Origin: an uncultured Methanosarcinales archaeon | Lineage (GTDB): Archaea; Nanobdellota; Nanobdellia; Woesearchaeales; SM23-78 | Direction: 5' to 3' | NCBI GenBank assembly: GCA_964354085.1 | Contig: CAYGYA010000049.1 | Span: 3,887 to 67,886 of the forward strand | Length of the DNA: 64,000 nt | Part shown: in pieces, positions 1-64,000 of the stretch | How the letters are laid out: each line of letters starts with the position of its first letter | How positions within the stretch are numbered: the stretch's first letter is position 1 | Program-made: the position numbers and the translations under genes | Notes under the pieces: model-generated | Databases searched by the model: none | Told to the model about the DNA's origin: nothing | What the model saw: only the letters and a program-made list of their open reading frames with translations

Positions 1-2
1 GG

Positions 3-263
3 ATGATTAATTTCTCAGATGGAATGAACGCAATTCTCACCTATGTTGAACAAATGGGAGAGAGCATTGCAAATAAAACAGGGCTGATATGGAAAGGTAA
101 GCTTTTAGCAGCTAAAAGATACCTGAAAACTCACTTCGACGTTAAGCTAAGCCTTTCTGAGCTAGCCCAAGACGTGAACATAATCAGGGAAGCTATCATA
201 AAAAATTATGAGCAGTACGAAAACCAGTTAATTGAAACCAGGTATGCTCCAAGCAAGCGCTGA
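3..263 (+). CDS. hypothetical protein (window-edge ORF, possibly partial)
   Basis: 86-aa ORF starting 2 nt from the window edge. No recognisable motif. Confidence 0.25.
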   Translation: MINFSDGMNAILTYVEQMGESIANKTGLIWKGKLLAAKRYLKTHFDVKLSLSELAQDVNIIREAIIKNYEQYENQLIETRYAPSKR

Positions 264-375
264 ATTCTTCAGAACATAGAATATAAGTCATAAGGCTCGC
301 CGCCGTTTGAGGCGCTGGAAATTATTAGAATATTCTTGGTTTAAGGTTTTGCGCGCGAAAAATCAGCCATAAGAA

Positions 376-621
376 CTAAATAACAACCAATACCTTCTCT
401 TTGCTCGTATGCCCGCTCTTTATCCTGACATGTCTTTTCAGAAGCTTGTAAAAGAACTTGATTACTTCTTTATTTGCTCTATTATCATAAGCAGGAGCCT
501 TTACTTCAACTATCAATGCCTTCTTGTCATAATCATAGCCAAGCACATAGTTCTGCTTCTTGCCAGGCTTGACTATTATTCTCAGAGAATTATCTTTAAT
601 ATAGTCAGCAGGATTAATCAT
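376..621 (-). CDS. DUF167/YggU-like small protein
   Basis: The segment KAPAYDNRANKEVIKFFYKLL...IKSGHTSKEKVLVV matches the DUF167 pattern (A.P..G.AN.ali.fl ... sG.tSr.K.l). 81 aa. Confidence 0.4.
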   Translation of the reverse strand: MINPADYIKDNSLRIIVKPGKKQNYVLGYDYDKKALIVEVKAPAYDNRANKEVIKFFYKLLKRHVRIKSGHTSKEKVLVVI

Positions 622-625
622 CTTA

Positions 626-949
626 TTAGTTTGAATCGCGCCAGGTATGCTTGCACTTCTTGCATTTCATAAACTTGGTCTCTGCCTCATCCCCTGCTCT
701 CATCTGCTGGGTCCAGAAATAAGCTTTTTCAAAGCCGCACTCAGGGCACTTGACTTCTGTCTCAGGCAGGCCTGTGTCATCCTCTTTAACAACATTGACC
801 TTCTTCTCGTCCTTAGTAATCCTTTCCTTTATCTCTGCAGAGCCAACGTCTTTAGAAGCATAGCCGCAGCTGCATGCAAGCACCTTCTTTTTCTTATCAG
901 TTCTCGGCTTTAGCAATGAGCCACACTTGGGACAAAAAATAGTTGCCAT
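626..949 (-). CDS. tfs: transcription factor S (TFIIS-type zinc-ribbon RNA cleavage factor, RpoM paralog)
   Basis: N-terminal zinc ribbon CPKCGSLL...CSCG and C-terminal TFIIS-type ribbon CPECGFEKAYFWTQQMRAGDEAETKFMKCKKCKHTWR. Start taken at the internal Met (MATIFCPKCG), giving ~108 aa. Confidence 0.85.
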   Translation of the reverse strand: MATIFCPKCGSLLKPRTDKKKKVLACSCGYASKDVGSAEIKERITKDEKKVNVVKEDDTGLPETEVKCPECGFEKAYFWTQQMRAGDEAETKFMKCKKCKHTWRDSN

Positions 950-995
950 ATTACAGAACTCTTTTTTAAGCAGGCGGTTTAAATATTTTGTGCTT

Positions 996-1709
996 TTAAA
1001 GCTGAGGGCTGAACAAACCATAAATGCCTGTTACTTTCATCAGGTCAACAAACCATATCTTTACATAGCCAAGGAAAGGAGCTCTGAACACTGCCTTGCC
1101 TAGAACCTGCTTTTCAAGAACACGAGTCTCATCAAGCTCACTATCCCTTATCTGCATCTTATTATTATCTCCTTTGGTCTGGAACACCCACATACTCATA
1201 TCATCTTTCTTAATAACCCTGTGAATAATCGGATAAGGCTTGCCTGACTGGAAAACAATAACATCTCCAAGCTTTATGTCCCCTGGCTTCTTGCCAATAA
1301 GGAACATTATGTCTCCTCTGTTAAATCCATTCTTAAAAGGGTAAGTTTCAAAATCATCTTTAGTGAGATTCAAGGCAAGGTAATAGTCTTCATTAGTAGT
1401 CCACCACTGGTCAAATGACTGGTGATGTTCCATGCTATTACTCACAACAGCGACTATGGGGAAGTGCGTGCCGAAAATTAGGCCTAAGCCAGGATACACA
1501 ATGAACTTGATAATCACATACGCTAGAATAATATTAACAATCCAGCTGGCTACAGAATTATCATGCCAAATAAAATACCAGACCTTGCCATACCAGGTAG
1601 TAGGGTTCTTAGGCTCTTTCTTATATTCTTTTTTATCAGGAAAACTCTGTTTTCCTGGAACAGCAAGCTTTTGCTTGCTTGTCTCTTTCCTATCTTTTTT
1701 ATTAAACAT
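996..1709 (-). CDS. signal peptidase I, S26B/Sec11-like (archaeal type)
   Basis: N-terminal TM anchor. Catalytic-Ser region VVSNSMEH, GDIMF and GDVIVF boxes, then a C-terminal beta region. Fits S26 family topology. Confidence 0.7.
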   Translation of the reverse strand: MFNKKDRKETSKQKLAVPGKQSFPDKKEYKKEPKNPTTWYGKVWYFIWHDNSVASWIVNIILAYVIIKFIVYPGLGLIFGTHFPIVAVVSNSMEHHQSFDQWWTTNEDYYLALNLTKDDFETYPFKNGFNRGDIMFLIGKKPGDIKLGDVIVFQSGKPYPIIHRVIKKDDMSMWVFQTKGDNNKMQIRDSELDETRVLEKQVLGKAVFRAPFLGYVKIWFVDLMKVTGIYGLFSPQL

Positions 1710-1884
1710 TAAGCATCGTGAAAAGATGAGGGTTAAAAAAGCTTGCGGTTTTAAAACAGCTTAAGCTTATCCCAAACCTTTAAATACCATCTTATCTTCC
1801 CCTTTTTATTAAGGGAGAGGGTGTTAGTATATATGAAAGCTATCAAAACTAGCGTTTTGGAGCTTCATAAAATCCGGTGATTTT

Positions 1885-2757
1885 ATGAAAGCGATTAATC
1901 TCACTCTGTGCTCTTGCAACAAGTACGTAGAGAAAAACCAGTGGAAGCCTTATAAGGGCATTGAAAAGCTCATAACAGACTTGGTGAAAAAGCAAGTTCC
2001 GAATTCTAAGGTTATCTTTAAAAGCCTTGAGATTCCAATGGCAGTCAAGGAGAAGAAGCAGTTCGAGGTCATTGCCAAACTCAAAAAGCAAGAGCATGTT
2101 ATTGATGTTGTTCTCAAGCTTGCCAAGTGCAATCTTTGCGAAAAAGAAGGCACACAGTATTATGAAGCTGTTCTCCAGGTCAGGAGCAATAATTATGACA
2201 TTCTTGACAAAAGCATTGAGTATTTGCAGAAAAGAGTTGAGAATCTCAGGCACAGGGGAATGTTTATTAACCAGGTCGAGAGGCTTGATGATGGCTATGA
2301 CTTGTATGTCACTAACAAGAGCATCGCCCAGAACCTGGGGAGAGAGTTGCAGGATTTATTTGGCGGAGAATACAGGAGCAGTTCTCGCCTTTTCTCCAAG
2401 AGCAGGCAGACCAGCAAGAACATATACAGATTAGCATTATTTGTCAGGCTTCCAGGGTTTGAAAAAAGCGATATTATCCTGGTTGATGACAAGGTTTACA
2501 AGGTAGACAAGCTAGGCTCAAAAATAACATTATTAGACCTGTTAAAAAATAATCATCTCATTATTGACTTCTCAAAGCTAGATTATGCTGTTCTCAAGAA
2601 GCACGTCACCTATGTTGCAAGGACTCATCCCTATCTTGAAGTTATTAATCCTTATGATTTCCAGTCAAGCATGGTAAGAAACCATCCGACTAATAGCTTT
2701 GAGCTCGGACAGGAAGTAAAAGTGGTGGTTCACAAAGGGATATATGTTGTTGATTGA
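1885..2757 (+). CDS. NMD3-family protein (60S export adaptor homolog)
   Basis: N-terminal Cys clusters (CSCNKY, CNLCEKE) and the NMD3-typical LQVRS motif. 290 aa is typical of short archaeal NMD3 homologs. Confidence 0.5.
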   Translation: MKAINLTLCSCNKYVEKNQWKPYKGIEKLITDLVKKQVPNSKVIFKSLEIPMAVKEKKQFEVIAKLKKQEHVIDVVLKLAKCNLCEKEGTQYYEAVLQVRSNNYDILDKSIEYLQKRVENLRHRGMFINQVERLDDGYDLYVTNKSIAQNLGRELQDLFGGEYRSSSRLFSKSRQTSKNIYRLALFVRLPGFEKSDIILVDDKVYKVDKLGSKITLLDLLKNNHLIIDFSKLDYAVLKKHVTYVARTHPYLEVINPYDFQSSMVRNHPTNSFELGQEVKVVVHKGIYVVD

Positions 2758-2785
2758 GAATTTTTTATTTCTATTTTATTTTTTC

Positions 2786-3940
2786 TCATTCTTCCTTCTT
2801 CCTCTCTTTTTTGTACTCATCAACAATGTTCTTTAGAAGGTCGCGTTTTTTCAAAGCTTCTTCAATCGCATTTTTTTCAGCAATTGCAAAATTAGCATTT
2901 TCTTTTGTTATGATACCTTCAGGTTTTAGGAATACAAAAGTGTCGTCGCCGCGCTTGGGAACATTATCAGTTATTATCAATTTAACCTTGCCTTTTAATT
3001 CATCAACCACTTTCTGGCTGATGCTTCCAGGGTTATTAACAAAAATAATATCGCCTTGCTGTATGTCCAAAAATTTTTTTGCGCTGAACTCATCCCAGCT
3101 AAGGTCATCCAGCTTCTTGACCAATACCTTGTTTTTCAAGGCAATCAAGAACTCGTCTTTTCTCCTAAGCTCTTTTTCATAGTGCTGGATAAGCCGCGTA
3201 TTGTCTTTTAGCTGTTTTGTGTAGTGCTTAATACGCTTCTCTTTGAAATCAACAAGCTCTTCCTTGGGAGCGCCCAATACTTTTTTACCTAATCTTTTTA
3301 TCAGGTTATCTTTCTCCCTAATCAGAAAGCTCAGATTCCTATTCTGCTCTTCAAGAAGAATAATCTTTTCCTGCATCTCTCTCAGCATCTTCTCGCTAAA
3401 AGCACTCTTCTCAGTCTCCTTGACAATTTGCCTTGGAGTCTCAATAATCTTTTCCTTGTCTTTCTGCTCTGCCATCGCAAGGCTAGCTTCAAGAGGAAGG
3501 TCTTCATTACGCACCATGATTAGCTTGACAGCTTCTTCAAGCTCTTTCTTATCTTTCTCTTCGAGAAATCTTTCTATCTTGCCAAAAAAATTTTTGTGCT
3601 TATCAAATGCAAGAATAGCAGATGCCAGTGCATCAACTTCATGGGCATTAAGCTTGACATCATAATCCTTTGCAAGCATTCTTTTTTCAGCAACAAGCAG
3701 GTCTTGCCTTGGAAAGAAAAGCTTAGCACCCAGCTTTACTGCAAGGCTTTCTGCAAACCATGGCGGAGGATTCTTGTCACATCCAACAATCAAAGGCCTG
3801 CCAAAGCTGATGATGTTGTTGATGAGCTCGCTCATGGTGAATTCTTTGCCAGAGCCGCTAGTGATGAAATCTCCCTTGTCATTGATTATAGCATAGCCTA
3901 AAGTAGTGCCTGGGTCTACGCCGATGATTAATAATGCCAT
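2786..3940 (-). CDS. DUF460-type archaeal protein with N-terminal RNase-H-like fold and C-terminal coiled coil
   Basis: Begins MALLIIGVDPGTTLGYAIIN, a RuvC/YqgF-like first beta strand with an acidic residue. Long lysine/glutamate-rich coiled-coil middle. Start set at the internal Met. Confidence 0.45.
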   Translation of the reverse strand: MALLIIGVDPGTTLGYAIINDKGDFITSGSGKEFTMSELINNIISFGRPLIVGCDKNPPPWFAESLAVKLGAKLFFPRQDLLVAEKRMLAKDYDVKLNAHEVDALASAILAFDKHKNFFGKIERFLEEKDKKELEEAVKLIMVRNEDLPLEASLAMAEQKDKEKIIETPRQIVKETEKSAFSEKMLREMQEKIILLEEQNRNLSFLIREKDNLIKRLGKKVLGAPKEELVDFKEKRIKHYTKQLKDNTRLIQHYEKELRRKDEFLIALKNKVLVKKLDDLSWDEFSAKKFLDIQQGDIIFVNNPGSISQKVVDELKGKVKLIITDNVPKRGDDTFVFLKPEGIITKENANFAIAEKNAIEEALKKRDLLKNIVDEYKKERKKEE

Positions 3941-3994
3941 ATTCTCAATAGTGAGAAAATTTATATAGTATATTAAGTTTGTCAAAATACAGGG

Positions 3995-5029
3995 GTGATT
4001 GTTATGGATGCTTTTACACGAGGCAAACTAGGCATACTCGCCTGCGATTCTGGAGGGTTTTTTGCACAAAAAGTAGTTGAGGAACTAAATAAAATAATTG
4101 AAAAAGAAGAAGGCTCTGATGGCATTGAGCTTATCAAGACCAAAGAAACCAAGTTCAGCAACACTGAATTAAAAACAGAGATTGAGGAGAGCATCAGGAA
4201 CCAGGACGTATACATTTTTCAGGATGTTGCCAATCAGAATGCTGGCTTAAGTGTTAATGATAATTTCGTAGCCTTAAAAACAGCAATCAACGCAACCAAG
4301 ATGGCTGATGCGCATTACATCACAGCAGTAATACCTGTATTCCCTTATGCAAGGCAGGACAAGGCAAAGACCAGGGAAGGAGTAACAGCTGCCATGGCTG
4401 CAAGGGAACTAGAAGATGCTGGGGCAACGCGCGTAATAACCCTTGATGTTCACAACGAGGCAATTGCTGGCTTTTTCAGGAAAGCCATTCTTGAGAATCT
4501 TCGCGCTTCAAAGAATTTCATGGATTACATAAAAGAGAATATAGGGTTTAATGACCTTGTTATTGTTGCTCCTGATGCTGGCGGAGCTGCAAGAGCTATT
4601 TATTATGCAAAAAAACTAGGCATAAAGCTGGCCTTGCTTCACAAGGAAAGGGATTATTCCAAGGCTAATGTTGTTGAGAACACGCATCTTCTTGGGGATG
4701 TGAAAGGCAAGAAAGCCTTTATTATAGACGATATCCTGGACACAGCAGGCACTATTCTTAATTCCCTGAAAAAAATGAAAGAGCAAGGAGCAAAAGAGAT
4801 TTATGTAGCAGCAAGCCTGCCCTTGCTTACAGGCCCTGCGATTGAGAGGCTGAGCAATGCACACCAAGAAGGAACCCTGACAAGAGTAATAGGCACAGAT
4901 GCGGTTTATCACGGACAAGGATTTGCAAACAAATACCCTTGGTACGTTGAAGTAAGCGTAGCTAAGTATTTTGCAAGAGTCATCTATAACATCAACAGAG
5001 GGATATCAATAAGCAGGCTGCTGGAGTGA
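3995..5029 (+). CDS. prs: ribose-phosphate pyrophosphokinase (PRPP synthetase)
   Basis: PFPYARQDKAKTREGVTAAMAARELEDAGATRVITLDVH and the PRPP-binding loop FIIDDILDTAGT. Start may be the Met 3 codons downstream. Confidence 0.85.
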   Translation: MIVMDAFTRGKLGILACDSGGFFAQKVVEELNKIIEKEEGSDGIELIKTKETKFSNTELKTEIEESIRNQDVYIFQDVANQNAGLSVNDNFVALKTAINATKMADAHYITAVIPVFPYARQDKAKTREGVTAAMAARELEDAGATRVITLDVHNEAIAGFFRKAILENLRASKNFMDYIKENIGFNDLVIVAPDAGGAARAIYYAKKLGIKLALLHKERDYSKANVVENTHLLGDVKGKKAFIIDDILDTAGTILNSLKKMKEQGAKEIYVAASLPLLTGPAIERLSNAHQEGTLTRVIGTDAVYHGQGFANKYPWYVEVSVAKYFARVIYNINRGISISRLLE

Positions 5030-5290
5030 TTATTCCTCCAGGAACTCTTCTACCTCTTTCTTTTTCATTATGTTAAGGGAAACATGCACTTCTCCTGTCT
5101 TCATATAACGATTGAGGAATTCCATCTTGTAAAGTTCTTCTAAAGCCTTCTTTACTTCTTTTGTGCCGCGCATGTGTGTTTTAAATCTTTTAAAGAGGTT
5201 TATTTCTTCTGTATGAGAGGCGCCCCATTTAGGGTGAGTATCATATTTAAGTCTTCTCAGCATTATTTTTTGGATAGTAATCTTATCCAT
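5030..5290 (-). CDS. hypothetical small basic protein
   Basis: 86-aa ORF abutting the prs stop on the opposite strand. No motif recognised. Confidence 0.3.
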   Translation of the reverse strand: MDKITIQKIMLRRLKYDTHPKWGASHTEEINLFKRFKTHMRGTKEVKKALEELYKMEFLNRYMKTGEVHVSLNIMKKKEVEEFLEE

Positions 5291-5437
5291 GAACCTGGCT
5301 ATTTTTCTGCATCTTTATATAATGCCTTGACTAATTTTCGCGATAATTCCGAGCAAAATAAAAAGTATTCGCATCATAATGATACATCCATGTATCAAAA
5401 CGAAACATTTAAATATTTGCCTATATTCTTAAACCTC

Positions 5438-5782
5438 ATGGAAGAAGAAACAATCATAACACATATGCTTGGACACAGCCCAAAAGTAAAGTTAATGGAC
5501 TTGCTGATAATAGGAAGGGAAGCAGAATACTCCATCACAGACATGGCAGAAGCAGCAGGCGTAGGAAGATCAAGCATCTATCGCATGCTGGATGACATGC
5601 TCAAAGACAAGGTGCTGGTAAAAAAAGGAAAATATGGGAGGATACAATTATACCAGCTAAACATGGAAAACCCAGAAGTAAAGCTGCTGGTCAAGTTCTT
5701 TGACGAAGTATCAAAAATAGAATCAGAGAAAGAAATAGCAAGGCAGACCATGAAGATAAAAGTCAAGGCTGCAAAGAACTAG
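5438..5782 (+). CDS. winged-helix transcriptional regulator (TrmB/MarR-like HTH)
   Basis: ITDMAEAAGVGRSSIYRMLDDMLKDKVLVKK is a classic HTH followed by a wing. The internal Met was chosen because the longer ORF overlaps the convergent upstream gene. Confidence 0.5.
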   Translation: MEEETIITHMLGHSPKVKLMDLLIIGREAEYSITDMAEAAGVGRSSIYRMLDDMLKDKVLVKKGKYGRIQLYQLNMENPEVKLLVKFFDEVSKIESEKEIARQTMKIKVKAAKN

Positions 5783-5792
5783 CCATACTATC

Positions 5793-6485
5793 TTATTTAA
5801 TTATTTTCTCCAATGCACTTGGCTTGTCAACTGTATAATCTGCAAATTCTTTTTCTCCGCCAGAAGCATGGCCCCAGCTTACAAAAATTGTTTTTGCTCC
5901 TAGTTTCTTGCCTGCTTCTAAATCACTCAGCTTATCACCTACAATAAACATCAGCTTGCCCCGGGCTTCTAGTCTTCTAAGGTTCTCTTCATTGCTCACT
6001 CCAAGAACAGGAGGCTGCGCATAGATGTAGTCAAACTCAACAGCTATTCCAGCTATCTGGAGCATTCCTGAGATTGTGTCATTCCTTATGCCAGAAACAA
6101 TTGCGAGCTTGTAGCCCAGGCTCTTCACTCTTGATAGTTCATCAACCAAGCCTTTGGGCATTATTTCTTTGCCATATTTCTTTGCAGCCATCCACATGCC
6201 TATCTGAAAAAGATTAGTGGATACTTGGTTCTGGTAAGTTCCTCCATTTATGCTCATGAATTCCAGGTTGTTCTCCCGGTAATTGACCTTCATATCTTTC
6301 TTAAGACCTGTTAATTTCTCAACAAATTCATTATTAACCTTGTAAAGATCATTTGGGTTAGAATGTTCATTTTTAGTTGGCAAGCTCCTCTTAAGGACTT
6401 TTGCCCTGAACAGGTTAGCTTCCTCTATAATGTCAGCTCTTATCAGAGTTCCTGCAAAGTCAAATACAACAATTTTATCAGCCAT
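5793..6485 (-). CDS. HAD-superfamily hydrolase
   Basis: Motif I VVFDFAGTL, motif II-like LAIVSG, C-terminal FIVGDKLSDLEAGKKLGAKTIFV (K...GD.x.D). Start at internal Met MADKIVVFDF. Confidence 0.6.
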   Translation of the reverse strand: MADKIVVFDFAGTLIRADIIEEANLFRAKVLKRSLPTKNEHSNPNDLYKVNNEFVEKLTGLKKDMKVNYRENNLEFMSINGGTYQNQVSTNLFQIGMWMAAKKYGKEIMPKGLVDELSRVKSLGYKLAIVSGIRNDTISGMLQIAGIAVEFDYIYAQPPVLGVSNEENLRRLEARGKLMFIVGDKLSDLEAGKKLGAKTIFVSWGHASGGEKEFADYTVDKPSALEKIIK

Positions 6486-6528
6486 ATAAAGAAGGTAGCT
6501 ATACCGGCTTAATAAAAGTTTCTGAAAA

Positions 6529-8097
6529 TTACTCCTCATCATATTTGCCAAGTGCCATCTGGCCTTTTCTTTTGCTTTTATTTACTTGAACTTTTTCTTC
6601 TCTTAAGTCTTCTCCTACTTGTTTCTTTATAGAGAGAGCAACTTGTTTTCCAACAAGTTGAGTTAGCAGTGGCAAATCTGCTTTCTTCACATCTTCAATA
6701 CCCTTAATCTTATTATTAAATAATTTTCTTGCCCTTATTCTTCCAATGTTTCTAAGCCTGAGCAATGGCAATAATTCTTCTTTTGCACCGTAAGTCAGCC
6801 TCATCCTGACTTTCTCAAACTCTTTTATTAACCCATGCAATTTTATAAGCTTGGATATTTCAACGCAGGAGTAGAGCAGCCAGTCTGCAAGGCTTAGCTT
6901 AACCCTGATCTCTCCTGGCCTGATATTGTATTTCTCAAGCAAGGCTTCTTCATCAACTTCATTAATCCAGTCATAGAAGAACAATGCAGTCTTTATGCTC
7001 TTTAGGTATTCCTCGTATTCTGGCTCAAACATGCTGGGCTCAAGGCTTAATATTGATGAACTGAACATATTATTTTTTTCCTCAATATCATCGTATTCGC
7101 TTACCTTGACATTTAGCAAAGGACGAAGCTCAAGAGTGTATGATACCATTTGCAGGAATGAGAAGTCCTTGAGTATTTTGCTCTCTGCCCTTCTCATGCA
7201 GGTAATCAGGTAATGAACAGTGTATGGGTCAAGGTAGAGTTGGCTTACTCTCTGGCCAAGCAAGGTTGCTTCCAGCTCAATATTCTTGTCATCTTCCTTG
7301 ATAGTAATCATCTCCCATTCCTGCAATAGCTTGAGAATCCTGGTGATTATTGCTTCTATTTCCTTGACATTGCCGAACTGGTGAGCATAAAAGGTTTTCT
7401 TGAAAAAATCCATTAAGCTCTTTTTTGAGCTGGCATAATCTGTTGCTATTAAGCTGAGAACATAAGTCCTTAGCACAGGCTCAACAGCTAGTTTGCTAAG
7501 AATCTCTTCTGGCTCTCCTTGGATATAAGTGCGGATTATCTTTTCTTTTTCTCCATTTGTTTCTGCAAGGCAGATTGCTTCTCCATATTCGTCATTAAAA
7601 TCAGGTCGTCCGGCGCGACCGCAGAACTGCAAGAATTCAAGAACAGGAATCCAAGCCATACCTCTTGGTGATGAAAACCTTTTCAAGTCACGGACTATAA
7701 CGCGAAATGCTGGTAAATTAACTCCGTAAGCTAAAGTCGGCGTCGCGCAAATTATCTTTATATTGCCATTTCTAAAATTATCCTCTATCAATTCCCTTTG
7801 CTGGGAGTGCAAGCCAGCGTGATGAAAAGCAACTCCTTTTTTTGCACATAAAGCAAGCCTCTGGCATTGTTTTGTAGATTTGTCAAGCACCCCGAGGATT
7901 TTTCCAGCCAATTCATCAAGAGCTTCCTTATCCTTGTCATCAACTTTTAATTTAACAGCAATGCGCTCAGCCTCTGCCTCTGCACCGCTCTTAGTATTGA
8001 CAAAAACCAAAGCCTGCTTTTTCTTCTCAAGAGTATCAAGGCAGATGTTAAGAACAGCATGCTCATACACGTGCTTTATCTTTGAGGTTTTTTGCAT
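6529..8097 (-). CDS. Ski2/Hel308-type helicase, C-terminal half only (RecA2 + winged helix + ratchet + HhH); N-terminal RecA1/Walker domain absent
   Basis: Starts directly at the RecA2 domain, with motif IV LVFVNTK, motif V TPTLAYGVNLPA and motif VI QFCGRAGRPDF. WH, Sec63-like ratchet helices and a C-terminal HhH region follow. An in-frame stop lies 4 codons upstream and a tRNA gene sits 24 nt upstream. Confidence 0.7.
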   Translation of the reverse strand: MQKTSKIKHVYEHAVLNICLDTLEKKKQALVFVNTKSGAEAEAERIAVKLKVDDKDKEALDELAGKILGVLDKSTKQCQRLALCAKKGVAFHHAGLHSQQRELIEDNFRNGNIKIICATPTLAYGVNLPAFRVIVRDLKRFSSPRGMAWIPVLEFLQFCGRAGRPDFNDEYGEAICLAETNGEKEKIIRTYIQGEPEEILSKLAVEPVLRTYVLSLIATDYASSKKSLMDFFKKTFYAHQFGNVKEIEAIITRILKLLQEWEMITIKEDDKNIELEATLLGQRVSQLYLDPYTVHYLITCMRRAESKILKDFSFLQMVSYTLELRPLLNVKVSEYDDIEEKNNMFSSSILSLEPSMFEPEYEEYLKSIKTALFFYDWINEVDEEALLEKYNIRPGEIRVKLSLADWLLYSCVEISKLIKLHGLIKEFEKVRMRLTYGAKEELLPLLRLRNIGRIRARKLFNNKIKGIEDVKKADLPLLTQLVGKQVALSIKKQVGEDLREEKVQVNKSKRKGQMALGKYDEE

Positions 8098-8120
8098 TAC
8101 GATACCTTCAGAATCATTAA

Positions 8121-8256
8121 TGGGCCCGCGGAGAGTTGAACTCCGGACCCCACGATATCTGTGCTGGCGTCCGCAGAAATCAGAGATTTCTGGGTTCTCG
8201 CGCTGATGCGCTTCGAATATCAGTCGTGTGCTCCAGCCAGGCTAAGCTACGGGCCC
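8121..8256 (-). tRNA. tRNA-Ile (anticodon GAU) with a ~61-nt intron at the canonical 37/38 position
   Basis: Hand fold of the reverse complement. Acceptor GGGCCCG/CGGGCCC, D-stem GCUU/GAGC, anticodon stem CACGA/UCGUG with loop CU-GAU-A, T-arm CGGAG-UUCAACU-CUCCG, discriminator A, no encoded CCA. Confidence 0.55.
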
Positions 8257-8267
8257 AATGATAAAAA

Positions 8268-8382
8268 CGCCTCCAGCCGGATTTGAACCGACGACCGCGC
8301 GGTTACTTTCCTTCTCTTACCCAGATATTTCTGAGCAAGGCGAAGCTAACAGCCGCGAGCTCCACCGCTAAGCTATGGAGGC
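8268..8382 (-). tRNA. tRNA-Asn (anticodon GUU) with a ~43-nt intron after position 37
   Basis: Hand fold. Acceptor GCCUCCA/UGGAGGC, D-stem GCUU/GAGC, anticodon stem CGCGG/CCGCG with loop CU-GUU-A, T-arm GUCGG-UUCAAAU-CCGGC, discriminator G. Confidence 0.5.
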
Positions 8383-8571
8383 ATTTCGTCTCTTCTTTCG
8401 AAGAATACACCTTTTTAAATAGTTTATGGTTAAGAGCAATCTTTGATTTGTAACCACTGTTTAATAGGAACAAAACGAAACATTTATATAGTAAGCTCAT
8501 CACATATAGAAGAAAGATATATATAGTTTAAAATCATAGGTTACGTGTTTTCCAAAAAGGGAGGGACAACC

Positions 8572-9213
8572 ATGGACACACCTGGAACGCCAGTTAAAAT
8601 ACCAAGATTAGAAGAGATAATAATAAATAATAAAAGAGTAAGAGACTTGATACAAAGTGTAGAACCAGAATACAGAGAATTCTTTGTAATCAACACCCAA
8701 TCAGTCATGCTTGAGAAAGGCTTACCCCTAGAAAGGTTTTCAGATGTACTATACCTAAGAAGGTGCGCTCCTGAGTTTGTTGACCAATTAATAGAAGCTG
8801 CTAACAAAGTAGAGTACAAAGCACAAAAGCTCAATCTGAAATTTGAAGAAGTGGTGTATGGTGCGCTCGAAAGGGCAGGAATAGAAAACTTAAAATACAG
8901 TCATGACTGCCCTAGCTATTGTTATCTCCTTACTGCTGTTGATGCTCTAGGAGGCATGGATTTTCAAAAGAACAGGGAATCTATACTTAGAGAAGCTAAA
9001 GCAGACAGATTTTCAGGTGACAGCGCTAAAAATCAAGAAATAATCAGACTGCGAGGGCTAAAAGTACTGGATAACTTGCTTTGCCCAGGAATAGGCATTG
9101 CAGAAGAACTAACCGCAAAAGCTATGAGTGAACCTCAAATGCCAAAACAGGATTATGCCAAGATGTTAGGACCTGGAAAAAAAGAATATCAGCCACTGCC
9201 AAAGAAATTGTGA
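8572..9213 (+). CDS. hypothetical protein
   Basis: 213 aa. Start chosen at the ATG preceded by GGGAGGG 7 nt upstream. No recognisable domain. Confidence 0.45.
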   Translation: MDTPGTPVKIPRLEEIIINNKRVRDLIQSVEPEYREFFVINTQSVMLEKGLPLERFSDVLYLRRCAPEFVDQLIEAANKVEYKAQKLNLKFEEVVYGALERAGIENLKYSHDCPSYCYLLTAVDALGGMDFQKNRESILREAKADRFSGDSAKNQEIIRLRGLKVLDNLLCPGIGIAEELTAKAMSEPQMPKQDYAKMLGPGKKEYQPLPKKL

Positions 9214-9226
9214 AACAGTAAAAAAA

Positions 9227-10630
9227 TCATTTCTTCTTAACCCTGACACCGTCAGCAGTATCTTCAAGAACAAAGCCTTTTGAGCTAATCTCATTCCTTA
9301 ACTTATCAGCAAGCTTGAAATCTTTTTTCTTCCTTGCTTCTTCTCTTTTGTCAACCAGCTCTTGAATCACTTTTGGAACTTCAATCTCTTCTTCTTTTAG
9401 CAAGTCCAAGCCAAACACCTTGTCAAACTTCTCAATCAGCTCAAGTTTTTCCTTGCTGCCAAGCTCAGAATCCTTAATCATGTCATTAAGAAGAGCAACT
9501 GCCTGAGGCATGTTCAAATCATCATTAATCCTTTTCAAGAATTCCTCATCATAATATTTTTTCTTAGCCTTCTTGTCAAGGCTCTTATTTTCTTTCTTAA
9601 GCATTGCAATCCTGTTCTTCAAAGTCTTATAAGCATTATTTGCTCCTTCAACAGCTTCCCAGCTAAAAGTAAGAGGCATTCGGTAATGGGCGCTAAAAGT
9701 AAAATACCTGAAAGCCAAAGGATTGATTCCTTTTTCTATCAGGTCAGCTACTCTTGTAAAGCTTCCCTTTGACTTTGACATCTTGCCCTCTGGGATTACC
9801 AGCCATTCTGCATGCAGCCAGTACTTCACCCAGGGCTTCTTGCCAGTTGCTGCTTCTGACTGGGCAATCTCATTAGTGTGATGAACCTGTATGTGCTCTT
9901 TTCCTCCGCAATGAATGTCAAACTGCTCTCCTAGGTATTTCATGCTCATTGCAGAACATTCAAGATGCCAGCCAGGAAATCCCTTGCCCCAGGGAGAATC
10001 CCATAGCATTATATGATTAGGCTGATTAGTAATCCAAAGAGCAAAATCACTAGAGTTTTTTCTTTCCTCATCTTTCTTGCCTCTTGCTCCTTCTTCCAAT
10101 TGCTCAAGCTTAAGCATTGCCATCTTTGCATAATCCTTGAATTTTGCAGTATCAAAGATTAACCCAACACTAGTATTGTAGGTGTAACCGTTCTTCTCAA
10201 TCTTCTTGACCAGCTCTATCATTTCAGGAACATGCTCAGTAGCCTTGCACCACACATCAGGCTGAAGAATATTTAACCTGATAAAATCATTCTTAAACTC
10301 GTCAAAATACATGTTAGCAAGCTTAACCATCGATTCCTTGGTCAAAGGCAAGCCTTCTCTTTTCAAAGCTTTCATGAGCTTGTCCTCACCTTCATCAGCA
10401 TCAGAAGTCAAATGGCCGACATCAGTGATATTAACCACATGCTTCACCTTGAAGCCATTCAATAGAAGAACTCTCTTAAGCACGTCCTCAAAAACATAAG
10501 TTCTCAGATTGCCAATATGCTGATACCAGTAAACAGTAGGGCCACAGCAATAAACACCCGTAAATCCAGGTTTGACAGGCTTGAACTCCTCTTTCTTCCT
10601 GCCCATAGTGTTAAAGAGCTTTAAACCCAT
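9227..10630 (-). CDS. cysS: cysteinyl-tRNA synthetase
   Basis: N-terminus [18 protein letters not shown] matches the CysRS N-terminus. HIGN motif ([11 protein letters not shown]), KMSKS motif ([10 protein letters not shown]), Zn-binding Cys residues. Confidence 0.9.
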
Positions 10631-10711
10631 AATACAGACTAATAATATATAGGCTTTTTTAAAGGTTGTCATAAAGAAACATTAATAAACCCTCTTATCA
10701 AGATTAGGCTT

Positions 10712-11347
10712 ATGAGCAATTATCAAAGCAATGTTATTGAAGTGAACATCCAGTATGATGCTAACAAGGCTCCTGATTACAAGGCAATCCAAGAGAAGAT
10801 TGATGAGCACTTGAAAAAGCACTTTAAAGGGCAGAAAATTGTTGTTCATCCTATTAGTGGAGAAGAGCATCCTGATAGGAACATTGAGGATGTTCTGAAG
10901 CATCTTCTTGAGCATGGGACTGAAAAAGTTGAAGAAAATATCAAAGAGCAGCCAGGTAAAGAGAACGCATATGATTTCTTGGGCAATTATCACGAGATTC
11001 ATGATAAGTCTGACATAATGAGCGCATATGCCAAGGATAATAAGATGAATGTCGACCTTATTGCTGTTTACGACTCTGAACATGTTGAGAAAATACCTTA
11101 TTCTGACAAATCTAAAGGAATCGGCGATGCTTATAAGTTCAAGCACCCTGACAAGAAGTCATCAGCGCTCAAGGCAGTGCTCAAAATAGTGCCTGAAAAA
11201 AAAGCTGATGAAAAAGAATCAGGAGCAGAGCAAAAGACAGCAATGAAGCCAAAAGAAGGAGCAAACCCAGAGCAAGGAGAACCAACACAAGAAGAGCTTG
11301 AGCAGCTTGCAGCAGAACTTGGCTTAGATTATCAGGGAGCTAACTAA
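10712..11347 (+). CDS. hypothetical acidic protein
   Basis: 211-aa lysine/glutamate-rich ORF. No motif recognised. Confidence 0.4.
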   Translation: MSNYQSNVIEVNIQYDANKAPDYKAIQEKIDEHLKKHFKGQKIVVHPISGEEHPDRNIEDVLKHLLEHGTEKVEENIKEQPGKENAYDFLGNYHEIHDKSDIMSAYAKDNKMNVDLIAVYDSEHVEKIPYSDKSKGIGDAYKFKHPDKKSSALKAVLKIVPEKKADEKESGAEQKTAMKPKEGANPEQGEPTQEELEQLAAELGLDYQGAN

Positions 11348-11409
11348 ACAAAATATTTTTCTTAGGTTTTAAGAATAATTATTTAAACTTATATAACAAG
11401 AATACATGA

Positions 11410-12600
11410 ATGCTCTTCAAAAAGGATGAACTGAGATTGCTGTGGCCTTTTTATCTTTATTACCTGGTTTTTGGCTTGTCAATCATGATTATGCCTTTCT
11501 TGATTATATATTTCAGGGATTTGGGCTTTTCTTTTTTTCAGATTGCATTAATCACTTCTGCCTTTGGAATTGCCATGTTCTTGTTTGAGACTCCTACAGG
11601 AGCTTTTGCCGACAGCATCAGCAGGAAATACTCAGTTATCCTTGGTTTTGTACTAACAGGCATAGCTGTTTCCTTAATGCCCTTATTCACAAGTTTCTAT
11701 ACGCTGCTTATTCTCTGGGCAGTAGCTGGCATTGGCATGACTTTTGTAAGCGGAGCAGAAGAAGCATGGGTCATTGACAACCTTAACCATTATGAAAGAA
11801 AAGATTTGCACCACGAGTATTTCATTAAAAGCTCAAGTTTAACGGCTTTTGGCGCAGTATTTGCTCCGATTCTAGGAGCTATTATTGTTAAGAGCCACCC
11901 GATTAGTACCTTATGGTATGTTTTCGGATTTGGCTTCTTAGTGAATGCAATCGTCCTTTCTATCTTTGCAAAAGAATTGTACAGGCCGGAAAAAACTGGC
12001 TTTATCAAAACAATGAAGCAGACCTTTGACAACAGCAAGCAAGGTTTAAAATTCACTTTTACTCATAAGATTGTTTTTCTCCTCACTCTCGGAAGTATTT
12101 TTTCATTCCTGATGATTATAGGAGACACCGGGTGGCAACCTTTCCTTGTCAGCCTCTCAATGCCAAGATACGCTTTAGGAATTATGTGGTCTATTGGAGC
12201 AGCTATTATGATGATTACTCCTTTCCTATCAAAGCTATTTGTAAAGATGAAAGTCAAGAATGTTGTTGCTGTTACAACCTTAATCAGGATGCTGCTTCTC
12301 TTATCAGTATTATTCATTTACCCGCCTTTTTATTTAATCGCGGCAATCGTCTATGTTTTTGACGATGGACTAAGAGGTTTAAAGGATCCTTTGCTCCAAA
12401 CCTATTTTCATAAGTTTGTTCCTGAGAATATCAGGGCAACAGTTGTTTCTGTCGGCAGCATGCTAACAAGAATCACCATTGCTTTGGCAAGCTTGGCTGC
12501 TGGGGCTCTAATGGATGTTCTAGGACCACAAAAAATTATCGGGATAGGAAGCTTGTTTGGGATATTCGCCATCGCAACATACCTGAAAATAAAAGATTAG
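11410..12600 (+). CDS. MFS-type transporter
   Basis: About 12 predicted hydrophobic segments in 6+6 layout. An MFS-like loop (GAFADSISRKYSV) follows TM2. Confidence 0.65.
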   Translation: MLFKKDELRLLWPFYLYYLVFGLSIMIMPFLIIYFRDLGFSFFQIALITSAFGIAMFLFETPTGAFADSISRKYSVILGFVLTGIAVSLMPLFTSFYTLLILWAVAGIGMTFVSGAEEAWVIDNLNHYERKDLHHEYFIKSSSLTAFGAVFAPILGAIIVKSHPISTLWYVFGFGFLVNAIVLSIFAKELYRPEKTGFIKTMKQTFDNSKQGLKFTFTHKIVFLLTLGSIFSFLMIIGDTGWQPFLVSLSMPRYALGIMWSIGAAIMMITPFLSKLFVKMKVKNVVAVTTLIRMLLLLSVLFIYPPFYLIAAIVYVFDDGLRGLKDPLLQTYFHKFVPENIRATVVSVGSMLTRITIALASLAAGALMDVLGPQKIIGIGSLFGIFAIATYLKIKD

Positions 12601-13009
12601 CAAAAAAATTTCTGACAAGAAAATGCAAAACTTTTCTAACAACAACTAAAACCTTTAATCAGTTTTGCAAGAAAAATTTTCAATAATGATTTCTCGTATA
12701 TCTTTTCAATAGTGCAAATAACTTTTCAGAAAAGTTTTATAAAAAAAATATTTTTTCGAAAAATTTCAAAATGAAAATATTTAAATATAGGGCTTCACAT
12801 AATAATTATATAAAAAATATAATAGTCGAGAAAAAAAAAATCAAAAAAACTGCTGGAAATCTGGGTGATCGTGTAGACAACTACTACAACGGCAAACATG
12901 AACAATACTTCTAATATTTCTGATGAAAATGATGAAGAGCCTGGCGGCAAACTAGGAGCTTTTACGAGATTTTTCTATTCACAAGCACGAAGGAGGTTTG
13001 ATTTGTAAA

Positions 13010-15106
13010 ATGAACTTAAAAGAATTCTCTGAGAAATTCCCTGATGTCATAGATGAAGTAAAAAAAGTTAGGAAAACTTATCCTATGAAAATTTCTGAAT
13101 ACTATTTAGGGCTTATGAAGGAGAAGAATGACCCTATCTGGAAGCAGTGCATTCCTGACTTGAAAGAGCTTGAAGATAATGTTAATGAGGAAGACCCGTT
13201 ATTAGAGGAAGAGTACAGTCCTGTTCCTTGCCTTGTTCACAGGTATCCTGACAGAGTCCTATTATTGGCTAGCAACAAGTGCGCCATGTACTGCAGGTTC
13301 TGCACAAGAAAGAGAAAGGTTGGCAAGGAAGTAGTGATAAGCAAGGACATGATTGCTAATGCTATTGATTACATTTCAAAGCACAATGAAGTCAGGGATG
13401 TAATAATCTCAGGGGGAGACCCTTTAATGCTTGATGATGATTTCCTGGAATGGATTGTCAAGAGCATCAGGGAGATTCCTCATGTTGAGATTATCAGGAT
13501 TGGAACCAGGGTTCCCTGCACCATGCCAGCAAGGATTACTCCAGAGCTGGTTGATATGCTCAAGAAGTATCATCCTGTTTTTGTTAATGTTCATTTCGAG
13601 CACCCGATGGAGATTACTCCTGAAAGCAAGAAGGCTTGTGAGTTGTTGGTAGATGCAGGCATTCCAGTGGCAAACCAGGCAGTAATGCTCAAAGGAATTA
13701 ATGATGACCCAAAAGTTTTGAGGGAATTATTCCACAAACTCATAGCAATGAGAGTTAAGCCTTATTACTTGTACCAGGCAGACTGCGTCAAGGGAACAGA
13801 GCACTTCAGGACCAGCATTGAACAGGGGCTTGAAGTCATGAAGAGCCTTTATGGTTTTACTTCTGGCATGTGCGTTCCGCAGTTCATGGTTGATGTTCCT
13901 GGAGGAGGAAAGATTCCTCTGCTGCCAGAATACCTGAAGTACAGGAATGATGAAAGCATTGTGCTTGAGAATTTTGAAGGAAAGATTGTTGAGTACAAGA
14001 ACCCATTGACTGTTGAGGAAAAAAAGAAAGCAGCCAATGGAAAGATGAGGATTGCAGTTGCTTTCAACCTCAAGAAAGAAGCTCCTAATGATCAGCCGGT
14101 TGATGCTTTTGCAGATTTCGACGAGATAGATGTGCCATTAGCCATCAAGAAAGCCCTGGAAAAGAAAGGGCATATTGCAGAAATAGTTGAGGCTAATGAG
14201 GAGTTCTTTGAAAAGATAAAGAATGGCAATTATGATTTTGTGTTTAACATGGCAGAAGGATTGAACACAGGAGCAAGAGAGAGCCAGATACCAGCTATTC
14301 TTGACATGCTAGGAATTCCTTACACAGGCTCTGGAATCCTGACCCAGGCAATCACTCTTGACAAGACCAAAACCAAAGAAATATTGACCTATCACGGAGT
14401 TCCTACTCCAAGATACCAGCTTTTCAATCACTGGGATGAGAAGATAAGTTCTGACCTGGTGTTCCCATTGTTTGTCAAGCCAAATGCAGAAGGCTCTTCA
14501 AAGGGAATAAGGAATAATTCTCTTGTTAATAATGAGAAAGAGCTTAAGAAGATGGTGAAGTATGTCATCTCAACCTACAAGCAGCCCGCACTGGCTGAAG
14601 AATACCTTGATGGAAGAGAATTCACAGTTGGAGTGATTGGAAACAGCCCTCCAAGAGTGCTTCCTATTGTTGAGATAACTTTCGACTACCTGCCTGCTGG
14701 GATTAACAAATTTGATTCTTATGAGGTCAAGTGGTATTGGGACAACCCAAACAACCCTGTTGACCCTATTGTGTGCCCTGCAAAAGTTGATGATGAACTC
14801 AAGCAAAGGATTGAGGAAGTAGCCTTGAGAACTTACAAGGTGCTCGGCATTCTTGACTTGTGTAGGATGGACATGAGGCTGGACAAGGAAGGGATACCGC
14901 ACGTCATTGATGTTAATGCCTTGCCAGGCATGATGCCTAACCCAATTGATAACTCAAGATTCCCAAAAGCCTGCTATGCTGCAGGCATGAACTATGACAA
15001 GATAGTCAATACTGTGCTAAACGAGGCTATGAAGAGGTATGGCTTGCTGACAGAGACTAAGAGAGTGAAAAATGAGAGTAGGAATTCTGTACAACTTAGT
15101 CGATAA
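13010..15106 (+). CDS. fusion protein: KamA-family radical-SAM 2,3-aminomutase (N-terminal ~340 aa) + D-Ala-D-Ala-ligase-like ATP-grasp ligase (C-terminal ~350 aa)
   Basis: N-terminal half carries the KamA signature CAMYCRFCTRKR (CxxxCxxC) and the PLP-region IISGGDPL. The C-terminal half restarts with a Ddl-like N-domain (MRIAVAFNLKKE...) and an ATP-grasp core (FPLFVKPNAEGSSKGI, EEYLDGREFTVGVIGN, LCRMDMRLDKEGIPHVIDVNALPG). AGGAGG lies 14 nt upstream of the ATG. Confidence 0.8.
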   Translation: MNLKEFSEKFPDVIDEVKKVRKTYPMKISEYYLGLMKEKNDPIWKQCIPDLKELEDNVNEEDPLLEEEYSPVPCLVHRYPDRVLLLASNKCAMYCRFCTRKRKVGKEVVISKDMIANAIDYISKHNEVRDVIISGGDPLMLDDDFLEWIVKSIREIPHVEIIRIGTRVPCTMPARITPELVDMLKKYHPVFVNVHFEHPMEITPESKKACELLVDAGIPVANQAVMLKGINDDPKVLRELFHKLIAMRVKPYYLYQADCVKGTEHFRTSIEQGLEVMKSLYGFTSGMCVPQFMVDVPGGGKIPLLPEYLKYRNDESIVLENFEGKIVEYKNPLTVEEKKKAANGKMRIAVAFNLKKEAPNDQPVDAFADFDEIDVPLAIKKALEKKGHIAEIVEANEEFFEKIKNGNYDFVFNMAEGLNTGARESQIPAILDMLGIPYTGSGILTQAITLDKTKTKEILTYHGVPTPRYQLFNHWDEKISSDLVFPLFVKPNAEGSSKGIRNNSLVNNEKELKKMVKYVISTYKQPALAEEYLDGREFTVGVIGNSPPRVLPIVEITFDYLPAGINKFDSYEVKWYWDNPNNPVDPIVCPAKVDDELKQRIEEVALRTYKVLGILDLCRMDMRLDKEGIPHVIDVNALPGMMPNPIDNSRFPKACYAAGMNYDKIVNTVLNEAMKRYGLLTETKRVKNESRNSVQLSR

Positions 15107-16067
15107 AGTTGATCACGGCAAGGACCTTGACAAACTGGCAGACAACGAAGTTCTAGAAACATCTAAAGCTGTCAAAGCTGCTCTTGAAAAGAGAAGTCAT
15201 GCTGCTGTCCTTGAAAAGATTAACCCTGATGAATTGGAAAAATTAAAGCAAAAGTATGACCTGATTTTTAATCTTGCAGAAGGGATTGGAGGCGACCCAT
15301 TAAAGGAGCCTGAGATTGCTGCTGTTTTTGAAAAAGCAGGCTTGCCTTTCACAGGAGCAGGCTCAAAAGCACTTGCACTATGCCTTAACAAGGAAAAAGC
15401 CAAGGAAGTACTGATAAAAAATAATATACCAACGCCAAAATACCAGCTTATCAAGAAGCTGCCTGCAAAAAAAAATAAGGATTTGAAATACCCCTTGATT
15501 ATAAAGCCAGTGCATGAAGACGGAAGTATTGGCATAAACTCTGATTCTGTTGTTAATGATGATCCAAGCTTTGAAAAGAAAGTCAATGAGATACTTGAGG
15601 TTTACAAGCAGCCAGCCCTGGTTGAAGAATATATTGATGGGCGAGAAATTAACGTGGGGATTCTTGGCAATGGTAAGGGCATAGAAGCTCTTCCTCTCTC
15701 AGAGATAATATTTGATTTTCCAGAAGGAGTTCCTAAAATTGTTTCTTTTGAAGCCAAATGGATTGAAGAGTCAGCTCTGTGCAAGAAAAGCATAGGAAAA
15801 TGCCCTACAAATGTTCCAGAGCAAATAAGGAATAATATAGTTGAGCTTGCAAAAAAAGCATTCCTGGCAATGGGATGTGCAGACTATGGGCGAGTTGATT
15901 TCAGGCTCAGGGGAGAAGAATTGTTTGTCCTCGAAGTCAATCCAAATCCTTGCATCAACCCCGACGGAGCAGGGTTTATACGCTCTGCAAATGCAGCAGG
16001 CTACACCTATGATGACATCATCAACAAGATTGTTGAGCTTGCACTGAAGCGTTATTCTAATTCTTAG
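15072..16067 (+). CDS. D-Ala-D-Ala-ligase-like ATP-grasp ligase, paralog 2
   Basis: MRVGILYNL start, YPLIIKPVHEDGSIGI, EEYIDGREINVGILGN, GRVDFRLRGEELFVLEVNPNPC. Overlaps the upstream fusion gene by 35 nt. Confidence 0.75.
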   Translation: MRVGILYNLVDKVDHGKDLDKLADNEVLETSKAVKAALEKRSHAAVLEKINPDELEKLKQKYDLIFNLAEGIGGDPLKEPEIAAVFEKAGLPFTGAGSKALALCLNKEKAKEVLIKNNIPTPKYQLIKKLPAKKNKDLKYPLIIKPVHEDGSIGINSDSVVNDDPSFEKKVNEILEVYKQPALVEEYIDGREINVGILGNGKGIEALPLSEIIFDFPEGVPKIVSFEAKWIEESALCKKSIGKCPTNVPEQIRNNIVELAKKAFLAMGCADYGRVDFRLRGEELFVLEVNPNPCINPDGAGFIRSANAAGYTYDDIINKIVELALKRYSNS

Positions 16068-16229
16068 AAAAAATTTAGAATAAAATTCTGAATAATAAAA
16101 ATAATTTGAAAACATTTTTAAAGCTCTAAAATAAATTATTATATGTAAAAAAATATTACGACGAGAAAAATATTTGATAAAAAAATTATAAAAAACAAAA
16201 AACGGATAATTTTTTGGGGAAAATTCATT

Positions 16230-17255
16230 ATGAAAGTAGTTATTGTTTATTCAGACGGGGAAGTTGCATCGCATACATCTGCTGATTACAAGGGAAGAAC
16301 TGATGACGCTAACATACAGAACGTGAACGACGCTCTGATTAGCCTAGGCCACGAAGTAATCAGGGTGGTTGCTGACGAGACAATATTCCAGAAATTACTT
16401 GAGCTAAAGGACAGCACAGACATAGTCTTTAACCTTGCAGAGGAAGGATATAAGCAGGACATCCACACAGAGCCTCACATGGCTGCGCTGCTGGAGATGC
16501 TGGGCTTCAAGTTCACAGGCTCAAATTATTTATGCCTTGCAAACTGCCTTGACAAGGCAAGGGCAAAACAATTGTTTGTGGTGAATGGATTATCAACACC
16601 CAAGTTCATTATCTTCAACAAGGAAATAAATGCGGATGTAAAAATAAATGGATTAACCTTCCCGTTGATAGTCAAGCCTGGAAAGAGCGACGGCAGCGTA
16701 GGCATAAGGCGTAATTCTGTTGTTGAAGATGTAGAAAGCCTGGTATTAAGAGTGAATGAGGTTATCCAGACCTATGAACAACCAGCACTTGTGGAAGAAT
16801 TCATTGACGGCAGGGAGATAAATGTGGGAATATTCGGAAACAAAAGGCTCACAGTGCTTCCGATGTCTGAAATAATATTCAATCTTAAACCTGAAGAAAG
16901 AAATTTCCTGCCTTACGAGGCTAAATGGCTTACCAGGACCAAGTATTACAAAGGCACAACTCCGCAATGCCCAGCAGAAATAGAGCCTGGCCTGAAAGCA
17001 GAGATTGAAGAGCTTGCAAGAAAAGCTTACACTCTCATGGGAGTGAGAGGCTATGGAAGAGTTGATTTCAGGATTGACGCTAACAATAAGCCTTACATCC
17101 TAGAAGTAAATCCTAATCCTGATATATCTAGTGACGCAGGGCTTTCAAGGATGATAGCTGCCCACGGGATTACATATAAAGAACTAATAGAGAAGATTGT
17201 CAGGATGGGCATCAACAAGGACGAGCAGGAGTTCAGGATAATTATCTATGAATAA
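16230..17255 (+). CDS. D-Ala-D-Ala-ligase-like ATP-grasp ligase, paralog 3
   Basis: FPLIVKPGKSDGSVGI, EEFIDGREINVGIFGN, GRVDFRIDANNKPYILEVNPNPD. Clearly paralogous to the two upstream ATP-grasp units. Confidence 0.75.
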   Translation: MKVVIVYSDGEVASHTSADYKGRTDDANIQNVNDALISLGHEVIRVVADETIFQKLLELKDSTDIVFNLAEEGYKQDIHTEPHMAALLEMLGFKFTGSNYLCLANCLDKARAKQLFVVNGLSTPKFIIFNKEINADVKINGLTFPLIVKPGKSDGSVGIRRNSVVEDVESLVLRVNEVIQTYEQPALVEEFIDGREINVGIFGNKRLTVLPMSEIIFNLKPEERNFLPYEAKWLTRTKYYKGTTPQCPAEIEPGLKAEIEELARKAYTLMGVRGYGRVDFRIDANNKPYILEVNPNPDISSDAGLSRMIAAHGITYKELIEKIVRMGINKDEQEFRIIIYE

Positions 17256-17305
17256 AATGCTTATTTTCTAATTCACAAATCTTTATATATTACTTGTTGC
17301 TCTAA

Positions 17306-18937
17306 TTGGTAATGCCTGTTAGAAAGAATCATTCCAACAAAAAATTTATTGTTGTCACAGGCGGTGTTCTCTCTGGCTTGGGAAAAGGAGTTGCTGCAGC
17401 TACAATTGGAAACCTGATAACAAAGGCAGGATTAAGAGTTATTCCTATTAAGTGCGACGGCTATCTTAATGTTGACCCCGGCACTATGAATCCTATTGAG
17501 CATGGCGAAGTATTTGTTCTTGATGATGGCGGAGAAGTTGACATGGACTTTGGCCATTATGAAAGATTTCTTGGCGTTACCTGCAAATTCAACTGGAATC
17601 TTACCATGGGCAAGGTTTATGAAGCAATAAGAACTAAGGAGAGGCGCGGTGATTATCTTGGAAAAACAGTCCAGCTCATACCCCATGTTACTGATTTGAT
17701 TAAGGATTGGTTCTACAAGGTTGCTGAGGATGAAAAAGCAGATGTTGTGATGATAGAAGTAGGAGGAACTGTCGGCGATATTGAGAATGAATTATATATT
17801 GAGGCTTGCAGAGAATTAAAAAGAGAAGTTGGCCATGAGAATATTCTTTATGTTCACCTGACTTATGTTCCTATTCCTACTAATGTGCATGAGCAAAAGA
17901 GCAAGCCAACTCAGCAATCAGTAATCCTGCTAAGAGAAAGAGGGATTGAGCCTGACATAATAATAGGCAGGTGCGCAGAATACCTTGATGAGAAGATAAA
18001 GAACAAGATAAGTGTTTTCTGCGATATAGAGCAAAAAGCAGTAATCACAGGCCTGGATGTTGACTGCGTCTACAAGATACCAGTTGTTTTCTCAGATGAA
18101 GGGATTAATTACATAATAAAGGAAAGATTGGGAATTGATTCTGGAGTCAAGCCCGAATGGAAGAAATTAGTTGATAACTTGTCAAAGCTTGACAAAGAAT
18201 TGAATATTGCAATATGTGGCAAGTATACTAAGCTCGAGGACTCATATGCTAGCATTCTCGAAGCCTTGAAGCACTGCAGCGCAAATCTGAAAGCAAAGAT
18301 TAATGTGAAAATGATAGAGACAACTGACGTGAACAATCAGGAAGATGCAAAAAAATTACTCAAGGGTATTGACGGAGTAATTGTTCCTGGAGGCTTTGGA
18401 AGCAGAGGAGTAGAAGGCAAGATAGAAGTGATACGTTATTGCAGAGAGAAAAACATTCCATTCCTAGGGCTTTGCTATGGACTCCAGCTTGCAACAGTTG
18501 AGTTTGCTCGTAATGTTTGCGGATTAAAAGATGCAAACACAACTGAAGTTGATGAGAAAACCAAATATCCTGTGATTGACATAATGCCTGAGCAGAAGAA
18601 CATAGAGAACAAGGGCGGGACAATGAGACTTGGAGCTTATCCTGCTGTCATGAAAGAAAAAACAATTATCTGGGAGCTCTATGGCAAGCAAAAAGAAGTT
18701 AGTGAAAGGCACAGGCACAGGTATGAAGTAAATCCTGAATACCACGAGATACTGCAAAAGCATGGATTAATATTCTCAGGCATGAGCCCTGACAAAAGAT
18801 TAGTTGAATTCATTGAATTGCCAAAGGAAAAGCACAAATACTTTGTAGGAACACAAGCACATCCAGAGCTAAAGAGCAAATTAGAAAAGCCAGGGCCACT
18901 ATTCTATGGACTGGTTAAGGCTTGCTTGGAGAAATAG
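17306..18937 (+). CDS. pyrG: CTP synthase
   Basis: FIVVTGGVLSGLGKG P-loop, synthetase-domain motifs, and a C-terminal glutamine amidotransferase with LGLCYGLQL (catalytic Cys) and HRHRYEVN. Confidence 0.9.
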   Translation: MVMPVRKNHSNKKFIVVTGGVLSGLGKGVAAATIGNLITKAGLRVIPIKCDGYLNVDPGTMNPIEHGEVFVLDDGGEVDMDFGHYERFLGVTCKFNWNLTMGKVYEAIRTKERRGDYLGKTVQLIPHVTDLIKDWFYKVAEDEKADVVMIEVGGTVGDIENELYIEACRELKREVGHENILYVHLTYVPIPTNVHEQKSKPTQQSVILLRERGIEPDIIIGRCAEYLDEKIKNKISVFCDIEQKAVITGLDVDCVYKIPVVFSDEGINYIIKERLGIDSGVKPEWKKLVDNLSKLDKELNIAICGKYTKLEDSYASILEALKHCSANLKAKINVKMIETTDVNNQEDAKKLLKGIDGVIVPGGFGSRGVEGKIEVIRYCREKNIPFLGLCYGLQLATVEFARNVCGLKDANTTEVDEKTKYPVIDIMPEQKNIENKGGTMRLGAYPAVMKEKTIIWELYGKQKEVSERHRHRYEVNPEYHEILQKHGLIFSGMSPDKRLVEFIELPKEKHKYFVGTQAHPELKSKLEKPGPLFYGLVKACLEK

Positions 18938-19084
18938 AGTTTTCTTGAAATTACATCCTTCTAGTCCAATTGTTCTTATTTGCTAATCAAAAACCCACTC
19001 GTAATTAAACATAACCGGTAAAGCATTTAAATATGATAAAGTATTTAAATTTTGCTTTAAAGGATAGTCTTGAGGAGGGTGTGA

Positions 19085-19738
19085 TTGAAAAACATAAATA
19101 TTGAAAATCAAAGGAGTGGAGAATCTCGAGCATATGCTTCTCTAGAAGGGGATGTTAGGAACCTTATTAAAGCATTCATGAAGTCAGATGACAAAAGTTT
19201 AGTAATCCCTTACACTGGAAAAAGGCTTTCTGCAATAAATGAGTGGAAGAGAATGAGGTTCAACCCAAAGCTTTTTTTTAACTGTATTGTTACCGAGATG
19301 CTTAAAAAATTGCCTCCTTCTAACTTCAAGAATTCATGTTACAGGCTGCTAGGGTTTAAGATAGGTCGTGACGTAGCAATATGCAATGACGTTCATATTG
19401 ATCCTTTTTTCCCGGAACTGACAATTATCGGCGATGGTGTCCTTTTGGGATACAAATCCACAATTAATGTTCATGACTATGTTATGAGAGATCTGAAAGT
19501 CGGGAGGGTTGTAATCAATAGCGGCTCTCTAATAGGAGGCAGGTCGCTGGTGAACTGCGGGGTGACTATAGGCAAGAACTGCGTTGTGGCAATCAACAGC
19601 GTTGTTGATCATGACATACCTGATAATACTGTAGTGGGAGGAAATCCCTTGAAAAAGCTTATAACTCTTCAGGAAGGAGAGATTTTCCGTTTCAAAAAGG
19701 CATACATCGGTAAAGATGGGCTTGAGCACGAGTATTGA
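19085..19738 (+). CDS. hexapeptide-repeat (left-handed beta-helix) acyl/acetyltransferase
   Basis: Repeated [LIV]G..... hexads: IGDGVLLGYKSTINVHD, VINSGSLIGGRSLVNCGVTIGKNCVVAINSVV, VVGGNPLKKL. The listed ORF starts at TTG; an ATG 31 codons in is an alternative start. Confidence 0.6.
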   Translation: MKNINIENQRSGESRAYASLEGDVRNLIKAFMKSDDKSLVIPYTGKRLSAINEWKRMRFNPKLFFNCIVTEMLKKLPPSNFKNSCYRLLGFKIGRDVAICNDVHIDPFFPELTIIGDGVLLGYKSTINVHDYVMRDLKVGRVVINSGSLIGGRSLVNCGVTIGKNCVVAINSVVDHDIPDNTVVGGNPLKKLITLQEGEIFRFKKAYIGKDGLEHEY

Positions 19739-19766
19739 AACGAAAATTTGGCTGTTTAAGGAAAAT

Positions 19767-20126
19767 ATGTATATCGGGACTGATTGTGAGGATATTGAAA
19801 GGTTTGAAAACCTTGAAAAGCAGTTTATTTCTAAAGTGTTTTCAAGGAAAGAAACTGATTATTGCCTGTCCACACAAAAGCCTGCTGAGCATTTTGCTGT
19901 AAGGTTTGCTGCAAAAGAAGCAGTAATAAAAGCATTTATGCAGGCAGGCTGTAGCATAGGATTGGATTTGTGTGACATAGAAATCCTTAAAGACCGTGCG
20001 GGAGTTCCTTTTGCCAAGCTGCATGCTGATAAGCAAGATAAATTAAACAGCTACACCATAAGGGTTAGCATGTCGCATTCAAAAAATATGGCTTTGGCTT
20101 TTGCAATAGTTTTTCAGAAAAATTAA
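19767..20126 (+). CDS. acpS: holo-ACP synthase-type 4'-phosphopantetheinyl transferase
   Basis: YIGTDCEDIERFE is the AcpS GxDxxE Mg site. FSRKETDYC, FAAKEAVIKA, LDLCDIEILKD...GVPF and the C-terminal VSMSHSKNMALAFAIV match the AcpS fold signature. ~119 aa from the internal Met. Confidence 0.65.
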   Translation: MYIGTDCEDIERFENLEKQFISKVFSRKETDYCLSTQKPAEHFAVRFAAKEAVIKAFMQAGCSIGLDLCDIEILKDRAGVPFAKLHADKQDKLNSYTIRVSMSHSKNMALAFAIVFQKN

Positions 20127-20153
20127 TAAACCGCAACGCCAGTTAAGGTTTTC

Positions 20154-21977
20154 ATGAGTGATTTTTTTGAAGAAAAGTCCTTGCTTGACAAGCTTACCTT
20201 TGAGTCTCCCATCTATGATTATATTTCTGCTTATTCAAAATTGCATTCCCTGGACCTATCGCCGCTCAAGCTGAAAAAGCTAAGAATCGCTTTTGTCTGC
20301 AGTTTCACTATTTCAAACATTGAAAAAGTTTTTTTCACTCTCTGCATAAAAAACAACATCATGCCTGAGTTTTACTTCTCGGATTATAACCAGTATACCC
20401 AGGACATCTTAGACGAAAAGAGCAAGCTATACTCTTTTCACCCCGATATTACTTTTCTGTTTATTGATTCAAGAGCCCTGCTTGCGGAATCATATTTTGT
20501 TCCTTATCCTTCCTCTGAAGAAAGCATGAAAAAAAATGCTGAGGAAATTACCAATTATCTTATTAATTTGGTTGACAAGCTTCAAAAATTTTGCCCCAAA
20601 ACAGTTGTTCATAACCTGGAAATACCTTTCTATTCACCCCTGGGAATTGCGGAAAACAAGGAGGCTTTCGGGTTTTTGGATATTTTTTCATCAGTAAACA
20701 ATGCTTTAAGAAAAAAGTATGAGGAAAACAGCTCTGTTTTTGTTTTTGATTTTGACCAGTTCCTGTCTAAAATAGGCAAAGAAAATGCATTTGATTACAA
20801 GATGTATTATTTAGGTGACATGAAGATTGCCATGCAAATCTTTCCAAAACTGGTAAACGAATACCTGGCATATCTTATTCCTACAGCCTCCTTTACAAGA
20901 AGGTGCATTGTCCTTGACCTGGATAACACTCTTTGGGGAGGAAATGTGGGAGATGATGGGTTTAATGGAATTCAGCTTGGCCCAAAGCCTCCTGGGAACC
21001 AGTTCATGGATTTCCAAAAACATCTCCTGGCCCTGCACAATAGGGGCATTCTCCTGGCTATCAACAGCAGCAACAACTATGAGGAAGCAATGAATGTGAT
21101 TGAGAAACACCAGTTCATGGTATTAAAGAAAAAAAATTTCTCATCGATTAAGATAAACTGGGAGCCAAAAGATGAGAATATGAAGAATATCGCTAAGGAG
21201 ATTAACATAGGACTTGATTCCTTTGTTTTCATAGATGACCTAGCAGAGAACAGGGAAAGAATCAAGGAGCTGCTTCCTGAAGTTGAGACGATAGATATGC
21301 CTGAAGATCCTGCCCTTTATACAAAAACGCTTCTTGACCTAAAATTGTTTTCATCATTTGCAATTACTGAGGAAGACTTCTGCAGGGGCGAACTGTATGC
21401 CCAGCGAAGCCAGCGTGACAGTTTAAGACTATCATCTAACAGTATGGAGAAATTCTTAGAGAATCTGGGATTGTCAGTCAATATTGCACAGGCAGACTTG
21501 CCTTCAATTCCAAGGATTTCCCAGCTATGCATGAAAACCAACCAATTCAACGTCACCACAAGAAGATATTCTGAATCAGACATCAAAGCATTTTATGAAA
21601 ACAATAATTGCGTAGTATACCAATTGGATGCAACTGACCGCTTTGGCGACCATGGGCTGGTAGGAGTTTGTATCATAAAAAAAGAGGGTGACAAGGCGTT
21701 CATTGACAGCTTTTTGCTGAGTTGCAGAGTTATGGGATTTCATATAGAAAATGCTTTTTATAATTATGTTGCAGATGACCTAAAGAAGCAGGGTATTACA
21801 AGCATATCTTCTCTCTACATCCCTACTACAAAAAATTCTCCTGTAAAGGATTTGTACGCCTCGTTTGGTTTTAGCAAGGCAAAGGAAAATGATGATGGTT
21901 CAGTTCAATGGGATAAAAGCCTACAGGATTTCACACCTGAGTATCCCAAATGGATTTTAATGGAGATAAAAAAATGA
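20154..21977 (+). CDS. FkbH-like protein (HAD-IIIC phosphatase domain + C-terminal acyl/GNAT-like domain); predicted glyceryl-S-carrier-protein loading enzyme
   Basis: The FkbH/HAD-IIIC signature CIVLDLDNTLWGGNVGDDGFNGIQLG is an exact match to the family core. LAINSSNN and FIDDLAENRE complete the HAD motifs. 607 aa is typical of FkbH proteins. Confidence 0.7.
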   Translation: MSDFFEEKSLLDKLTFESPIYDYISAYSKLHSLDLSPLKLKKLRIAFVCSFTISNIEKVFFTLCIKNNIMPEFYFSDYNQYTQDILDEKSKLYSFHPDITFLFIDSRALLAESYFVPYPSSEESMKKNAEEITNYLINLVDKLQKFCPKTVVHNLEIPFYSPLGIAENKEAFGFLDIFSSVNNALRKKYEENSSVFVFDFDQFLSKIGKENAFDYKMYYLGDMKIAMQIFPKLVNEYLAYLIPTASFTRRCIVLDLDNTLWGGNVGDDGFNGIQLGPKPPGNQFMDFQKHLLALHNRGILLAINSSNNYEEAMNVIEKHQFMVLKKKNFSSIKINWEPKDENMKNIAKEINIGLDSFVFIDDLAENRERIKELLPEVETIDMPEDPALYTKTLLDLKLFSSFAITEEDFCRGELYAQRSQRDSLRLSSNSMEKFLENLGLSVNIAQADLPSIPRISQLCMKTNQFNVTTRRYSESDIKAFYENNNCVVYQLDATDRFGDHGLVGVCIIKKEGDKAFIDSFLLSCRVMGFHIENAFYNYVADDLKKQGITSISSLYIPTTKNSPVKDLYASFGFSKAKENDDGSVQWDKSLQDFTPEYPKWILMEIKK

Positions 21978-22210
21978 GCAAGCTATTCGAGATTGTCGGG
22001 AAAATACTTGGCGCAAATCCTTTAAAAATAAATGATGAAAGTTCAGCAGCAACTTTAAGCGAATGGGACTCGATGAATAATCTCGTCATTTTCTCTGCCA
22101 TAGAAAAGGAATTCAATGTGAAATTCACCATGAAAGAGATTAATTCTGTAAAGAATCTTGGCGCTGTGAAACAACTATTAATGGCAAAGACAGGAAGATC
22201 TGATTTTTAA
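21974..22210 (+). CDS. acyl/peptidyl carrier protein (PP-binding)
   Basis: 78-aa 4-helix-sized ORF with LSEWDSMNNLVIFSAIEKEF. The Ser in DSM sits at the start of helix 2, as in ACP/DltC. Start overlaps the FkbH stop (ATGA), indicating translational coupling. Confidence 0.6.
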   Translation: MSKLFEIVGKILGANPLKINDESSAATLSEWDSMNNLVIFSAIEKEFNVKFTMKEINSVKNLGAVKQLLMAKTGRSDF

Positions 22211-22255
22211 ACTTATTTTATACGAGATTAATCAAGGCTTGCCTGGAGAAATAGT

Positions 22256-23041
22256 TTATTTCTTTCTGCACACATAAATAGAGAAGATGGGTATTCTTGT
22301 GAATATATTGTATTCTTCAGGATTGTATTTCTTGAAAGACTGTACTGGCTTACAATCAATAATGTCAATCAGTTCAAAACCTGCCTGCCTTATTGCTTTC
22401 AAAATGATCCTAAAACTTCTTTGGTGCTCCTTGGTTATCATTCCAGGAACCATTTCATAGTTGGTTATGGCTTCAGAAAAAGCATTTCCCAAGTCAATTC
22501 TCTTATTAGTTCTCTTATCAACAACGTATCCTAATCCACGGATTCTCAGGTTCTCATCTTCATAATACTCCCTTGCTGAAGCTATTGGGCTAAGGCAAGA
22601 AAAAAACAATTCACCTGCTTTTTTAAGCACCCTGCCAGCTTCTCTAAAGGCTTTATCAAGGTTATCAACATGGTCAATGCAAAGGCTCGATGTGACTATA
22701 TCAAAGAATTTATTTTCATACGGAAGCTTCTCAGCAGAGCCAACTATAAACTCTGCTCCTTTGCATCGCACTTTTGCAAGCTCAATCATAGTCTTGCTAA
22801 CATCCATGCCCCACACTTTTGCTCCTCTTCGTAAGTATTCTTTTGCATGCACTCCTGCTCCGCAACCAACATCCAACAGTTTCTTGCCCCTTATATTGCC
22901 TATTGCTTTGAACATACAAGGCATTTCAAGAAATTCATTAAAAGCTCTCTCTGCCTTATGTTTTTCTCGGCTCTTCTGGTATTCTGCCCCAAATTCATCA
23001 TACATTCTTTTTGTGTATTTTTCAATAGATTTGCTTGACAT
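22256..23041 (-). CDS. class I SAM-dependent methyltransferase
   Basis: Motif I LLDVGCGAGVHA, an acidic motif II GMDVS, and motif post-I/IV FDIVTSSLCIDHV. Confidence 0.7.
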   Translation of the reverse strand: MSSKSIEKYTKRMYDEFGAEYQKSREKHKAERAFNEFLEMPCMFKAIGNIRGKKLLDVGCGAGVHAKEYLRRGAKVWGMDVSKTMIELAKVRCKGAEFIVGSAEKLPYENKFFDIVTSSLCIDHVDNLDKAFREAGRVLKKAGELFFSCLSPIASAREYYEDENLRIRGLGYVVDKRTNKRIDLGNAFSEAITNYEMVPGMITKEHQRSFRIILKAIRQAGFELIDIIDCKPVQSFKKYNPEEYNIFTRIPIFSIYVCRKK

Positions 23042-23627
23042 TTTTCACACTCTCCTCAACCAGTTCATCAATATCCAGTTTAGCTTCCTCATACTCAACC
23101 TTCTCAAGCCGTGAAGTTGTTGCTGGATGCGATGGCAGGAATGGGCAGCCAGGGCTTTTCTGGATTGACATTTCATAGGTTCCTAATTTCCTGGCTAATT
23201 TGATTGTATCGTTCTTGTCAAAGCCTAGCAAGGGTTGCAACACAGTCATCTTGACTGCTCCTTGTATTACTGCCATATTATCAAGAGTCTGGCTTGCTAC
23301 CTGGCCCATGTTCTCCCCTGTTATTATGAAATCGCACTTCTGCTTTTCAGCAAGCTTTTCTGCTATCCTTAGCATCATTCTCTTGCAATAGATGCAGGTG
23401 TAACGAGGATTGCACTTTTCTCTATAAGCATCATGTGCAAATCTTAGCTCTGCAAAAAATAAGTGCTGCACATTTACCTTTTTTGCCAAATCAATAACTT
23501 TCTGATTTTCTTTTTCATTATCCCAGAAATTCAGGTGGAGAGCAATTAACTCAACGCCTTTCTCTGCTGCCAATTTGCCAGCTACTGGGCTGTCAATTCC
23601 TGAGCTGAGCAATAACAAGCCTTTCAT
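23022..23627 (-). CDS. ThiI-like PP-loop ATP pyrophosphatase domain protein (tRNA sulfurtransferase catalytic domain without THUMP)
   Basis: PP-loop LLSSGIDSPVA, ITGENMGQVASQTLDNM and LQPLLGFDKNDTIKLARKLGT match the ThiI C-terminal domain. Start at internal Met MKGLL. Confidence 0.6.
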   Translation of the reverse strand: MKGLLLLSSGIDSPVAGKLAAEKGVELIALHLNFWDNEKENQKVIDLAKKVNVQHLFFAELRFAHDAYREKCNPRYTCIYCKRMMLRIAEKLAEKQKCDFIITGENMGQVASQTLDNMAVIQGAVKMTVLQPLLGFDKNDTIKLARKLGTYEMSIQKSPGCPFLPSHPATTSRLEKVEYEEAKLDIDELVEESVKNVKQIY

Positions 23628-23735
23628 AAAACCAAGGGAATAAAATGGGTTTATAATGGTTGCTAACCCAAAAAAAGATAAATAATACATTTCGTAGTGG
23701 TAACATTTATAAAGGGGTAATTTTCCCACGCGTAT

Positions 23736-24596
23736 ATGACTGGAAAACATAATTCTCGTCGATACAATAAAAAGTCTGATGAGAAGAAAGGATTGACTAT
23801 AGGTCACTTGGGAGTAACTGGGTTAGCATGTGCAACAGGATTGGCTGCATTCCTGAGACCTTATAACATTTCAAATAGCTATGTCGCTGAACAATTTAAA
23901 AATACTCCTAGTATTACAAGACCTGTTCAAACACAAGCTTCAAAGCCTGTGCAACCAATCATCACTCAATACAATAAACCTAGCACAACAGATTATAATA
24001 CTCTTGTTGAAAAGATAAGAGAGGACGCTAGCAACATCCAGCCTGCTAACTACAAGAATTATCTGGAATCTAGCTTAGAACGAGTGCTTGAGCAATGGTA
24101 TGGCACTAAGTGGTCTATGAACGGAGCTTCGCAGCAGCCAAGAAAGGGGAGCGTGGGCTGCGATTATCTTGTAATCAGGGCTTTAGAGGCTCTGGGATAT
24201 AATTTTGACAAGCATGAGCTTGGCTGGGAAACAATTACACAAAACCCTACCAACTGGCTAGCCTCTGAGAACATAGTAAAGGCTGCATCCAGCCAGGTAA
24301 GAGAATTCTGGGGTATGTCATACAAGAACTTAAAAAGATATCTTAATATTCAAGGCAATGGCATTTACGCTTTAGGCACAGATACACATGTAGGTTTCTT
24401 ACAAAAAAAAGGTAACGATTTGTATTTCTACCACAGCAGCCAAAGGCCTCACGGTAAAGTTGTAAAGGAAAAAGCAGACAATGTATCTACGTTAAAACAT
24501 TCAAATGTCTATGTTATTGGAAAACTTTTCACTCCCGATATGTATGACAGGTATTTTCAGAAAGAACCAAAGCCTGTGAGCGCTAGCGGAATGTAA
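23736..24596 (+). CDS. hypothetical protein, probably membrane-anchored/secreted
   Basis: N-terminal hydrophobic segment LTIGHLGVTGLACATGLAAFL, then a polar Thr/Gln/Pro-rich linker and a globular C-terminus. Confidence 0.4.
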   Translation: MTGKHNSRRYNKKSDEKKGLTIGHLGVTGLACATGLAAFLRPYNISNSYVAEQFKNTPSITRPVQTQASKPVQPIITQYNKPSTTDYNTLVEKIREDASNIQPANYKNYLESSLERVLEQWYGTKWSMNGASQQPRKGSVGCDYLVIRALEALGYNFDKHELGWETITQNPTNWLASENIVKAASSQVREFWGMSYKNLKRYLNIQGNGIYALGTDTHVGFLQKKGNDLYFYHSSQRPHGKVVKEKADNVSTLKHSNVYVIGKLFTPDMYDRYFQKEPKPVSASGM

Positions 24597-24600
24597 AAGA

Positions 24601-25278
24601 TTATTTTTTCTTGCAGACAAACATTGCATGGTCTCTTTCAAAAGGCTCGAGCTCTCTGTAATCAACAACCACCATGCTGCTCTTGTCTAGCTGCATTCTC
24701 ACGTCCCTGAAGATTTCCCTTGGCCTTTTTGCAACATCAACACTCCTGGCTTTTAATGCCAGAAGCCCAAATCCTCCTTTTTTCAGGAATGCATCGCAGT
24801 TCTTTAGGAAAATCTCAACCTGGTTTCTCTGGGCAATATCCTGGAACACAACATTAACCTGGGGGCTTATTAGCTCTTTATATTCTTCAGGGTGATTAGC
24901 ATCAGCAAGTATAGGAGCCATGTTAATCCTTTCCTCGCAAACAAAAACCAGATCTCGCACAACACGGGGCGCATTGTCTAAGCAGAAAACAAATCCTTCA
25001 TTACCAACCAAGTCTGATACATAGCTTGGAGTGAATCCATGGGCAGCTCCCAAGTAGAGCACAATATCCTTGTCCTTTATCCCTATCTGTGATATGCCTT
25101 TCTTTATTGCTGCTCCTAGCTTGCTTCTTGAAACATCCCAGCTCCTGAACTCAACTCCTTGCTCTCTTATCAGCTCTTCTGCAAAAAATGATTTGCCAGG
25201 AGTCAGGTTTCTAGTGTACACTGCTCTTCTCTGCCTATTATCCTCAAACACATTGAACTTCTTGATTTCTTCTAGCAT
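24601..25278 (-). CDS. flpA: fibrillarin-like rRNA/tRNA 2'-O-methyltransferase
   Basis: VLYLGAAHGFTPSYVSDLV (SAM motif), LDNAPRVVRDL, archaeal fibrillarin length (225 aa). Lies immediately downstream of nop5. Confidence 0.9.
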   Translation of the reverse strand: MLEEIKKFNVFEDNRQRRAVYTRNLTPGKSFFAEELIREQGVEFRSWDVSRSKLGAAIKKGISQIGIKDKDIVLYLGAAHGFTPSYVSDLVGNEGFVFCLDNAPRVVRDLVFVCEERINMAPILADANHPEEYKELISPQVNVVFQDIAQRNQVEIFLKNCDAFLKKGGFGLLALKARSVDVAKRPREIFRDVRMQLDKSSMVVVDYRELEPFERDHAMFVCKKK

Positions 25279-25298
25279 AAAAACACCTTTCTAAAACC

Positions 25299-25673
25299 TC
25301 ACCTAAACACTGCCTTGTAAAGGATTATCCTGCTCAAAGCTATGCTGTACATTATCACGCTGATTATCATGCAGATGATTACAAGGAAATCAACAAACAA
25401 GTAGGCAAACAAAAAGCTGAGCACAAGAGTGGCCTGGCCTATTACAATATAGCTTGATGTGTGCTCAAAATAGCTGTGCTTCTTTCCAATTCGATAAACT
25501 TTTTCCTCGTAAATCATCCAGAAATATAACGCAAACCCTATGAGCAGAGTAATGAAATAAAATAATGGTTTTGTTTTCAGGGAGTAAAACACAAAACTAA
25601 GCACAATAATCAGCAACAATGTAAGGAATTCATTTTCAAACAGCAAATACTTATTATGCCTGCTTATCTTCAT
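25299..25673 (-). CDS. small integral membrane protein
   Basis: Three or four hydrophobic helices in 124 aa. No motif recognised. Confidence 0.3.
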   Translation of the reverse strand: MKISRHNKYLLFENEFLTLLLIIVLSFVFYSLKTKPLFYFITLLIGFALYFWMIYEEKVYRIGKKHSYFEHTSSYIVIGQATLVLSFLFAYLFVDFLVIICMIISVIMYSIALSRIILYKAVFR

Positions 25674-25687
25674 AAAGTTCGCCTCCT

Positions 25688-26422
25688 TTACCTGAACTTC
25701 GCCTCTAGTTCTTTTAATAATTTGTCTGCAATAAATTCTCCTTTGAAAAAGTCAATCCTGACAGCAAGGAATATCTTGTCAGCCAGTTGCCTTGCAGCCC
25801 TGCCCCGGTCAGATTTTTTTGCTTTTTGCACAAGCTGGTGCTGTAACAGATACCCGTACTTCGGAGGCCTGGCTCCCGTCCTTATGTGCCTGAACAAAGC
25901 CTTCTCAGCTCCTAGCAACTGTATTGTACTGCTTCTCATCATGGCTAATTTTTTCAAGCTGCCTGCTCCACGCAGCAGCTTTGCTCCAATCAAAGAGCCC
26001 GCAAGCACTGTGAGGTTAGGGCAGTAGGCTTTCATAGTCTTCTCAAGATAATCCTCAAGCAGCTGAGACTCTCTCATTAAGTCAGATATTATGCTTGCCA
26101 GCGAGAGTATAGGCTCAAAGTCTTTTTTTTCAAAATGAGCACCCATCTCATCCTTTATCTTAAGTTCTTTCACCAATTCCTTCTTATCTGCCTTTAATAC
26201 GAGCTTTACAAAGTTCTCATGCTCAGCAATCTTCTTGTCAAGCTCTGGAAAATAAAGAGAATACCACTCCCTAAGCCTCTTGCTCAGGTTATTAATTATT
26301 TTCTGCAACTCCTCAACATTATTCACAGCATTGATTATGAAAACGTCAGGATTAACACTGTCCTTAACGCCTTTTTTTGCAAGCTCAAGGTTCTTTTTCC
26401 TCAAATCAGCCAACTTAGCCAT
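25688..26422 (-). CDS. nop5: Nop5/Nop56/58 C/D-box sRNP protein (short form)
   Basis: NOP domain LAGSLIGAKLLRGAGSLKKLAMMRSSTIQLLGAEKALFRH...PKYGYLLQHQLV. Standard nop5-flpA operon arrangement. Confidence 0.85.
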   Translation of the reverse strand: MAKLADLRKKNLELAKKGVKDSVNPDVFIINAVNNVEELQKIINNLSKRLREWYSLYFPELDKKIAEHENFVKLVLKADKKELVKELKIKDEMGAHFEKKDFEPILSLASIISDLMRESQLLEDYLEKTMKAYCPNLTVLAGSLIGAKLLRGAGSLKKLAMMRSSTIQLLGAEKALFRHIRTGARPPKYGYLLQHQLVQKAKKSDRGRAARQLADKIFLAVRIDFFKGEFIADKLLKELEAKFR

Positions 26423-26656
26423 TACAAGCTATAATTAGTGAGGAGAATCTTTTAAATGTTGCTATAAATGAGCACAAAACAATCACCTTTAAAAACCAGA
26501 CCCGCCTCCTTTGTTCTATGATTAACGCATTTGTTTATGGGGCATATTGCCATTTGAGAGTTTAGCTAGTTCTAGCGCTATTGTTTAGTTATTAACTTCA
26601 TTAATTTTTTTGATTCGGTTTTTTATTCAATTCAAAAAACAACAAGGTGATTTAAT

Positions 26657-27727
26657 ATGGTCAAGAAAGAAAATAACAAAGAAAAAAAAGCAAATAAAGA
26701 AAAAAAGGTTCCAAAGTACCAAGATCAAACCAAGTTCATGAGAAGATATGAGTCATTAGAAGGCTTTCCTGAGATTAAGGGCTATGATTTTGAAAAAGAT
26801 TTTCATTTTGACGAGTTTGTAGAATCATACAGCTCAATGGGAATACAAGCCTCTAATCTTGGCAAAGCCATTGAAATAACCAATGAGATGATAGACGGCA
26901 AAGCAACTATCTTCTTGTCATGCACTTCTAATATGATAAGCTCAGGAACAAGAGAGATTATCAAGTTCCTTGTGAAGCACAAGTTTGTGCAAGTTCTCTC
27001 AATGAGTGTTGGGGGAGTTGAAGAGGATATTATCAAGTGCATTAAGCCATTTGTTGCAGGCAGCTTTGATGTGCCTGGCAGAGTGCTTTTTGAAAAAGGA
27101 GTTGGCAGGATAGGAAACATATTTGCTCCCTATGACAGATACCTTTATTTTGAGAAGTTCATGGAGCCATTGTTTGAGAGAGTATACAAAGAGTCAAAAA
27201 AAAGGAATAGGCCATTCACACCTTCAGAGTTCATCAAGGAAATGGGCAAGGAGATTAATAATGAGGAATCAATAATTTACTGGGCTTATAAGAACAACAT
27301 ACCAGTGTTCTGCCCTGCACTGACAGACGGAAGCGTTGGAGACTTGTTCTATTTCCAGAAGTTCAATAAGAAAGACTTTTGCATAGACATTGTAGAAGAC
27401 CATGTGAAAATAATCAATCTTGCGCTTAACTCTGAAAAAACAGGAGCAATAATCCTCGGAGGAGGAGTTGCAAAGCACTATGTGCTTAATGCAAATATTT
27501 TCAGGGAAGGGCTTGATTATGCTGTTTACATCACAACAGCAACAGAGCATGATGCGAGCGACTCAGGAGGCAACTTACAGGAAGCAATGACCTGGGCAAA
27601 GATAAAACTCAATGCGTCGAATGTCAAGGTGATTGCAGAAGCCAGCCTTGTGTTCCCACTGCTTGTTGCTGCTACGTTTGCTAAGAGGCAAAGGGAAGAC
27701 AAGGAAGAAAAAGGTGGGAGAAAATAA
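26657..27727 (+). CDS. dys: deoxyhypusine synthase
   Basis: DHS-family motifs FLSCTSNMISSG, PALTDGSVGDLFYF, GGGVAKHY, and a TEHDASDSGG block containing the conserved acidic/Ser region. Confidence 0.85.
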   Translation: MVKKENNKEKKANKEKKVPKYQDQTKFMRRYESLEGFPEIKGYDFEKDFHFDEFVESYSSMGIQASNLGKAIEITNEMIDGKATIFLSCTSNMISSGTREIIKFLVKHKFVQVLSMSVGGVEEDIIKCIKPFVAGSFDVPGRVLFEKGVGRIGNIFAPYDRYLYFEKFMEPLFERVYKESKKRNRPFTPSEFIKEMGKEINNEESIIYWAYKNNIPVFCPALTDGSVGDLFYFQKFNKKDFCIDIVEDHVKIINLALNSEKTGAIILGGGVAKHYVLNANIFREGLDYAVYITTATEHDASDSGGNLQEAMTWAKIKLNASNVKVIAEASLVFPLLVAATFAKRQREDKEEKGGRK

Positions 27728-27728
27728 A

Positions 27729-28172
27729 ATGTTGAGCAAAGCTGTAAAAGAAAAACTAAAGAATAATCAGAAGGTGCTTGCGTTATGGGCTGCTGACTGC
27801 GCAGAGCATGTGCTCCCATATTTTGAGAAAAAATATCCAAGAGATGAACGCCCTAGAAAAGCCATTGAGGCAGCAAGAGCTTGGACACATGGAGAGATAC
27901 GCGTTAGCGAGGCTCGCACAGCAGCTCTTGCTGCTCATGCTGCTGCAAGGGCCACAGATGATCCTTCAGCTCGTACTGCTGCACGCTCAGCTGGTCACGC
28001 CGCAGCAACTGCGCATGTTGCTAGCCATTCTAAGGCTGCAGCTAGCTATGCTGCTAGTGCTGCCGGAGCTGCAGCTCTCTCTGAAGAGCACGAATGGCAA
28101 AAAAACCGTCTTAAAAAAAGCCTTCGAAAGATTATACTAACACGTCATCCTAGGATTAAGCAACTTTTATAA
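27729..28172 (+). CDS. Ala-rich alpha-helical repeat protein (resembles Imm5-type immunity-protein family)
   Basis: LALWAADCAEHVLPYFE...PRKAIEAARAWTHGEIRVSEARTAALAAHAAARA... followed by repeated AA.AA.A helical repeats. The ATG directly follows the dys stop (TAAAATG). Confidence 0.4.
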   Translation: MLSKAVKEKLKNNQKVLALWAADCAEHVLPYFEKKYPRDERPRKAIEAARAWTHGEIRVSEARTAALAAHAAARATDDPSARTAARSAGHAAATAHVASHSKAAASYAASAAGAAALSEEHEWQKNRLKKSLRKIILTRHPRIKQLL

Positions 28173-28174
28173 AT
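28165..28174 (+). promoter_or_regulatory. TATA-box-like element (TTTTATAAAT) ~26-35 nt upstream of the aRF1 ATG; implies a leaderless transcript
   Basis: AT-rich octamer at the archaeal TATA-to-start spacing. No SD motif before the ATG. Confidence 0.35.
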
Positions 28175-28199
28175 CCATATTAATAATCTAGGTATTAAG

Positions 28200-29324
28200 A
28201 TGAGCGAGGATAAAAAAGACCAGATAAAAGTAAGTGCTAAGGAAAAGCTCAGACTAAAGCACATCATGAAGGAACTTGAGCGATATAGAGGCAGGCATAC
28301 AGAACTGGTGTCTGTTTATATTCCATCAGGCTATGACATGAACAAGATTATCAATCACTTGCAGCAAGAGCAAGGGACTGCAACTAACATCAAGAGTGCA
28401 GGCACAAGGAACAATGTTATTAGCGCGCTAGAAAGGATGGTTCAGCACCTAAAGCTTTTCAAGCAGACTCCTCCTAATGGTTTAGCTGTTTTCTCAGGCA
28501 ATGTTGCTGAGAGAGAAGGAGCCCAGGATTTCAAGGTTTGGAGCCTTGAGCCGCCAGTACCTCTTAATATTCGTATTTATCGCTGTGACAAGGAATTTGT
28601 TCTTGAGCCAATCCAACAAATGGTTGAGCATGAAGAAGTATATGGCATGGTAGTGCTTGACAGGAGGGATGCAAATATTGCATTGCTAAAAGGCAAGACA
28701 ATTGTTCCATTGCAAAAGACTCACTCGGAAGTTCCTGGCAAGATAAGAGCTGGAGGACAGAGCGCGCCTCGTTTTGCTCGCCTAAGAGAAGGCGCTATAA
28801 AAGACCATTATAAGAAAGTAGCTGATTACATGAAGGAGCAGTTCCTTTTTCTAAAAGAACTGAAAGGAATACTGATTGGCGGGCCAAGCACTACAACCAC
28901 TGATTTTCTTAACAAGGGATACCTTACAGCTGATGTGAGGAACAAGATTATTGCTGTCAAAGACCTAAGCTATACAGGAGAGTTCGGGCTTCAAGAGCTT
29001 CTAGAGAGAAGCCAGGACGTGCTTGCAGAAGAAGAAGTTGCAAAGGAAAAAGTTCTGATGCAGAAATTCTTCAATCTGCTGGCTACAAAAGCAGAGATGG
29101 TCAGCTACGGAGAAAAGCATGTCAAAGAATGCCTGGCCATGGGAGCAGTTGATATTCTTATATTATCAGAGACTATTGATGAAAAACTAATGGACGAGTT
29201 TGATAATGAATCAAAGAAGTACGGCACTAATATTGAAGTAATCTCAGTTGAGACAAGGGAAGGATTTCAGCTCAAGGAAATGGGAGGTATAGCAGCCATC
29301 CTGAGATATCCTGTGCATGTATAA
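28200..29324 (+). CDS. prf1: peptide chain release factor aRF1
   Basis: NIKS motif (TATNIKSAG), GGQ motif (RAGGQSAPRFARLRE), and three-domain length (374 aa). Confidence 0.9.
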   Translation: MSEDKKDQIKVSAKEKLRLKHIMKELERYRGRHTELVSVYIPSGYDMNKIINHLQQEQGTATNIKSAGTRNNVISALERMVQHLKLFKQTPPNGLAVFSGNVAEREGAQDFKVWSLEPPVPLNIRIYRCDKEFVLEPIQQMVEHEEVYGMVVLDRRDANIALLKGKTIVPLQKTHSEVPGKIRAGGQSAPRFARLREGAIKDHYKKVADYMKEQFLFLKELKGILIGGPSTTTTDFLNKGYLTADVRNKIIAVKDLSYTGEFGLQELLERSQDVLAEEEVAKEKVLMQKFFNLLATKAEMVSYGEKHVKECLAMGAVDILILSETIDEKLMDEFDNESKKYGTNIEVISVETREGFQLKEMGGIAAILRYPVHV

Positions 29325-29435
29325 GGTTCTAGACAATAGACAACAATAACCTTTTTAAGCACAATAAATTTCTTTTGATTATAAGAGAGGTGCGCGCGCC
29401 TCAGATGCGTATTCTGAGAGATTTGGAGCAGAAAA

Positions 29436-30113
29436 ATGTCTGATCAAACCATATACAACAAGGAATATGCCAAGAAATGGATTAAATATGCAAAAGCCAA
29501 GAAGGATGTGTTCAGAGACAAGCATTTATACCCTTACCTGCAAAAAACCATAGCTGACAGCATTAAGCCTGGCGAGCCTGTTTCTCTCCTAGATATTGGC
29601 TGCGGCTGGGGAGGATTGTTAGATTATTTGCCAGAAAACATCACCTACTTTGGGGTTGATCCTGTGCCAGAATTTTTTCTATTCATAAGCAAGAAGAATC
29701 TTTGCAGGAATTTGCTCCTAAAAACTGGTGAATTGCCGAGCAAGATTCATGTGCAGGATAATTCTTTTGATATTGTTGTGTGCAGCATGGCTCTTCATTG
29801 CGTTCCTGACTTAGAAACCTCTGTCAACACTATTTTCTCAAAGGTTAAGAACAATGGAAAAGTGATTATCACAGAGTTCAATGACAATGCCCCGCCTATT
29901 GTGAGAAAAACCTTTCGCCGAATTGAAGAGGACATAGGTAATTATGTCAGGGGGCTGTACCTTCTGTCAAATCATGTTCCTGTCATTGCAGAAGCTTATT
30001 TTCACGGTGAAGAAAGAATTGAAAAAGCAATTAAGGCTCATTCTAATTTCAGGAAAACCCTTGTCGGGCCAATGTTTGTGGGCTACGAAGCTGAGAAGGG
30101 GAAATTTTTATAA
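29436..30113 (+). CDS. class I SAM-dependent methyltransferase
   Basis: Motif I LLDIGCGWGG, motif II GVDPV, and FDIVVCSMALHCVPD. Confidence 0.65.
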   Translation: MSDQTIYNKEYAKKWIKYAKAKKDVFRDKHLYPYLQKTIADSIKPGEPVSLLDIGCGWGGLLDYLPENITYFGVDPVPEFFLFISKKNLCRNLLLKTGELPSKIHVQDNSFDIVVCSMALHCVPDLETSVNTIFSKVKNNGKVIITEFNDNAPPIVRKTFRRIEEDIGNYVRGLYLLSNHVPVIAEAYFHGEERIEKAIKAHSNFRKTLVGPMFVGYEAEKGKFL

Positions 30114-30137
30114 ACCAGCAATAAACCATGCCTTTAA

Positions 30138-31157
30138 ATGGTAGAATTATATGTTTCTTGGTGCAAGGGATTAGCGCAGAGCAAGCAAGCTTTGGCTATT
30201 CTTAGTGCCAGCCCCTTTGTTAGTGGTGTTGAGAGCAGGGATGTCAGGCAAGAGCTTGATTTGTTCAATGCAGCAGGATTAAAGGTTTCTGTGCATAATC
30301 CTATAAGGATTATTAACCTGGGCTTGGACTATGAAAAACTAATTTCTAGCCTTAAGCTAAAGGTAAATGAGCATATGCTGAACAATATCAGAAAAGCACA
30401 GGCAGGCGCAGTTGGCTTCCATTCCTATAATAAAGAGCTAATGGTTGAGGATAATCTTTTCAGGGCTGCTTCTTTACCTGAAAACTTTTATGATAGTGAA
30501 AGCTTGGAGCAGATAAGAGAGCAGATAATATTAAATCTTGTGTTCCTAGAAAATGAGATTAACAAAAACATGGAAAAGGGTAAGGAGAAAAAAATCCTTT
30601 TTGAGACTCATCCTTATGTTAATTTAGCTAATTTAAAAGAAACTAAGGATAAAATAACAAAACCACAGTTAGAAATAATGAGAAACGCGGGATTGATGAA
30701 TAAGCCTGAATTCATAGCTAGCATCTTCAATGATGAAAGAATAAGGGCTAACAAGAATATAGGCCTCCTGTTTGATACAGCTCACATGTTCATATCTCTC
30801 AGGACCATGATTGACAATGGCGATGTCAAAGGAGATATTAATCACTCCATTAAAAAAATAATTGATGTTTCAAAAGGCAGGGTTTATGAAATGCACATTG
30901 CGCGCCCAACCAAACTAGAGGATAATGTCTATGTTGATGACCAGCATGCACTGATAAAAGGAGAAGCTATGAGCAATTTTGTTCTTAACATTGCAAAAAA
31001 AGTTCTTGAGAAAAATCATGGTATGATGTCAATAACCCTTGAGATTAATACTTCTTCTGATCCTGAAAATCATCCTGATCCTGTTAGTCACGCAAAAAAG
31101 CTGGTCCAGCAGGCAGAACTGGTTGTCAAGGAATTAGGACTTGAAGTGAAAAAATGA
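30138..31157 (+). CDS. hypothetical protein (possible TIM-barrel sugar-phosphate isomerase/endonuclease-like fold)
   Basis: 339 aa. Weak resemblance to xylose-isomerase-like TIM barrels (LFDTAHMF, EMHIAR). Not firmly assignable. Confidence 0.35.
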   Translation: MVELYVSWCKGLAQSKQALAILSASPFVSGVESRDVRQELDLFNAAGLKVSVHNPIRIINLGLDYEKLISSLKLKVNEHMLNNIRKAQAGAVGFHSYNKELMVEDNLFRAASLPENFYDSESLEQIREQIILNLVFLENEINKNMEKGKEKKILFETHPYVNLANLKETKDKITKPQLEIMRNAGLMNKPEFIASIFNDERIRANKNIGLLFDTAHMFISLRTMIDNGDVKGDINHSIKKIIDVSKGRVYEMHIARPTKLEDNVYVDDQHALIKGEAMSNFVLNIAKKVLEKNHGMMSITLEINTSSDPENHPDPVSHAKKLVQQAELVVKELGLEVKK

Positions 31158-31846
31158 ATCTTGCAGAGCGCGCATTCTCAGAATTATTCCCAGATAAACA
31201 GCTAAACAAGGAGCTAAGAATAAAATATTCCCGCGCCTTTAATGCCTATAACGCTAATGTTAAGTACGCTCCTTATTCAATGACTTTCAAGCTTTCTTAT
31301 GAGTGGAAAAAAGTGAGTGATGAGATAAAGATGGGCCTGATACAGCTGCTGCTGTTGAAAGTTTATCATGAGAAAAAGAGAACCCTTAACCTTGATTTGT
31401 ATGAGAAGTTCATCAAGAGCGTGGGAGATTATGCTCATGTTACAGAAACAGACCTAATCCTTGAGCAGAGCTTTAAAAGAGTGAGTGAAAAATACTTTTA
31501 TGGAATGCTTGACCAGCCTAACCTGCGCTGGGGAACAGACAGCTTTTCCAAGCTTGGGAGCTATGAGTACGGCGCAAACATGGTGACCATCTCTAATATT
31601 TTCAAAGGAGAGGATGAGCAAAGCCAGGAACTGCTGGATTATATCATGTATCATGAGTTGCTTCACAAGAAGCACAAGTTCCACACCAAGAACGGCAGGA
31701 GCTATCATCACACCAAGAATTTCAGGAACAAGGAAAAGGCATTTGAAAATCCTCGCATTGAAGAAGAGCTAAAAATATTTCTTGCAAAGAAAAGAATAAA
31801 AAAAGTGTTCAGCAGAAAAAAGAAAAGCTTCTGGCAGTGGTGGTAG
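31154..31846 (+). CDS. HExxH zinc-metallopeptidase-like protein (SprT/DUF45-like)
   Basis: IMYHELLHKKH contains HExxH followed by a basic tail. Overlaps the upstream ORF by 4 nt (ATGA). Confidence 0.45.
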   Translation: MNLAERAFSELFPDKQLNKELRIKYSRAFNAYNANVKYAPYSMTFKLSYEWKKVSDEIKMGLIQLLLLKVYHEKKRTLNLDLYEKFIKSVGDYAHVTETDLILEQSFKRVSEKYFYGMLDQPNLRWGTDSFSKLGSYEYGANMVTISNIFKGEDEQSQELLDYIMYHELLHKKHKFHTKNGRSYHHTKNFRNKEKAFENPRIEEELKIFLAKKRIKKVFSRKKKSFWQWW

Positions 31847-31883
31847 AAACAACTTTATAAATAAAATCGCATTACCCCACTTC

Positions 31884-32342
31884 ATGGCAGTCCCATCAGC
31901 AGGTAATGGCAAATCTCTTGAAGAAAGAGCAAATGATACCAAGGAAAAAGGCAGGTTGTTAGCTGAGACTTTTAATCAGGTTAGATATATCCACGTCAGC
32001 GGCTATGCTCATAATTCAGGGGATAGCTTTAGCATAGTATATGACCGTGATGAAGCATTTCAAAGTGATTGGGAAACTCTCAAGAATAGCATCACAGCGA
32101 ATCTAAACGGCTTAAGGGCAGAAGTCATCCTGCACGGAGATGAGCAATTATATCCGCCTATAAATTACCAAACAAAAAATAATGACGCAACAAAATTAGA
32201 GATACTAATCAGGCCTGCTGATAGGGTGACAGATGCTTATGCTAGGGAAGAGATTATTTCTAAGGTGATAAAAAAAATAACAGCCGGGATAACGGATTAT
32301 CTAGAAAAACATCCGAACGCAGTAAAAAAGAGTGATAACTAG
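31884..32342 (+). CDS. hypothetical protein
   Basis: 152 aa. No motif recognised. Confidence 0.35.
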   Translation: MAVPSAGNGKSLEERANDTKEKGRLLAETFNQVRYIHVSGYAHNSGDSFSIVYDRDEAFQSDWETLKNSITANLNGLRAEVILHGDEQLYPPINYQTKNNDATKLEILIRPADRVTDAYAREEIISKVIKKITAGITDYLEKHPNAVKKSDN

Positions 32343-32394
32343 AAACTTAACACGATGATAAAAGAAGCACTAAATAAAGGGTTAGGGTGATAAA

Positions 32395-32874
32395 ATGAAA
32401 CAACTAGTTGTGTATTATTCAAGGACTGGGAATACAAAGAAAGCTGCTGAGGCACTCGCAGCAATGCTCAAGTGCGAGGTTGAGGAATTAACTGACAAGA
32501 AAGGTGCAAAGAGCAGGAAGGGCTTGTTCGGCTGGCTGCGCTGCGGCAGAGAAGGAATGAAGAGGATAATGCCAGAAATAGAGGCAACAAAAAATGATTC
32601 TGCAAAATATGATTTAGTTATCATCGGCGCTCCTAACTGGGGCAGCAACATGGCAAGCCCAGTGAGGGCTTATCTTACAAATAACAAAGGCAAATTCAAG
32701 AAAGTTGCTTTTTTCTGCACCATGGGCGGAGAATCACCTGGCAGGATTTTTATTGAAATGGAAGAAATCTGCAATAAAAAGCCAGTGGCCTGCCTTGGGC
32801 TAAGAAGTAAAGCAGTGAAAAAAGGAGAGCACATTCCTAAGCTCAAAGAGTTTGCCAAGAAAATAATGCAATAG
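32395..32874 (+). CDS. flavodoxin-like protein
   Basis: MKQLVVYYSRTGNTKKAAEALA is the flavodoxin FMN-phosphate-binding loop (S/T-x-T-G-x-T). Length 159 aa. Confidence 0.65.
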   Translation: MKQLVVYYSRTGNTKKAAEALAAMLKCEVEELTDKKGAKSRKGLFGWLRCGREGMKRIMPEIEATKNDSAKYDLVIIGAPNWGSNMASPVRAYLTNNKGKFKKVAFFCTMGGESPGRIFIEMEEICNKKPVACLGLRSKAVKKGEHIPKLKEFAKKIMQ

Positions 32875-32891
32875 ACTGTATTTTGCCTGCT

Positions 32892-33587
32892 CTAGAACAA
32901 CAATACTACAAGCACTGCCATTATTATCATGTTTCCAAAGTCTGCTACTGATGTTATTATTGGTATCAGGAAATTGTTAGGGTCTTCTTTTTTATTGAAG
33001 TAATGCAATCCCAGGACTACAGAGGAAATGAACATTATTATGACTAGCAAGGCAACATCCACTATTGTAATGGTGAACACTTTTAAAATAATAAGGGCAT
33101 TCAGCTGGTAGTTTGAAAAAAGAGACACAATAAGGGCTACGGTAGTGCTAATGAGGGTTGTAAGCAAGGCTATAATAAATATCTGCCAGAATAATATCTT
33201 TATGCTTGATTCCATCCACCATTTCTTTTTAACCTTGCCTTCATAAAGCATGGTTGAGAATCTTGAAGAAATTATGGTCCCGTAGTCCCCGACCATGTCA
33301 TTGAGCGTCGGCATGAGAATGATTAATGGCACGATGACTATAAAAATCTCTTTTATGTTTTCAAGGGCCATGCCTCCTGCTGCGCTTAATATTGCAGAGA
33401 GCAATAGGATCTGGACGCTTTCTCTGAGTATTGTGTCAGGCACATTTGAGTGAGGCCCATATTCCTTGACATAGAAAAGTGTTTTCCTTGAAATCTTGTA
33501 TTTGGTATGAATCTCATGGATAAGAGAGTGGCGCGCGCGCTTCCTAATCTTTCTCAATGCTTCCAAATGCTTTCTTATTTCCTTCAT
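32892..33587 (-). CDS. MgtE-like divalent-cation transporter membrane-domain protein
   Basis: N-terminal soluble region, then 5 TM helices ending in the MgtE-like pore motif DPNNFLIPIITSVADFGNM. Confidence 0.5.
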   Translation of the reverse strand: MKEIRKHLEALRKIRKRARHSLIHEIHTKYKISRKTLFYVKEYGPHSNVPDTILRESVQILLLSAILSAAGGMALENIKEIFIVIVPLIILMPTLNDMVGDYGTIISSRFSTMLYEGKVKKKWWMESSIKILFWQIFIIALLTTLISTTVALIVSLFSNYQLNALIILKVFTITIVDVALLVIIMFISSVVLGLHYFNKKEDPNNFLIPIITSVADFGNMIIMAVLVVLLF

Positions 33588-33627
33588 TTAATTATTCTCC
33601 TTGTAAATTAATCTCATGATTTTATGC

Positions 33628-34176
33628 TCATATAAGCACCAAGGCAATGAGCAATGAAACAATGCTTGTAATGTCTCCTGATGATGTTACAAAAGGCCCT
33701 AGTATGTTATTTGGGTCATGCCCTTTCTTGAAAAAGTAAAAAGTCAGCACTATTGTTAAGGGGACTTCAATCATATTGGCTATTATGCCTGCTATCAGGA
33801 AAAGCCATATTATCTCAGGAGTGAATACGTGCAAAACAAAGTTGTTGAACAGGAAGGTTATTAATCCAAGAAACAAAGCAATTATTACTGCAAGCAAGAG
33901 AGAGGCATATATATTGCCTCTGATTATTTTGGTTCTTATGGTGTTGGGCTTAATCACTCCCAAGAACAAGCCAGAGCTCAGCCTCGAAGAGAGCGAGCCG
34001 CTAATATTTCCTCGCATATCCAGGAATGCTGGGAGAGTAAGGAGCATGCCAGGGATAAGAAGGATTTTATTTGTATTATAGGCAAGAATAATTCCTGCTA
34101 TCAAGCCACCGATTATAGATACTATCTGGAAAGACAGTATTTCCTTGAAATTCTTGTCAAAAACTCCCTTAATCAT
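33628..34176 (-). CDS. MgtE-like divalent-cation transporter membrane-domain protein (TM-only paralog)
   Basis: 5 TM helices with DPNNILGPFVTSSGDITS, paralogous to the adjacent gene. Confidence 0.5.
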   Translation of the reverse strand: MIKGVFDKNFKEILSFQIVSIIGGLIAGIILAYNTNKILLIPGMLLTLPAFLDMRGNISGSLSSRLSSGLFLGVIKPNTIRTKIIRGNIYASLLLAVIIALFLGLITFLFNNFVLHVFTPEIIWLFLIAGIIANMIEVPLTIVLTFYFFKKGHDPNNILGPFVTSSGDITSIVSLLIALVLI

Positions 34177-34238
34177 GAATATTCTAGCCTTGGCAAGATT
34201 AGCTTATATATTTTTTCTAAAATACTAGGTGCCTGTCT

Positions 34239-35756
34239 CTAGATTAAAGCCTGTGAAGAACTATGATGTGACAAACTTTTCAGATATTTCATATATGCCT
34301 TGTTCTGCATTAACCATTTGTTCACTATCTGCCTTCCTCCTACTCTTAGCAATGCAGGTTCAAATGAGGGCAGTTTAATTATTGGAAGCTTAATTGCAGG
34401 CAACTTTACTGTTGGCAAATGAGGCATATGCGGCATACGAGGTAAATGTGGCAAGCGCACTTTAGAATACATGCCCTTGGCTGTTGTCACAGCCGAATCA
34501 ATAAAAGCATCAACTGTTTTCTTCATTGCATTGGTGTATGAATAAAATTCTGCAAAGCATTTTATCATTCCATGCTGAAGCTCATGGGCACTCATTTGGC
34601 TGGGCTTGAAAACAGCGTGCAAGCCGTCATAATATTGCCAGTCAGTGTGCAAAAGCCTTTGCTCATTCAACAGCTTGAAATAGGTCTGAGTGCCTGGCAG
34701 AGGAGTGAGTATAGCGTACTGCACAGAATCAAGGTCGCTCTTATGGCAGAATTCAGAAGTGTTCTTGAAAACATCCTTGTCGTCAGCATCATTCCCAAGC
34801 ATGAACATTCCATGTATGGCTATTCCACGGTCATGAAAAACTTTTATTGCCCTCTCAACATCCTGGCGAGTCTGGTGCTTATTCATATCCCGCAGACTCT
34901 TATCATTAATTGATTCAAACCCAATATAAACTCTTTCGCAGCCTGCTTCTCTCATCTTTGCAACAAACTCAGGGTTCCTGGTTACATCTGATCTTACTTG
35001 CGCGCCCCAAGGCCTACTAAATCCTTTTTCAAGCATTAGGTCAAGAATTCTGTTAGTTCTGGTAAGGTTAGCTGCAAAGTGGTCATCTGCAAAAAACACA
35101 TATCCTTTCTTGAATTGCATAATCTCATCAATAACTCTTTCTGGGCTCTGGGTCCTGTATTTTCTTCCAAACATCTCTGTTACTGCGCAAAAATTGCAAC
35201 CATAAGGGCAACCTCTTGATGACATGACAGAATGAGTGAATCCTTTTTTCCATCCCTGGACTAGGTTAAAATCAGGTATTGGAAACTCGTCAAGATTCTC
35301 TGGCCTTTGCGCATAAACAATCTTATCCTTAAATCTGCCTGCAAGGAGGTCAAGGATTATGTGCTCTGCTTCTCCAACAACAACCTGGTCAAAATAAGGA
35401 ACAACATCATTGGGAATTGTGCTTGCATGAATGCCTCCAATAATAGCTCTTGAGTCAAGTCCTCTGGATTTTCTTATTGCCTTGTACTGCTTTGCAATCT
35501 CCTTGCCTCTTGTTGAGGTTGCTGTTATGCAGCTCAGGCAGAGAATGTCTGCACTTTCAAGCTCTTTTTCTGAAATATTCCTCCTAAGGATATTCTCATT
35601 AAGCACAACAGCATCATAGCCAGCTCTCTGAGCAATTGTTGCAAGATAAACAGGCCCTAATAATGGGATAGTCATGCTTTTGGCAAATACATTAGAAGCA
35701 GCTCCTCTTGGCTCTACAAAAACAACCTTTTTATTTCTAATTGTTTTATGCTCCAT
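34239..35756 (-). CDS. B12-binding-domain radical SAM protein (class B radical SAM)
   Basis: N-terminal Rossmann-like cobalamin-binding region (VVFVEPRGAAS...LGPVYLA), radical-SAM cluster CPYGCNFC, and a repetitive Pro-rich C-terminal tail. Confidence 0.75.
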   Translation of the reverse strand: MEHKTIRNKKVVFVEPRGAASNVFAKSMTIPLLGPVYLATIAQRAGYDAVVLNENILRRNISEKELESADILCLSCITATSTRGKEIAKQYKAIRKSRGLDSRAIIGGIHASTIPNDVVPYFDQVVVGEAEHIILDLLAGRFKDKIVYAQRPENLDEFPIPDFNLVQGWKKGFTHSVMSSRGCPYGCNFCAVTEMFGRKYRTQSPERVIDEIMQFKKGYVFFADDHFAANLTRTNRILDLMLEKGFSRPWGAQVRSDVTRNPEFVAKMREAGCERVYIGFESINDKSLRDMNKHQTRQDVERAIKVFHDRGIAIHGMFMLGNDADDKDVFKNTSEFCHKSDLDSVQYAILTPLPGTQTYFKLLNEQRLLHTDWQYYDGLHAVFKPSQMSAHELQHGMIKCFAEFYSYTNAMKKTVDAFIDSAVTTAKGMYSKVRLPHLPRMPHMPHLPTVKLPAIKLPIIKLPSFEPALLRVGGRQIVNKWLMQNKAYMKYLKSLSHHSSSQALI

Positions 35757-35936
35757 TCTTCTTCCTCTTTTGGTTTTTTTCTAGAATAAGTTTTTGAGAC
35801 AAAACCCAAAATCAATTAAAAAAATTGGATGCCTGAATAAACTTACTATGTCCTAATAACTCAAACCCATATTAATATTTTATGTATTATAACTCATTTT
35901 CAGAGAATTTATATAATAAGTGATGATTTCACTCTG

Positions 35937-36914
35937 TTGATGAAAAAAATAACCCTGATAATCATAGTTTGCTTTTCAATATTCTTAATCAGTGCATTAT
36001 TGTTGACCAATTACAAGCCAAAAGTTCCTGAGGTTCCTAAAAATAATACCCAGAACAATACCCAAGCCCAGAATAACACTCCCAGAATCTTCTTGTCAAA
36101 GTATCCAATCATTCTTGTCCACGGCTGGATGGGAAAGGCAGTTGACTTTGCACCCTATGGGCTCAAGCTTCAGGAAGATAGGATTGCTGAGTACAAAGGC
36201 ACGCTAACCAGGTATGATAACAAGTCAATTTGCCCAGAGCAATGGCCTAAAGCAGTGAGTGCGAGTGCAGAATACTATTATGATTTTAACAAGGACAATG
36301 GAATAGAGAATTATTCTTCTGAACTAGAACCAATAATCCAGCTCTTAAAGAATTGCACAGGCTCTGACCAAGTAATACTTATCGCACACAGCATGGGAGG
36401 ATTAGTTTCAAGAAAGTACATGGTTGATTATGGCAATTCAAGCATTAATAAGCTAATCACACTAGCAACTCCTCATTATGGGTTTAACCAATTCACCAGG
36501 TCAGAAATTATTTTTATGATGATTGACATATTCACTAATAGGATGTTTGAGATTGAGCAGATGAGGCCTGAAAGTGATTTTCTCAAAGAGCTTGACAAGG
36601 CAGATGTTATTTACAGAAACCAAATAGTAAGCATCGGCACATACAACCTGGGTAACAAAACCAGCATTTTTGGGCTTCGTGTTTTTTCATCTCAAATAGA
36701 TGACTTTGAAAAGCAGCACTTTGATAATACTGACATTGCTGTATCATTAGACTCAACCAAGCTTGCAGGCTGCAAATACTACCAGGTAGAGGGCTGTAGC
36801 CACACAGAAATCCTGAATTTCAAAGCAGTCTACCCAAAAGGGCCGATTAATAATCCTAACACTTGCAAAGATGCTTATGAGATTGTTAAGAATGAGATAT
36901 TAGGGGCTGACTGA
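35937..36914 (+). CDS. secreted alpha/beta-hydrolase (lipase/esterase-like, GxSxG)
   Basis: N-terminal signal/TM anchor, PIILVHGWMG, and the nucleophile elbow LIAHSMGGLVSR. Confidence 0.6.
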   Translation: MMKKITLIIIVCFSIFLISALLLTNYKPKVPEVPKNNTQNNTQAQNNTPRIFLSKYPIILVHGWMGKAVDFAPYGLKLQEDRIAEYKGTLTRYDNKSICPEQWPKAVSASAEYYYDFNKDNGIENYSSELEPIIQLLKNCTGSDQVILIAHSMGGLVSRKYMVDYGNSSINKLITLATPHYGFNQFTRSEIIFMMIDIFTNRMFEIEQMRPESDFLKELDKADVIYRNQIVSIGTYNLGNKTSIFGLRVFSSQIDDFEKQHFDNTDIAVSLDSTKLAGCKYYQVEGCSHTEILNFKAVYPKGPINNPNTCKDAYEIVKNEILGAD

Positions 36915-36938
36915 CTAAATAAGAAGAAATAATTAGCC

Positions 36939-37532
36939 TTAGACTTTCTTAGAAATCTCTTTTTTCCTCTCTTGCATCATCTGGTTGTAGAATTTTTCAA
37001 TCTCGCTATTGTACCATTTTACTCCGCGCTTCTCATTGTTCTCCTGATACACTTTTATTTGTTCATAGAACTCTGCGGGCGATTGTTTAGTGAACTTTCT
37101 CACAATATCAAATCCCTCTTTGCTTGTCATCCAAATAAAGTCGAAATTATTGAATATCCTTAGGATTGGCTCATCTGCGAATGAATCCCCAAAAGCCCAA
37201 TTATCATGCTTCAATATCAATCGTTCAATCTCAGAAATCATCTCTTTGGGATAAACCAACTCTGACAAAATCTGGCTTGCAATTTTTGCCCCTTCCTCTG
37301 AATGGAGCTTTCTGATGTCCAAGTTAAAAGGGTCAGAGCCTTTTTTAACCTTTGAATAGCCGGCGTCATGCAAGATTGCTACTGGCATTAGAATATCAAA
37401 ATCAATCTCCTTAGGGCTGATGTGCTCTGGAATTGTCTTGTACAACCATTTAACATGCAAAACATCGCCTTCTCTTCCTTTTTCATAGAATGGGATGGCT
37501 TTCTTAAGTATTTCACTGTAAATCTTTTTCAA
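36939..37532 (-). CDS. HD-domain phosphohydrolase
   Basis: HVKWLYK...ILHDAGY carries the H...HD metal-binding signature. 197 aa. Confidence 0.55.
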   Translation of the reverse strand: MKKIYSEILKKAIPFYEKGREGDVLHVKWLYKTIPEHISPKEIDFDILMPVAILHDAGYSKVKKGSDPFNLDIRKLHSEEGAKIASQILSELVYPKEMISEIERLILKHDNWAFGDSFADEPILRIFNNFDFIWMTSKEGFDIVRKFTKQSPAEFYEQIKVYQENNEKRGVKWYNSEIEKFYNQMMQERKKEISKKV

Positions 37533-37547
37533 TTGCGCACCACTTTC

Positions 37548-38732
37548 CTATCTCCCTCTCAGGTAAAGCTTCTTTATTGTTTCCTTGCTGGCATACTTTG
37601 CCATTTCCTTCATCTTTTCAAAGTCTATCTGGCCGCCTTCAAATGCTTTTTCCAGCTTGTACTTGTCAAGGCTGCTGAACTCCTCCCACAAGCCTTGTTT
37701 TTTCAAGAGAGCAACAAGCTCATTATAATTAGGGTTTTCGCGAGCAGGAAATTTCAGGCATTCTTTTTTCCATAAAGTGACCATGGCGTCTGAGCCATAT
37801 ATTCTCTCGACTTTTTTCTGCTCTCCGAAATTAAAAATATTATCCTTCAGCTCCTCAAGCCTCTTTTGCACTTCACCTTCCTTTGCCTTTAGTATTGCAT
37901 ACTCATTAACCATTTTTACCCCATCATCTGCAAGGAACTCCTTAGGCTCCTTACCATCAATTTCTGTGAGATGGCTGAACTTAGGGCATATTGTCCTGTA
38001 ATCGCACCAACCGCACAAAGCACTTTCTTGAGGCTTGAATTCTGTGGTGCTCTCAATCTGCTTTATTGCTTCAATAACTTCTTTTTTCAGCTCTCCAAGC
38101 TGTTCCTCACTTCTCTCGCTCCTGATTTCCTTGTCAAAAGCAAGATAATGCCATATCAGAACCACCTGCTTACAGTCCTTGAACATCTCCCTAACTGCCA
38201 TTGAGTAAAGCGCGAGCTGCCTGTCAGTATCAACATGGTCCTGGGTTGGCAAAGAGTTGCTTGTCTTGTAGTCATGAATCTCATAAACTCCGTCGCCAGG
38301 AGAGGCTAGCCTGTCAACATATCCTTGAAGAACATATTTCCCACTACTATCCAGATTAAGAATGATTTGCATCTCCAAGCCAATGGTCTTTGCCTGATTA
38401 AATGGCTGGTACCTATTATAATAATCAGCTATGAACTGCTCTCCCATCTTCCTGAAGTTTTCCTCTACATAACCGTCTCTAACAATCTTTATGTTCTCAT
38501 TCCAGCTCTTAAGCCATTCGTCGTTATAGAAATGAAGCAGCTCCTGTAGGGTGTTCTGTTTCTGGAATTTAAGGTCTTTGTAAAGCTTTTCCAGGGTTTC
38601 GTGCACTCTTGAGCCCAGGAAGGCTTCTGCAGTTGCCTCAATGTCTGTCTCTGCCTCGTCAATGTACTCAAACTTGAACTTGAGAGGGCACTGCTCAAAA
38701 GTCGATATTCTTGAGTGTGAGTAAACAGTCAT
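37548..38732 (-). CDS. PD-(D/E)XK nuclease with 4Fe-4S cysteines (Cas4/RecB-family exonuclease-like) plus ~130-aa C-terminal extension
   Basis: N-terminal SHSRISTFEQCPLKFKFEY (first Cys). YEIHDYKTS contains the D/E-x-K core. C-terminal CGWCDYRTICP is C-x2-C-x5-C, as in Cas4/AddB. No CRISPR or other cas gene in the window. Confidence 0.6.
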   Translation of the reverse strand: MTVYSHSRISTFEQCPLKFKFEYIDEAETDIEATAEAFLGSRVHETLEKLYKDLKFQKQNTLQELLHFYNDEWLKSWNENIKIVRDGYVEENFRKMGEQFIADYYNRYQPFNQAKTIGLEMQIILNLDSSGKYVLQGYVDRLASPGDGVYEIHDYKTSNSLPTQDHVDTDRQLALYSMAVREMFKDCKQVVLIWHYLAFDKEIRSERSEEQLGELKKEVIEAIKQIESTTEFKPQESALCGWCDYRTICPKFSHLTEIDGKEPKEFLADDGVKMVNEYAILKAKEGEVQKRLEELKDNIFNFGEQKKVERIYGSDAMVTLWKKECLKFPARENPNYNELVALLKKQGLWEEFSSLDKYKLEKAFEGGQIDFEKMKEMAKYASKETIKKLYLRGR

Positions 38733-38863
38733 ATCATCTGCGAAGATGCTTGCTTATTTAAAGCTTTTTCATATGATTAATAAAAAAAAACCATTTAGAG
38801 TAAAATATATAAACAAGGGCAACGTATATAAAAAAAAGGACTTATTTATTTTGAGGTTGAAGA

Positions 38864-39139
38864 ATGCGAGCAGTTTATGTTATATTTACATTATTGGCAT
38901 TGTCAGCACTGGCCTTATTAGCTTCTGGCTGCGGCAAAGGCCAGCTAAGCGCTACCTGTATGCCGACTGTGAGCACTTCTCCTGAAGCGCCTGCTCATTC
39001 ACACACCTGGTGTGTTGGAGCGGTCTATACCAAAGAATACTGCAATATTCAAAAAGAGTGCCATAATCATAAAATAAATGAGAACCAGAATCTTGCAGAA
39101 GCAGCAGGAATTGGCCCTCATACTCACAAATTGACGTAA
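38864..39139 (+). CDS. small secreted His/Cys-rich lipoprotein-like protein
   Basis: Signal peptide with lipobox-like LLASGCG, then Cys and His clusters (HSHTWC, CHNHK, HTHK) suggesting metal binding. Confidence 0.3.
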   Translation: MRAVYVIFTLLALSALALLASGCGKGQLSATCMPTVSTSPEAPAHSHTWCVGAVYTKEYCNIQKECHNHKINENQNLAEAAGIGPHTHKLT

Positions 39140-39237
39140 AGCAATGTTGGTTATTTCTCTAATTTATTATAAATTGCTATAAACATATCCGGATTATAAA
39201 AAATTTTATAAACTCTGTTCTCTGTTAAGAGCATATT

Positions 39238-40221
39238 ATGTATGATGTAATAACTATAGGCAGCAATACCATTGACTTGTTCGTCCACACAGACCAGTCA
39301 GGAGTGATAGATTTTCATTCCAGAAGAGGAGTAGAGCAATTCCTATCCTACCCTGTCGGCACAAAGATGCTTATTACCAAGCTCTTGCACAACTTTGGAG
39401 GAAATGGAACCAACTCTGCTGTTGCTTTTTCAAGACTTGGGTTAAAAACAGGCTATGTTGGGAAAGTAGGCACAGATGAGAACGGAAGAATAATACTCAA
39501 CCAGTTAAAAAAGGAGAAGATTGACTTTCTAGGGGGCAGGGGCTATGAATCAGGGTTCTCAATAATCCTTGACGCATTTGAAGAGGACAGGACCATCCTT
39601 GTTTATAAGGGATGCAATAATGACCTTAAATTAAAAGAGGTTAAAAAAGCAAAGCTCAAAACAAAATGGCTTTACCTCTCATCAATGCTTGGAGAAAGCC
39701 TTAATACTATGCAGCAAATAGCTGAATATGCAAAGAAGAACAAGGTTAAAATCGCTTTTAACCCGTCAATAACCATACTTGAGAGCGAAGGCCATAAAGC
39801 TATTAATCTTATAAGGTACTCTGACGTGCTGGTGCTTAACAAGGAAGAGGCAGAATCCCTGGTTGGGCATAATGCCCCAGAAATGGCTATCAAAGAGTTA
39901 TTGGTCTACGGCCCAAAGATAGTAGCAATAACAGATGGAAAGCACGGAGCAGTTGCTTACAAGGACGGCTATTATTACAAGATAATGCCTAGCAAGGGCT
40001 TGAAGATTGTTGAGACCACAGGAGCAGGAGATGCTTTTGCATCAACACTAATAGCTGGCATAATACTTGGCAAGCCTTTTAAATTCTGCCTAAAGATGGC
40101 TATTAATAATTCTGAAAGCGTAATTACGCATCACGGAGCCCAGAACATGCTTCTCCCAAGGAAAAAGCTCTATGAAACTGTGAGCAAAGACAAGGGGAAA
40201 GTTGAGAAGAGAAAAGCCTAG
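39238..40221 (+). CDS. PfkB-family carbohydrate/nucleoside kinase
   Basis: N-terminal GG motif (GGNGTNSAVAFSRLG) and C-terminal anion-hole motif TTGAGDAFASTLIAG. Confidence 0.8.
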   Translation: MYDVITIGSNTIDLFVHTDQSGVIDFHSRRGVEQFLSYPVGTKMLITKLLHNFGGNGTNSAVAFSRLGLKTGYVGKVGTDENGRIILNQLKKEKIDFLGGRGYESGFSIILDAFEEDRTILVYKGCNNDLKLKEVKKAKLKTKWLYLSSMLGESLNTMQQIAEYAKKNKVKIAFNPSITILESEGHKAINLIRYSDVLVLNKEEAESLVGHNAPEMAIKELLVYGPKIVAITDGKHGAVAYKDGYYYKIMPSKGLKIVETTGAGDAFASTLIAGIILGKPFKFCLKMAINNSESVITHHGAQNMLLPRKKLYETVSKDKGKVEKRKA

Positions 40222-40323
40222 ATGTCCCTATTTTCTACGAATAATTTAAATACTAGAAATACCCTATCTTAGGTAATTCATAAGGGTTGAATAGGTAAAA
40301 TATCGTATTAGGGATGGGTTATA

Positions 40324-41712
40324 ATGAGATATATTATTACGCTCAACAATGTGAACCAGTATGGGTTGGAAATGGTTGGTTTCAGGGCAATAGACCTTGC
40401 TAACCTAAGGGAGAAAAGACTTAACATCCCTTTGACTTTTGTTATTAACAACCAGGCTTTTGAGGATTTTATTGCAGAGAATGGCTTAAAGCCAAAAATT
40501 GAGAGCCTTCTCAAGGAGAAAAAGCCAGCAGAAGCTTATCCTGAGATTCTTGAAATGTTCAAACAGGCAGACCTTCCTGGCGAAGTATTGACTGAGATTT
40601 CTGAAGGTTATGATTCCCTGACCATTGAGCCTGGCTCAGATGCCAGCAGCATTGTATCAAAATGGGACTTGCCGTTTGTAAATCTTTTTAGAAGCCCCTC
40701 TTACTTGTTAGCCACAGAAGATAATGAAGGGATAATCCAGAATATAAAAGGGATAGAGGCATTGGCTGCTTCCCTGAAGCATGTCTGGGCTTCTATGTAT
40801 TCCCCTCGCTCTGTTAATTACAGGAGCAAGACAGGCATTAAGAGCGCCTTTGGATTAGGAGTGCTTGTCCAGAAGATGAGACCAGTAAAACAGTCAGCAA
40901 TAGTATACTCTCGCTCTGATGCAGATGAGAAAACCCTTGTTGTGAAAAGCTTTTTTGGCCTGCCTGATTATGGCATTGATAAAGAGATTCTTGGCAAGGA
41001 CTATTATGAAGTAGACCTTAATTCCCTCATGATCAAACAGGCAGAGGTTAATGTGCAGGAGTATGCTATCCAGAGGGATTTTGACACCGAAGAGCTTGCA
41101 GAGAAAGAGCTGAGAGATGATGGTGCAAAGCAGAAAATCAATGACAGGCTGGTGTCAGAGGTTGCCAGGATTACCAAGAGAGCTAAGAGCTTCATAGAAA
41201 AAGATGTTAAACTATACTTCGGAATAAAAGATGATTATATCTTTGTCCTATTGGCCAACAGGATGGTTGCTGGCTCAAAAAATATACTTGAATCTGTAGA
41301 GGAAATAGAAGTGAAGTTTGATGAGAATGGCAAGAAGATAATCAGCCAGAAAAAAGACTTTGTCGCAATGCAGACACAGCCAACACAGGTATTTGCAATG
41401 CCTAAGATTCTTAGCGTGGATGAAGCCAAGGAAGAGCTGTTCAAAGAGGGAAAAATAGAAATCCTTGAGGAAGCCGAAGATGAAACAAAAGAGAAGCTCA
41501 GCCTTCCAGTGCCTCCAGTCCAGGTTTTTGAGGAGAAAACTGCTCAGGAAGAGCAAGTAGACAAAGAGATTAGCCTTTTAGAGGAAGTGCTGCAGATAAA
41601 GGAAATTACTGAAAGAATGGAAGAGCACGCCCTGAACAACAACAAGGAAGCCTATGAAAGGGAAGCAAGGATTCTTAATGACAAGATAAGAAGAGTCAAG
41701 AGAGGAGAATAG
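40324..41712 (+). CDS. stand-alone PEP-utilising-enzyme N-terminal (PPDK_N-like) nucleotide-binding domain protein with acidic coiled-coil tail
   Basis: LEMVGFRAIDLANLREKRLNIPLTFVI and SMYSPRSVNYRSKTGI...GLGVLVQKM resemble the ATP-grasp-like N-domain of PEP synthase/pyruvate phosphate dikinase. No phosphohistidine or PEP-binding domains follow. Confidence 0.45.
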   Translation: MRYIITLNNVNQYGLEMVGFRAIDLANLREKRLNIPLTFVINNQAFEDFIAENGLKPKIESLLKEKKPAEAYPEILEMFKQADLPGEVLTEISEGYDSLTIEPGSDASSIVSKWDLPFVNLFRSPSYLLATEDNEGIIQNIKGIEALAASLKHVWASMYSPRSVNYRSKTGIKSAFGLGVLVQKMRPVKQSAIVYSRSDADEKTLVVKSFFGLPDYGIDKEILGKDYYEVDLNSLMIKQAEVNVQEYAIQRDFDTEELAEKELRDDGAKQKINDRLVSEVARITKRAKSFIEKDVKLYFGIKDDYIFVLLANRMVAGSKNILESVEEIEVKFDENGKKIISQKKDFVAMQTQPTQVFAMPKILSVDEAKEELFKEGKIEILEEAEDETKEKLSLPVPPVQVFEEKTAQEEQVDKEISLLEEVLQIKEITERMEEHALNNNKEAYEREARILNDKIRRVKRGE

Positions 41713-41793
41713 TTATTTTCTTCTATTGGCAATTAATTTTTTTGAGTGTTTTTCTAAACCTTTAAAAAAAGAAAGGGTTTCTTGTGCGATATT

Positions 41794-42756
41794 ATGAACA
41801 AGAAAGCAAAAAAGTGCATGAAGTGCGGAAAAAAGGTTTATTGCTCAAATCTATGCAGAGACCATTTCAGGAATTATTTTGAGAAAAAAGTAATCCGCAC
41901 CATACTGAAGTTTGGCCTGTTCTCAAAAAAAGACAAGATAGCTGTGGCTGTTAGCGGCGGAAAGGATTCAACAGTCTGCCTTTATGTGCTAAAAAAGCTT
42001 GGCTATCCTGTCGAGGCTATTACTGTTGATGCTGTTATTGGCAATTACACCAAGACTAACCTTGAAAACCTGAGAAGCGTGTGCAAGAAGTACAACCTCA
42101 AGCTTCACGAGATTTCTTTTCGAGAAGAATTTGGCATGTCTCTCTGCTACATAAAGTCAGTTAGCCAGAGCAAAGGGCTTAATTATTCTTCATGCCTGAT
42201 ATGCGGGGTTCTGCGAAGATACCTGCTTAACAAATATGCAAAAAAGCATGGCTTTGACTGCATATGCACAGGCCATAATCTTGATGATGAAGCCCAGGCT
42301 TTTGTGATGAATGTTTTCAGGAATGACTTAACCCTTGCCAAGAGGCAGGGCCCAATAACAGGAACAGGAGCTAACAAGGCTTTTGTCAAGAGAGCAAAGC
42401 CTCTTTACCTGTGCACTGAAAAAGAAACAACTGCCTATTCCAAGCTCATGAAATTCCCTGTTAATTATAAGAGGTGCCCTTGCAGCGAAGGAGCTTATAG
42501 GAGAGAATACCGTGACATGCTGAACATTTTTGAAAAAAGGCATCCGCCTATAAAGTATAATATTATCAGCTTTTTCTTGAGAACAATTTATAAGATGAAG
42601 GATTTGGATGAGAAAGCAAAGCAAGAGCAAGGAGATATTAATGCCTGCCAGTATTGCGGAGAGCCTTGCTCCAAGGATGTGTGCAAAAGGTGCGAAATCC
42701 TCATTGCATTAAAAGAGGGCAAAAAGCAAGAACCAATAACCAAAACAAATAAATAG
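41794..42756 (+). CDS. TtuA/NcsA/TtcA-family tRNA thiolation PP-loop ATPase with N- and C-terminal zinc fingers
   Basis: N-terminal CMKCGKKVYCSNLC finger, PP-loop VAVSGGKDS, central CLICG and CPC cysteines, C-terminal CQYCGEPCSKDVCKRC finger. Confidence 0.75.
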   Translation: MNKKAKKCMKCGKKVYCSNLCRDHFRNYFEKKVIRTILKFGLFSKKDKIAVAVSGGKDSTVCLYVLKKLGYPVEAITVDAVIGNYTKTNLENLRSVCKKYNLKLHEISFREEFGMSLCYIKSVSQSKGLNYSSCLICGVLRRYLLNKYAKKHGFDCICTGHNLDDEAQAFVMNVFRNDLTLAKRQGPITGTGANKAFVKRAKPLYLCTEKETTAYSKLMKFPVNYKRCPCSEGAYRREYRDMLNIFEKRHPPIKYNIISFFLRTIYKMKDLDEKAKQEQGDINACQYCGEPCSKDVCKRCEILIALKEGKKQEPITKTNK

Positions 42757-42778
42757 TAGAACCCTCATTTCATGCTTT

Positions 42779-43336
42779 ATGATATTCACTTTCCTCCTCG
42801 TATTGCTTGGAATTTTCTTTCTATGCTATGCATTATTTCTGTGCAGAAAGATGATTCTTGTATATGAAAAGCCAATTCATAAAAGAGCAGGCCGAATCAT
42901 GTTATCATTGATAGTCATTTTCTTTGTTGGCTATGTGATGTACATGCTATACAATTACGAGGCATTATTCACTGACTTTCTTGTAAGCCTGCTTTTGTTT
43001 TTAACAGCTTTTTTCATCATGCTGGTGCTCCATGTCAATCACTCTCTTATAGTCCGCCTTACCATGAAGAACCTTGAGCTGAAAGAGTTCAGCGAGCAGC
43101 TATTAATGCAGGCACAATCTGAAGCCTCAAACAAGGAGCGCCTGGAAAACATTAAGAGCATGCTCGAGGACAAGAGCAAAGAGGTGGAAGGAACCCTCAA
43201 CAAAGTCCCATCTTCCCAGCTAGAGCTTGCCAAGAACACTGCAATTGCAGAAGCCAAAAAGGCAGAAAAAGTAGAAGAAACAGAAGCTCATGAAAATACA
43301 CGTAAGCCAGAGTTACCTAGTTTTGATGAACCATAA
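42779..43336 (+). CDS. hypothetical membrane protein with C-terminal coiled coil
   Basis: Three hydrophobic helices, then a charged helical tail. Confidence 0.35.
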   Translation: MIFTFLLVLLGIFFLCYALFLCRKMILVYEKPIHKRAGRIMLSLIVIFFVGYVMYMLYNYEALFTDFLVSLLLFLTAFFIMLVLHVNHSLIVRLTMKNLELKEFSEQLLMQAQSEASNKERLENIKSMLEDKSKEVEGTLNKVPSSQLELAKNTAIAEAKKAEKVEETEAHENTRKPELPSFDEP

Positions 43337-43422
43337 GCCAATTTTCTAATAAGTGTTTTAATTCTTTTCCCTATTGACAATAATCACAACATTTAAAAAA
43401 CATAACCACCAATCCTTTTATT

Positions 43423-43764
43423 GTGATGAAAAAGAGAGGTAGACCAATCGGCAGCAGCATTCGGCAAAACCTGATTGAGATCCTCTATTTCAGGAAAAAA
43501 ACCTATGGCTATGACCTGTACAAGGATTATTGCGCATTGTTCCCAGAAGTAACTCTCAGGGTAATTTACTATCACTTGAAAAAAGGCATTAGCCTCAAGG
43601 AGTTTGAGCTTGAAGAAGTAAAGATGGAGAAAGGACACTACTCCTGGGGTGGAGAAGCTGAGAAAAAGTATTACAAGCTAGGAGCTAATGCTCATCCAAA
43701 GATTGACAAGAAAGTGAAAGATTTTTTTGAAAGAAGAGAGCTTAATAAAAAAAGAGGTAAATAA
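43423..43764 (+). CDS. small DNA-binding protein (AT-hook + winged helix-like)
   Basis: N-terminal KKRGRPIG AT-hook, followed by a wHTH-like helix-turn arrangement. Confidence 0.35.
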   Translation: MMKKRGRPIGSSIRQNLIEILYFRKKTYGYDLYKDYCALFPEVTLRVIYYHLKKGISLKEFELEEVKMEKGHYSWGGEAEKKYYKLGANAHPKIDKKVKDFFERRELNKKRGK

Positions 43765-43783
43765 TTATTAATTAATCTGGAAC

Positions 43784-44773
43784 ATGATAAGAACCTATCT
43801 GTGCAAAGAGCACAAAGTAATCAAGAACCTTCCTTTGGATAAGATAAAGGCATACCTCAAGGACAAGAAAGCTACGATCTGGGTTGATTTGCAGAAAGCC
43901 ACAGATGATGAATACAAGCAGCTTGAGGAAACATTTAAGTTCCACCCATTATCAATGGAAGATGCCAGGAAATCCATAGAGCTGCCTAAAGTAGAAGTTT
44001 TTGACGACTACATCTTCGTGGTGCTTTACAATTTTTCTCTTGAAAAAGAAAAAAATTATCCTGTAAAGAAAGAGGTTGATTTCTTTCTGGGAAAAAACTT
44101 CCTGGTGACAGTACATGAGCACTATTCTGAAAGTGTAGAGCACCTAGCCATAAGGCTTGAAAATACAAGGAATGGGAAATCCAAAACCGCTGACTTCCTC
44201 ATGCATGAGATTGTGGACCATCTGGTAGATCAGTACTTCCCGGTAGTTGTTCACTGGGAAGATTATATAGAGGAGCTTGAAGCTAATATCATAGCTCATA
44301 AGCTAATGAAGAACGCATTACAGGAGATAACCACCCTAAAAAAACACATCCTGTTCTTCAAGAGAAGCATTGCTCCTCAGAGAGAGGTTATTAACAGGCT
44401 TGCCAGGAGAGAATTCCCTTTTATACATGAACTATCAGGCATATACTTCAGGGATGTTTATGACCACATTATAAGGGTTTATACAGAGCTTGAAATCCAA
44501 AGAGACTTGATAAACAATGCTTTTGAGGCTTACATGTCTGTGCTGACCATACAGATGACTAGGGCTTCCAATAGGATGAACGAGGTCATGAAAAAACTAA
44601 CAATAATAGCAACCATATTCATGCCCTTAACATTCCTTGCGGGAGTTTACGGAATGAACTTCCATTATTTCCCAGAAATAACCTGGAAATACGGCTACCT
44701 TCTGTGGTGGGTTGCAGCAATCATTGTAGGGGTATTAATGTTCTGGTTCTTTAAGAAAAAGAAATGGACATAA
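43784..44773 (+). CDS. corA: CorA-family Mg2+/Co2+ transporter
   Basis: Two C-terminal TM helices with the YGMNF signature (LAGVYGMNFHYFPE). 329 aa. Confidence 0.85.
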   Translation: MIRTYLCKEHKVIKNLPLDKIKAYLKDKKATIWVDLQKATDDEYKQLEETFKFHPLSMEDARKSIELPKVEVFDDYIFVVLYNFSLEKEKNYPVKKEVDFFLGKNFLVTVHEHYSESVEHLAIRLENTRNGKSKTADFLMHEIVDHLVDQYFPVVVHWEDYIEELEANIIAHKLMKNALQEITTLKKHILFFKRSIAPQREVINRLARREFPFIHELSGIYFRDVYDHIIRVYTELEIQRDLINNAFEAYMSVLTIQMTRASNRMNEVMKKLTIIATIFMPLTFLAGVYGMNFHYFPEITWKYGYLLWWVAAIIVGVLMFWFFKKKKWT

Positions 44774-44783
44774 AGCACTTGGA

Positions 44784-45470
44784 CTAATTTATCTTCTTCA
44801 AAAAACCCATCAGAGCAAACGCTTCGCGTTTCGTCATGAAAGATTTACTAATCATCCTCTTCCAGACTTTCATCTGGGTTTCTTTCTTTTTTACAGTTGA
44901 GAAATCCATCTTTTCCATGGCAGCATTAAGGATCTTTAGTATCTGCTCTTTTTCCTTGCCACCAATTGGAGTGTAAGGAGCCATCATCTCTTTAGTATTT
45001 TTTTCCTTGAAAATCTCATAGAGAAGAACAGCCAGGGAATGGCTCACATTCAAGGCCTTGTAATTCCTGCTTGTTGGTATTGTGACCATAAAATCGCAGA
45101 GCTTGACTTCGTTGTTGCGCAGGCCCTGGCTTTCTCTTCCCAGTATCAGGGCTATTTTTTTATTTTTTATGCCTTTGAGCTTTTGCGCGAGCTGGCTTGG
45201 AGTCATTGGGCTTCTCGGGATATTATAATCAGTTCCGAGCTTTGAAGTCGTGCCAATCAGGTAATCGTATTTTCCTAATATGCTGAAGCCATTAATCTTT
45301 GCTTTATCAAGTATGGTGTTGGCGTTTTTTGCAAACCTTCGGGACTCGTCATTAATCTTGCACTTAGGATTAATCATAACAAGCTCGCTTATTCCAAAAT
45401 TAGCCATGACCCTTGCAACACTACCAACATTTCCAGGGTGCTCAGGCTCGACTAAAACAACAGCAATCAT
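44784..45470 (-). CDS. SpoU/TrmH-family (SPOUT) RNA 2'-O-methyltransferase
   Basis: MIAVVLVEPEHPGNVGSVARVMANFG, ALILGRESQGL, and the SPOUT knot region VTIPTSRNYKALNVSHSLAVLLYE. Confidence 0.7.
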   Translation of the reverse strand: MIAVVLVEPEHPGNVGSVARVMANFGISELVMINPKCKINDESRRFAKNANTILDKAKINGFSILGKYDYLIGTTSKLGTDYNIPRSPMTPSQLAQKLKGIKNKKIALILGRESQGLRNNEVKLCDFMVTIPTSRNYKALNVSHSLAVLLYEIFKEKNTKEMMAPYTPIGGKEKEQILKILNAAMEKMDFSTVKKKETQMKVWKRMISKSFMTKREAFALMGFLKKIN

Positions 45471-45529
45471 AAAACATAAGAATTTATAGGCGGTTTAAAA
45501 AGTTAATTGATTATACCATATTCACTGGT

Positions 45530-46720
45530 TTAAAAAAGAGAAATTATCTTGTTCCATATGTTCGTTAATATTGGGATTATGAATATCAATAGAAGGATGC
45601 CCAGGCTTAGCCTGTTGATGAAGAGCCATATCTTCTTGGACTTGACCTGGTTCTTTATTATTTTGTTCAGGGTTATCTGCAATATCCTGGCTCCGTCTGT
45701 TATGAATATGGGTAGGAAATTAATAAGCCCTATGTTAAATCCTATGAGGAAGAGCCAGAAAAAAAGCTCATTACCCCATCCAAGAACAGTGTATAATACC
45801 TTGTTTACCTGAGTAGGGTTTTTCAGAACTGATTTCTGGTAAACATTGATTCCGAATTGGCCAATGCTCTTGTTTGCAGGGTTTTCTCTTGCAGTAATTC
45901 TTAATTTTTTTCCATCATTTGTGTAAAAGACATGGGTTGTATTGGGCTGTATAACTCCGAGGCTTTTGAAATCATCAACAGTCTCTATTGAAACATTATC
46001 AATCTTAACTATTACATCATAATCTAGTAATCCACTCATGTTTGCAGGCAATCCAGGCGCCACAGTAACTTCTATTCCTCTTGGCATTAGCATTGAGCTT
46101 GTCAATGGTGTTAGCAGAAAACTTAATATTGCGAGGAAAAGAAAGCTTGTTATTATATTAGAGTTCGGGCCTGCTGCAAAAACACTCAGCTGCACGCGGG
46201 CTGGCTGTTTTGCAAGTTTTTTCTCATCAATCTCAACAAATGCCCCTGGTATTGGCCCAAAAAAAGCAAAACCAGTTGACTGTATCCTCTGCTTAAAAGC
46301 TTTGGCAACTATTCCGTGGCTGGCTTCATGGATTATTATTATGACTAACAAGCTAACCCAGCCAATAATCAGCGGGAATTTAATTCCAAGCCCTACAACA
46401 GGAACTCCTGGCAGTATTGGGGCAACTCTCATGACGGCAGGCGCTTTGAGGGTATTATATAGCAAGTCAAACAGGAAGTAGAATATGGCAAGAACTCCTA
46501 TATAGCCCAAAAAAATACCAATGACACCAAGAGTTCTTATGAGCTTTTCCTTGCTCTTAACAAATCTTTCAATGAACTTGACACCTATGCTGGTCCTGTA
46601 AAGAGCAATGACTTTTGCCTGAATATCAAACTTCTTCCTGTTAATATAAATAAGAAGGAAAACACATACATAGAACAATAACACCCACTTGTACTCTGTT
46701 AAAAAACTCACCAAAGTCAT
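45530..46720 (-). CDS. site-2 protease (M50-family intramembrane zinc metalloprotease) with PDZ domain
   Basis: HExxH in a TM helix (IIIIHEASHGIVA), a central PDZ-like region, and multiple TM helices. Confidence 0.7.
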   Translation of the reverse strand: MTLVSFLTEYKWVLLFYVCVFLLIYINRKKFDIQAKVIALYRTSIGVKFIERFVKSKEKLIRTLGVIGIFLGYIGVLAIFYFLFDLLYNTLKAPAVMRVAPILPGVPVVGLGIKFPLIIGWVSLLVIIIIHEASHGIVAKAFKQRIQSTGFAFFGPIPGAFVEIDEKKLAKQPARVQLSVFAAGPNSNIITSFLFLAILSFLLTPLTSSMLMPRGIEVTVAPGLPANMSGLLDYDVIVKIDNVSIETVDDFKSLGVIQPNTTHVFYTNDGKKLRITARENPANKSIGQFGINVYQKSVLKNPTQVNKVLYTVLGWGNELFFWLFLIGFNIGLINFLPIFITDGARILQITLNKIIKNQVKSKKIWLFINRLSLGILLLIFIIPILTNIWNKIISLF

Positions 46721-46767
46721 AATATATACCTAATTAAAGAATGCCTTTTTATTTGTTGTGGTTATTT

Positions 46768-46929
46768 TTACTTCTTCTTAATTGGCCTTAATACATTGTA
46801 GTTGCATTTCCTGCATTTAATTTTGCCAGCCATGACCTTGAGCACAGGTGCCCTTATCTTGGCCTTGCATCGCCTGCATACAAAAATGCTCTTGAAAAGC
46901 CTTCCTTCAGCTTCTGGGAATTTTGCCAT
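46768..46929 (-). CDS. rpl40e: 50S ribosomal protein L40e
   Basis: Hand translation of the minus strand gives [53 protein letters not shown] (53 aa). This matches the L40e consensus (MARFPEAEARIF...C.RC.A.N...A.KCRKCGY..LRPK). Absent from the ORF track because it is under 60 aa. Confidence 0.7.
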
Positions 46930-47120
46930 CAAAAACACCTCATGTGTTTTTGAGGGGAAAACTCAAAAATCAGCAAATCTTGGATTTGCTGGTTCATCAA
47001 ACAAGAGTTTGATGAAATTTTTAATTTTTGTTGTTTTGCCATAATTTATCACCACAAAAATCATTATATTGTTTTTAGCCAGTCTTTATTTGTTGCAAAA
47101 ATTTTTATTTTTGGACAACC

Positions 47121-47140
47121 AAAACCGCTTAGGCGGTTTT
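47121..47140 (-). terminator. hairpin (8-bp stem AAAACCGC/GCGGUUUU) followed on the minus strand by a U-rich tract; candidate transcript terminator overlapping the aIF5A stop codon
   Basis: Perfect inverted repeat aaaaccgc-ttag-gcggtttt. The minus-strand RNA continues UUUUGGUUGUCC. Confidence 0.3.
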
Positions 47141-47530
47141 GATTTGTTTCATTACTTTATCATCGAGTATAATCCAGTAAACCACTACTGTTTCTGGCGT
47201 AATCATGCCTTTGAGCTCCTCTGGAATTGCCATGTCAAATATCTCGTAAGTCTCAACGTCCATGACATTAGCCATGTCACCGCTAACGCTCAGGACCTGG
47301 GCGTTCTTCTTGTCAATCACTGGGACGTCAAGCTCTGCGTGGCCAGGAGTAAGCAGCTGCCTTTTCTTGTTGTCAATAATGCCGACAGCCTCAAGCCTGA
47401 CCTTGGAGTGGCCGTGCTTTCCAGGCCTTGAAGTCTGGATTCCTGTCACTGAACAAGCAGCTCCATCAATCACAATATAGTTGCCAATCTTAAAGTTAAC
47501 TGCTCCTTTCCTCTTAACCTCACCAGCCAT
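47129..47530 (-). CDS. eif5a: translation initiation factor 5A (aIF5A)
   Basis: Hypusine loop TSRPGKHGHSKV with the conserved Lys, N-terminal SH3-like and C-terminal OB-like parts. Start at MAGEVKRKG. Confidence 0.85.
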   Translation of the reverse strand: MAGEVKRKGAVNFKIGNYIVIDGAACSVTGIQTSRPGKHGHSKVRLEAVGIIDNKKRQLLTPGHAELDVPVIDKKNAQVLSVSGDMANVMDVETYEIFDMAIPEELKGMITPETVVVYWIILDDKVMKQIKTA

Positions 47531-47695
47531 AATTCTCACCATTAAAACTTGTTAAAAATGATTATATCCCAGAGGATAACCATATATTTAAAAAGCTTTC
47601 TAAAAAGCCTTTAAAAAAGTCTTTAGGGAAAAGTTTAAGGGGGATATTCACTGCGTTCAATCCCCCGAACCAATAAAGATAATCTTCAGCTTTAT

Positions 47696-48439
47696 TCAGG
47701 CTTTAGCAATCTTCCATATAGCTTCAAAGTATTTCCTGAAATTATCAGCTATTTCTTTTGAGTGGATAAGGTAAGCAACCGGCTTATCCCTCCATGCAGT
47801 AAACAGAATTTTATCATGATATATGTCTATCAAGGATGGAAGAGGGAAATCAACAAATTTCAATTCCATAAAGGATGGCGGGCTTTCAAAATATTTGGAT
47901 TTCTTAAAATCCAAAGTGGAGATTCCCTTTAGCTTGATTCCTAATTTCTTATAAAAGGCAAATTCTTTTTGATAAAAAGAGCTGGCAATTTCCTGGTATT
48001 CTTCGTCATAAACATAGAAGAAAAGCAGGAAATCCTTTTCTGTGTGGTCCTCAAGCAGGAGGTCATAGGCTGTTTTTAGTCCTGCCATTCCAAGGAATAT
48101 CTCTGAATCTTCTTTTGGCACAAGCCCTCTTATCTTTTCCAAGCTAGGCAATAGTTTCTTTAATAATTCCTTGTTGTCGCTAATCTCCTTTTCTTTTTTC
48201 TCAAGAAAATCTGCTAGCCTGTTAGGTGCTATGGCTTGGAAATGCTTGGTTTTCTCCTTGATAACAAAACTAACAAGGCCTTTATCTGTCAGTCTTTTCA
48301 GTACTTCATAGATTTTTGAATAGGAAATACCCGCTTCCTTCGCAATGGGCCCTACTGTCGAGGTTCCTGATTTTAATAGCGCTAAGTATGCTTTTGCTTC
48401 TCCTTCTGTTAATCCCAGCTTCTTAAGGTCTTCTTTCAT
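47696..48439 (-). CDS. TrmB-family transcriptional regulator
   Basis: N-terminal LTEGEAKAYLALLKSGTSTVGPIAKEAGISYSKIYEVLKRLTDKGLV wHTH. A C-terminal TrmB-like domain follows. Confidence 0.65.
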   Translation of the reverse strand: MKEDLKKLGLTEGEAKAYLALLKSGTSTVGPIAKEAGISYSKIYEVLKRLTDKGLVSFVIKEKTKHFQAIAPNRLADFLEKKEKEISDNKELLKKLLPSLEKIRGLVPKEDSEIFLGMAGLKTAYDLLLEDHTEKDFLLFFYVYDEEYQEIASSFYQKEFAFYKKLGIKLKGISTLDFKKSKYFESPPSFMELKFVDFPLPSLIDIYHDKILFTAWRDKPVAYLIHSKEIADNFRKYFEAIWKIAKA

Positions 48440-48546
48440 AGGGCATAAATTAGATTATCCTTATTTAAATCTTTCTATAATACACCCCTAAGGGGGGCGA
48501 TAATATATAAAAATAAAACCATATAACCACTCTTTGGTGATTAAAC

Positions 48547-49365
48547 ATGAAAGCTAAAGATTGGGCAATAAATATATGGAAAAGAGAAGAAAAGAACTGG
48601 GTAAACAGGCAACAGGACCTTAATTACAGGGAATGCCTTGTCCACCCTGCTCTTGAAGAGCAATTAAGAGGGATTCGTACGAATAACGGTGTTTTTGTTG
48701 ATTTGGGCTGCGGAGATGGCACAGAAACAAGGTTTCTTAAGCGGGTTTTGGAAAAAAAAGGCTTTAATCAGTTCTATGGATTTGATATTAACAATGGCTT
48801 CATAAAAAAAGCTCAGGACAGTGGGAAGATAAACAAAGGGATTGTGTTTGATTGCGGAGAGCTTTCAGACCTTATAAAAAAATATGAGCTTTATGAGCGC
48901 GCAGATTTAGCAACATCGTTATTTGTGATGCAGGACGAGCCTAACTGCAAAGGGTTAATTGCAGCAATGCAGAATTACATAAAAAGAAAAGGCGTGCTAC
49001 TTGCAGTCACTGTTCATCCACAGTTCGCAGAACAACTAGCAAGAAAAGATGCATTAAAAATTGATAATGAAGTAGAGAAATCTAAAAAAGATGATTACTT
49101 GTATGCAGCAAAATATCCTATAACAGAAGCCGGAAGGTCTCCATTTTATGTAACCTATTTTCAAAGGGCTTTGTCTGATTATGTCAGAATGCTTGAGAAG
49201 CACTTCCACATTGAAGAAATCAAAGGGCTTAAGCCTTCAAAACAACTGCTTGCTATTGCTGAAAAAGGAAAAATAGCTCCTTTCTTTGAAGAGAAACACA
49301 ATGTCTACTGGCCAAAGATAGCTGAAATATCTTCAACAGTCATAATCAAGGGAGTAAAGAAATAA
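48547..49365 (+). CDS. class I SAM-dependent methyltransferase
   Basis: Motif I FVDLGCGDGTET and motif II GFDIN. Confidence 0.6.
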   Translation: MKAKDWAINIWKREEKNWVNRQQDLNYRECLVHPALEEQLRGIRTNNGVFVDLGCGDGTETRFLKRVLEKKGFNQFYGFDINNGFIKKAQDSGKINKGIVFDCGELSDLIKKYELYERADLATSLFVMQDEPNCKGLIAAMQNYIKRKGVLLAVTVHPQFAEQLARKDALKIDNEVEKSKKDDYLYAAKYPITEAGRSPFYVTYFQRALSDYVRMLEKHFHIEEIKGLKPSKQLLAIAEKGKIAPFFEEKHNVYWPKIAEISSTVIIKGVKK

Positions 49366-49383
49366 GAGAGTTGATGCCTTAAG

Positions 49384-49965
49384 ATGATTACAAAAAATAA
49401 ACACACAGAGGAATTCCTGCTAAGTAAAAGTCATCCAGTGATTAATTTGTTCTTTAAATTTGCTCAACTGAAGAATTTGTATAGACAAGGATGGCTAAAA
49501 AGAGGTGTTTCAAAATTAGACTGCGAGACTGTTGCAGAACATTCCTTTGGAGTTGCTTTATTGGGATACGTAATTGCAGGAGAACATGCAAGCTTAGACC
49601 GGGATTATATTATGAAATTAGGGCTAATTCATGATATAGGAGAAGTATATGCAGGTGATATAACTCCTAAAGACAATATTAGTGCAGAGGATAAAACGCA
49701 AAAAGAATATGATGGTATTCGAAAAGTGTTTTCAGGTTTTCCTAATCCTGACAATTACGTCTCTTTATGGAAAGAATTTGAAAATCAAACATCTCCAGAA
49801 GCAAAATTTGTGAAAGAAGTAGATAGATTAGAAATGGCCTTACAGGCTTATTTATATGAAAGAATGAATTACAAAGGATTGAATGATTTATTCCCTTATA
49901 TTCAAGAAAGAATAACCTCTCAAGAATTAAAGCCCATACTAAATGAGCTCCTAAAATTAAGATGA
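49384..49965 (+). CDS. HD-domain hydrolase (YfbR-like 5'-nucleotidase type)
   Basis: AEHSFGVALLG (first His) and LIHDIGEVYAGDITP (HD ... D) match the YfbR-type HD pattern. Confidence 0.65.
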   Translation: MITKNKHTEEFLLSKSHPVINLFFKFAQLKNLYRQGWLKRGVSKLDCETVAEHSFGVALLGYVIAGEHASLDRDYIMKLGLIHDIGEVYAGDITPKDNISAEDKTQKEYDGIRKVFSGFPNPDNYVSLWKEFENQTSPEAKFVKEVDRLEMALQAYLYERMNYKGLNDLFPYIQERITSQELKPILNELLKLR

Positions 49966-49998
49966 AACAATCTGAGAGTTTTAAAAGTACAAGAAAAC

Positions 49999-50598
49999 TC
50001 ACACTCCTTTCTCCGGGTGGAATGGCTTGCCCCAATCAACAGGAGATTTTAGTTGGAGGTACTGTTTTATGGTGTTGTGCAGCCTGAAAGCTGTAAGATA
50101 CAAGTCATGCTTATAGCTCTTAATGTTCTCAAGATAAAACCTTTCCCTGAACCATCTGTCAAAAATCTTAAGGATAGGATTCTTCTGCCACTTATTCTGG
50201 TAATCAAGCTGCAGCCATGCCTCTATGAATAGGATAACATCGCCTTTATTAGTGGTAAATTTCTGTCCTTTATGCATGATCTCAATCTTTTTCATGTAAA
50301 GGACTACCCAGTCGATTTTCAAGTAATACCTGTAGTATTTATTATCCCTTGGCACCTGGACCCCTCTCCACCATATCCTATGCTCTTTCTGGCCATTAGC
50401 AAATGAGCGGTCAAGATAAAGAGCTTCAATCTTGTCATCGCCACTGTCTACAGCTACAAATCCTTCATCTCCAAGCCACTCCCATATAAGCTTGTAAAGA
50501 TTCTTGAGGTGAAAGGTTTCCTCATTCTCAAGCTCAAACCTGGTGGCTAAGATATCTCTCTCATTCCCAGGCCTTAGTTGAGCAGGTGGATTTGCCAT
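49999..50598 (-). CDS. hypothetical protein
   Basis: 199-aa Trp-rich ORF. No motif recognised. Confidence 0.4.
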   Translation of the reverse strand: MANPPAQLRPGNERDILATRFELENEETFHLKNLYKLIWEWLGDEGFVAVDSGDDKIEALYLDRSFANGQKEHRIWWRGVQVPRDNKYYRYYLKIDWVVLYMKKIEIMHKGQKFTTNKGDVILFIEAWLQLDYQNKWQKNPILKIFDRWFRERFYLENIKSYKHDLYLTAFRLHNTIKQYLQLKSPVDWGKPFHPEKGV

Positions 50599-50624
50599 AG
50601 TATAACCTCTGATTTAGGGATTAT

Positions 50625-51401
50625 TTAAATCTTTTGTAAAGCAACTTTTTTTCTCTTTTCTATGTTATTCCTTATTAAGGTTTGTTTCATAACTCCTTCC
50701 TTGATAAATGCGCCAAACATCCTCCTGAAGAATAGATATGTAGGCATTGGATTAGTATCTATCCTTATCTTATTGCGCTTAACAGCATCTATAACTGCAT
50801 CCTTGTTCTTTGCAGAATCAATCCATGTATAGGTGGAACCTAGCTCGTAGAGTTTGTGAGCATCAGAAGTGCCTATTATTGGCTTATGATATTTTTCTGC
50901 TATTGCAACAGCCCTTGGATTGCCTGCTATGAACTTAAAAAAAGGATTAATCAGGGCTTTGGTGTAAAAATGACTGAATTCTATTGCATGGAATTTGTCA
51001 ATGTGCTTTACAAGCTTGGTATCCAGGCAGTGGCCTGTTAGGAAAAAAGGATGAGGAGCAATTATCAGTGCAGAATCCTTTATTTTTTCCAGGTCTTCAA
51101 ATTTTTTTATTCTTGCAAGCTCATCATTGGTTATGTTAATTATTAAGACATCTTTGCCACGTATCCTGGCCTCTGCTCCAGGGATAAGAAGAATGCCTTT
51201 CTTTTTTGCATAACTCTTAATAGCCTGATTAAAGAACACGCTCATATGATTGGTTATGGATAATACTTCAAACTTTTGCTTAGCAGCCAGCCTTATAAGG
51301 TCTTTTGCAGAATACTTAACAAACCAGGAATCATAAAGGTCTTCATGGGTGTGAATGTGCAAATCTGATTTCAAAAAATTATTATTTTTTGATTTTAGCA
51401 T
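50625..51401 (-). CDS. PHP-domain metal-dependent phosphoesterase
   Basis: N-terminal DLHIHTH (the HxH of the PHP fold), then later His/Asp ligands (SITNH, TSDAH). Confidence 0.6.
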   Translation of the reverse strand: MLKSKNNNFLKSDLHIHTHEDLYDSWFVKYSAKDLIRLAAKQKFEVLSITNHMSVFFNQAIKSYAKKKGILLIPGAEARIRGKDVLIINITNDELARIKKFEDLEKIKDSALIIAPHPFFLTGHCLDTKLVKHIDKFHAIEFSHFYTKALINPFFKFIAGNPRAVAIAEKYHKPIIGTSDAHKLYELGSTYTWIDSAKNKDAVIDAVKRNKIRIDTNPMPTYLFFRRMFGAFIKEGVMKQTLIRNNIEKRKKVALQKI

Positions 51402-51427
51402 GAATAATATCCTCTAAAATTTGAACT

Positions 51428-52603
51428 CTAGTCCAAGAACTCCTGCTTTTTTATCTTTTCTGGCAGGTATTTTTCAGAAATAAAACTGATTCCTTTTGAT
51501 GACAATGCCTGGATTTCTACTTTTGCCCCAAAGTCTTTCATCATCTTGAACTGCCTCTGCCAAGCTTTGTGCTTCACAAACCATTCATAGTTCTGCATCT
51601 GCTTTAGCCTCGCGATGTCCTTATCTGTCAGCTTGATGAAGTGCCTTTTCAGGTCGTAGTTAACTACATCATCACAGGTTATTCCCAGGAACTTGACATC
51701 TGATATTGCCATCTCATCTGCCATGTGAGCCAAGCTTATGCTTCCAAATTTTAGTACAGAATAAATATACCATCCCCAGGGGTCGTTATCTGCAAGGACA
51801 TATATTGGCAGCTTATGCTCTGTGGAGAGCCTCTGGAGAAGCCTTCTGATTCCTCGCGTTGTCTGGCCTTGTGATGACATGATTATGCAGTTCTGCTTTG
51901 CCCAGAACTTGTCTTCGTGAAGACGTTCCCATACTGCTGCTTTCTCCATGTAAATAACGTATCTAGCTTCTACTTTCTTGAACTTGATATTCTCAACATT
52001 ACTGGGGATTGACCATCCTCCTGAACCTAGCTTTGACCAGTCTATTATGTCGCCAGAGTCTTCAACAACTACTTTGCCTGCGACGCTTCCCATCTTGTTG
52101 GCATTAACATTAAGGTTTTCTCTAGAATAGCCTGTTATCAGCTCCAAGTCTTCGATTGATTTGTCTGATTCTGTCTGTTCATCAACAACATTAATCTTGG
52201 TGTTAGGGATGGTTCTCTTTGCCATGTAGAATACGTCTCTCAGGCTTGCGTGCTTGGTAACATCAAGCAGGTTCTTGCATATGGAAGCAATCTCTATTGT
52301 TTGCAAAAATTTTTTTGAGTGCGCAACATTGAAGAAGAATCTCTGGGCTGTCTTGTCTCCTAGGCCAATGGTTTTTGATTCCTTGTCATAAACCACATTA
52401 CTTAATCCTCTCACAGAAAGTTCTATGTGAGGGTTTTTTCCCTTGTTAATATCGTCTATAATACCATAGCCTAGCTTGATGAGCTCTTTTTTTGCGTCAG
52501 CAGTGTTTGCAGCTTCTTTCCCGCTCAAGGATTCTTTCTTAGCTTCAGTCTTAGGTTCTTTCTTAGATTCTTTTTTTGCATCTTCTTCTTTTGCTTTTGG
52601 CAT
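51428..52603 (-). CDS. top6A: DNA topoisomerase VI subunit A (Spo11-like)
   Basis: Catalytic Tyr context LRDVFYMAK, TOPRIM ADNDPWGWYI, and a long Lys-rich N-terminal tail. Confidence 0.9.
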   Translation of the reverse strand: MPKAKEEDAKKESKKEPKTEAKKESLSGKEAANTADAKKELIKLGYGIIDDINKGKNPHIELSVRGLSNVVYDKESKTIGLGDKTAQRFFFNVAHSKKFLQTIEIASICKNLLDVTKHASLRDVFYMAKRTIPNTKINVVDEQTESDKSIEDLELITGYSRENLNVNANKMGSVAGKVVVEDSGDIIDWSKLGSGGWSIPSNVENIKFKKVEARYVIYMEKAAVWERLHEDKFWAKQNCIIMSSQGQTTRGIRRLLQRLSTEHKLPIYVLADNDPWGWYIYSVLKFGSISLAHMADEMAISDVKFLGITCDDVVNYDLKRHFIKLTDKDIARLKQMQNYEWFVKHKAWQRQFKMMKDFGAKVEIQALSSKGISFISEKYLPEKIKKQEFLD

Positions 52604-52640
52604 TTTATTTTTCTAACTCCTCATTATACTCTATTGTGCT

Positions 52641-54296
52641 CTATTCTTTCTCTGCTTTTTCAGAGCCATTATTCCCATTACCATTACCGTTATTGTTTTT
52701 CTCGTCTTCATCAACTTCTCCTTTTAATGACTCCATGTCCATGATTTCTTTTTGTATCTCTTCCTTCTTAATCATATCCTGTAGTTTCTTGAGAAGCTTT
52801 TCCTTGCTTTCTCCTGTTAGTCTTGAAAGAGAGTCTGCAACTTCAGGTATGTACCTTTCAAAAAGGTTGGCTCTATCGAGCTGATTCTTTACTTTGTGTT
52901 TCTTATGAACATAGGTCTGTAATCTTCTTCCTGCTTCCTGCAAAGCAAGCTTTACCTCGCTGATTATCTCCGGGTAATGAGCAATTGCTTCTTTTGATTC
53001 TGAAGTAAATGGCACCCATACGCTTGCTATGTGTACGGCAATTGTTACTGGCCCATTAGGCAGTGCGCCATTGCTCTGGTTCAGGCCATAAGGCTTCCAG
53101 TTAGTCTGGGTTACACTCTTGAAAATACTACAAGCTCCTTGCTGGTAAAGAAGAGGGACTCTGTTGGCAAACCTCAGGAGATTAATAGTTTGGTCAGTTG
53201 GCTGAGTGCCACCGTAGGCAATAGCTACTTCTACTTGAAAGGGATTGCCTCGATAAACAGCAGGGCTTCTGCTTACTGCGCAATAAAACTCTGCATTAAC
53301 TTCTTTTCTCAAGCCTTTTTCAAAAGCTTCTTCTCCAATTGGGCTTATGCAGTCTGTTGGTGGGCTGATGATTTTTGTGTTTTTGATTGCATTGATAAGC
53401 TTCTCTGCATCATCTCTTGTGATTTTCTTGGGCGAAGTGCTTGGCGGGACAAGGGCTTTCTCGCATATTTCTTTTGCAGTCCCTGGGCCTACTCGTGAGA
53501 ATTCGCTTGTCAGGAATGCCTGCAATGTCCTGTTGTCTGTGTTGCTCAGCATTTTTAGGAGTATGCCGAGCTCGATTCCATAGGGATGAGGCTTTATCTC
53601 AATGGGTTGCTTTGGCAACACCTGCGTTGCCCTAGGAAAAATTATCTGCTCTGCTTTTGGATTAACATAGGTAATGTTAACATGAGGATTAATTATTGCT
53701 GTCTGTTTCAGGTATTCGTCAACGCTCTGAGGGCCTTTTAGATAGCTTCCTTCCAAATCCAGCTCTACTCTTGTGCCCTGAGGCTTTTCCCATTCCTGCT
53801 CCTCATCCTTGAGAATTAGCGGTTTATTATTGGCAGTGTCAATTTTTAATTCATAGTAATGCGCAGGCTTATCAGGCGCTATTTTTGATATTATTTTTGC
53901 AGGCCTGCCTGTTGTGAGCTGAGCATACATGACGCTTGCGCTGATTCCTATTCCTTGCTGTCCTCTGCTCTGTTTAAGCCTGTGGAACTTGCTTCCGTAC
54001 AAGAGCTTTGCAAAAACCTTGGGTATCTGATTGGATACAATTCCAGGACCATTGTCCTCTATTACTGCCCTGAACCTGTCATTGCCCATGTCAACAAGCT
54101 CAATCATTATTTCTGGGAGTATGTCTGCTTCTTCACAAGCATCCAGAGAATTATCAACAGCTTCCTTAACTGCTGTGAGAAGAGCTTTTCTCTTATTATC
54201 AAAGCCAAGCAAGTGCCTATTCTTCTCAAAAAACTCAGCAATAGAGATTTCTCTCTGCTTTTTTGCCATTTCCTCTGCCTTGATTGCTTCAGCCAT
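52641..54296 (-). CDS. top6B: DNA topoisomerase VI subunit B (GHKL ATPase)
   Basis: Bergerat-fold motifs VKEAVDNSLDACEE, IEDNGPGI and GQQGIGISA, a transducer domain, and an acidic Asn/Gly-rich C-terminal tail. Lies immediately upstream of top6A. Confidence 0.9.
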   Translation of the reverse strand: MAEAIKAEEMAKKQREISIAEFFEKNRHLLGFDNKRKALLTAVKEAVDNSLDACEEADILPEIMIELVDMGNDRFRAVIEDNGPGIVSNQIPKVFAKLLYGSKFHRLKQSRGQQGIGISASVMYAQLTTGRPAKIISKIAPDKPAHYYELKIDTANNKPLILKDEEQEWEKPQGTRVELDLEGSYLKGPQSVDEYLKQTAIINPHVNITYVNPKAEQIIFPRATQVLPKQPIEIKPHPYGIELGILLKMLSNTDNRTLQAFLTSEFSRVGPGTAKEICEKALVPPSTSPKKITRDDAEKLINAIKNTKIISPPTDCISPIGEEAFEKGLRKEVNAEFYCAVSRSPAVYRGNPFQVEVAIAYGGTQPTDQTINLLRFANRVPLLYQQGACSIFKSVTQTNWKPYGLNQSNGALPNGPVTIAVHIASVWVPFTSESKEAIAHYPEIISEVKLALQEAGRRLQTYVHKKHKVKNQLDRANLFERYIPEVADSLSRLTGESKEKLLKKLQDMIKKEEIQKEIMDMESLKGEVDEDEKNNNGNGNGNNGSEKAEKE

Positions 54297-54410
54297 TTTA
54301 ATTAGAACTTTAAAAAGGTTATAAGTTATTTATAAACCTTTGCTTAATGCCTACAATTTTTTTTCAGATTATTAGGAAGTTATTTATATTAAATACGCTT
54401 CTTTTATGAC

Positions 54411-54854
54411 GTGATTCCAAACTTTTTTTCAAAAAAGGAAATGCCAAAGAACATACCTGAAGCTATGGAGAAAATAGTTAAAGAGCTAAAGAAGTCAGCA
54501 AGCAAACAAGCCTGTCTTAGAAAAGCTTATGAGCTGCTTGCCAAAAAATATTACGGGGACAGGTTAATGACTTACACTCATTTATTTGAACTATTTAATG
54601 CTGATCCTGTTGTTTTATGGGACAAAAGAGGTTATTTGCATTGCACACACATTAACTATTTGTTAAGAATACTCCTAGTTAAGAGTGGTTGTTTCAAGGA
54701 TGAAGATATAAAACTTAAATGGACTGTTATATGGTACCTCAGCCCTCACCAATACCTAGAAATAAGACTGAATGACCAGAAAACTGTGAATGTTGATGTC
54801 TGGGGAATTAAATATGGCATAAAATTTGGAGATTATGCTCACGGATTCCATTAA
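54411..54854 (+). CDS. hypothetical protein
   Basis: 147-aa ORF. No motif recognised. Confidence 0.35.
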   Translation: MIPNFFSKKEMPKNIPEAMEKIVKELKKSASKQACLRKAYELLAKKYYGDRLMTYTHLFELFNADPVVLWDKRGYLHCTHINYLLRILLVKSGCFKDEDIKLKWTVIWYLSPHQYLEIRLNDQKTVNVDVWGIKYGIKFGDYAHGFH

Positions 54855-54878
54855 AATATGTTGACCTGCAACAGTTTA

Positions 54879-55493
54879 TTACGACATTGGCGAGGCAATA
54901 TCTTTTTTGCCAGCAACCCTATGATATAATTTTTTAAATGAAGAATTGAGATAATCATTGATTCTCCTTGATACTGGATGCAATCCTGCCATTGCACTTA
55001 TCCAGCAGAGCCCGCCAAAAACCCACGAAGCAGACCTTCTTAAGCTCTCTGCCATTTCAGTATGTTCCTTGAGCATAAAGTTTGAGAATAGCATGGTTGT
55101 CTGGAAAACAGAAATGTCTGCAACATAATCAGCTGCAATAAATGTCCCAACAAATTTTCCAAATTCCTTGCTAAATATTTTCTTGTATTTTTCTTTGTTT
55201 CTTAGGTATTCAATGCCAAAAGCGGTACTATAACCGCATGCATATCCTATTACATAGCTGCCAGCAAGTGAAGCAAATTCACTAGTATACCCTAGTGCAT
55301 GAGCAGCCTTTGGTCCAATCGCTGCGCCGGCTGTAGAAGCAAAAAGAGGCACAACTAATCCTTTCATGTAATATTTCCAATTTGCAGGATAGTTTTTTAC
55401 TTGCGCTTTAAGTTCAGTCAGGAGCGTTGGTTTTTCAACTGGGTTTTCAACCCTCTGCTCTAATGATTTATCTAAAGAAGTCAGATCAGACAT
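54879..55493 (-). CDS. hypothetical (possibly membrane-associated) protein
   Basis: 204-aa ORF with a Gly/Ala-rich hydrophobic segment. Confidence 0.35.
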   Translation of the reverse strand: MSDLTSLDKSLEQRVENPVEKPTLLTELKAQVKNYPANWKYYMKGLVVPLFASTAGAAIGPKAAHALGYTSEFASLAGSYVIGYACGYSTAFGIEYLRNKEKYKKIFSKEFGKFVGTFIAADYVADISVFQTTMLFSNFMLKEHTEMAESLRRSASWVFGGLCWISAMAGLHPVSRRINDYLNSSFKKLYHRVAGKKDIASPMS

Positions 55494-56193
55494 TTATTCC
55501 ACACCCTTGAAGGCGTTTCTCAAGCTCTTTTCCAGAAGCTGCCACATAAAAATTGTGCGCTGGCCTTGAACTATCATTATGCTGTGCACGAATTGCTTCA
55601 GAAGGGTCAATGTATGGTGTGAAAAGTATTCCTGCCCATCCAAACTGCTCAATCCCTGTTCTCAGATAGCTTTCCTTGTCATCAATAAAGAGGACCCTAT
55701 TGTATCCTTTAATCTGCTGATAGATTTCAGGTTGTGGTTTTACTGAACCAACTTGAAATGAGTAAATAGCAGGCATTGAATTATCATAGAGGTTGAGAAC
55801 ATCAGGCCATTGCCTGTTTATAGTATCCAGTGCAAAAGCACTCATGTTAGACAACAATCCCACTGAATAACCTGCCCGGTATGCCCTGAATTTCAAATCA
55901 ATCATTTCTCTTATTTCTCCGGGCCAGTTGAGTTTAATTAGTCCCATTATCTGTTCCTTAGGGATAGGAGTATTTGGTGATATGAGGTTTGCTACGCCAG
56001 ATAAATTCTCTTCAACTGATATTTTTCCGAGCAGCGCGTCAATTTCAATGTTACTTTCACTATACACCTTGGCAAACTCATCTGTAGTGCATCCTCTTAT
56101 TTGTGCTGCTTTCTCATAAAAGCTTTTATAGTCCAGCTTCACAAGAACAGCGCCAACATCAAATAGAACAAGGGTCTTTCTCATTCCTTTCAT
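55486..56193 (-). CDS. HAD-like hydrolase
   Basis: N-terminal LVLFDVGAVLV (motif I-like) and C-terminal VLFIDDKESY (motif IV-like D[D]). Confidence 0.5.
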   Translation of the reverse strand: MKGMRKTLVLFDVGAVLVKLDYKSFYEKAAQIRGCTTDEFAKVYSESNIEIDALLGKISVEENLSGVANLISPNTPIPKEQIMGLIKLNWPGEIREMIDLKFRAYRAGYSVGLLSNMSAFALDTINRQWPDVLNLYDNSMPAIYSFQVGSVKPQPEIYQQIKGYNRVLFIDDKESYLRTGIEQFGWAGILFTPYIDPSEAIRAQHNDSSRPAHNFYVAASGKELEKRLQGCGINV

Positions 56194-57226
56194 AATTCAT
56201 TCCAACTCGCTGGGTTAAAATCTGGCTTGCATGCATATATTTCTCCAGTGCTCATGTAATGAGCTATAAGAGCGCCAGCACACTGGTGCAGTATTGCTCC
56301 TGTGTTTGCTGGGGTTGTCTTTTCAATATGATCAGGGTCTGCTTTTGACTTATCAAACAGTTTGGCTTTGATTACTCTGCATACAGAATTGAAATCGTCA
56401 CGATAAGCAAGCAGTTCTCTGTGTTCCTTGTAATCTATAGCAGTATTCCAACGATTAAGAACATCATTAAATGACTTGTTTGTCCTGATTCTGGTAACAT
56501 AATGAGGATTGCCTTCTATCATTCCCCCTGAGAGCTTGCCTATCAGCTCTGCAGAAATCACATCTTCTTTTGTCAGGCCAACTTCCTCAACAAGCTCAGC
56601 ATCAAGCGACTCAAAAATTGGGTCTTTGCCAGTATGGTATTCTATTGAGCCTGCTGGGACAGACATTATTGTATCAGCAAAATTATATCCTCCTCTCAAT
56701 CCCAGAACAATAAAATCATCTGCTGTAATCAGGACGTTGCTTATGGATATTGCCTTTAGGGGAGACGTTTTGATTTTTCCTCGCCTAAGAAGCTGGGTCG
56801 CGTATGAATGCGCTGTTGTTGCTTCCAGGGTAAGCATGCCTTTTTCATACTTGTCACCTGAAATATGAAGCAGCAAGTCATTCCACCATGGCAGGAATAT
56901 TGCGTCCTCGCTTTGAGCCTCTGCTGGTATTCCAGCCAGGTTCATTAAATCATGAAAGTGTTTTTTCCATTCTTCCTGAGATTTTATTGCCTGCCTTAAT
57001 TCTTCAACCTTGACCTTATCCAGGGCTATAGGAGGAATTTCAGCTATGCCTAGTTTAGCTCTTGTTGCTTTTACTAGGTCTTCAATGCTGCCAGATATTT
57101 CCTTGTTTTCTCTTAGATTATCTCTTCTCTTAGATTATCTCCCTTTTGCAGATAATTGTATTTAATGCCTTGCCCTGGCTTAAGTGCCGGCAGATATACA
57201 TATTCAATATTAAGTAAAGTATCCAT
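56190..57226 (-). pseudogene. gene (~340 aa, unknown function) interrupted by a frameshift created by a perfect 17-nt tandem duplication
   Basis: The Met at 57226 opens a frame that stops in the second copy of ttctcttagattatctc (57108-57124, 57125-57141). Deleting one 17-nt copy restores a continuous frame into ORF 56190..56945, reading MDTLL...QKGDNLREENKEISGSIEDLVKATRAKLGIAEIPP...HDLMNLAGIPAEAQ.... Confidence 0.5.
57108..57141. repeat. perfect 2 x 17-nt tandem duplication (ttctcttagattatctc)
   Basis: Exact direct repeat read from the sequence. Confidence 0.9.
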
Positions 57227-57327
57227 TTAAGTTATTATAGGGGGAGAGGTTTATAAATGTTTCGTTTTTTTATCACCAAGAAGTGAGAACATTATAAAGG
57301 GTGTGTTTGTGGCTAAAAAAGCATAAT

Positions 57328-58035
57328 CTAGGTGATAAATCCATTATCCTTCAGGAACTTGAAGCCCAGCTTTCTTAATTCCTTCAGCTCCCAAAGCGTG
57401 TGAGCATCGCTGTTAACATACACCTGATCTGCTTTTGATAGCATCAGCTTTATTGCTTCCAGATGCTTGGCTGAGTTATCAGCGTATTTCGCAGGATTAT
57501 CACCAATTAAAAGGTATTTGCAGTTCAGCTCCAATGGTATCTTGTATTTATTAGCTAGCTCCACTATCTTGGCAATATCAAGTTCTGTTCCCTCGAGAAA
57601 AGACAAGTGCAAGTGGCCTATCATCTTGATAATATCATGATGCCTTTCAATTGCATTAATAAATGCTTGCGTCAACTTTTTTTTATCCCCCTTATAAACA
57701 TTCTTGTGATGTGATAGTATGTTAAAATCTGCATTCTTATTCTGGATATGGTCGCATATGCCTCCTTTCTCATTCATCAGGTCTGCTTCAACTCCAAAAA
57801 TCACTTCCACTTTGTTAATAACGTTTTGCCATCTACCAGCTTTAATAATTGTCCTGAAAGTCTTTTTTGGAATGCCTTCTGCATCAAGAGCGGCCTAGGA
57901 ATGGTCTGCAAAAACAAGCTTTTTCATGCCAATTTCGCCGGCATACCTAACCATCTCGTCAATAGTGTTAAATCCATCTGAGAAATTTAACGAATGCACA
58001 TGATAATCTTCTTTTTCAGTATTCAGAATTTTCAT
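57328..58035 (-). pseudogene. PHP-family (histidinol-phosphatase-like) phosphoesterase with an in-frame TAG at 57895..57897
   Basis: The minus-strand frame from the Met at 58035 reads MKILNTEKEDYHVHSLNFSDG...KKLVFADHS*AALDAEG... and continues in the same frame into ORF 57328..57810 (…DAHTLWELKELRKLG). YHVHS is the PHP HxH. Confidence 0.5.
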
Positions 58036-58059
58036 TTTAGCACGTTACCTCTTTCATCC

Positions 58060-58698
58060 TCAGAATCCATGCTGTTCTCTCTTGTCTTTTCTTCTCCGGT
58101 CTTCAAGCCATTTGAAAACAGTTGAGTGCATGCTTCCCTTGATTAAGAACTCAATTGCCCTCTTTGCACTGGTTACTCCGCTGCACTCTCCAATAATGCC
58201 TATGGTCTTGCCATAGACGCACACTTCAGTGCCTGTGAGCTCTTCAACCACTCGCCTTGCTTTGCCTCCTGTTCCTATCACTCTTGCTTTAACCCTTGCG
58301 AGCTTGTTAGGCTTGTCAAGGCCATAATCCTTGAGATTGATTATTTCAAGCATATAATCAGGCTTTAATAGCAGGCTAGCAGTCTCTGGGCTAAATCCTC
58401 TTGCAATTGCCTGGATGATCTCCCTGAGCTCAAAAAGCTTCAAGGCATCCTTGCCAGTAATAACAACATCTCCCTCAGTAGAATCAACATCAATCTTTGA
58501 GCCAGACCAATCTTCCAAGTCATGCTTGTCCTTGCCCTTGACACCTATGAGAACAGCAATCCTGTCCCTGGGTATTTTGATAGTGTGAGAATAATCAGAG
58601 CCTTCAGCCAAATAATTATTAGTGTACTCAGTCTCTTCAGTCTCTTCTGGCTCAGAACTTGCTTCAACTGATTCTTCCTGCTTCTTTTTTCTTGGCAT
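58060..58698 (-). CDS. KH-domain RNA-binding protein (Dim2/Pno1-like)
   Basis: Acidic N-terminal tail, then two KH modules (IKIPRDRIAVLIGVKGK and RVIGTGGKARRVVEELTG, each with a GxxG loop). Adjacent to the RIO kinase as in archaeal ribosome-biogenesis clusters. Confidence 0.65.
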   Translation of the reverse strand: MPRKKKQEESVEASSEPEETEETEYTNNYLAEGSDYSHTIKIPRDRIAVLIGVKGKDKHDLEDWSGSKIDVDSTEGDVVITGKDALKLFELREIIQAIARGFSPETASLLLKPDYMLEIINLKDYGLDKPNKLARVKARVIGTGGKARRVVEELTGTEVCVYGKTIGIIGECSGVTSAKRAIEFLIKGSMHSTVFKWLEDRRRKDKREQHGF

Positions 58699-58847
58699 AA
58701 ATGAGCGGAGACAGATTTTTTTTATAAATGTTTGCCAAATGATAAGTTTTCATAACTTTGTCGTGTCAACGGTTCTTTTTAAATGAATGCAATTCACTGG
58801 GCCGGTACAAGAAATTTTTATAAACATCAACAACATCCTGTTCTTGC

Positions 58848-59258
58848 ATGGAACTCACAAAACCAATGATTATAAAGAGAAATGAGACCAACAAAATAGC
58901 AACTTCCAGCGGAGAATTCCTTGAATATATTAGCTGGAAGCAATGCAAAGAACTGGCAGTTGGCATTGGCGTGCATAATTCTAGGTTTCCAAAACAAGGA
59001 TTCCTTGTAAATAATAAAGTGAGTGAGATGATTTGGCTATTAAAAGGAGCAGGCAGCATTGTAGTTAAGCAAGGAACAAAGGAGCAGAAGCTGCCCCTAG
59101 AAAAAGATGCCTTGGTTTTCATTCCAAAGAAAACACCTTTTTATTTTGAGCCAGAGCCTTCAATGGAGATTCTGTCAGCAACAGGACCTGCATGGTATCC
59201 TAAGCAACAAAAAGGCTTGGATTACAGAAGAAAAGAGTCTGGAAGGATGATTCTTTGA
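58848..59258 (+). CDS. hypothetical protein (possible cupin-like small barrel)
   Basis: 136 aa. Weak cupin-like pattern (GSIVVKQG...LVFIPKKTPFYFE). Confidence 0.3.
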   Translation: MELTKPMIIKRNETNKIATSSGEFLEYISWKQCKELAVGIGVHNSRFPKQGFLVNNKVSEMIWLLKGAGSIVVKQGTKEQKLPLEKDALVFIPKKTPFYFEPEPSMEILSATGPAWYPKQQKGLDYRRKESGRMIL

Positions 59259-59293
59259 TTAAATTTATTAAGACAATCAAATAACTTCTAATA

Positions 59294-59866
59294 ATGAAAT
59301 TAATCTTGACAAGGCACGGAGAGACTATTGAAAACAAGCTTGGCATCTGCCAAGGCCATCTCCCAGGCAGCCTCTCTGGGGAAGGGCTTGCTCAGGCAAA
59401 AAAAGTTGCTCTTAGACTAAAAGATGAGAAAATCGATATAATCTATTCCAGTGACCTTGAGCGCGCAGCTGCGACTGCCAGGGAAATCATGAGATACCAT
59501 CCAGATACTCCTGCTTATTTTGTTCCTCAGTTGAGAGAAAGGGATTTTGGCAGCTATTCTGGCAAGAAATCTGATGAGCTAGACTGGAAACATACTCCGC
59601 CAGATGTGGAAACTCTGGAACAACTAAGAAAAAGAGCTGCTCTTTTCCTAGATAAACTTTATCAGTCTCATAGCCAACAGAATGTACTCTGCGTAGCTCA
59701 CGCTGGAATAAACAAAGAGTTCATAGCAGTCATCATGGACAAGCCAGCTGATTATGTTCGAGAGCTAGAGCAGCAGCACAACACTGCAATCAACATCTTT
59801 GACATAGGTGAAAATGGCAACCACAAGATTCATTTATTGAATTGCAAGAAACATCTTGAAGAATAA
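59294..59866 (+). CDS. histidine phosphatase family protein (phosphoglycerate-mutase-like)
   Basis: N-terminal LILTRHGET (RHG catalytic His), second His region CVAHAG. 190 aa. Confidence 0.7.
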   Translation: MKLILTRHGETIENKLGICQGHLPGSLSGEGLAQAKKVALRLKDEKIDIIYSSDLERAAATAREIMRYHPDTPAYFVPQLRERDFGSYSGKKSDELDWKHTPPDVETLEQLRKRAALFLDKLYQSHSQQNVLCVAHAGINKEFIAVIMDKPADYVRELEQQHNTAINIFDIGENGNHKIHLLNCKKHLEE

Positions 59867-60571
59867 TCATTTCTTCAAAATCTCATCAAGAACTTCTTTT
59901 TCATCAGCTTTTACTCCGAGCCTCTTGAAGAATTTGACAATATTATGTATGTCTCTTTCCATGAACTCTCTTGCCTGGGGGTGCTGGGTTGTTGTTGCCT
60001 GGCTCAGGTCAATAAAAACAGGCTCTTCCTCAAAGTTGAGTATGTTGAATTCTGACAAATCAGCATGGACAATGCCAACATCATACAATGCCTTGATGCT
60101 CTTAATTGTTCTCTTAAAGAAATCCTTGGGATTCTTGGGCTTTTCATTCTTTAGCATTGGAGCAAGCTCATTATCCCTGCCAATGAACTCCATGACCAGG
60201 ATGTTGTCTTTCACAGTTATTGGCTTTGGCACACGGATAACTTCCCGTGCTTTGAGCAGATTACGATATTCTCTCTGAACCCAGGAAAATATTACCAAGC
60301 GCCTTCTCTTTTTCAAGCCAGCAAACCTAGGGTCAGGAGCAATATACCTGTACATCTGGTTAAAGTTGCAGTTCTCAAGTCGATAAACCTTGACAATGAC
60401 TGTGTCCTCGCCTTTGCTCGCAGTGAATATGTTAGCTTCCTTGCCAAGGGCTATTGGGCTTTGCAATTCATCAAAGTGGCCTTCGCTCCTGAGCTTCTCA
60501 AGATTCAGGAGAGCTAGCTGGTCAAATACGTTCTTGTAAGTCTTCCATTCTTCACGTGATTCTCTTGGCAT
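59867..60571 (-). CDS. rio: RIO-type serine/threonine protein kinase
   Basis: Glycine-rich loop LGKEANIF, catalytic loop IVHADLSEFNIL, metal-binding D in IDLSQA. 234 aa. Confidence 0.85.
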   Translation of the reverse strand: MPRESREEWKTYKNVFDQLALLNLEKLRSEGHFDELQSPIALGKEANIFTASKGEDTVIVKVYRLENCNFNQMYRYIAPDPRFAGLKKRRRLVIFSWVQREYRNLLKAREVIRVPKPITVKDNILVMEFIGRDNELAPMLKNEKPKNPKDFFKRTIKSIKALYDVGIVHADLSEFNILNFEEEPVFIDLSQATTTQHPQAREFMERDIHNIVKFFKRLGVKADEKEVLDEILKK

Positions 60572-60610
60572 AAAACATAGAATAAATTATGGGTTTAAAA
60601 AATGTTGCGT

Positions 60611-62026
60611 TTAGAAACGATTATTTCTATCGTGAAAATCACCAGGCCTAAAACCTCTGTATTTTCTCTCATCATATATGTCAAATCTTTCTCCTAGCGC
60701 GTCAACTCCAAAACCTAATCCTGCGCCTGCTGCAGCTCCTGCAAGGCTCCATAAGACTACCATGTACCATTTTGAGGGATGAACATCAAATCCTCCTTTG
60801 AAGTTCTTTGAATAAGCTTTCTGTGTCTCTGATATTATCTGCCTTTTCAGGCTTCTTGCACTTGTGCTTCCTTTTTTTCCATTCAAGGTTACATCAATGT
60901 ATTCAACAATTTTCTGATGAAGTTTTGGTGCAAATGTCTTTACATAATCAATTCCTTCCTTGATCTGGGATATGCTTTGTTCTAAGGTTCTCCCATCATC
61001 AAGAGTTTTTTCTGCAGCCTGGAATTCAATAGGGCCAGAATCAGAGCGTGAAAAAGTAATGTAAGAAGTGCTGTGGGCTCTTGTTTTTGCCTTGTTCCAT
61101 AATGGGGAATCGCTGTTCAAAGCATACATCATTTCAGTAATCCTAGGCATATTTGTATTAACTGTTGAGCCACTTGCCCATGTTCCAGCATATTTAGTTA
61201 GCTCTTCTGGTGCAAGCCTTTTTCCTTTTAGCTTTTTTTCCCTGCTTTTTTCTATTGCAGATTCATTATCTGCATGGGTTACTGGCGAAACAATGAATTT
61301 TTCTTTTAGCTCTAAGCGGGGATGCTTGGCTAATAGGTCATCCAATGATATTGATGCAGCTTCTCCTGATTTCTTATCATAGCTGTATGAATGGATTGTA
61401 TAATCATACACATATTCTGATTCAGTATGAGTGTTTCCGTCTGAGTCAGTTTCTGTATGTGTTTCCCAGTGGCCAACATCCACGTGGCTATCATTCCACG
61501 CAGAGTCAAAATGATTATTCACTTGCTTTATCCTGCCAAGCACTTCAAGGAAATCCTTTAGTTTTATAAGTGCAGTATCAGCTTGATTAGGAAGGGCTTT
61601 TGTGAAGTCTGTAATCTCATAGTGATGGATTCTCATTGATGGGTCAATCCTGTTCTCAAGCTCTCTTGCAAACGAAGCTGTGTTGCTTCCAAACAAAGAA
61701 AACTGGTTTGATATGTTCCAGCTCTCAAAAACCTTCATAGCTAAATCATTGGTGCTTGCATAGTATCTTGTCAGGGTAGGCACTTCTGTTTTTTGCTTTT
61801 CTGCCTCTTTTTCTATCTGTGATATTTCAGAAAATGCTACAGGTATTATTTTTCCCTTTGTATTCTCAAAATGCAAGCTGAGCGGCAATGCAACTAAGAG
61901 TCCAATTCCTGCACCTATACCAATCTCTGCCGGGGTATCCCTTAGAAAACCTTTGAATCCCCCCCAATAGTCGCTAATTTTCTCTTTCAGTTCGAGTTTT
62001 AGCTTATCTAAATCCATTTTAAGCAC
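60611..62026 (-). CDS. hypothetical protein with N- and C-terminal transmembrane segments
   Basis: 471 aa. N-terminal TM (IGIGAGIGLLVALPL) and C-terminal TM (YMVVLWSLAGAAAGAGLGFGV) flank a large soluble domain. Confidence 0.4.
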   Translation of the reverse strand: MLKMDLDKLKLELKEKISDYWGGFKGFLRDTPAEIGIGAGIGLLVALPLSLHFENTKGKIIPVAFSEISQIEKEAEKQKTEVPTLTRYYASTNDLAMKVFESWNISNQFSLFGSNTASFARELENRIDPSMRIHHYEITDFTKALPNQADTALIKLKDFLEVLGRIKQVNNHFDSAWNDSHVDVGHWETHTETDSDGNTHTESEYVYDYTIHSYSYDKKSGEAASISLDDLLAKHPRLELKEKFIVSPVTHADNESAIEKSREKKLKGKRLAPEELTKYAGTWASGSTVNTNMPRITEMMYALNSDSPLWNKAKTRAHSTSYITFSRSDSGPIEFQAAEKTLDDGRTLEQSISQIKEGIDYVKTFAPKLHQKIVEYIDVTLNGKKGSTSARSLKRQIISETQKAYSKNFKGGFDVHPSKWYMVVLWSLAGAAAGAGLGFGVDALGERFDIYDERKYRGFRPGDFHDRNNRF

Positions 62027-62151
62027 ATCAAAACCAGGTTATTTATAAAAATTTCGATATTTAACCATCTGAAAGTAGTTACAAAACAAGAGAATGTGTT
62101 TCAAAAAGAACTAATAAAAGAATTAAATAAAAAAATTTGAAAATAATTTAT

Positions 62152-63453
62152 TTACAAGTCATCGCTTATCAATACGTTGACTCTGCCTTGGCTCTTGATT
62201 TTTGTGTCCATGGCCACTAGGAAGCTTACATTTGCTCTTTCTGCTACCATGAGCAAGTCCTTATCTATGATTCCGTCAAGAACAATTGTGTATATTCCTG
62301 ATCTCAGGCTCTTGATTGTGCCTTGGAGCTCTGACAATGGGACTTTTCCGAGAATATTGAGCTTCTCATCAAGCAGGTAAGCTCCTCTTGTTCCTATTAA
62401 GTCTTCGAGCATTTCCTCAAAAACTTCTTTCTCATGAGGTGTTGCCTCTTTTGGCTTGCCTACAGGTGCTTGTGGCGACTGTATTGGAGGCCTTGGCTGT
62501 TGTTGCTGCATTGGAGGCCTCCTGTCTCCTCCTCGGTCTCCGCGGTTGTCCCTGAAGTCTCTTACAGGAGCTTGCTGAGGAGCTCTTCTCTCTTCGATCC
62601 TTTCTCCTCTTCCTCCTTCTGTGGTAACATCTGTTTTTGCCTGCTCAAATGCAACTCTTGCCCTTAGTGCCTTGTGTATTTCTTTCTTGGTCAGCTCTTC
62701 TACTTCTTTGCCATCAGGTGCTTTGGTCACAAAGTCTATCTCTGCAACTCCTCCGAGCTCTTTGAGTATTAAGTCTCCTCCTCGGTCTCCGTCAACAAAT
62801 GCTGTCAAGGTCTTTTTCTTGCTCAATTCTATAATTGTTTCTGGGACACTGGTGCCGTTCATTGCAATCACGTTCTTGAAGCCTTGCTTTAATAGGTTGA
62901 GAACATCTGCTCTTCCTTCAACAACAATAACTTCGTCGCTCTCATCTACTGAAGGTCCTGCTGGCAACCTGTCCTTGCCATATTCCTGAATTTCCATAAC
63001 CCTGACTGCATATGATACTTCATCTGCCAGTTCCTGGCTGTCAGGCATTACTGACTCTATCAGTTCTTTCAAGAGCTCTTTTGCCCTGTCAATAACAAAC
63101 TGCCTCTTGGAAACTCTTACATCCTCAATATTAGCTACTTTTATCTTTGCATTGCAAGGTCCTATCCTCTGGATTACTTCAAGGCTTGCAGCTACTATGC
63201 ATGTCTCTGATTTATCTAAAGAACTAGGAACAATAATCACACCTGCTGATTTTCCGCTCTTAGTGTCAATATTAACTTCTATTCTTCCTATTCTTCCGCT
63301 TCTCTGAAGTTCTCTTAGCTCCAAATCCGCTCCTAAAAGCCCTTCTGTCTGGCCAAATATTGCGCCTATCACATCAGGCCTGTCTACTACTCCTTCAATC
63401 TGTATCTCAGCATGAACAATATATTTTGCTGATACTTGTGCTATCTTTGCCAT
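62152..63453 (-). CDS. dnaG: archaeal DnaG-type primase (TOPRIM) with RG/Q-rich low-complexity insertion
   Basis: TOPRIM core VIVVEGRADVLNLLKQGFKNVIAMNGT and FVDGDRGGD, and an archaeal DnaG N-terminal region. A ~60-aa insertion is rich in R, G, Q and P (RGERIEERRAPQQAPVRDFRDNRGDRGGDRRPPMQQQQPRPPIQSPQAPV). Confidence 0.85.
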   Translation of the reverse strand: MAKIAQVSAKYIVHAEIQIEGVVDRPDVIGAIFGQTEGLLGADLELRELQRSGRIGRIEVNIDTKSGKSAGVIIVPSSLDKSETCIVAASLEVIQRIGPCNAKIKVANIEDVRVSKRQFVIDRAKELLKELIESVMPDSQELADEVSYAVRVMEIQEYGKDRLPAGPSVDESDEVIVVEGRADVLNLLKQGFKNVIAMNGTSVPETIIELSKKKTLTAFVDGDRGGDLILKELGGVAEIDFVTKAPDGKEVEELTKKEIHKALRARVAFEQAKTDVTTEGGRGERIEERRAPQQAPVRDFRDNRGDRGGDRRPPMQQQQPRPPIQSPQAPVGKPKEATPHEKEVFEEMLEDLIGTRGAYLLDEKLNILGKVPLSELQGTIKSLRSGIYTIVLDGIIDKDLLMVAERANVSFLVAMDTKIKSQGRVNVLISDDL

Positions 63454-64000
63454 TTTAAATCACCTTTATATTAATTTTAAACATTATTTTAGTCCGCCTG
63501 GGGCCTGTTAATCTTTTAGTTTTCTTAACTTAAACTTAGTTTTAGGCGCCTCATTCGCCGGCGGGGCTCACTTACTTTCTAGCTTTTCAGAAGGAGTCTA
63601 ATTTATCATCTGCTAGCACAAGCTTATAATACCTGCAATGTTCAGTTATAATATTTATGAGCATGGTGTAATAGCAAATAATTGCTCCTTCTTTAGAACA
63701 AGCACCTAAAACTTTTCCCTTACTCTCTCTTTTTCCTTTTCAAAAATAAAAAATCCTTCTTATCCATGAATACTTTCTGAATAATTGAAGTGAGTATGAT
63801 GAAAAGGCTTTTTGTGCCTGTTCCCTATCTGTCTTTCTTTCTAACTTTTGTCTTTTTTCTGACTTTCGTTGTACTTGATTGAACATTAAAGCTAATTGTA
63901 GCCCAACACTAACTCACAATGCTCACAGCCAAAAGCTTTGTGCTTAGGCTCGCATGAGCAACTCTGTGCCGGGCCAAAGAAAAGGTAGTGGTCAGGGGTT

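Follow-up and report, generated by a model that had tools for sequence, protein, structure and literature searches.

Four same-strand (+) genes, tightly packed at positions 19085-22210 of the window (the whole 64-kb stretch of DNA from a DPANN archaeon analysed here), encode a hexapeptide (LbH) acyltransferase, an AcpS-type phosphopantetheinyl transferase (PPTase), an FkbH-like enzyme and a dedicated acyl carrier protein (ACP), and lie within a repeat-bounded insert directly after pyrG. On balance, they probably represent an autonomous generator of glyceryl-S-ACP, from which the LbH enzyme off-loads glycerate onto an acceptor, possibly a glycan or a lipid. An earlier note on this DNA had described a module of these four genes. 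All four ORFs and the catalytic signatures tested were found, and both family scores and motifs agree that the trio consists of a genuine FkbH with a dedicated ACP and a dedicated AcpS.

Organisation of the Cassette

The insert and its bordering elements are arranged as follows:

18917..18937, + strand: direct repeat, left copy, 21 nt, AAGGCTTGCTTGGAGAAATAG (repeat search)
18938..19084, + strand: AT-rich intergenic leader of the cassette (read from the sequence)
19085-19738, + strand: hexapeptide (LbH) acyltransferase, 217 aa (Pfam Hexapep_2)
19767..20126, + strand: AcpS-type 4'-phosphopantetheinyl transferase, 119 aa from its likely start (TIGR00556, TIGR00516)
20154-21977, + strand: FkbH-like three-domain enzyme, 607 aa (TIGR01686, HAD-IIIC, Pfam FkbH_N)
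21974-22210, + strand: dedicated acyl carrier protein, 78 aa (PF00550; Ser33 as the phosphopantetheine attachment site)
22234..22254, + strand: direct repeat, right copy, 21 nt, AAGGCTTGCCTGGAGAAATAG (repeat search)

The genes are closely spaced or overlapping and share a single leader, a putative promoter of the cassette. It bears a TATA-like TTTAAATA at 19026-19033, a TTTAAAT at 19045-19051 and a Shine-Dalgarno-like GAGGAGGG at 19072-19079, 5 nt upstream of the TTG start of the LbH gene, and its 3' part of ~60 nt is kept in the relative L005. At the other end of the cassette, the FkbH stop codon (21975-21977) overlaps the carrier-protein ATG (21974-21976) as ATGA, an overlap that couples the carrier protein translationally to FkbH, just as the earlier note had read it. 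The AcpS ORF as listed spans 19716-20126, with an upstream alternative ATG at 19716 that overlaps the LbH gene; the true start is likely the ATG at 19767 (MYIGTDCEDIERF, 119 aa), as called in L005.

The FkbH-ACP-AcpS Donor Module

The FkbH-like protein scored 311.5 against TIGR01686 ("FkbH domain", cutoff 146.65), 71.7 against HAD-IIIC (TIGR01681, cutoff 35.75) and 46.1 against Pfam FkbH_N (PF21211, cutoff 27), and comprises an FkbH_N domain, a HAD-IIIC phosphatase domain and a C-terminal GNAT-fold domain with Cys524. The signature LDLDNTLWGG, by which the family had been recognised at the outset, occupies residues 254-263. HAD motifs I-IV (DxDxT, S/T, K, DD) are all present: D255, D257, S305, K339 and D361-D362 are invariant in an alignment that includes a homologue from a Bacillus zwittermicin-type NRPS/PKS cluster, which we take to be ZmaN, and T259 of DxDxT was read from the sequence. 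Cys524 belongs to an invariant S-C-R motif, also kept in the Bacillus homologue, and directly precedes the RxxGx segment after beta-4 of the GNAT fold, presumably the site of pantetheine pyrophosphate binding. The conservation of this cysteine speaks against a plain HAD phosphatase, the refuting case named in the earlier note. The substrate is proposed by analogy with the biochemically characterised FkbH enzymes, which are only ~27% identical to the window protein, and because of this distance another acyl phosphate could be used.

The carrier protein passes PF00550 marginally (21.9 vs. a cutoff of 20.8). Its D32-S33 pair, which does not vary across 7 sequences, lines up with D35-S36 of E. coli AcpP, so that the serine expected at the start of helix 2 is indeed in place. 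The AcpS protein exceeds the cutoffs of both TIGR00556 (86.3 vs. 45.35) and TIGR00516 (70.9 vs. 59.8), which supports the initial assignment of a dedicated AcpS-type PPTase adjoining FkbH on its upstream side. It matches B. subtilis AcpS and the PPT domains of fungal FAS with E values of about 1e-10, and both the GxD and the AKEAxxK motif align (IGTDcEdi against vGvDvEsv, and faAKEAviKa against wtAKEAifKs in the fungal FAS PPT). Since the cassette includes its own PPTase, it should function in a host without any other carrier-protein system.

The LbH Protein as a Candidate Off-Loading Enzyme

The LbH protein scored 31.8 bits against Pfam Hexapep_2 (cutoff 27) and consists of an N-terminal helical region, "YRLLGxKIGR", followed by a left-handed beta-helix, with His130 conserved. 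The same architecture of an "RLLGxKIGR" helix plus a beta-helix is found in the terminal LbH domains of Pls/PosA and in Bacillus YvoF. The best NCBIfam match, over the full profile length, was the YvoF-type NF058585 (100.6 bits vs. a cutoff of 300); YvoF is a heptaprenylglycerol O-acetyltransferase, and the window protein falls so far below this cutoff that it is not an equivalog. The score against the Pls/PosA NRPS terminal domain TIGR02353 was 42.4 vs. a cutoff of 423.1, and the three LbH repeats of a genuine Pls/PosA NRPS each align with the protein at 31-35% identity (E 8e-16). The terminal LbH repeats of Pls act on carrier-bound acyl thioesters; weak NCBIfam matches were also obtained to LpxA and LpxD, which are LbH enzymes using acyl-ACP. 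Unlike the Pls/PosA synthetase, which has transmembrane segments and A-T domains, the window protein is free-standing and soluble, with neither. Its AlphaFold2 model was of poor quality. Its best PDB match was the maltose O-acetyltransferase family, and CoA-dependent O-acetyltransferases are its nearest kin in structure as well as in sequence.

The last relationship suggests a different role, in which the LbH protein is not an off-loader but a CoA-dependent acetyltransferase that tailors ACP-bound glycerate, in the way of the O-methyltransferases of other FkbH pathways, or acetylates an unrelated acceptor, while glyceryl-S-ACP is used by an enzyme encoded elsewhere. The closest solved relatives, maltose and galactoside O-acetyltransferases, are indeed acetyl-CoA users, and other FkbH cassettes off-load via an aminoglycoside-type N-acyltransferase of a different class. 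Furthermore, LbH relatives in the loci examined are unlinked to ACP or FkbH: across 80 metagenomic loci that encode LbH relatives (27-46% identity), neither FkbH nor ACP nor AcpS was found within 10 kb, and the second-closest relative (48% identity) lies in another, uncharacterised cluster, with PEP-utilizer-domain and phosphate-acyltransferase genes. Because the relatives elsewhere lack these partners, the LbH-ACP partnership is known from this lineage only. We nevertheless regard the acetyltransferase role as unlikely: the repeat-bounded insert has just four genes inherited as a unit, and a donor module without a transferase would be useless on entering a new host. In addition, no MaoC, Antibiotic_NAT-type N-acyltransferase, KSIII or E2-like gene was matched in the window by tblastn, and homologous LbH domains terminate the Pls/PosA synthetase, adjoining its carrier domain. 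We thus infer that the LbH protein would act as the off-loader.

Insert Boundaries and the Genomic Slot

The left repeat comprises the final 21 nt of pyrG with the stop codon, and the right copy, located 23 nt past the ACP stop, is identical to the pyrG end at 20/21 positions. A pattern search found only these two matches to the 21-nt repeat in 64 kb, with 0.00 expected. The repeats bound an insert of 3317 bp. Homology with the relative L098 stops at the pyrG stop (window position 18936), and L005 bears a degraded remnant of the right repeat at the equivalent junction. The cassette occupies a variable slot directly after pyrG, where the cargo differs between relatives: L005 shares the cassette, whereas three close relatives, L094, L095 and L098, keep KamA/ATP-grasp/pyrG without it. 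A methyltransferase gene adjoins the cassette beyond the repeats and is missing from L005. On both sides the module is flanked by archaeal genes, including NMD3, DUF460, an archaeal helicase, fibrillarin, Nop5, deoxyhypusine synthase, aRF1, topoisomerase VI A/B and RIO kinase, and the genome context over the 64 kb looks small and housekeeping. Scanning the ORFs of the window revealed no polyketide, tetronate or sugar genes. Genes of an acceptor pathway, whether for sugar nucleotides, glycosyltransferases or lipids, are likewise missing from the 64 kb, which weighs against glyceryl transfer.

The earlier note had also suggested that the cassette feeds the upstream ATP-grasp ligases. In its full form, this would make the cassette, the KamA-aminomutase/ATP-grasp genes and an MFS transporter one cluster, producing and exporting, e.g., an N-glyceroylated peptide containing beta-lysine. 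The genes share a strand and lie near one another (12998-22210), their order is kept in L005, and the KamA domain retains both Asp residues that we take to mark a lysine-type lysine 2,3-aminomutase, which would provide an amine acceptor; amide-bond formation to lysine amines has been reported for Pls-type LbH domains. This reading is nonetheless quite improbable. The KamA-fusion block is a conserved backbone (50-98% identity) in Woesearchaeota, Nanoarchaeota, Thermoplasmatota, Methanocellales and some bacteria, and it stands without the cassette in L094, L095, L098 and many other archaea; between the two blocks stands pyrG, a housekeeping gene, the cassette comes with a separate leader and is delimited by repeats of its own, and the MFS gene is missing from L005, L094 and L095.

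The slot also invites the view that the cassette is decaying cargo left by an old integration event, with no present function: no integrase or other mobility gene adjoins it, each relative has different cargo after pyrG, and in L005 the right-hand repeat has decayed. We find this very hard to credit, since none of the four ORFs is disrupted in either of two genomes whose nucleotide sequences diverge by ~12-13%, the catalytic residues are all kept, and dN/dS values against L005 are 0.09-0.30 over the four cassette genes (0.09 for the LbH gene), comparable to 0.07 for pyrG. All four cassette genes are under purifying selection.

Proposed Function

Taken together, the data lead us to favour glyceryl transfer from the carrier by the LbH enzyme, with the four genes acting as one autonomous, horizontally acquired acylation cassette of bacterial type. 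AcpS would use CoA to install the phosphopantetheine arm on carrier Ser33. FkbH would convert glycolytic 1,3-bisphosphoglycerate into a 3-phosphoglyceryl thioester at Cys524 in the GNAT-fold domain, its HAD-IIIC domain (Asp255 as the nucleophile, Asp257 as the acid/base) would strip the 3-phosphate, and the glyceryl group would be handed to the carrier thiol to give glyceryl-S-ACP. With His130 as a general base, the LbH enzyme would then move the glyceryl group from the carrier onto a hydroxyl or an amine on an acceptor whose genes lie elsewhere, possibly a cell-surface glycan sugar or, alternatively, a membrane lipid. Decoration of a surface glycan or lipid had been proposed in the earlier note, and it is the role best supported by the genomic context of the relatives. 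Residing in the variable post-pyrG slot, the cassette may be gained or lost as a unit.

A bolder version, which we put forward only tentatively, is that the free-standing Pls/YvoF-like LbH protein has been recruited to catalyse release in trans within a minimal thiotemplate system (PPTase, loader, carrier and LbH), a 3.3-kb plug-in passed between DPANN genomes that glyceroylates an envelope lipid or glycan, or even builds short glycerate esters on it. If true, archaea would have their first envelope acylation system that depends on a carrier protein, and LbH proteins a new activity, that of a glyceryl-ACP:acceptor transferase.

Comparison with Known Systems

In the mechanism described for OzmB, 1,3-bisphosphoglycerate is converted via phosphoglyceryl-S-enzyme and glyceryl-S-enzyme to glyceryl-ACP (PMC9057759), and in the tetronate and methoxymalonyl pathways glyceryl-ACP is made by FkbH plus a stand-alone ACP (PMC7489565). 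The FkbH/OzmB/ZmaN pairs have in common with the window the HAD-IIIC motifs (DxDxT, S, K, DD), the invariant S-C-R cysteine, an adjoining dedicated small ACP and presumably the same chemistry; the window differs in its ~27% identity, LbH partner, own AcpS and archaeal host. The roles in methoxymalonyl or tetronate formation that the earlier note had named for bacteria are inapplicable here, as no partner enzymes occur in the window. The methoxymalonyl set of the five-gene FkbG/H/I/J/K type (3-hydroxyacyl-CoA dehydrogenase, acyl-CoA dehydrogenase, O-methyltransferase, PKS) is absent from the ORFs scanned across 64 kb, and the KSIII and E2-like proteins of Methylosinus gave no tblastn match in the window, so that the locus does not qualify as a tetronate-type glycerate-utilisation operon, in which a FabH-like ketosynthase, an E2-like acyltransferase and a hydrolase accompany FkbH/ACP. 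A classical function of glyceryl-ACP as the precursor of a methoxymalonyl extender or a tetronate ring in a polyketide or non-ribosomal peptide pathway, despite being the one use of FkbH plus ACP whose biochemistry is established (PMC9057759, PMC7489565) and despite the long FkbH with an N-terminal domain found also in tetronate-type cassettes such as the Methylosinus plasmid locus L096, has hardly any likelihood here, given that the 64 kb hold no ketosynthase, PKS, NRPS, FkbG/I/K-type, FabH-like or E2-like gene, that the genome context is of a small, housekeeping kind, and that the window FkbH is 46-48% identical to glycan-context homologues vs. 27-29% to the PKS-context ones of actinomycetes, Methylosinus and Bacillus.

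Returning to the glyceryl-transfer reading, a glycan-related use of such genes has a possible parallel. One flagellin-glycan locus of C. jejuni has an fkbH-domain gene, cj1302, and makes di-O-methylglyceroyl-pseudaminic acid (PMC7099621, PMC3068675); its glyceroyl-derived N-acyl group on the sugar depends on cj1295 (PMC3068675), and Tannerella, too, has N-glyceroyl pseudaminic acid (PMC5378307). The likeness of the window to this locus, where glycan-modification genes accompany cj1302 (PMC7099621), is drawn from its published description, and the roles of cj1299-cj1302 are putative. Neither a DUF2172 protein nor an N-acetyltransferase of the kind found in C. jejuni is present in the window, and nonulosonic-acid genes are missing as well, whereas two of the FkbH loci compared here, L001 and L092, encode a DUF2172/DUF4910 protein (aminopeptidase-like in Pfam) matching the paper's description of Cj1295.

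In Sinorhizobium meliloti, a pSymA locus (L010) of the Dlt-like MBOAT-ACP type likewise has an FkbH-like protein adjoining a small ACP, coupled to a non-PKS transferase, an arrangement consistent with a role as acyl donor for envelope modification; the transferase of this uncharacterised system is a membrane MBOAT, not an LbH protein, and the identity is only 27%.

Close relatives occur in archaea. At least five named Woesearchaeota/Nanoarchaeota proteins (~46-48% identity) are among the 120 closest FkbH homologues, and the three MAGs looked up contain the AcpS-FkbH-ACP core; the archaeal FkbH-ACP pairs that the earlier note had proposed to search for thus exist, and its judgement that such a module is "highly atypical" in archaea was overstated. 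Bacterial-type ACP-dependent genes in DPANN archaea have already been published (PMC10936187, PMC8204110). The closest homologues form an (AcpS-)FkbH-ACP-MaoC-aminoglycoside-type N-acyltransferase unit inside Woesearchaeota/Nanoarchaeota sugar-nucleotide clusters, and one bacterial flagellin-glycosylation island has this unit too. In these uncharacterised units (L001, L002, L091, L092 and L093), the order AcpS-FkbH-ACP and the gene overlaps are as in the window, and the proteins are the closest homologues of FkbH (46-47% identity), of the ACP (33-45% identity, encoded after FkbH in all five) and of AcpS (77-86 bits, encoded immediately upstream of FkbH in the archaeal loci L002, L091 and L093). 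The window has an upstream LbH transferase instead of the MaoC and N-acyltransferase genes, and does not lie amid sugar-nucleotide genes. As related inserts recur in other tiny archaea, the cassette is not a mere oddity, and the coupling of other FkbH-ACP pairs to different transferases (MBOAT; KSIII/E2) fits a model in which a common donor module is combined with an exchangeable transferase.

A Genuine FkbH–Carrier Protein–AcpS Set in an Archaeal Genome

The cassette lies on the + strand straight after pyrG (17306–18937) and a 147-bp AT-rich leader, and consists of four genes.

Genes of the cassette, with family scores and cutoffs
19085–19738, + strand: left-handed beta-helix (LbH, hexapeptide) acyltransferase; Hexapep_2, 31.8 bits (cutoff 27)
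19716–20126 (ORF), + strand: AcpS-type phosphopantetheinyl transferase (PPTase); TIGR00556, 86.3 (cutoff 45.35)
20154–21977, + strand: FkbH-like protein, 607 aa; FkbH domain TIGR01686, 311.5 bits (cutoff 146.65)
21974–22210, + strand: carrier protein (ACP), 78 aa; PP-binding, 21.9 (cutoff 20.8), marginal

The FkbH-like protein also scored above the cutoffs for HAD-IIIC (71.7, cutoff 35.75) and FkbH_N (46.1, cutoff 27), and its stop codon overlaps the carrier start in an ATGA. The family assignments are solid, the PP-binding score of the carrier being marginal. The LbH gene begins with TTG and bears a GAGGAGGG box 5 nt upstream of the start, while the true start of AcpS is probably the ATG at 19767 (MYIGTDCEDIERF), an identical start being called in L005, a relative sharing the cassette. 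A scan for sigma-70 promoters and terminators gave only a background level, the sigma-70 consensus not being applicable to archaea.

The alignment of the window FkbH comprised two Woesearchaeota proteins and one Nanoarchaeota protein, a deltaproteobacterial protein, plasmid proteins of Clostridium perfringens and Sinorhizobium meliloti, and the FkbH homologue from a Bacillus zwittermicin-type NRPS/PKS cluster. It showed that the C-terminal cysteine, on which the earlier note had laid weight, is kept within an invariant S523-C524-R525, and that D255, D257, S305, K339 and D361-D362 are likewise invariant. The S-C-R motif is also invariant among 31 closer homologues. The C-terminal domain was assigned to the GNAT fold by fold comparison, since a PDB sequence search with it gave no meaningful match. 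Cys524 stands at the end of a strand, directly before an R-x-x-G-x segment which, from GNAT folds generally, we take to be the place where the pantetheine pyrophosphate binds; this position suits a cysteine passing an acyl group to the phosphopantetheine thiol. The carrier serine is conserved as well: D32-S33 aligns with D35-S36 of E. coli AcpP and is invariant in carriers adjoining FkbH homologues of archaea, Clostridium and Sinorhizobium. In an alignment with fungal FAS PPT domains, AcpS retains both the GxD and the AKEAxxK motif. Taken together, the conservation of the carrier serine, of the FkbH motifs with Cys524 and of the AcpS motifs allows us to conclude that the module is a genuine FkbH, ACP and AcpS set, and not a plain HAD phosphatase beside a chance small ORF.

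The rest of the 64 kb carries archaeal housekeeping genes (NMD3, DUF460, PRPP synthetase, an archaeal helicase, CysRS, fibrillarin, Nop5, deoxyhypusine synthase, aRF1, topoisomerase VI and RIO kinase), so that the archaeal assignment of the contig is safe; close relatives of the backbone genes carry the name Woesearchaeota. An exact look-up of the window FkbH matched no record, and the genome is placed as Woesearchaeota-like by its relatives. Amid the housekeeping genes lies one for a 505-aa B12-binding radical-SAM protein (34239–35756, − strand).

The Cassette Occupies a Hypervariable Slot between pyrG and thiI

The cassette proteins of L005 are 85–90% identical to the four of the window and follow in the same order (KamA/ATP-grasp, pyrG, LbH, AcpS, FkbH, ACP), with flanks that differ on both sides. 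Three close relatives (L094, L095 and L098) have kept the backbone, i.e., NMD3 through CysRS, the three KamA/ATP-grasp genes and pyrG on one side and thiI, fibrillarin and Nop5 on the other, and the cassette is absent from them. L098, with 93.3% DNA identity, is collinear until the pyrG stop at window 18936; in L094 and L095, glnA (− strand) and asnC come straight after pyrG, and a GNAT gene is also found there in L094 and L005. The pyrG–thiI interval (window 18937–23043) is a hypervariable slot, whose cargo in the window is the FkbH cassette plus a methyltransferase gene; L005 has the cassette together with glnA-asnC-GNAT, L094/L095 have glnA-asnC(-GNAT), and L098 has a DUF1846 gene. At 20823–20969, L094 also encodes a 49-aa copy of the PyrG C-terminus. 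Beside thiI, L098 has also kept the gene at window 23736–24596 (about 76% nucleotide identity), which encodes a 286-aa protein with an N-terminal hydrophobic segment and without a Pfam match.

A 21-nt direct repeat delimits the insert of the window: the final 21 nt of pyrG (18917–18937) recur at 22234–22254, 23 nt past the ACP stop, with 20/21 identical. A pattern search gave these two matches only in the 64 kb, with 0.00 expected by chance; in the other loci the pattern was not found except at the pyrG end of L005. The right-hand junction of L005 shows a degraded remnant of the repeat. The convergent methyltransferase gene (22256–23041), considered as a module member by analogy with O-methylated glyceroyl groups, was rejected because it lies outside the repeat-bounded insert, is missing from L005 and bears only generic similarity to cassette-linked methyltransferases.

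As to the backbone, L005 and L094 are sisters (91% nucleotide identity) and the window stands outside (87%); in the cassette genes, the identity between the window and L005 is 87–88%. These values fit the presence of the cassette in the common ancestor followed by a clean loss in L094, with recombination between the repeats as an obvious route; they also fit transfer of the cassette between lineages. As no integrase is found near the insert, the mechanism of integration is one that we infer. The GC and GC3 of the cassette agree with the values of its neighbours, so that composition neither supports nor excludes a foreign origin, and this line of evidence was set aside. The dN/dS values (LbH 0.09, AcpS 0.30, FkbH 0.09 and ACP 0.16, with 0.07 for pyrG) indicate that all four cassette genes are under purifying selection.

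Upstream of pyrG (window 12998–17255), a 702-aa fusion protein joins a KamA-type radical-SAM aminomutase with a Ddl-like ATP-grasp ligase, and its gene is followed by two further ATP-grasp genes of the Ddl-like type. Conserved versions of this block, at 50–98% identity, occur in Woesearchaeota, Nanoarchaeota, Thermoplasmatota and Methanocellales as well as in a few bacteria. In an alignment to the lysine 2,3-aminomutase of C. subterminale (PDB 2a5h), the KamA domain keeps D293 and D330, two Asp residues that mark the lysine type of aminomutase; judged from these residues, the fusion probably makes beta-lysine that would subsequently be ligated to some partner. The suggestion that the cassette feeds these ligases is disfavoured, since the KamA/ATP-grasp genes belong to the backbone and not to the insert, and L094, L095 and L098 have them but no cassette; a functional link between the two finds no support beyond their proximity.

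Close FkbH Relatives in Glycan-Type Units

A database search with FkbH matched more than 7,000 proteins at E ≤ 1e-10, and at least 5 of the best 120 matches are named Woesearchaeota or Nanoarchaeota, all 44–49% identical. The earlier note's view of the module as highly atypical in an archaeal genome was therefore overstated; indeed, bacterial-type ACP-dependent genes have already been reported in DPANN archaea (PMC10936187, PMC8204110). A genome-contig search with the window FkbH returned solely one distant deltaproteobacterial locus.

Around the relatives' FkbH genes, a recurring unit was found: [AcpS]-FkbH-ACP-MaoC dehydratase-aminoglycoside-type (Antibiotic_NAT) N-acyltransferase. In archaeal MAGs (L002, L091 and L093) it is embedded among sugar-nucleotide genes (UDP-sugar dehydrogenases, a GFO/IDH/MocA oxidoreductase, a DegT aminotransferase, a hexapeptide or formyl transferase, a 2-epimerase and glycosyltransferases), and in a further archaeal locus, L001, it adjoins NeuB/CMP-transferase genes, a methyltransferase, an SDR and a DUF2172/DUF4910 protein. 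On a bacterial contig (L092), the unit is without AcpS, has MaoC and the N-acyltransferase fused, and lies beside fliS, a Maf-like MptE protein, a DUF2172 protein and lptF/G. The homology to the archaeal units extends to the other two proteins of the set, at 77–86 bits for the window AcpS and 33–45% identity for the window ACP.

Among the loci compared, a search in frame from 19767 found AcpS homologues only in L005, L002–L004, L091 and L093. AcpS is present in the archaeal versions (the window, L005, L002, L091 and L093), whereas it is absent in the bacterial L092, L009, L010 (S. meliloti pSymA) and L096 (a Methylosinus plasmid); the exception in this small sample of loci is the archaeal L001, without AcpS within the 8 kb of flank examined. 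This fits a PPTase carried aboard for hosts without one of their own.

A MaoC dehydratase follows ACP in every glycan-type unit (L001, 10058–11207; L002, L091 and L093, about 10040–11350; L092, 10041–11276, fused to the N-acyltransferase), and L001 has an SDR besides. This suggests that in these units the carrier-bound glycerate would be dehydrated before transfer, and perhaps also reduced to a lactyl- or pyruvoyl-type group. Such chemistry is missing from the window cassette, which is without the MaoC, N-acyltransferase, DUF2172 and SDR proteins and has, instead, an LbH acyltransferase upstream of AcpS. Neither tetronate partners (KSIII, E2-like) nor methoxymalonyl partners were found in the window, nor sugar, PKS or NRPS genes in its 64 kb.

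The LbH Acyltransferase

The LbH protein belongs to a small subfamily (352 matches at E ≤ 1e-10 and 15 at E ≤ 1e-30 among 1.84 billion cluster representatives). Its top NCBIfam match is the YvoF-type heptaprenylglycerol O-acetyltransferase (100.6 bits vs. a cutoff of 300), and it also matches the Pls/PosA NRPS terminal domain; its solved relatives are maltose and galactoside O-acetyltransferases. An AlphaFold2 model reached a pLDDT of 46 (7-sequence alignment) and was set aside as too poor. A metagenomic single-module Pls/PosA-family synthetase (L075, 360–4457) comprises adenylation, thiolation and three LbH repeats (TIGR02353, 603 bits), and the window protein is 31–35% identical to all three repeats, including the N-terminal 'RLLGxKIGR' helix.

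No FkbH, ACP or AcpS was found within 10 kb of LbH relatives in 80 metagenomic loci (27–46% identity), and the second-closest relative (48% identity) is encoded in an unrelated cluster, together with PEP-utilizer-domain proteins, a phosphate acyltransferase and an isochorismatase, thus indicating that the LbH–FkbH association is lineage-specific. The closest LbH relatives recur in an uncharacterised cluster (L012, 4442–9853; L013, 9325–16300; L017; L046; L100, 1–10654) of one or two YvoF/Pls-like LbH proteins (fused in L046), a PTA_PTB phosphate acyltransferase and 1–6 tandem proteins of about 270–520 aa with the PEP-utilizers mobile domain. Nearby is a stand-alone PPDK_N ATP-binding protein (L012), an isochorismatase (L100) or an anthranilate-synthase-like gene (L012). 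In the window, a 462-aa protein (40324–41712) has as its sole match this PPDK_N ATP-binding domain of pyruvate phosphate dikinase, which is also a separate protein in those clusters.

Proposed Pathway

AcpS would turn the apo-carrier into the holo-carrier at Ser33, and FkbH would then form glyceryl-S-ACP from 1,3-bisphosphoglycerate via phosphoglyceryl-S-Cys524 and glyceryl-S-Cys524, as modelled on the OzmB mechanism (PMC9057759) and on the general logic of FkbH with a stand-alone ACP (PMC7489565). Resting on conserved motifs and family membership, these two steps are likely. Finally, the LbH enzyme would place the glyceryl group on an acceptor made elsewhere, at a hydroxyl or amine, a step to which we give about an even chance. 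It is proposed from the operon structure, from the self-contained, repeat-bounded insert, from the LbH homology to the Pls/PosA terminal domains, which adjoin the carrier domain of their synthetase, and from the coupling of FkbH-ACP pairs to interchangeable transferases: an N-acyltransferase in the glycan units, an MBOAT protein in S. meliloti and KSIII/E2 in the Methylosinus tetronate-type cassette. By analogy with the relatives' contexts, a surface glycan is the favoured acceptor; a lipid is weakly suggested by the YvoF resemblance.

Discussion

In this work, the four-gene module of the earlier note stands as an observation, and its interpretation stands in part. The cassette is a minimal autonomous FkbH-ACP-AcpS-LbH set in a hypervariable slot of a Woesearchaeota-like genome, and its relatives are the glycan-associated FkbH units, a family that is widespread but essentially uncharacterised. 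It overturns no view of archaeal biology and is no surprise at that level. It does illustrate how DPANN archaea acquire a whole carrier-protein chemistry of bacterial type as exchangeable cargo in one fixed slot of the chromosome, which bears on the surface variation of DPANN episymbionts. With four genes and its own PPTase, the cassette is the smallest self-sufficient version among the loci compared, and is therefore a convenient system for studying the substrates that FkbH enzymes of the glycan type load and the release of the acyl group from the carrier.

The bacterial unit of L092 recalls the C. jejuni flagellin glycosylation locus, where cj1302 is an fkbH-domain gene (PMC7099621) and where di-O-methylglyceroyl-pseudaminic acid requires cj1295 (PMC3068675). 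N-glyceroyl pseudaminic acid is also found in Tannerella, the genes behind N-glyceroyl sugars being explicitly described as unknown (PMC5378307). On S. meliloti pSymA (L010, 4205–9239), an MBOAT protein, a gene annotated as a TonB-dependent receptor, ACP and an FkbH-like protein form a layout that resembles the Dlt system, with the adenylating loader replaced by FkbH. FkbH/ACP pairs are textbook polyketide precursor modules; they are used far more widely as acyl donors in the decoration of glycans or the envelope, and the open-access literature hardly documents this. Beside the polyketide systems, the cassette offers a compact, testable entry into the non-polyketide uses of glyceryl-ACP.
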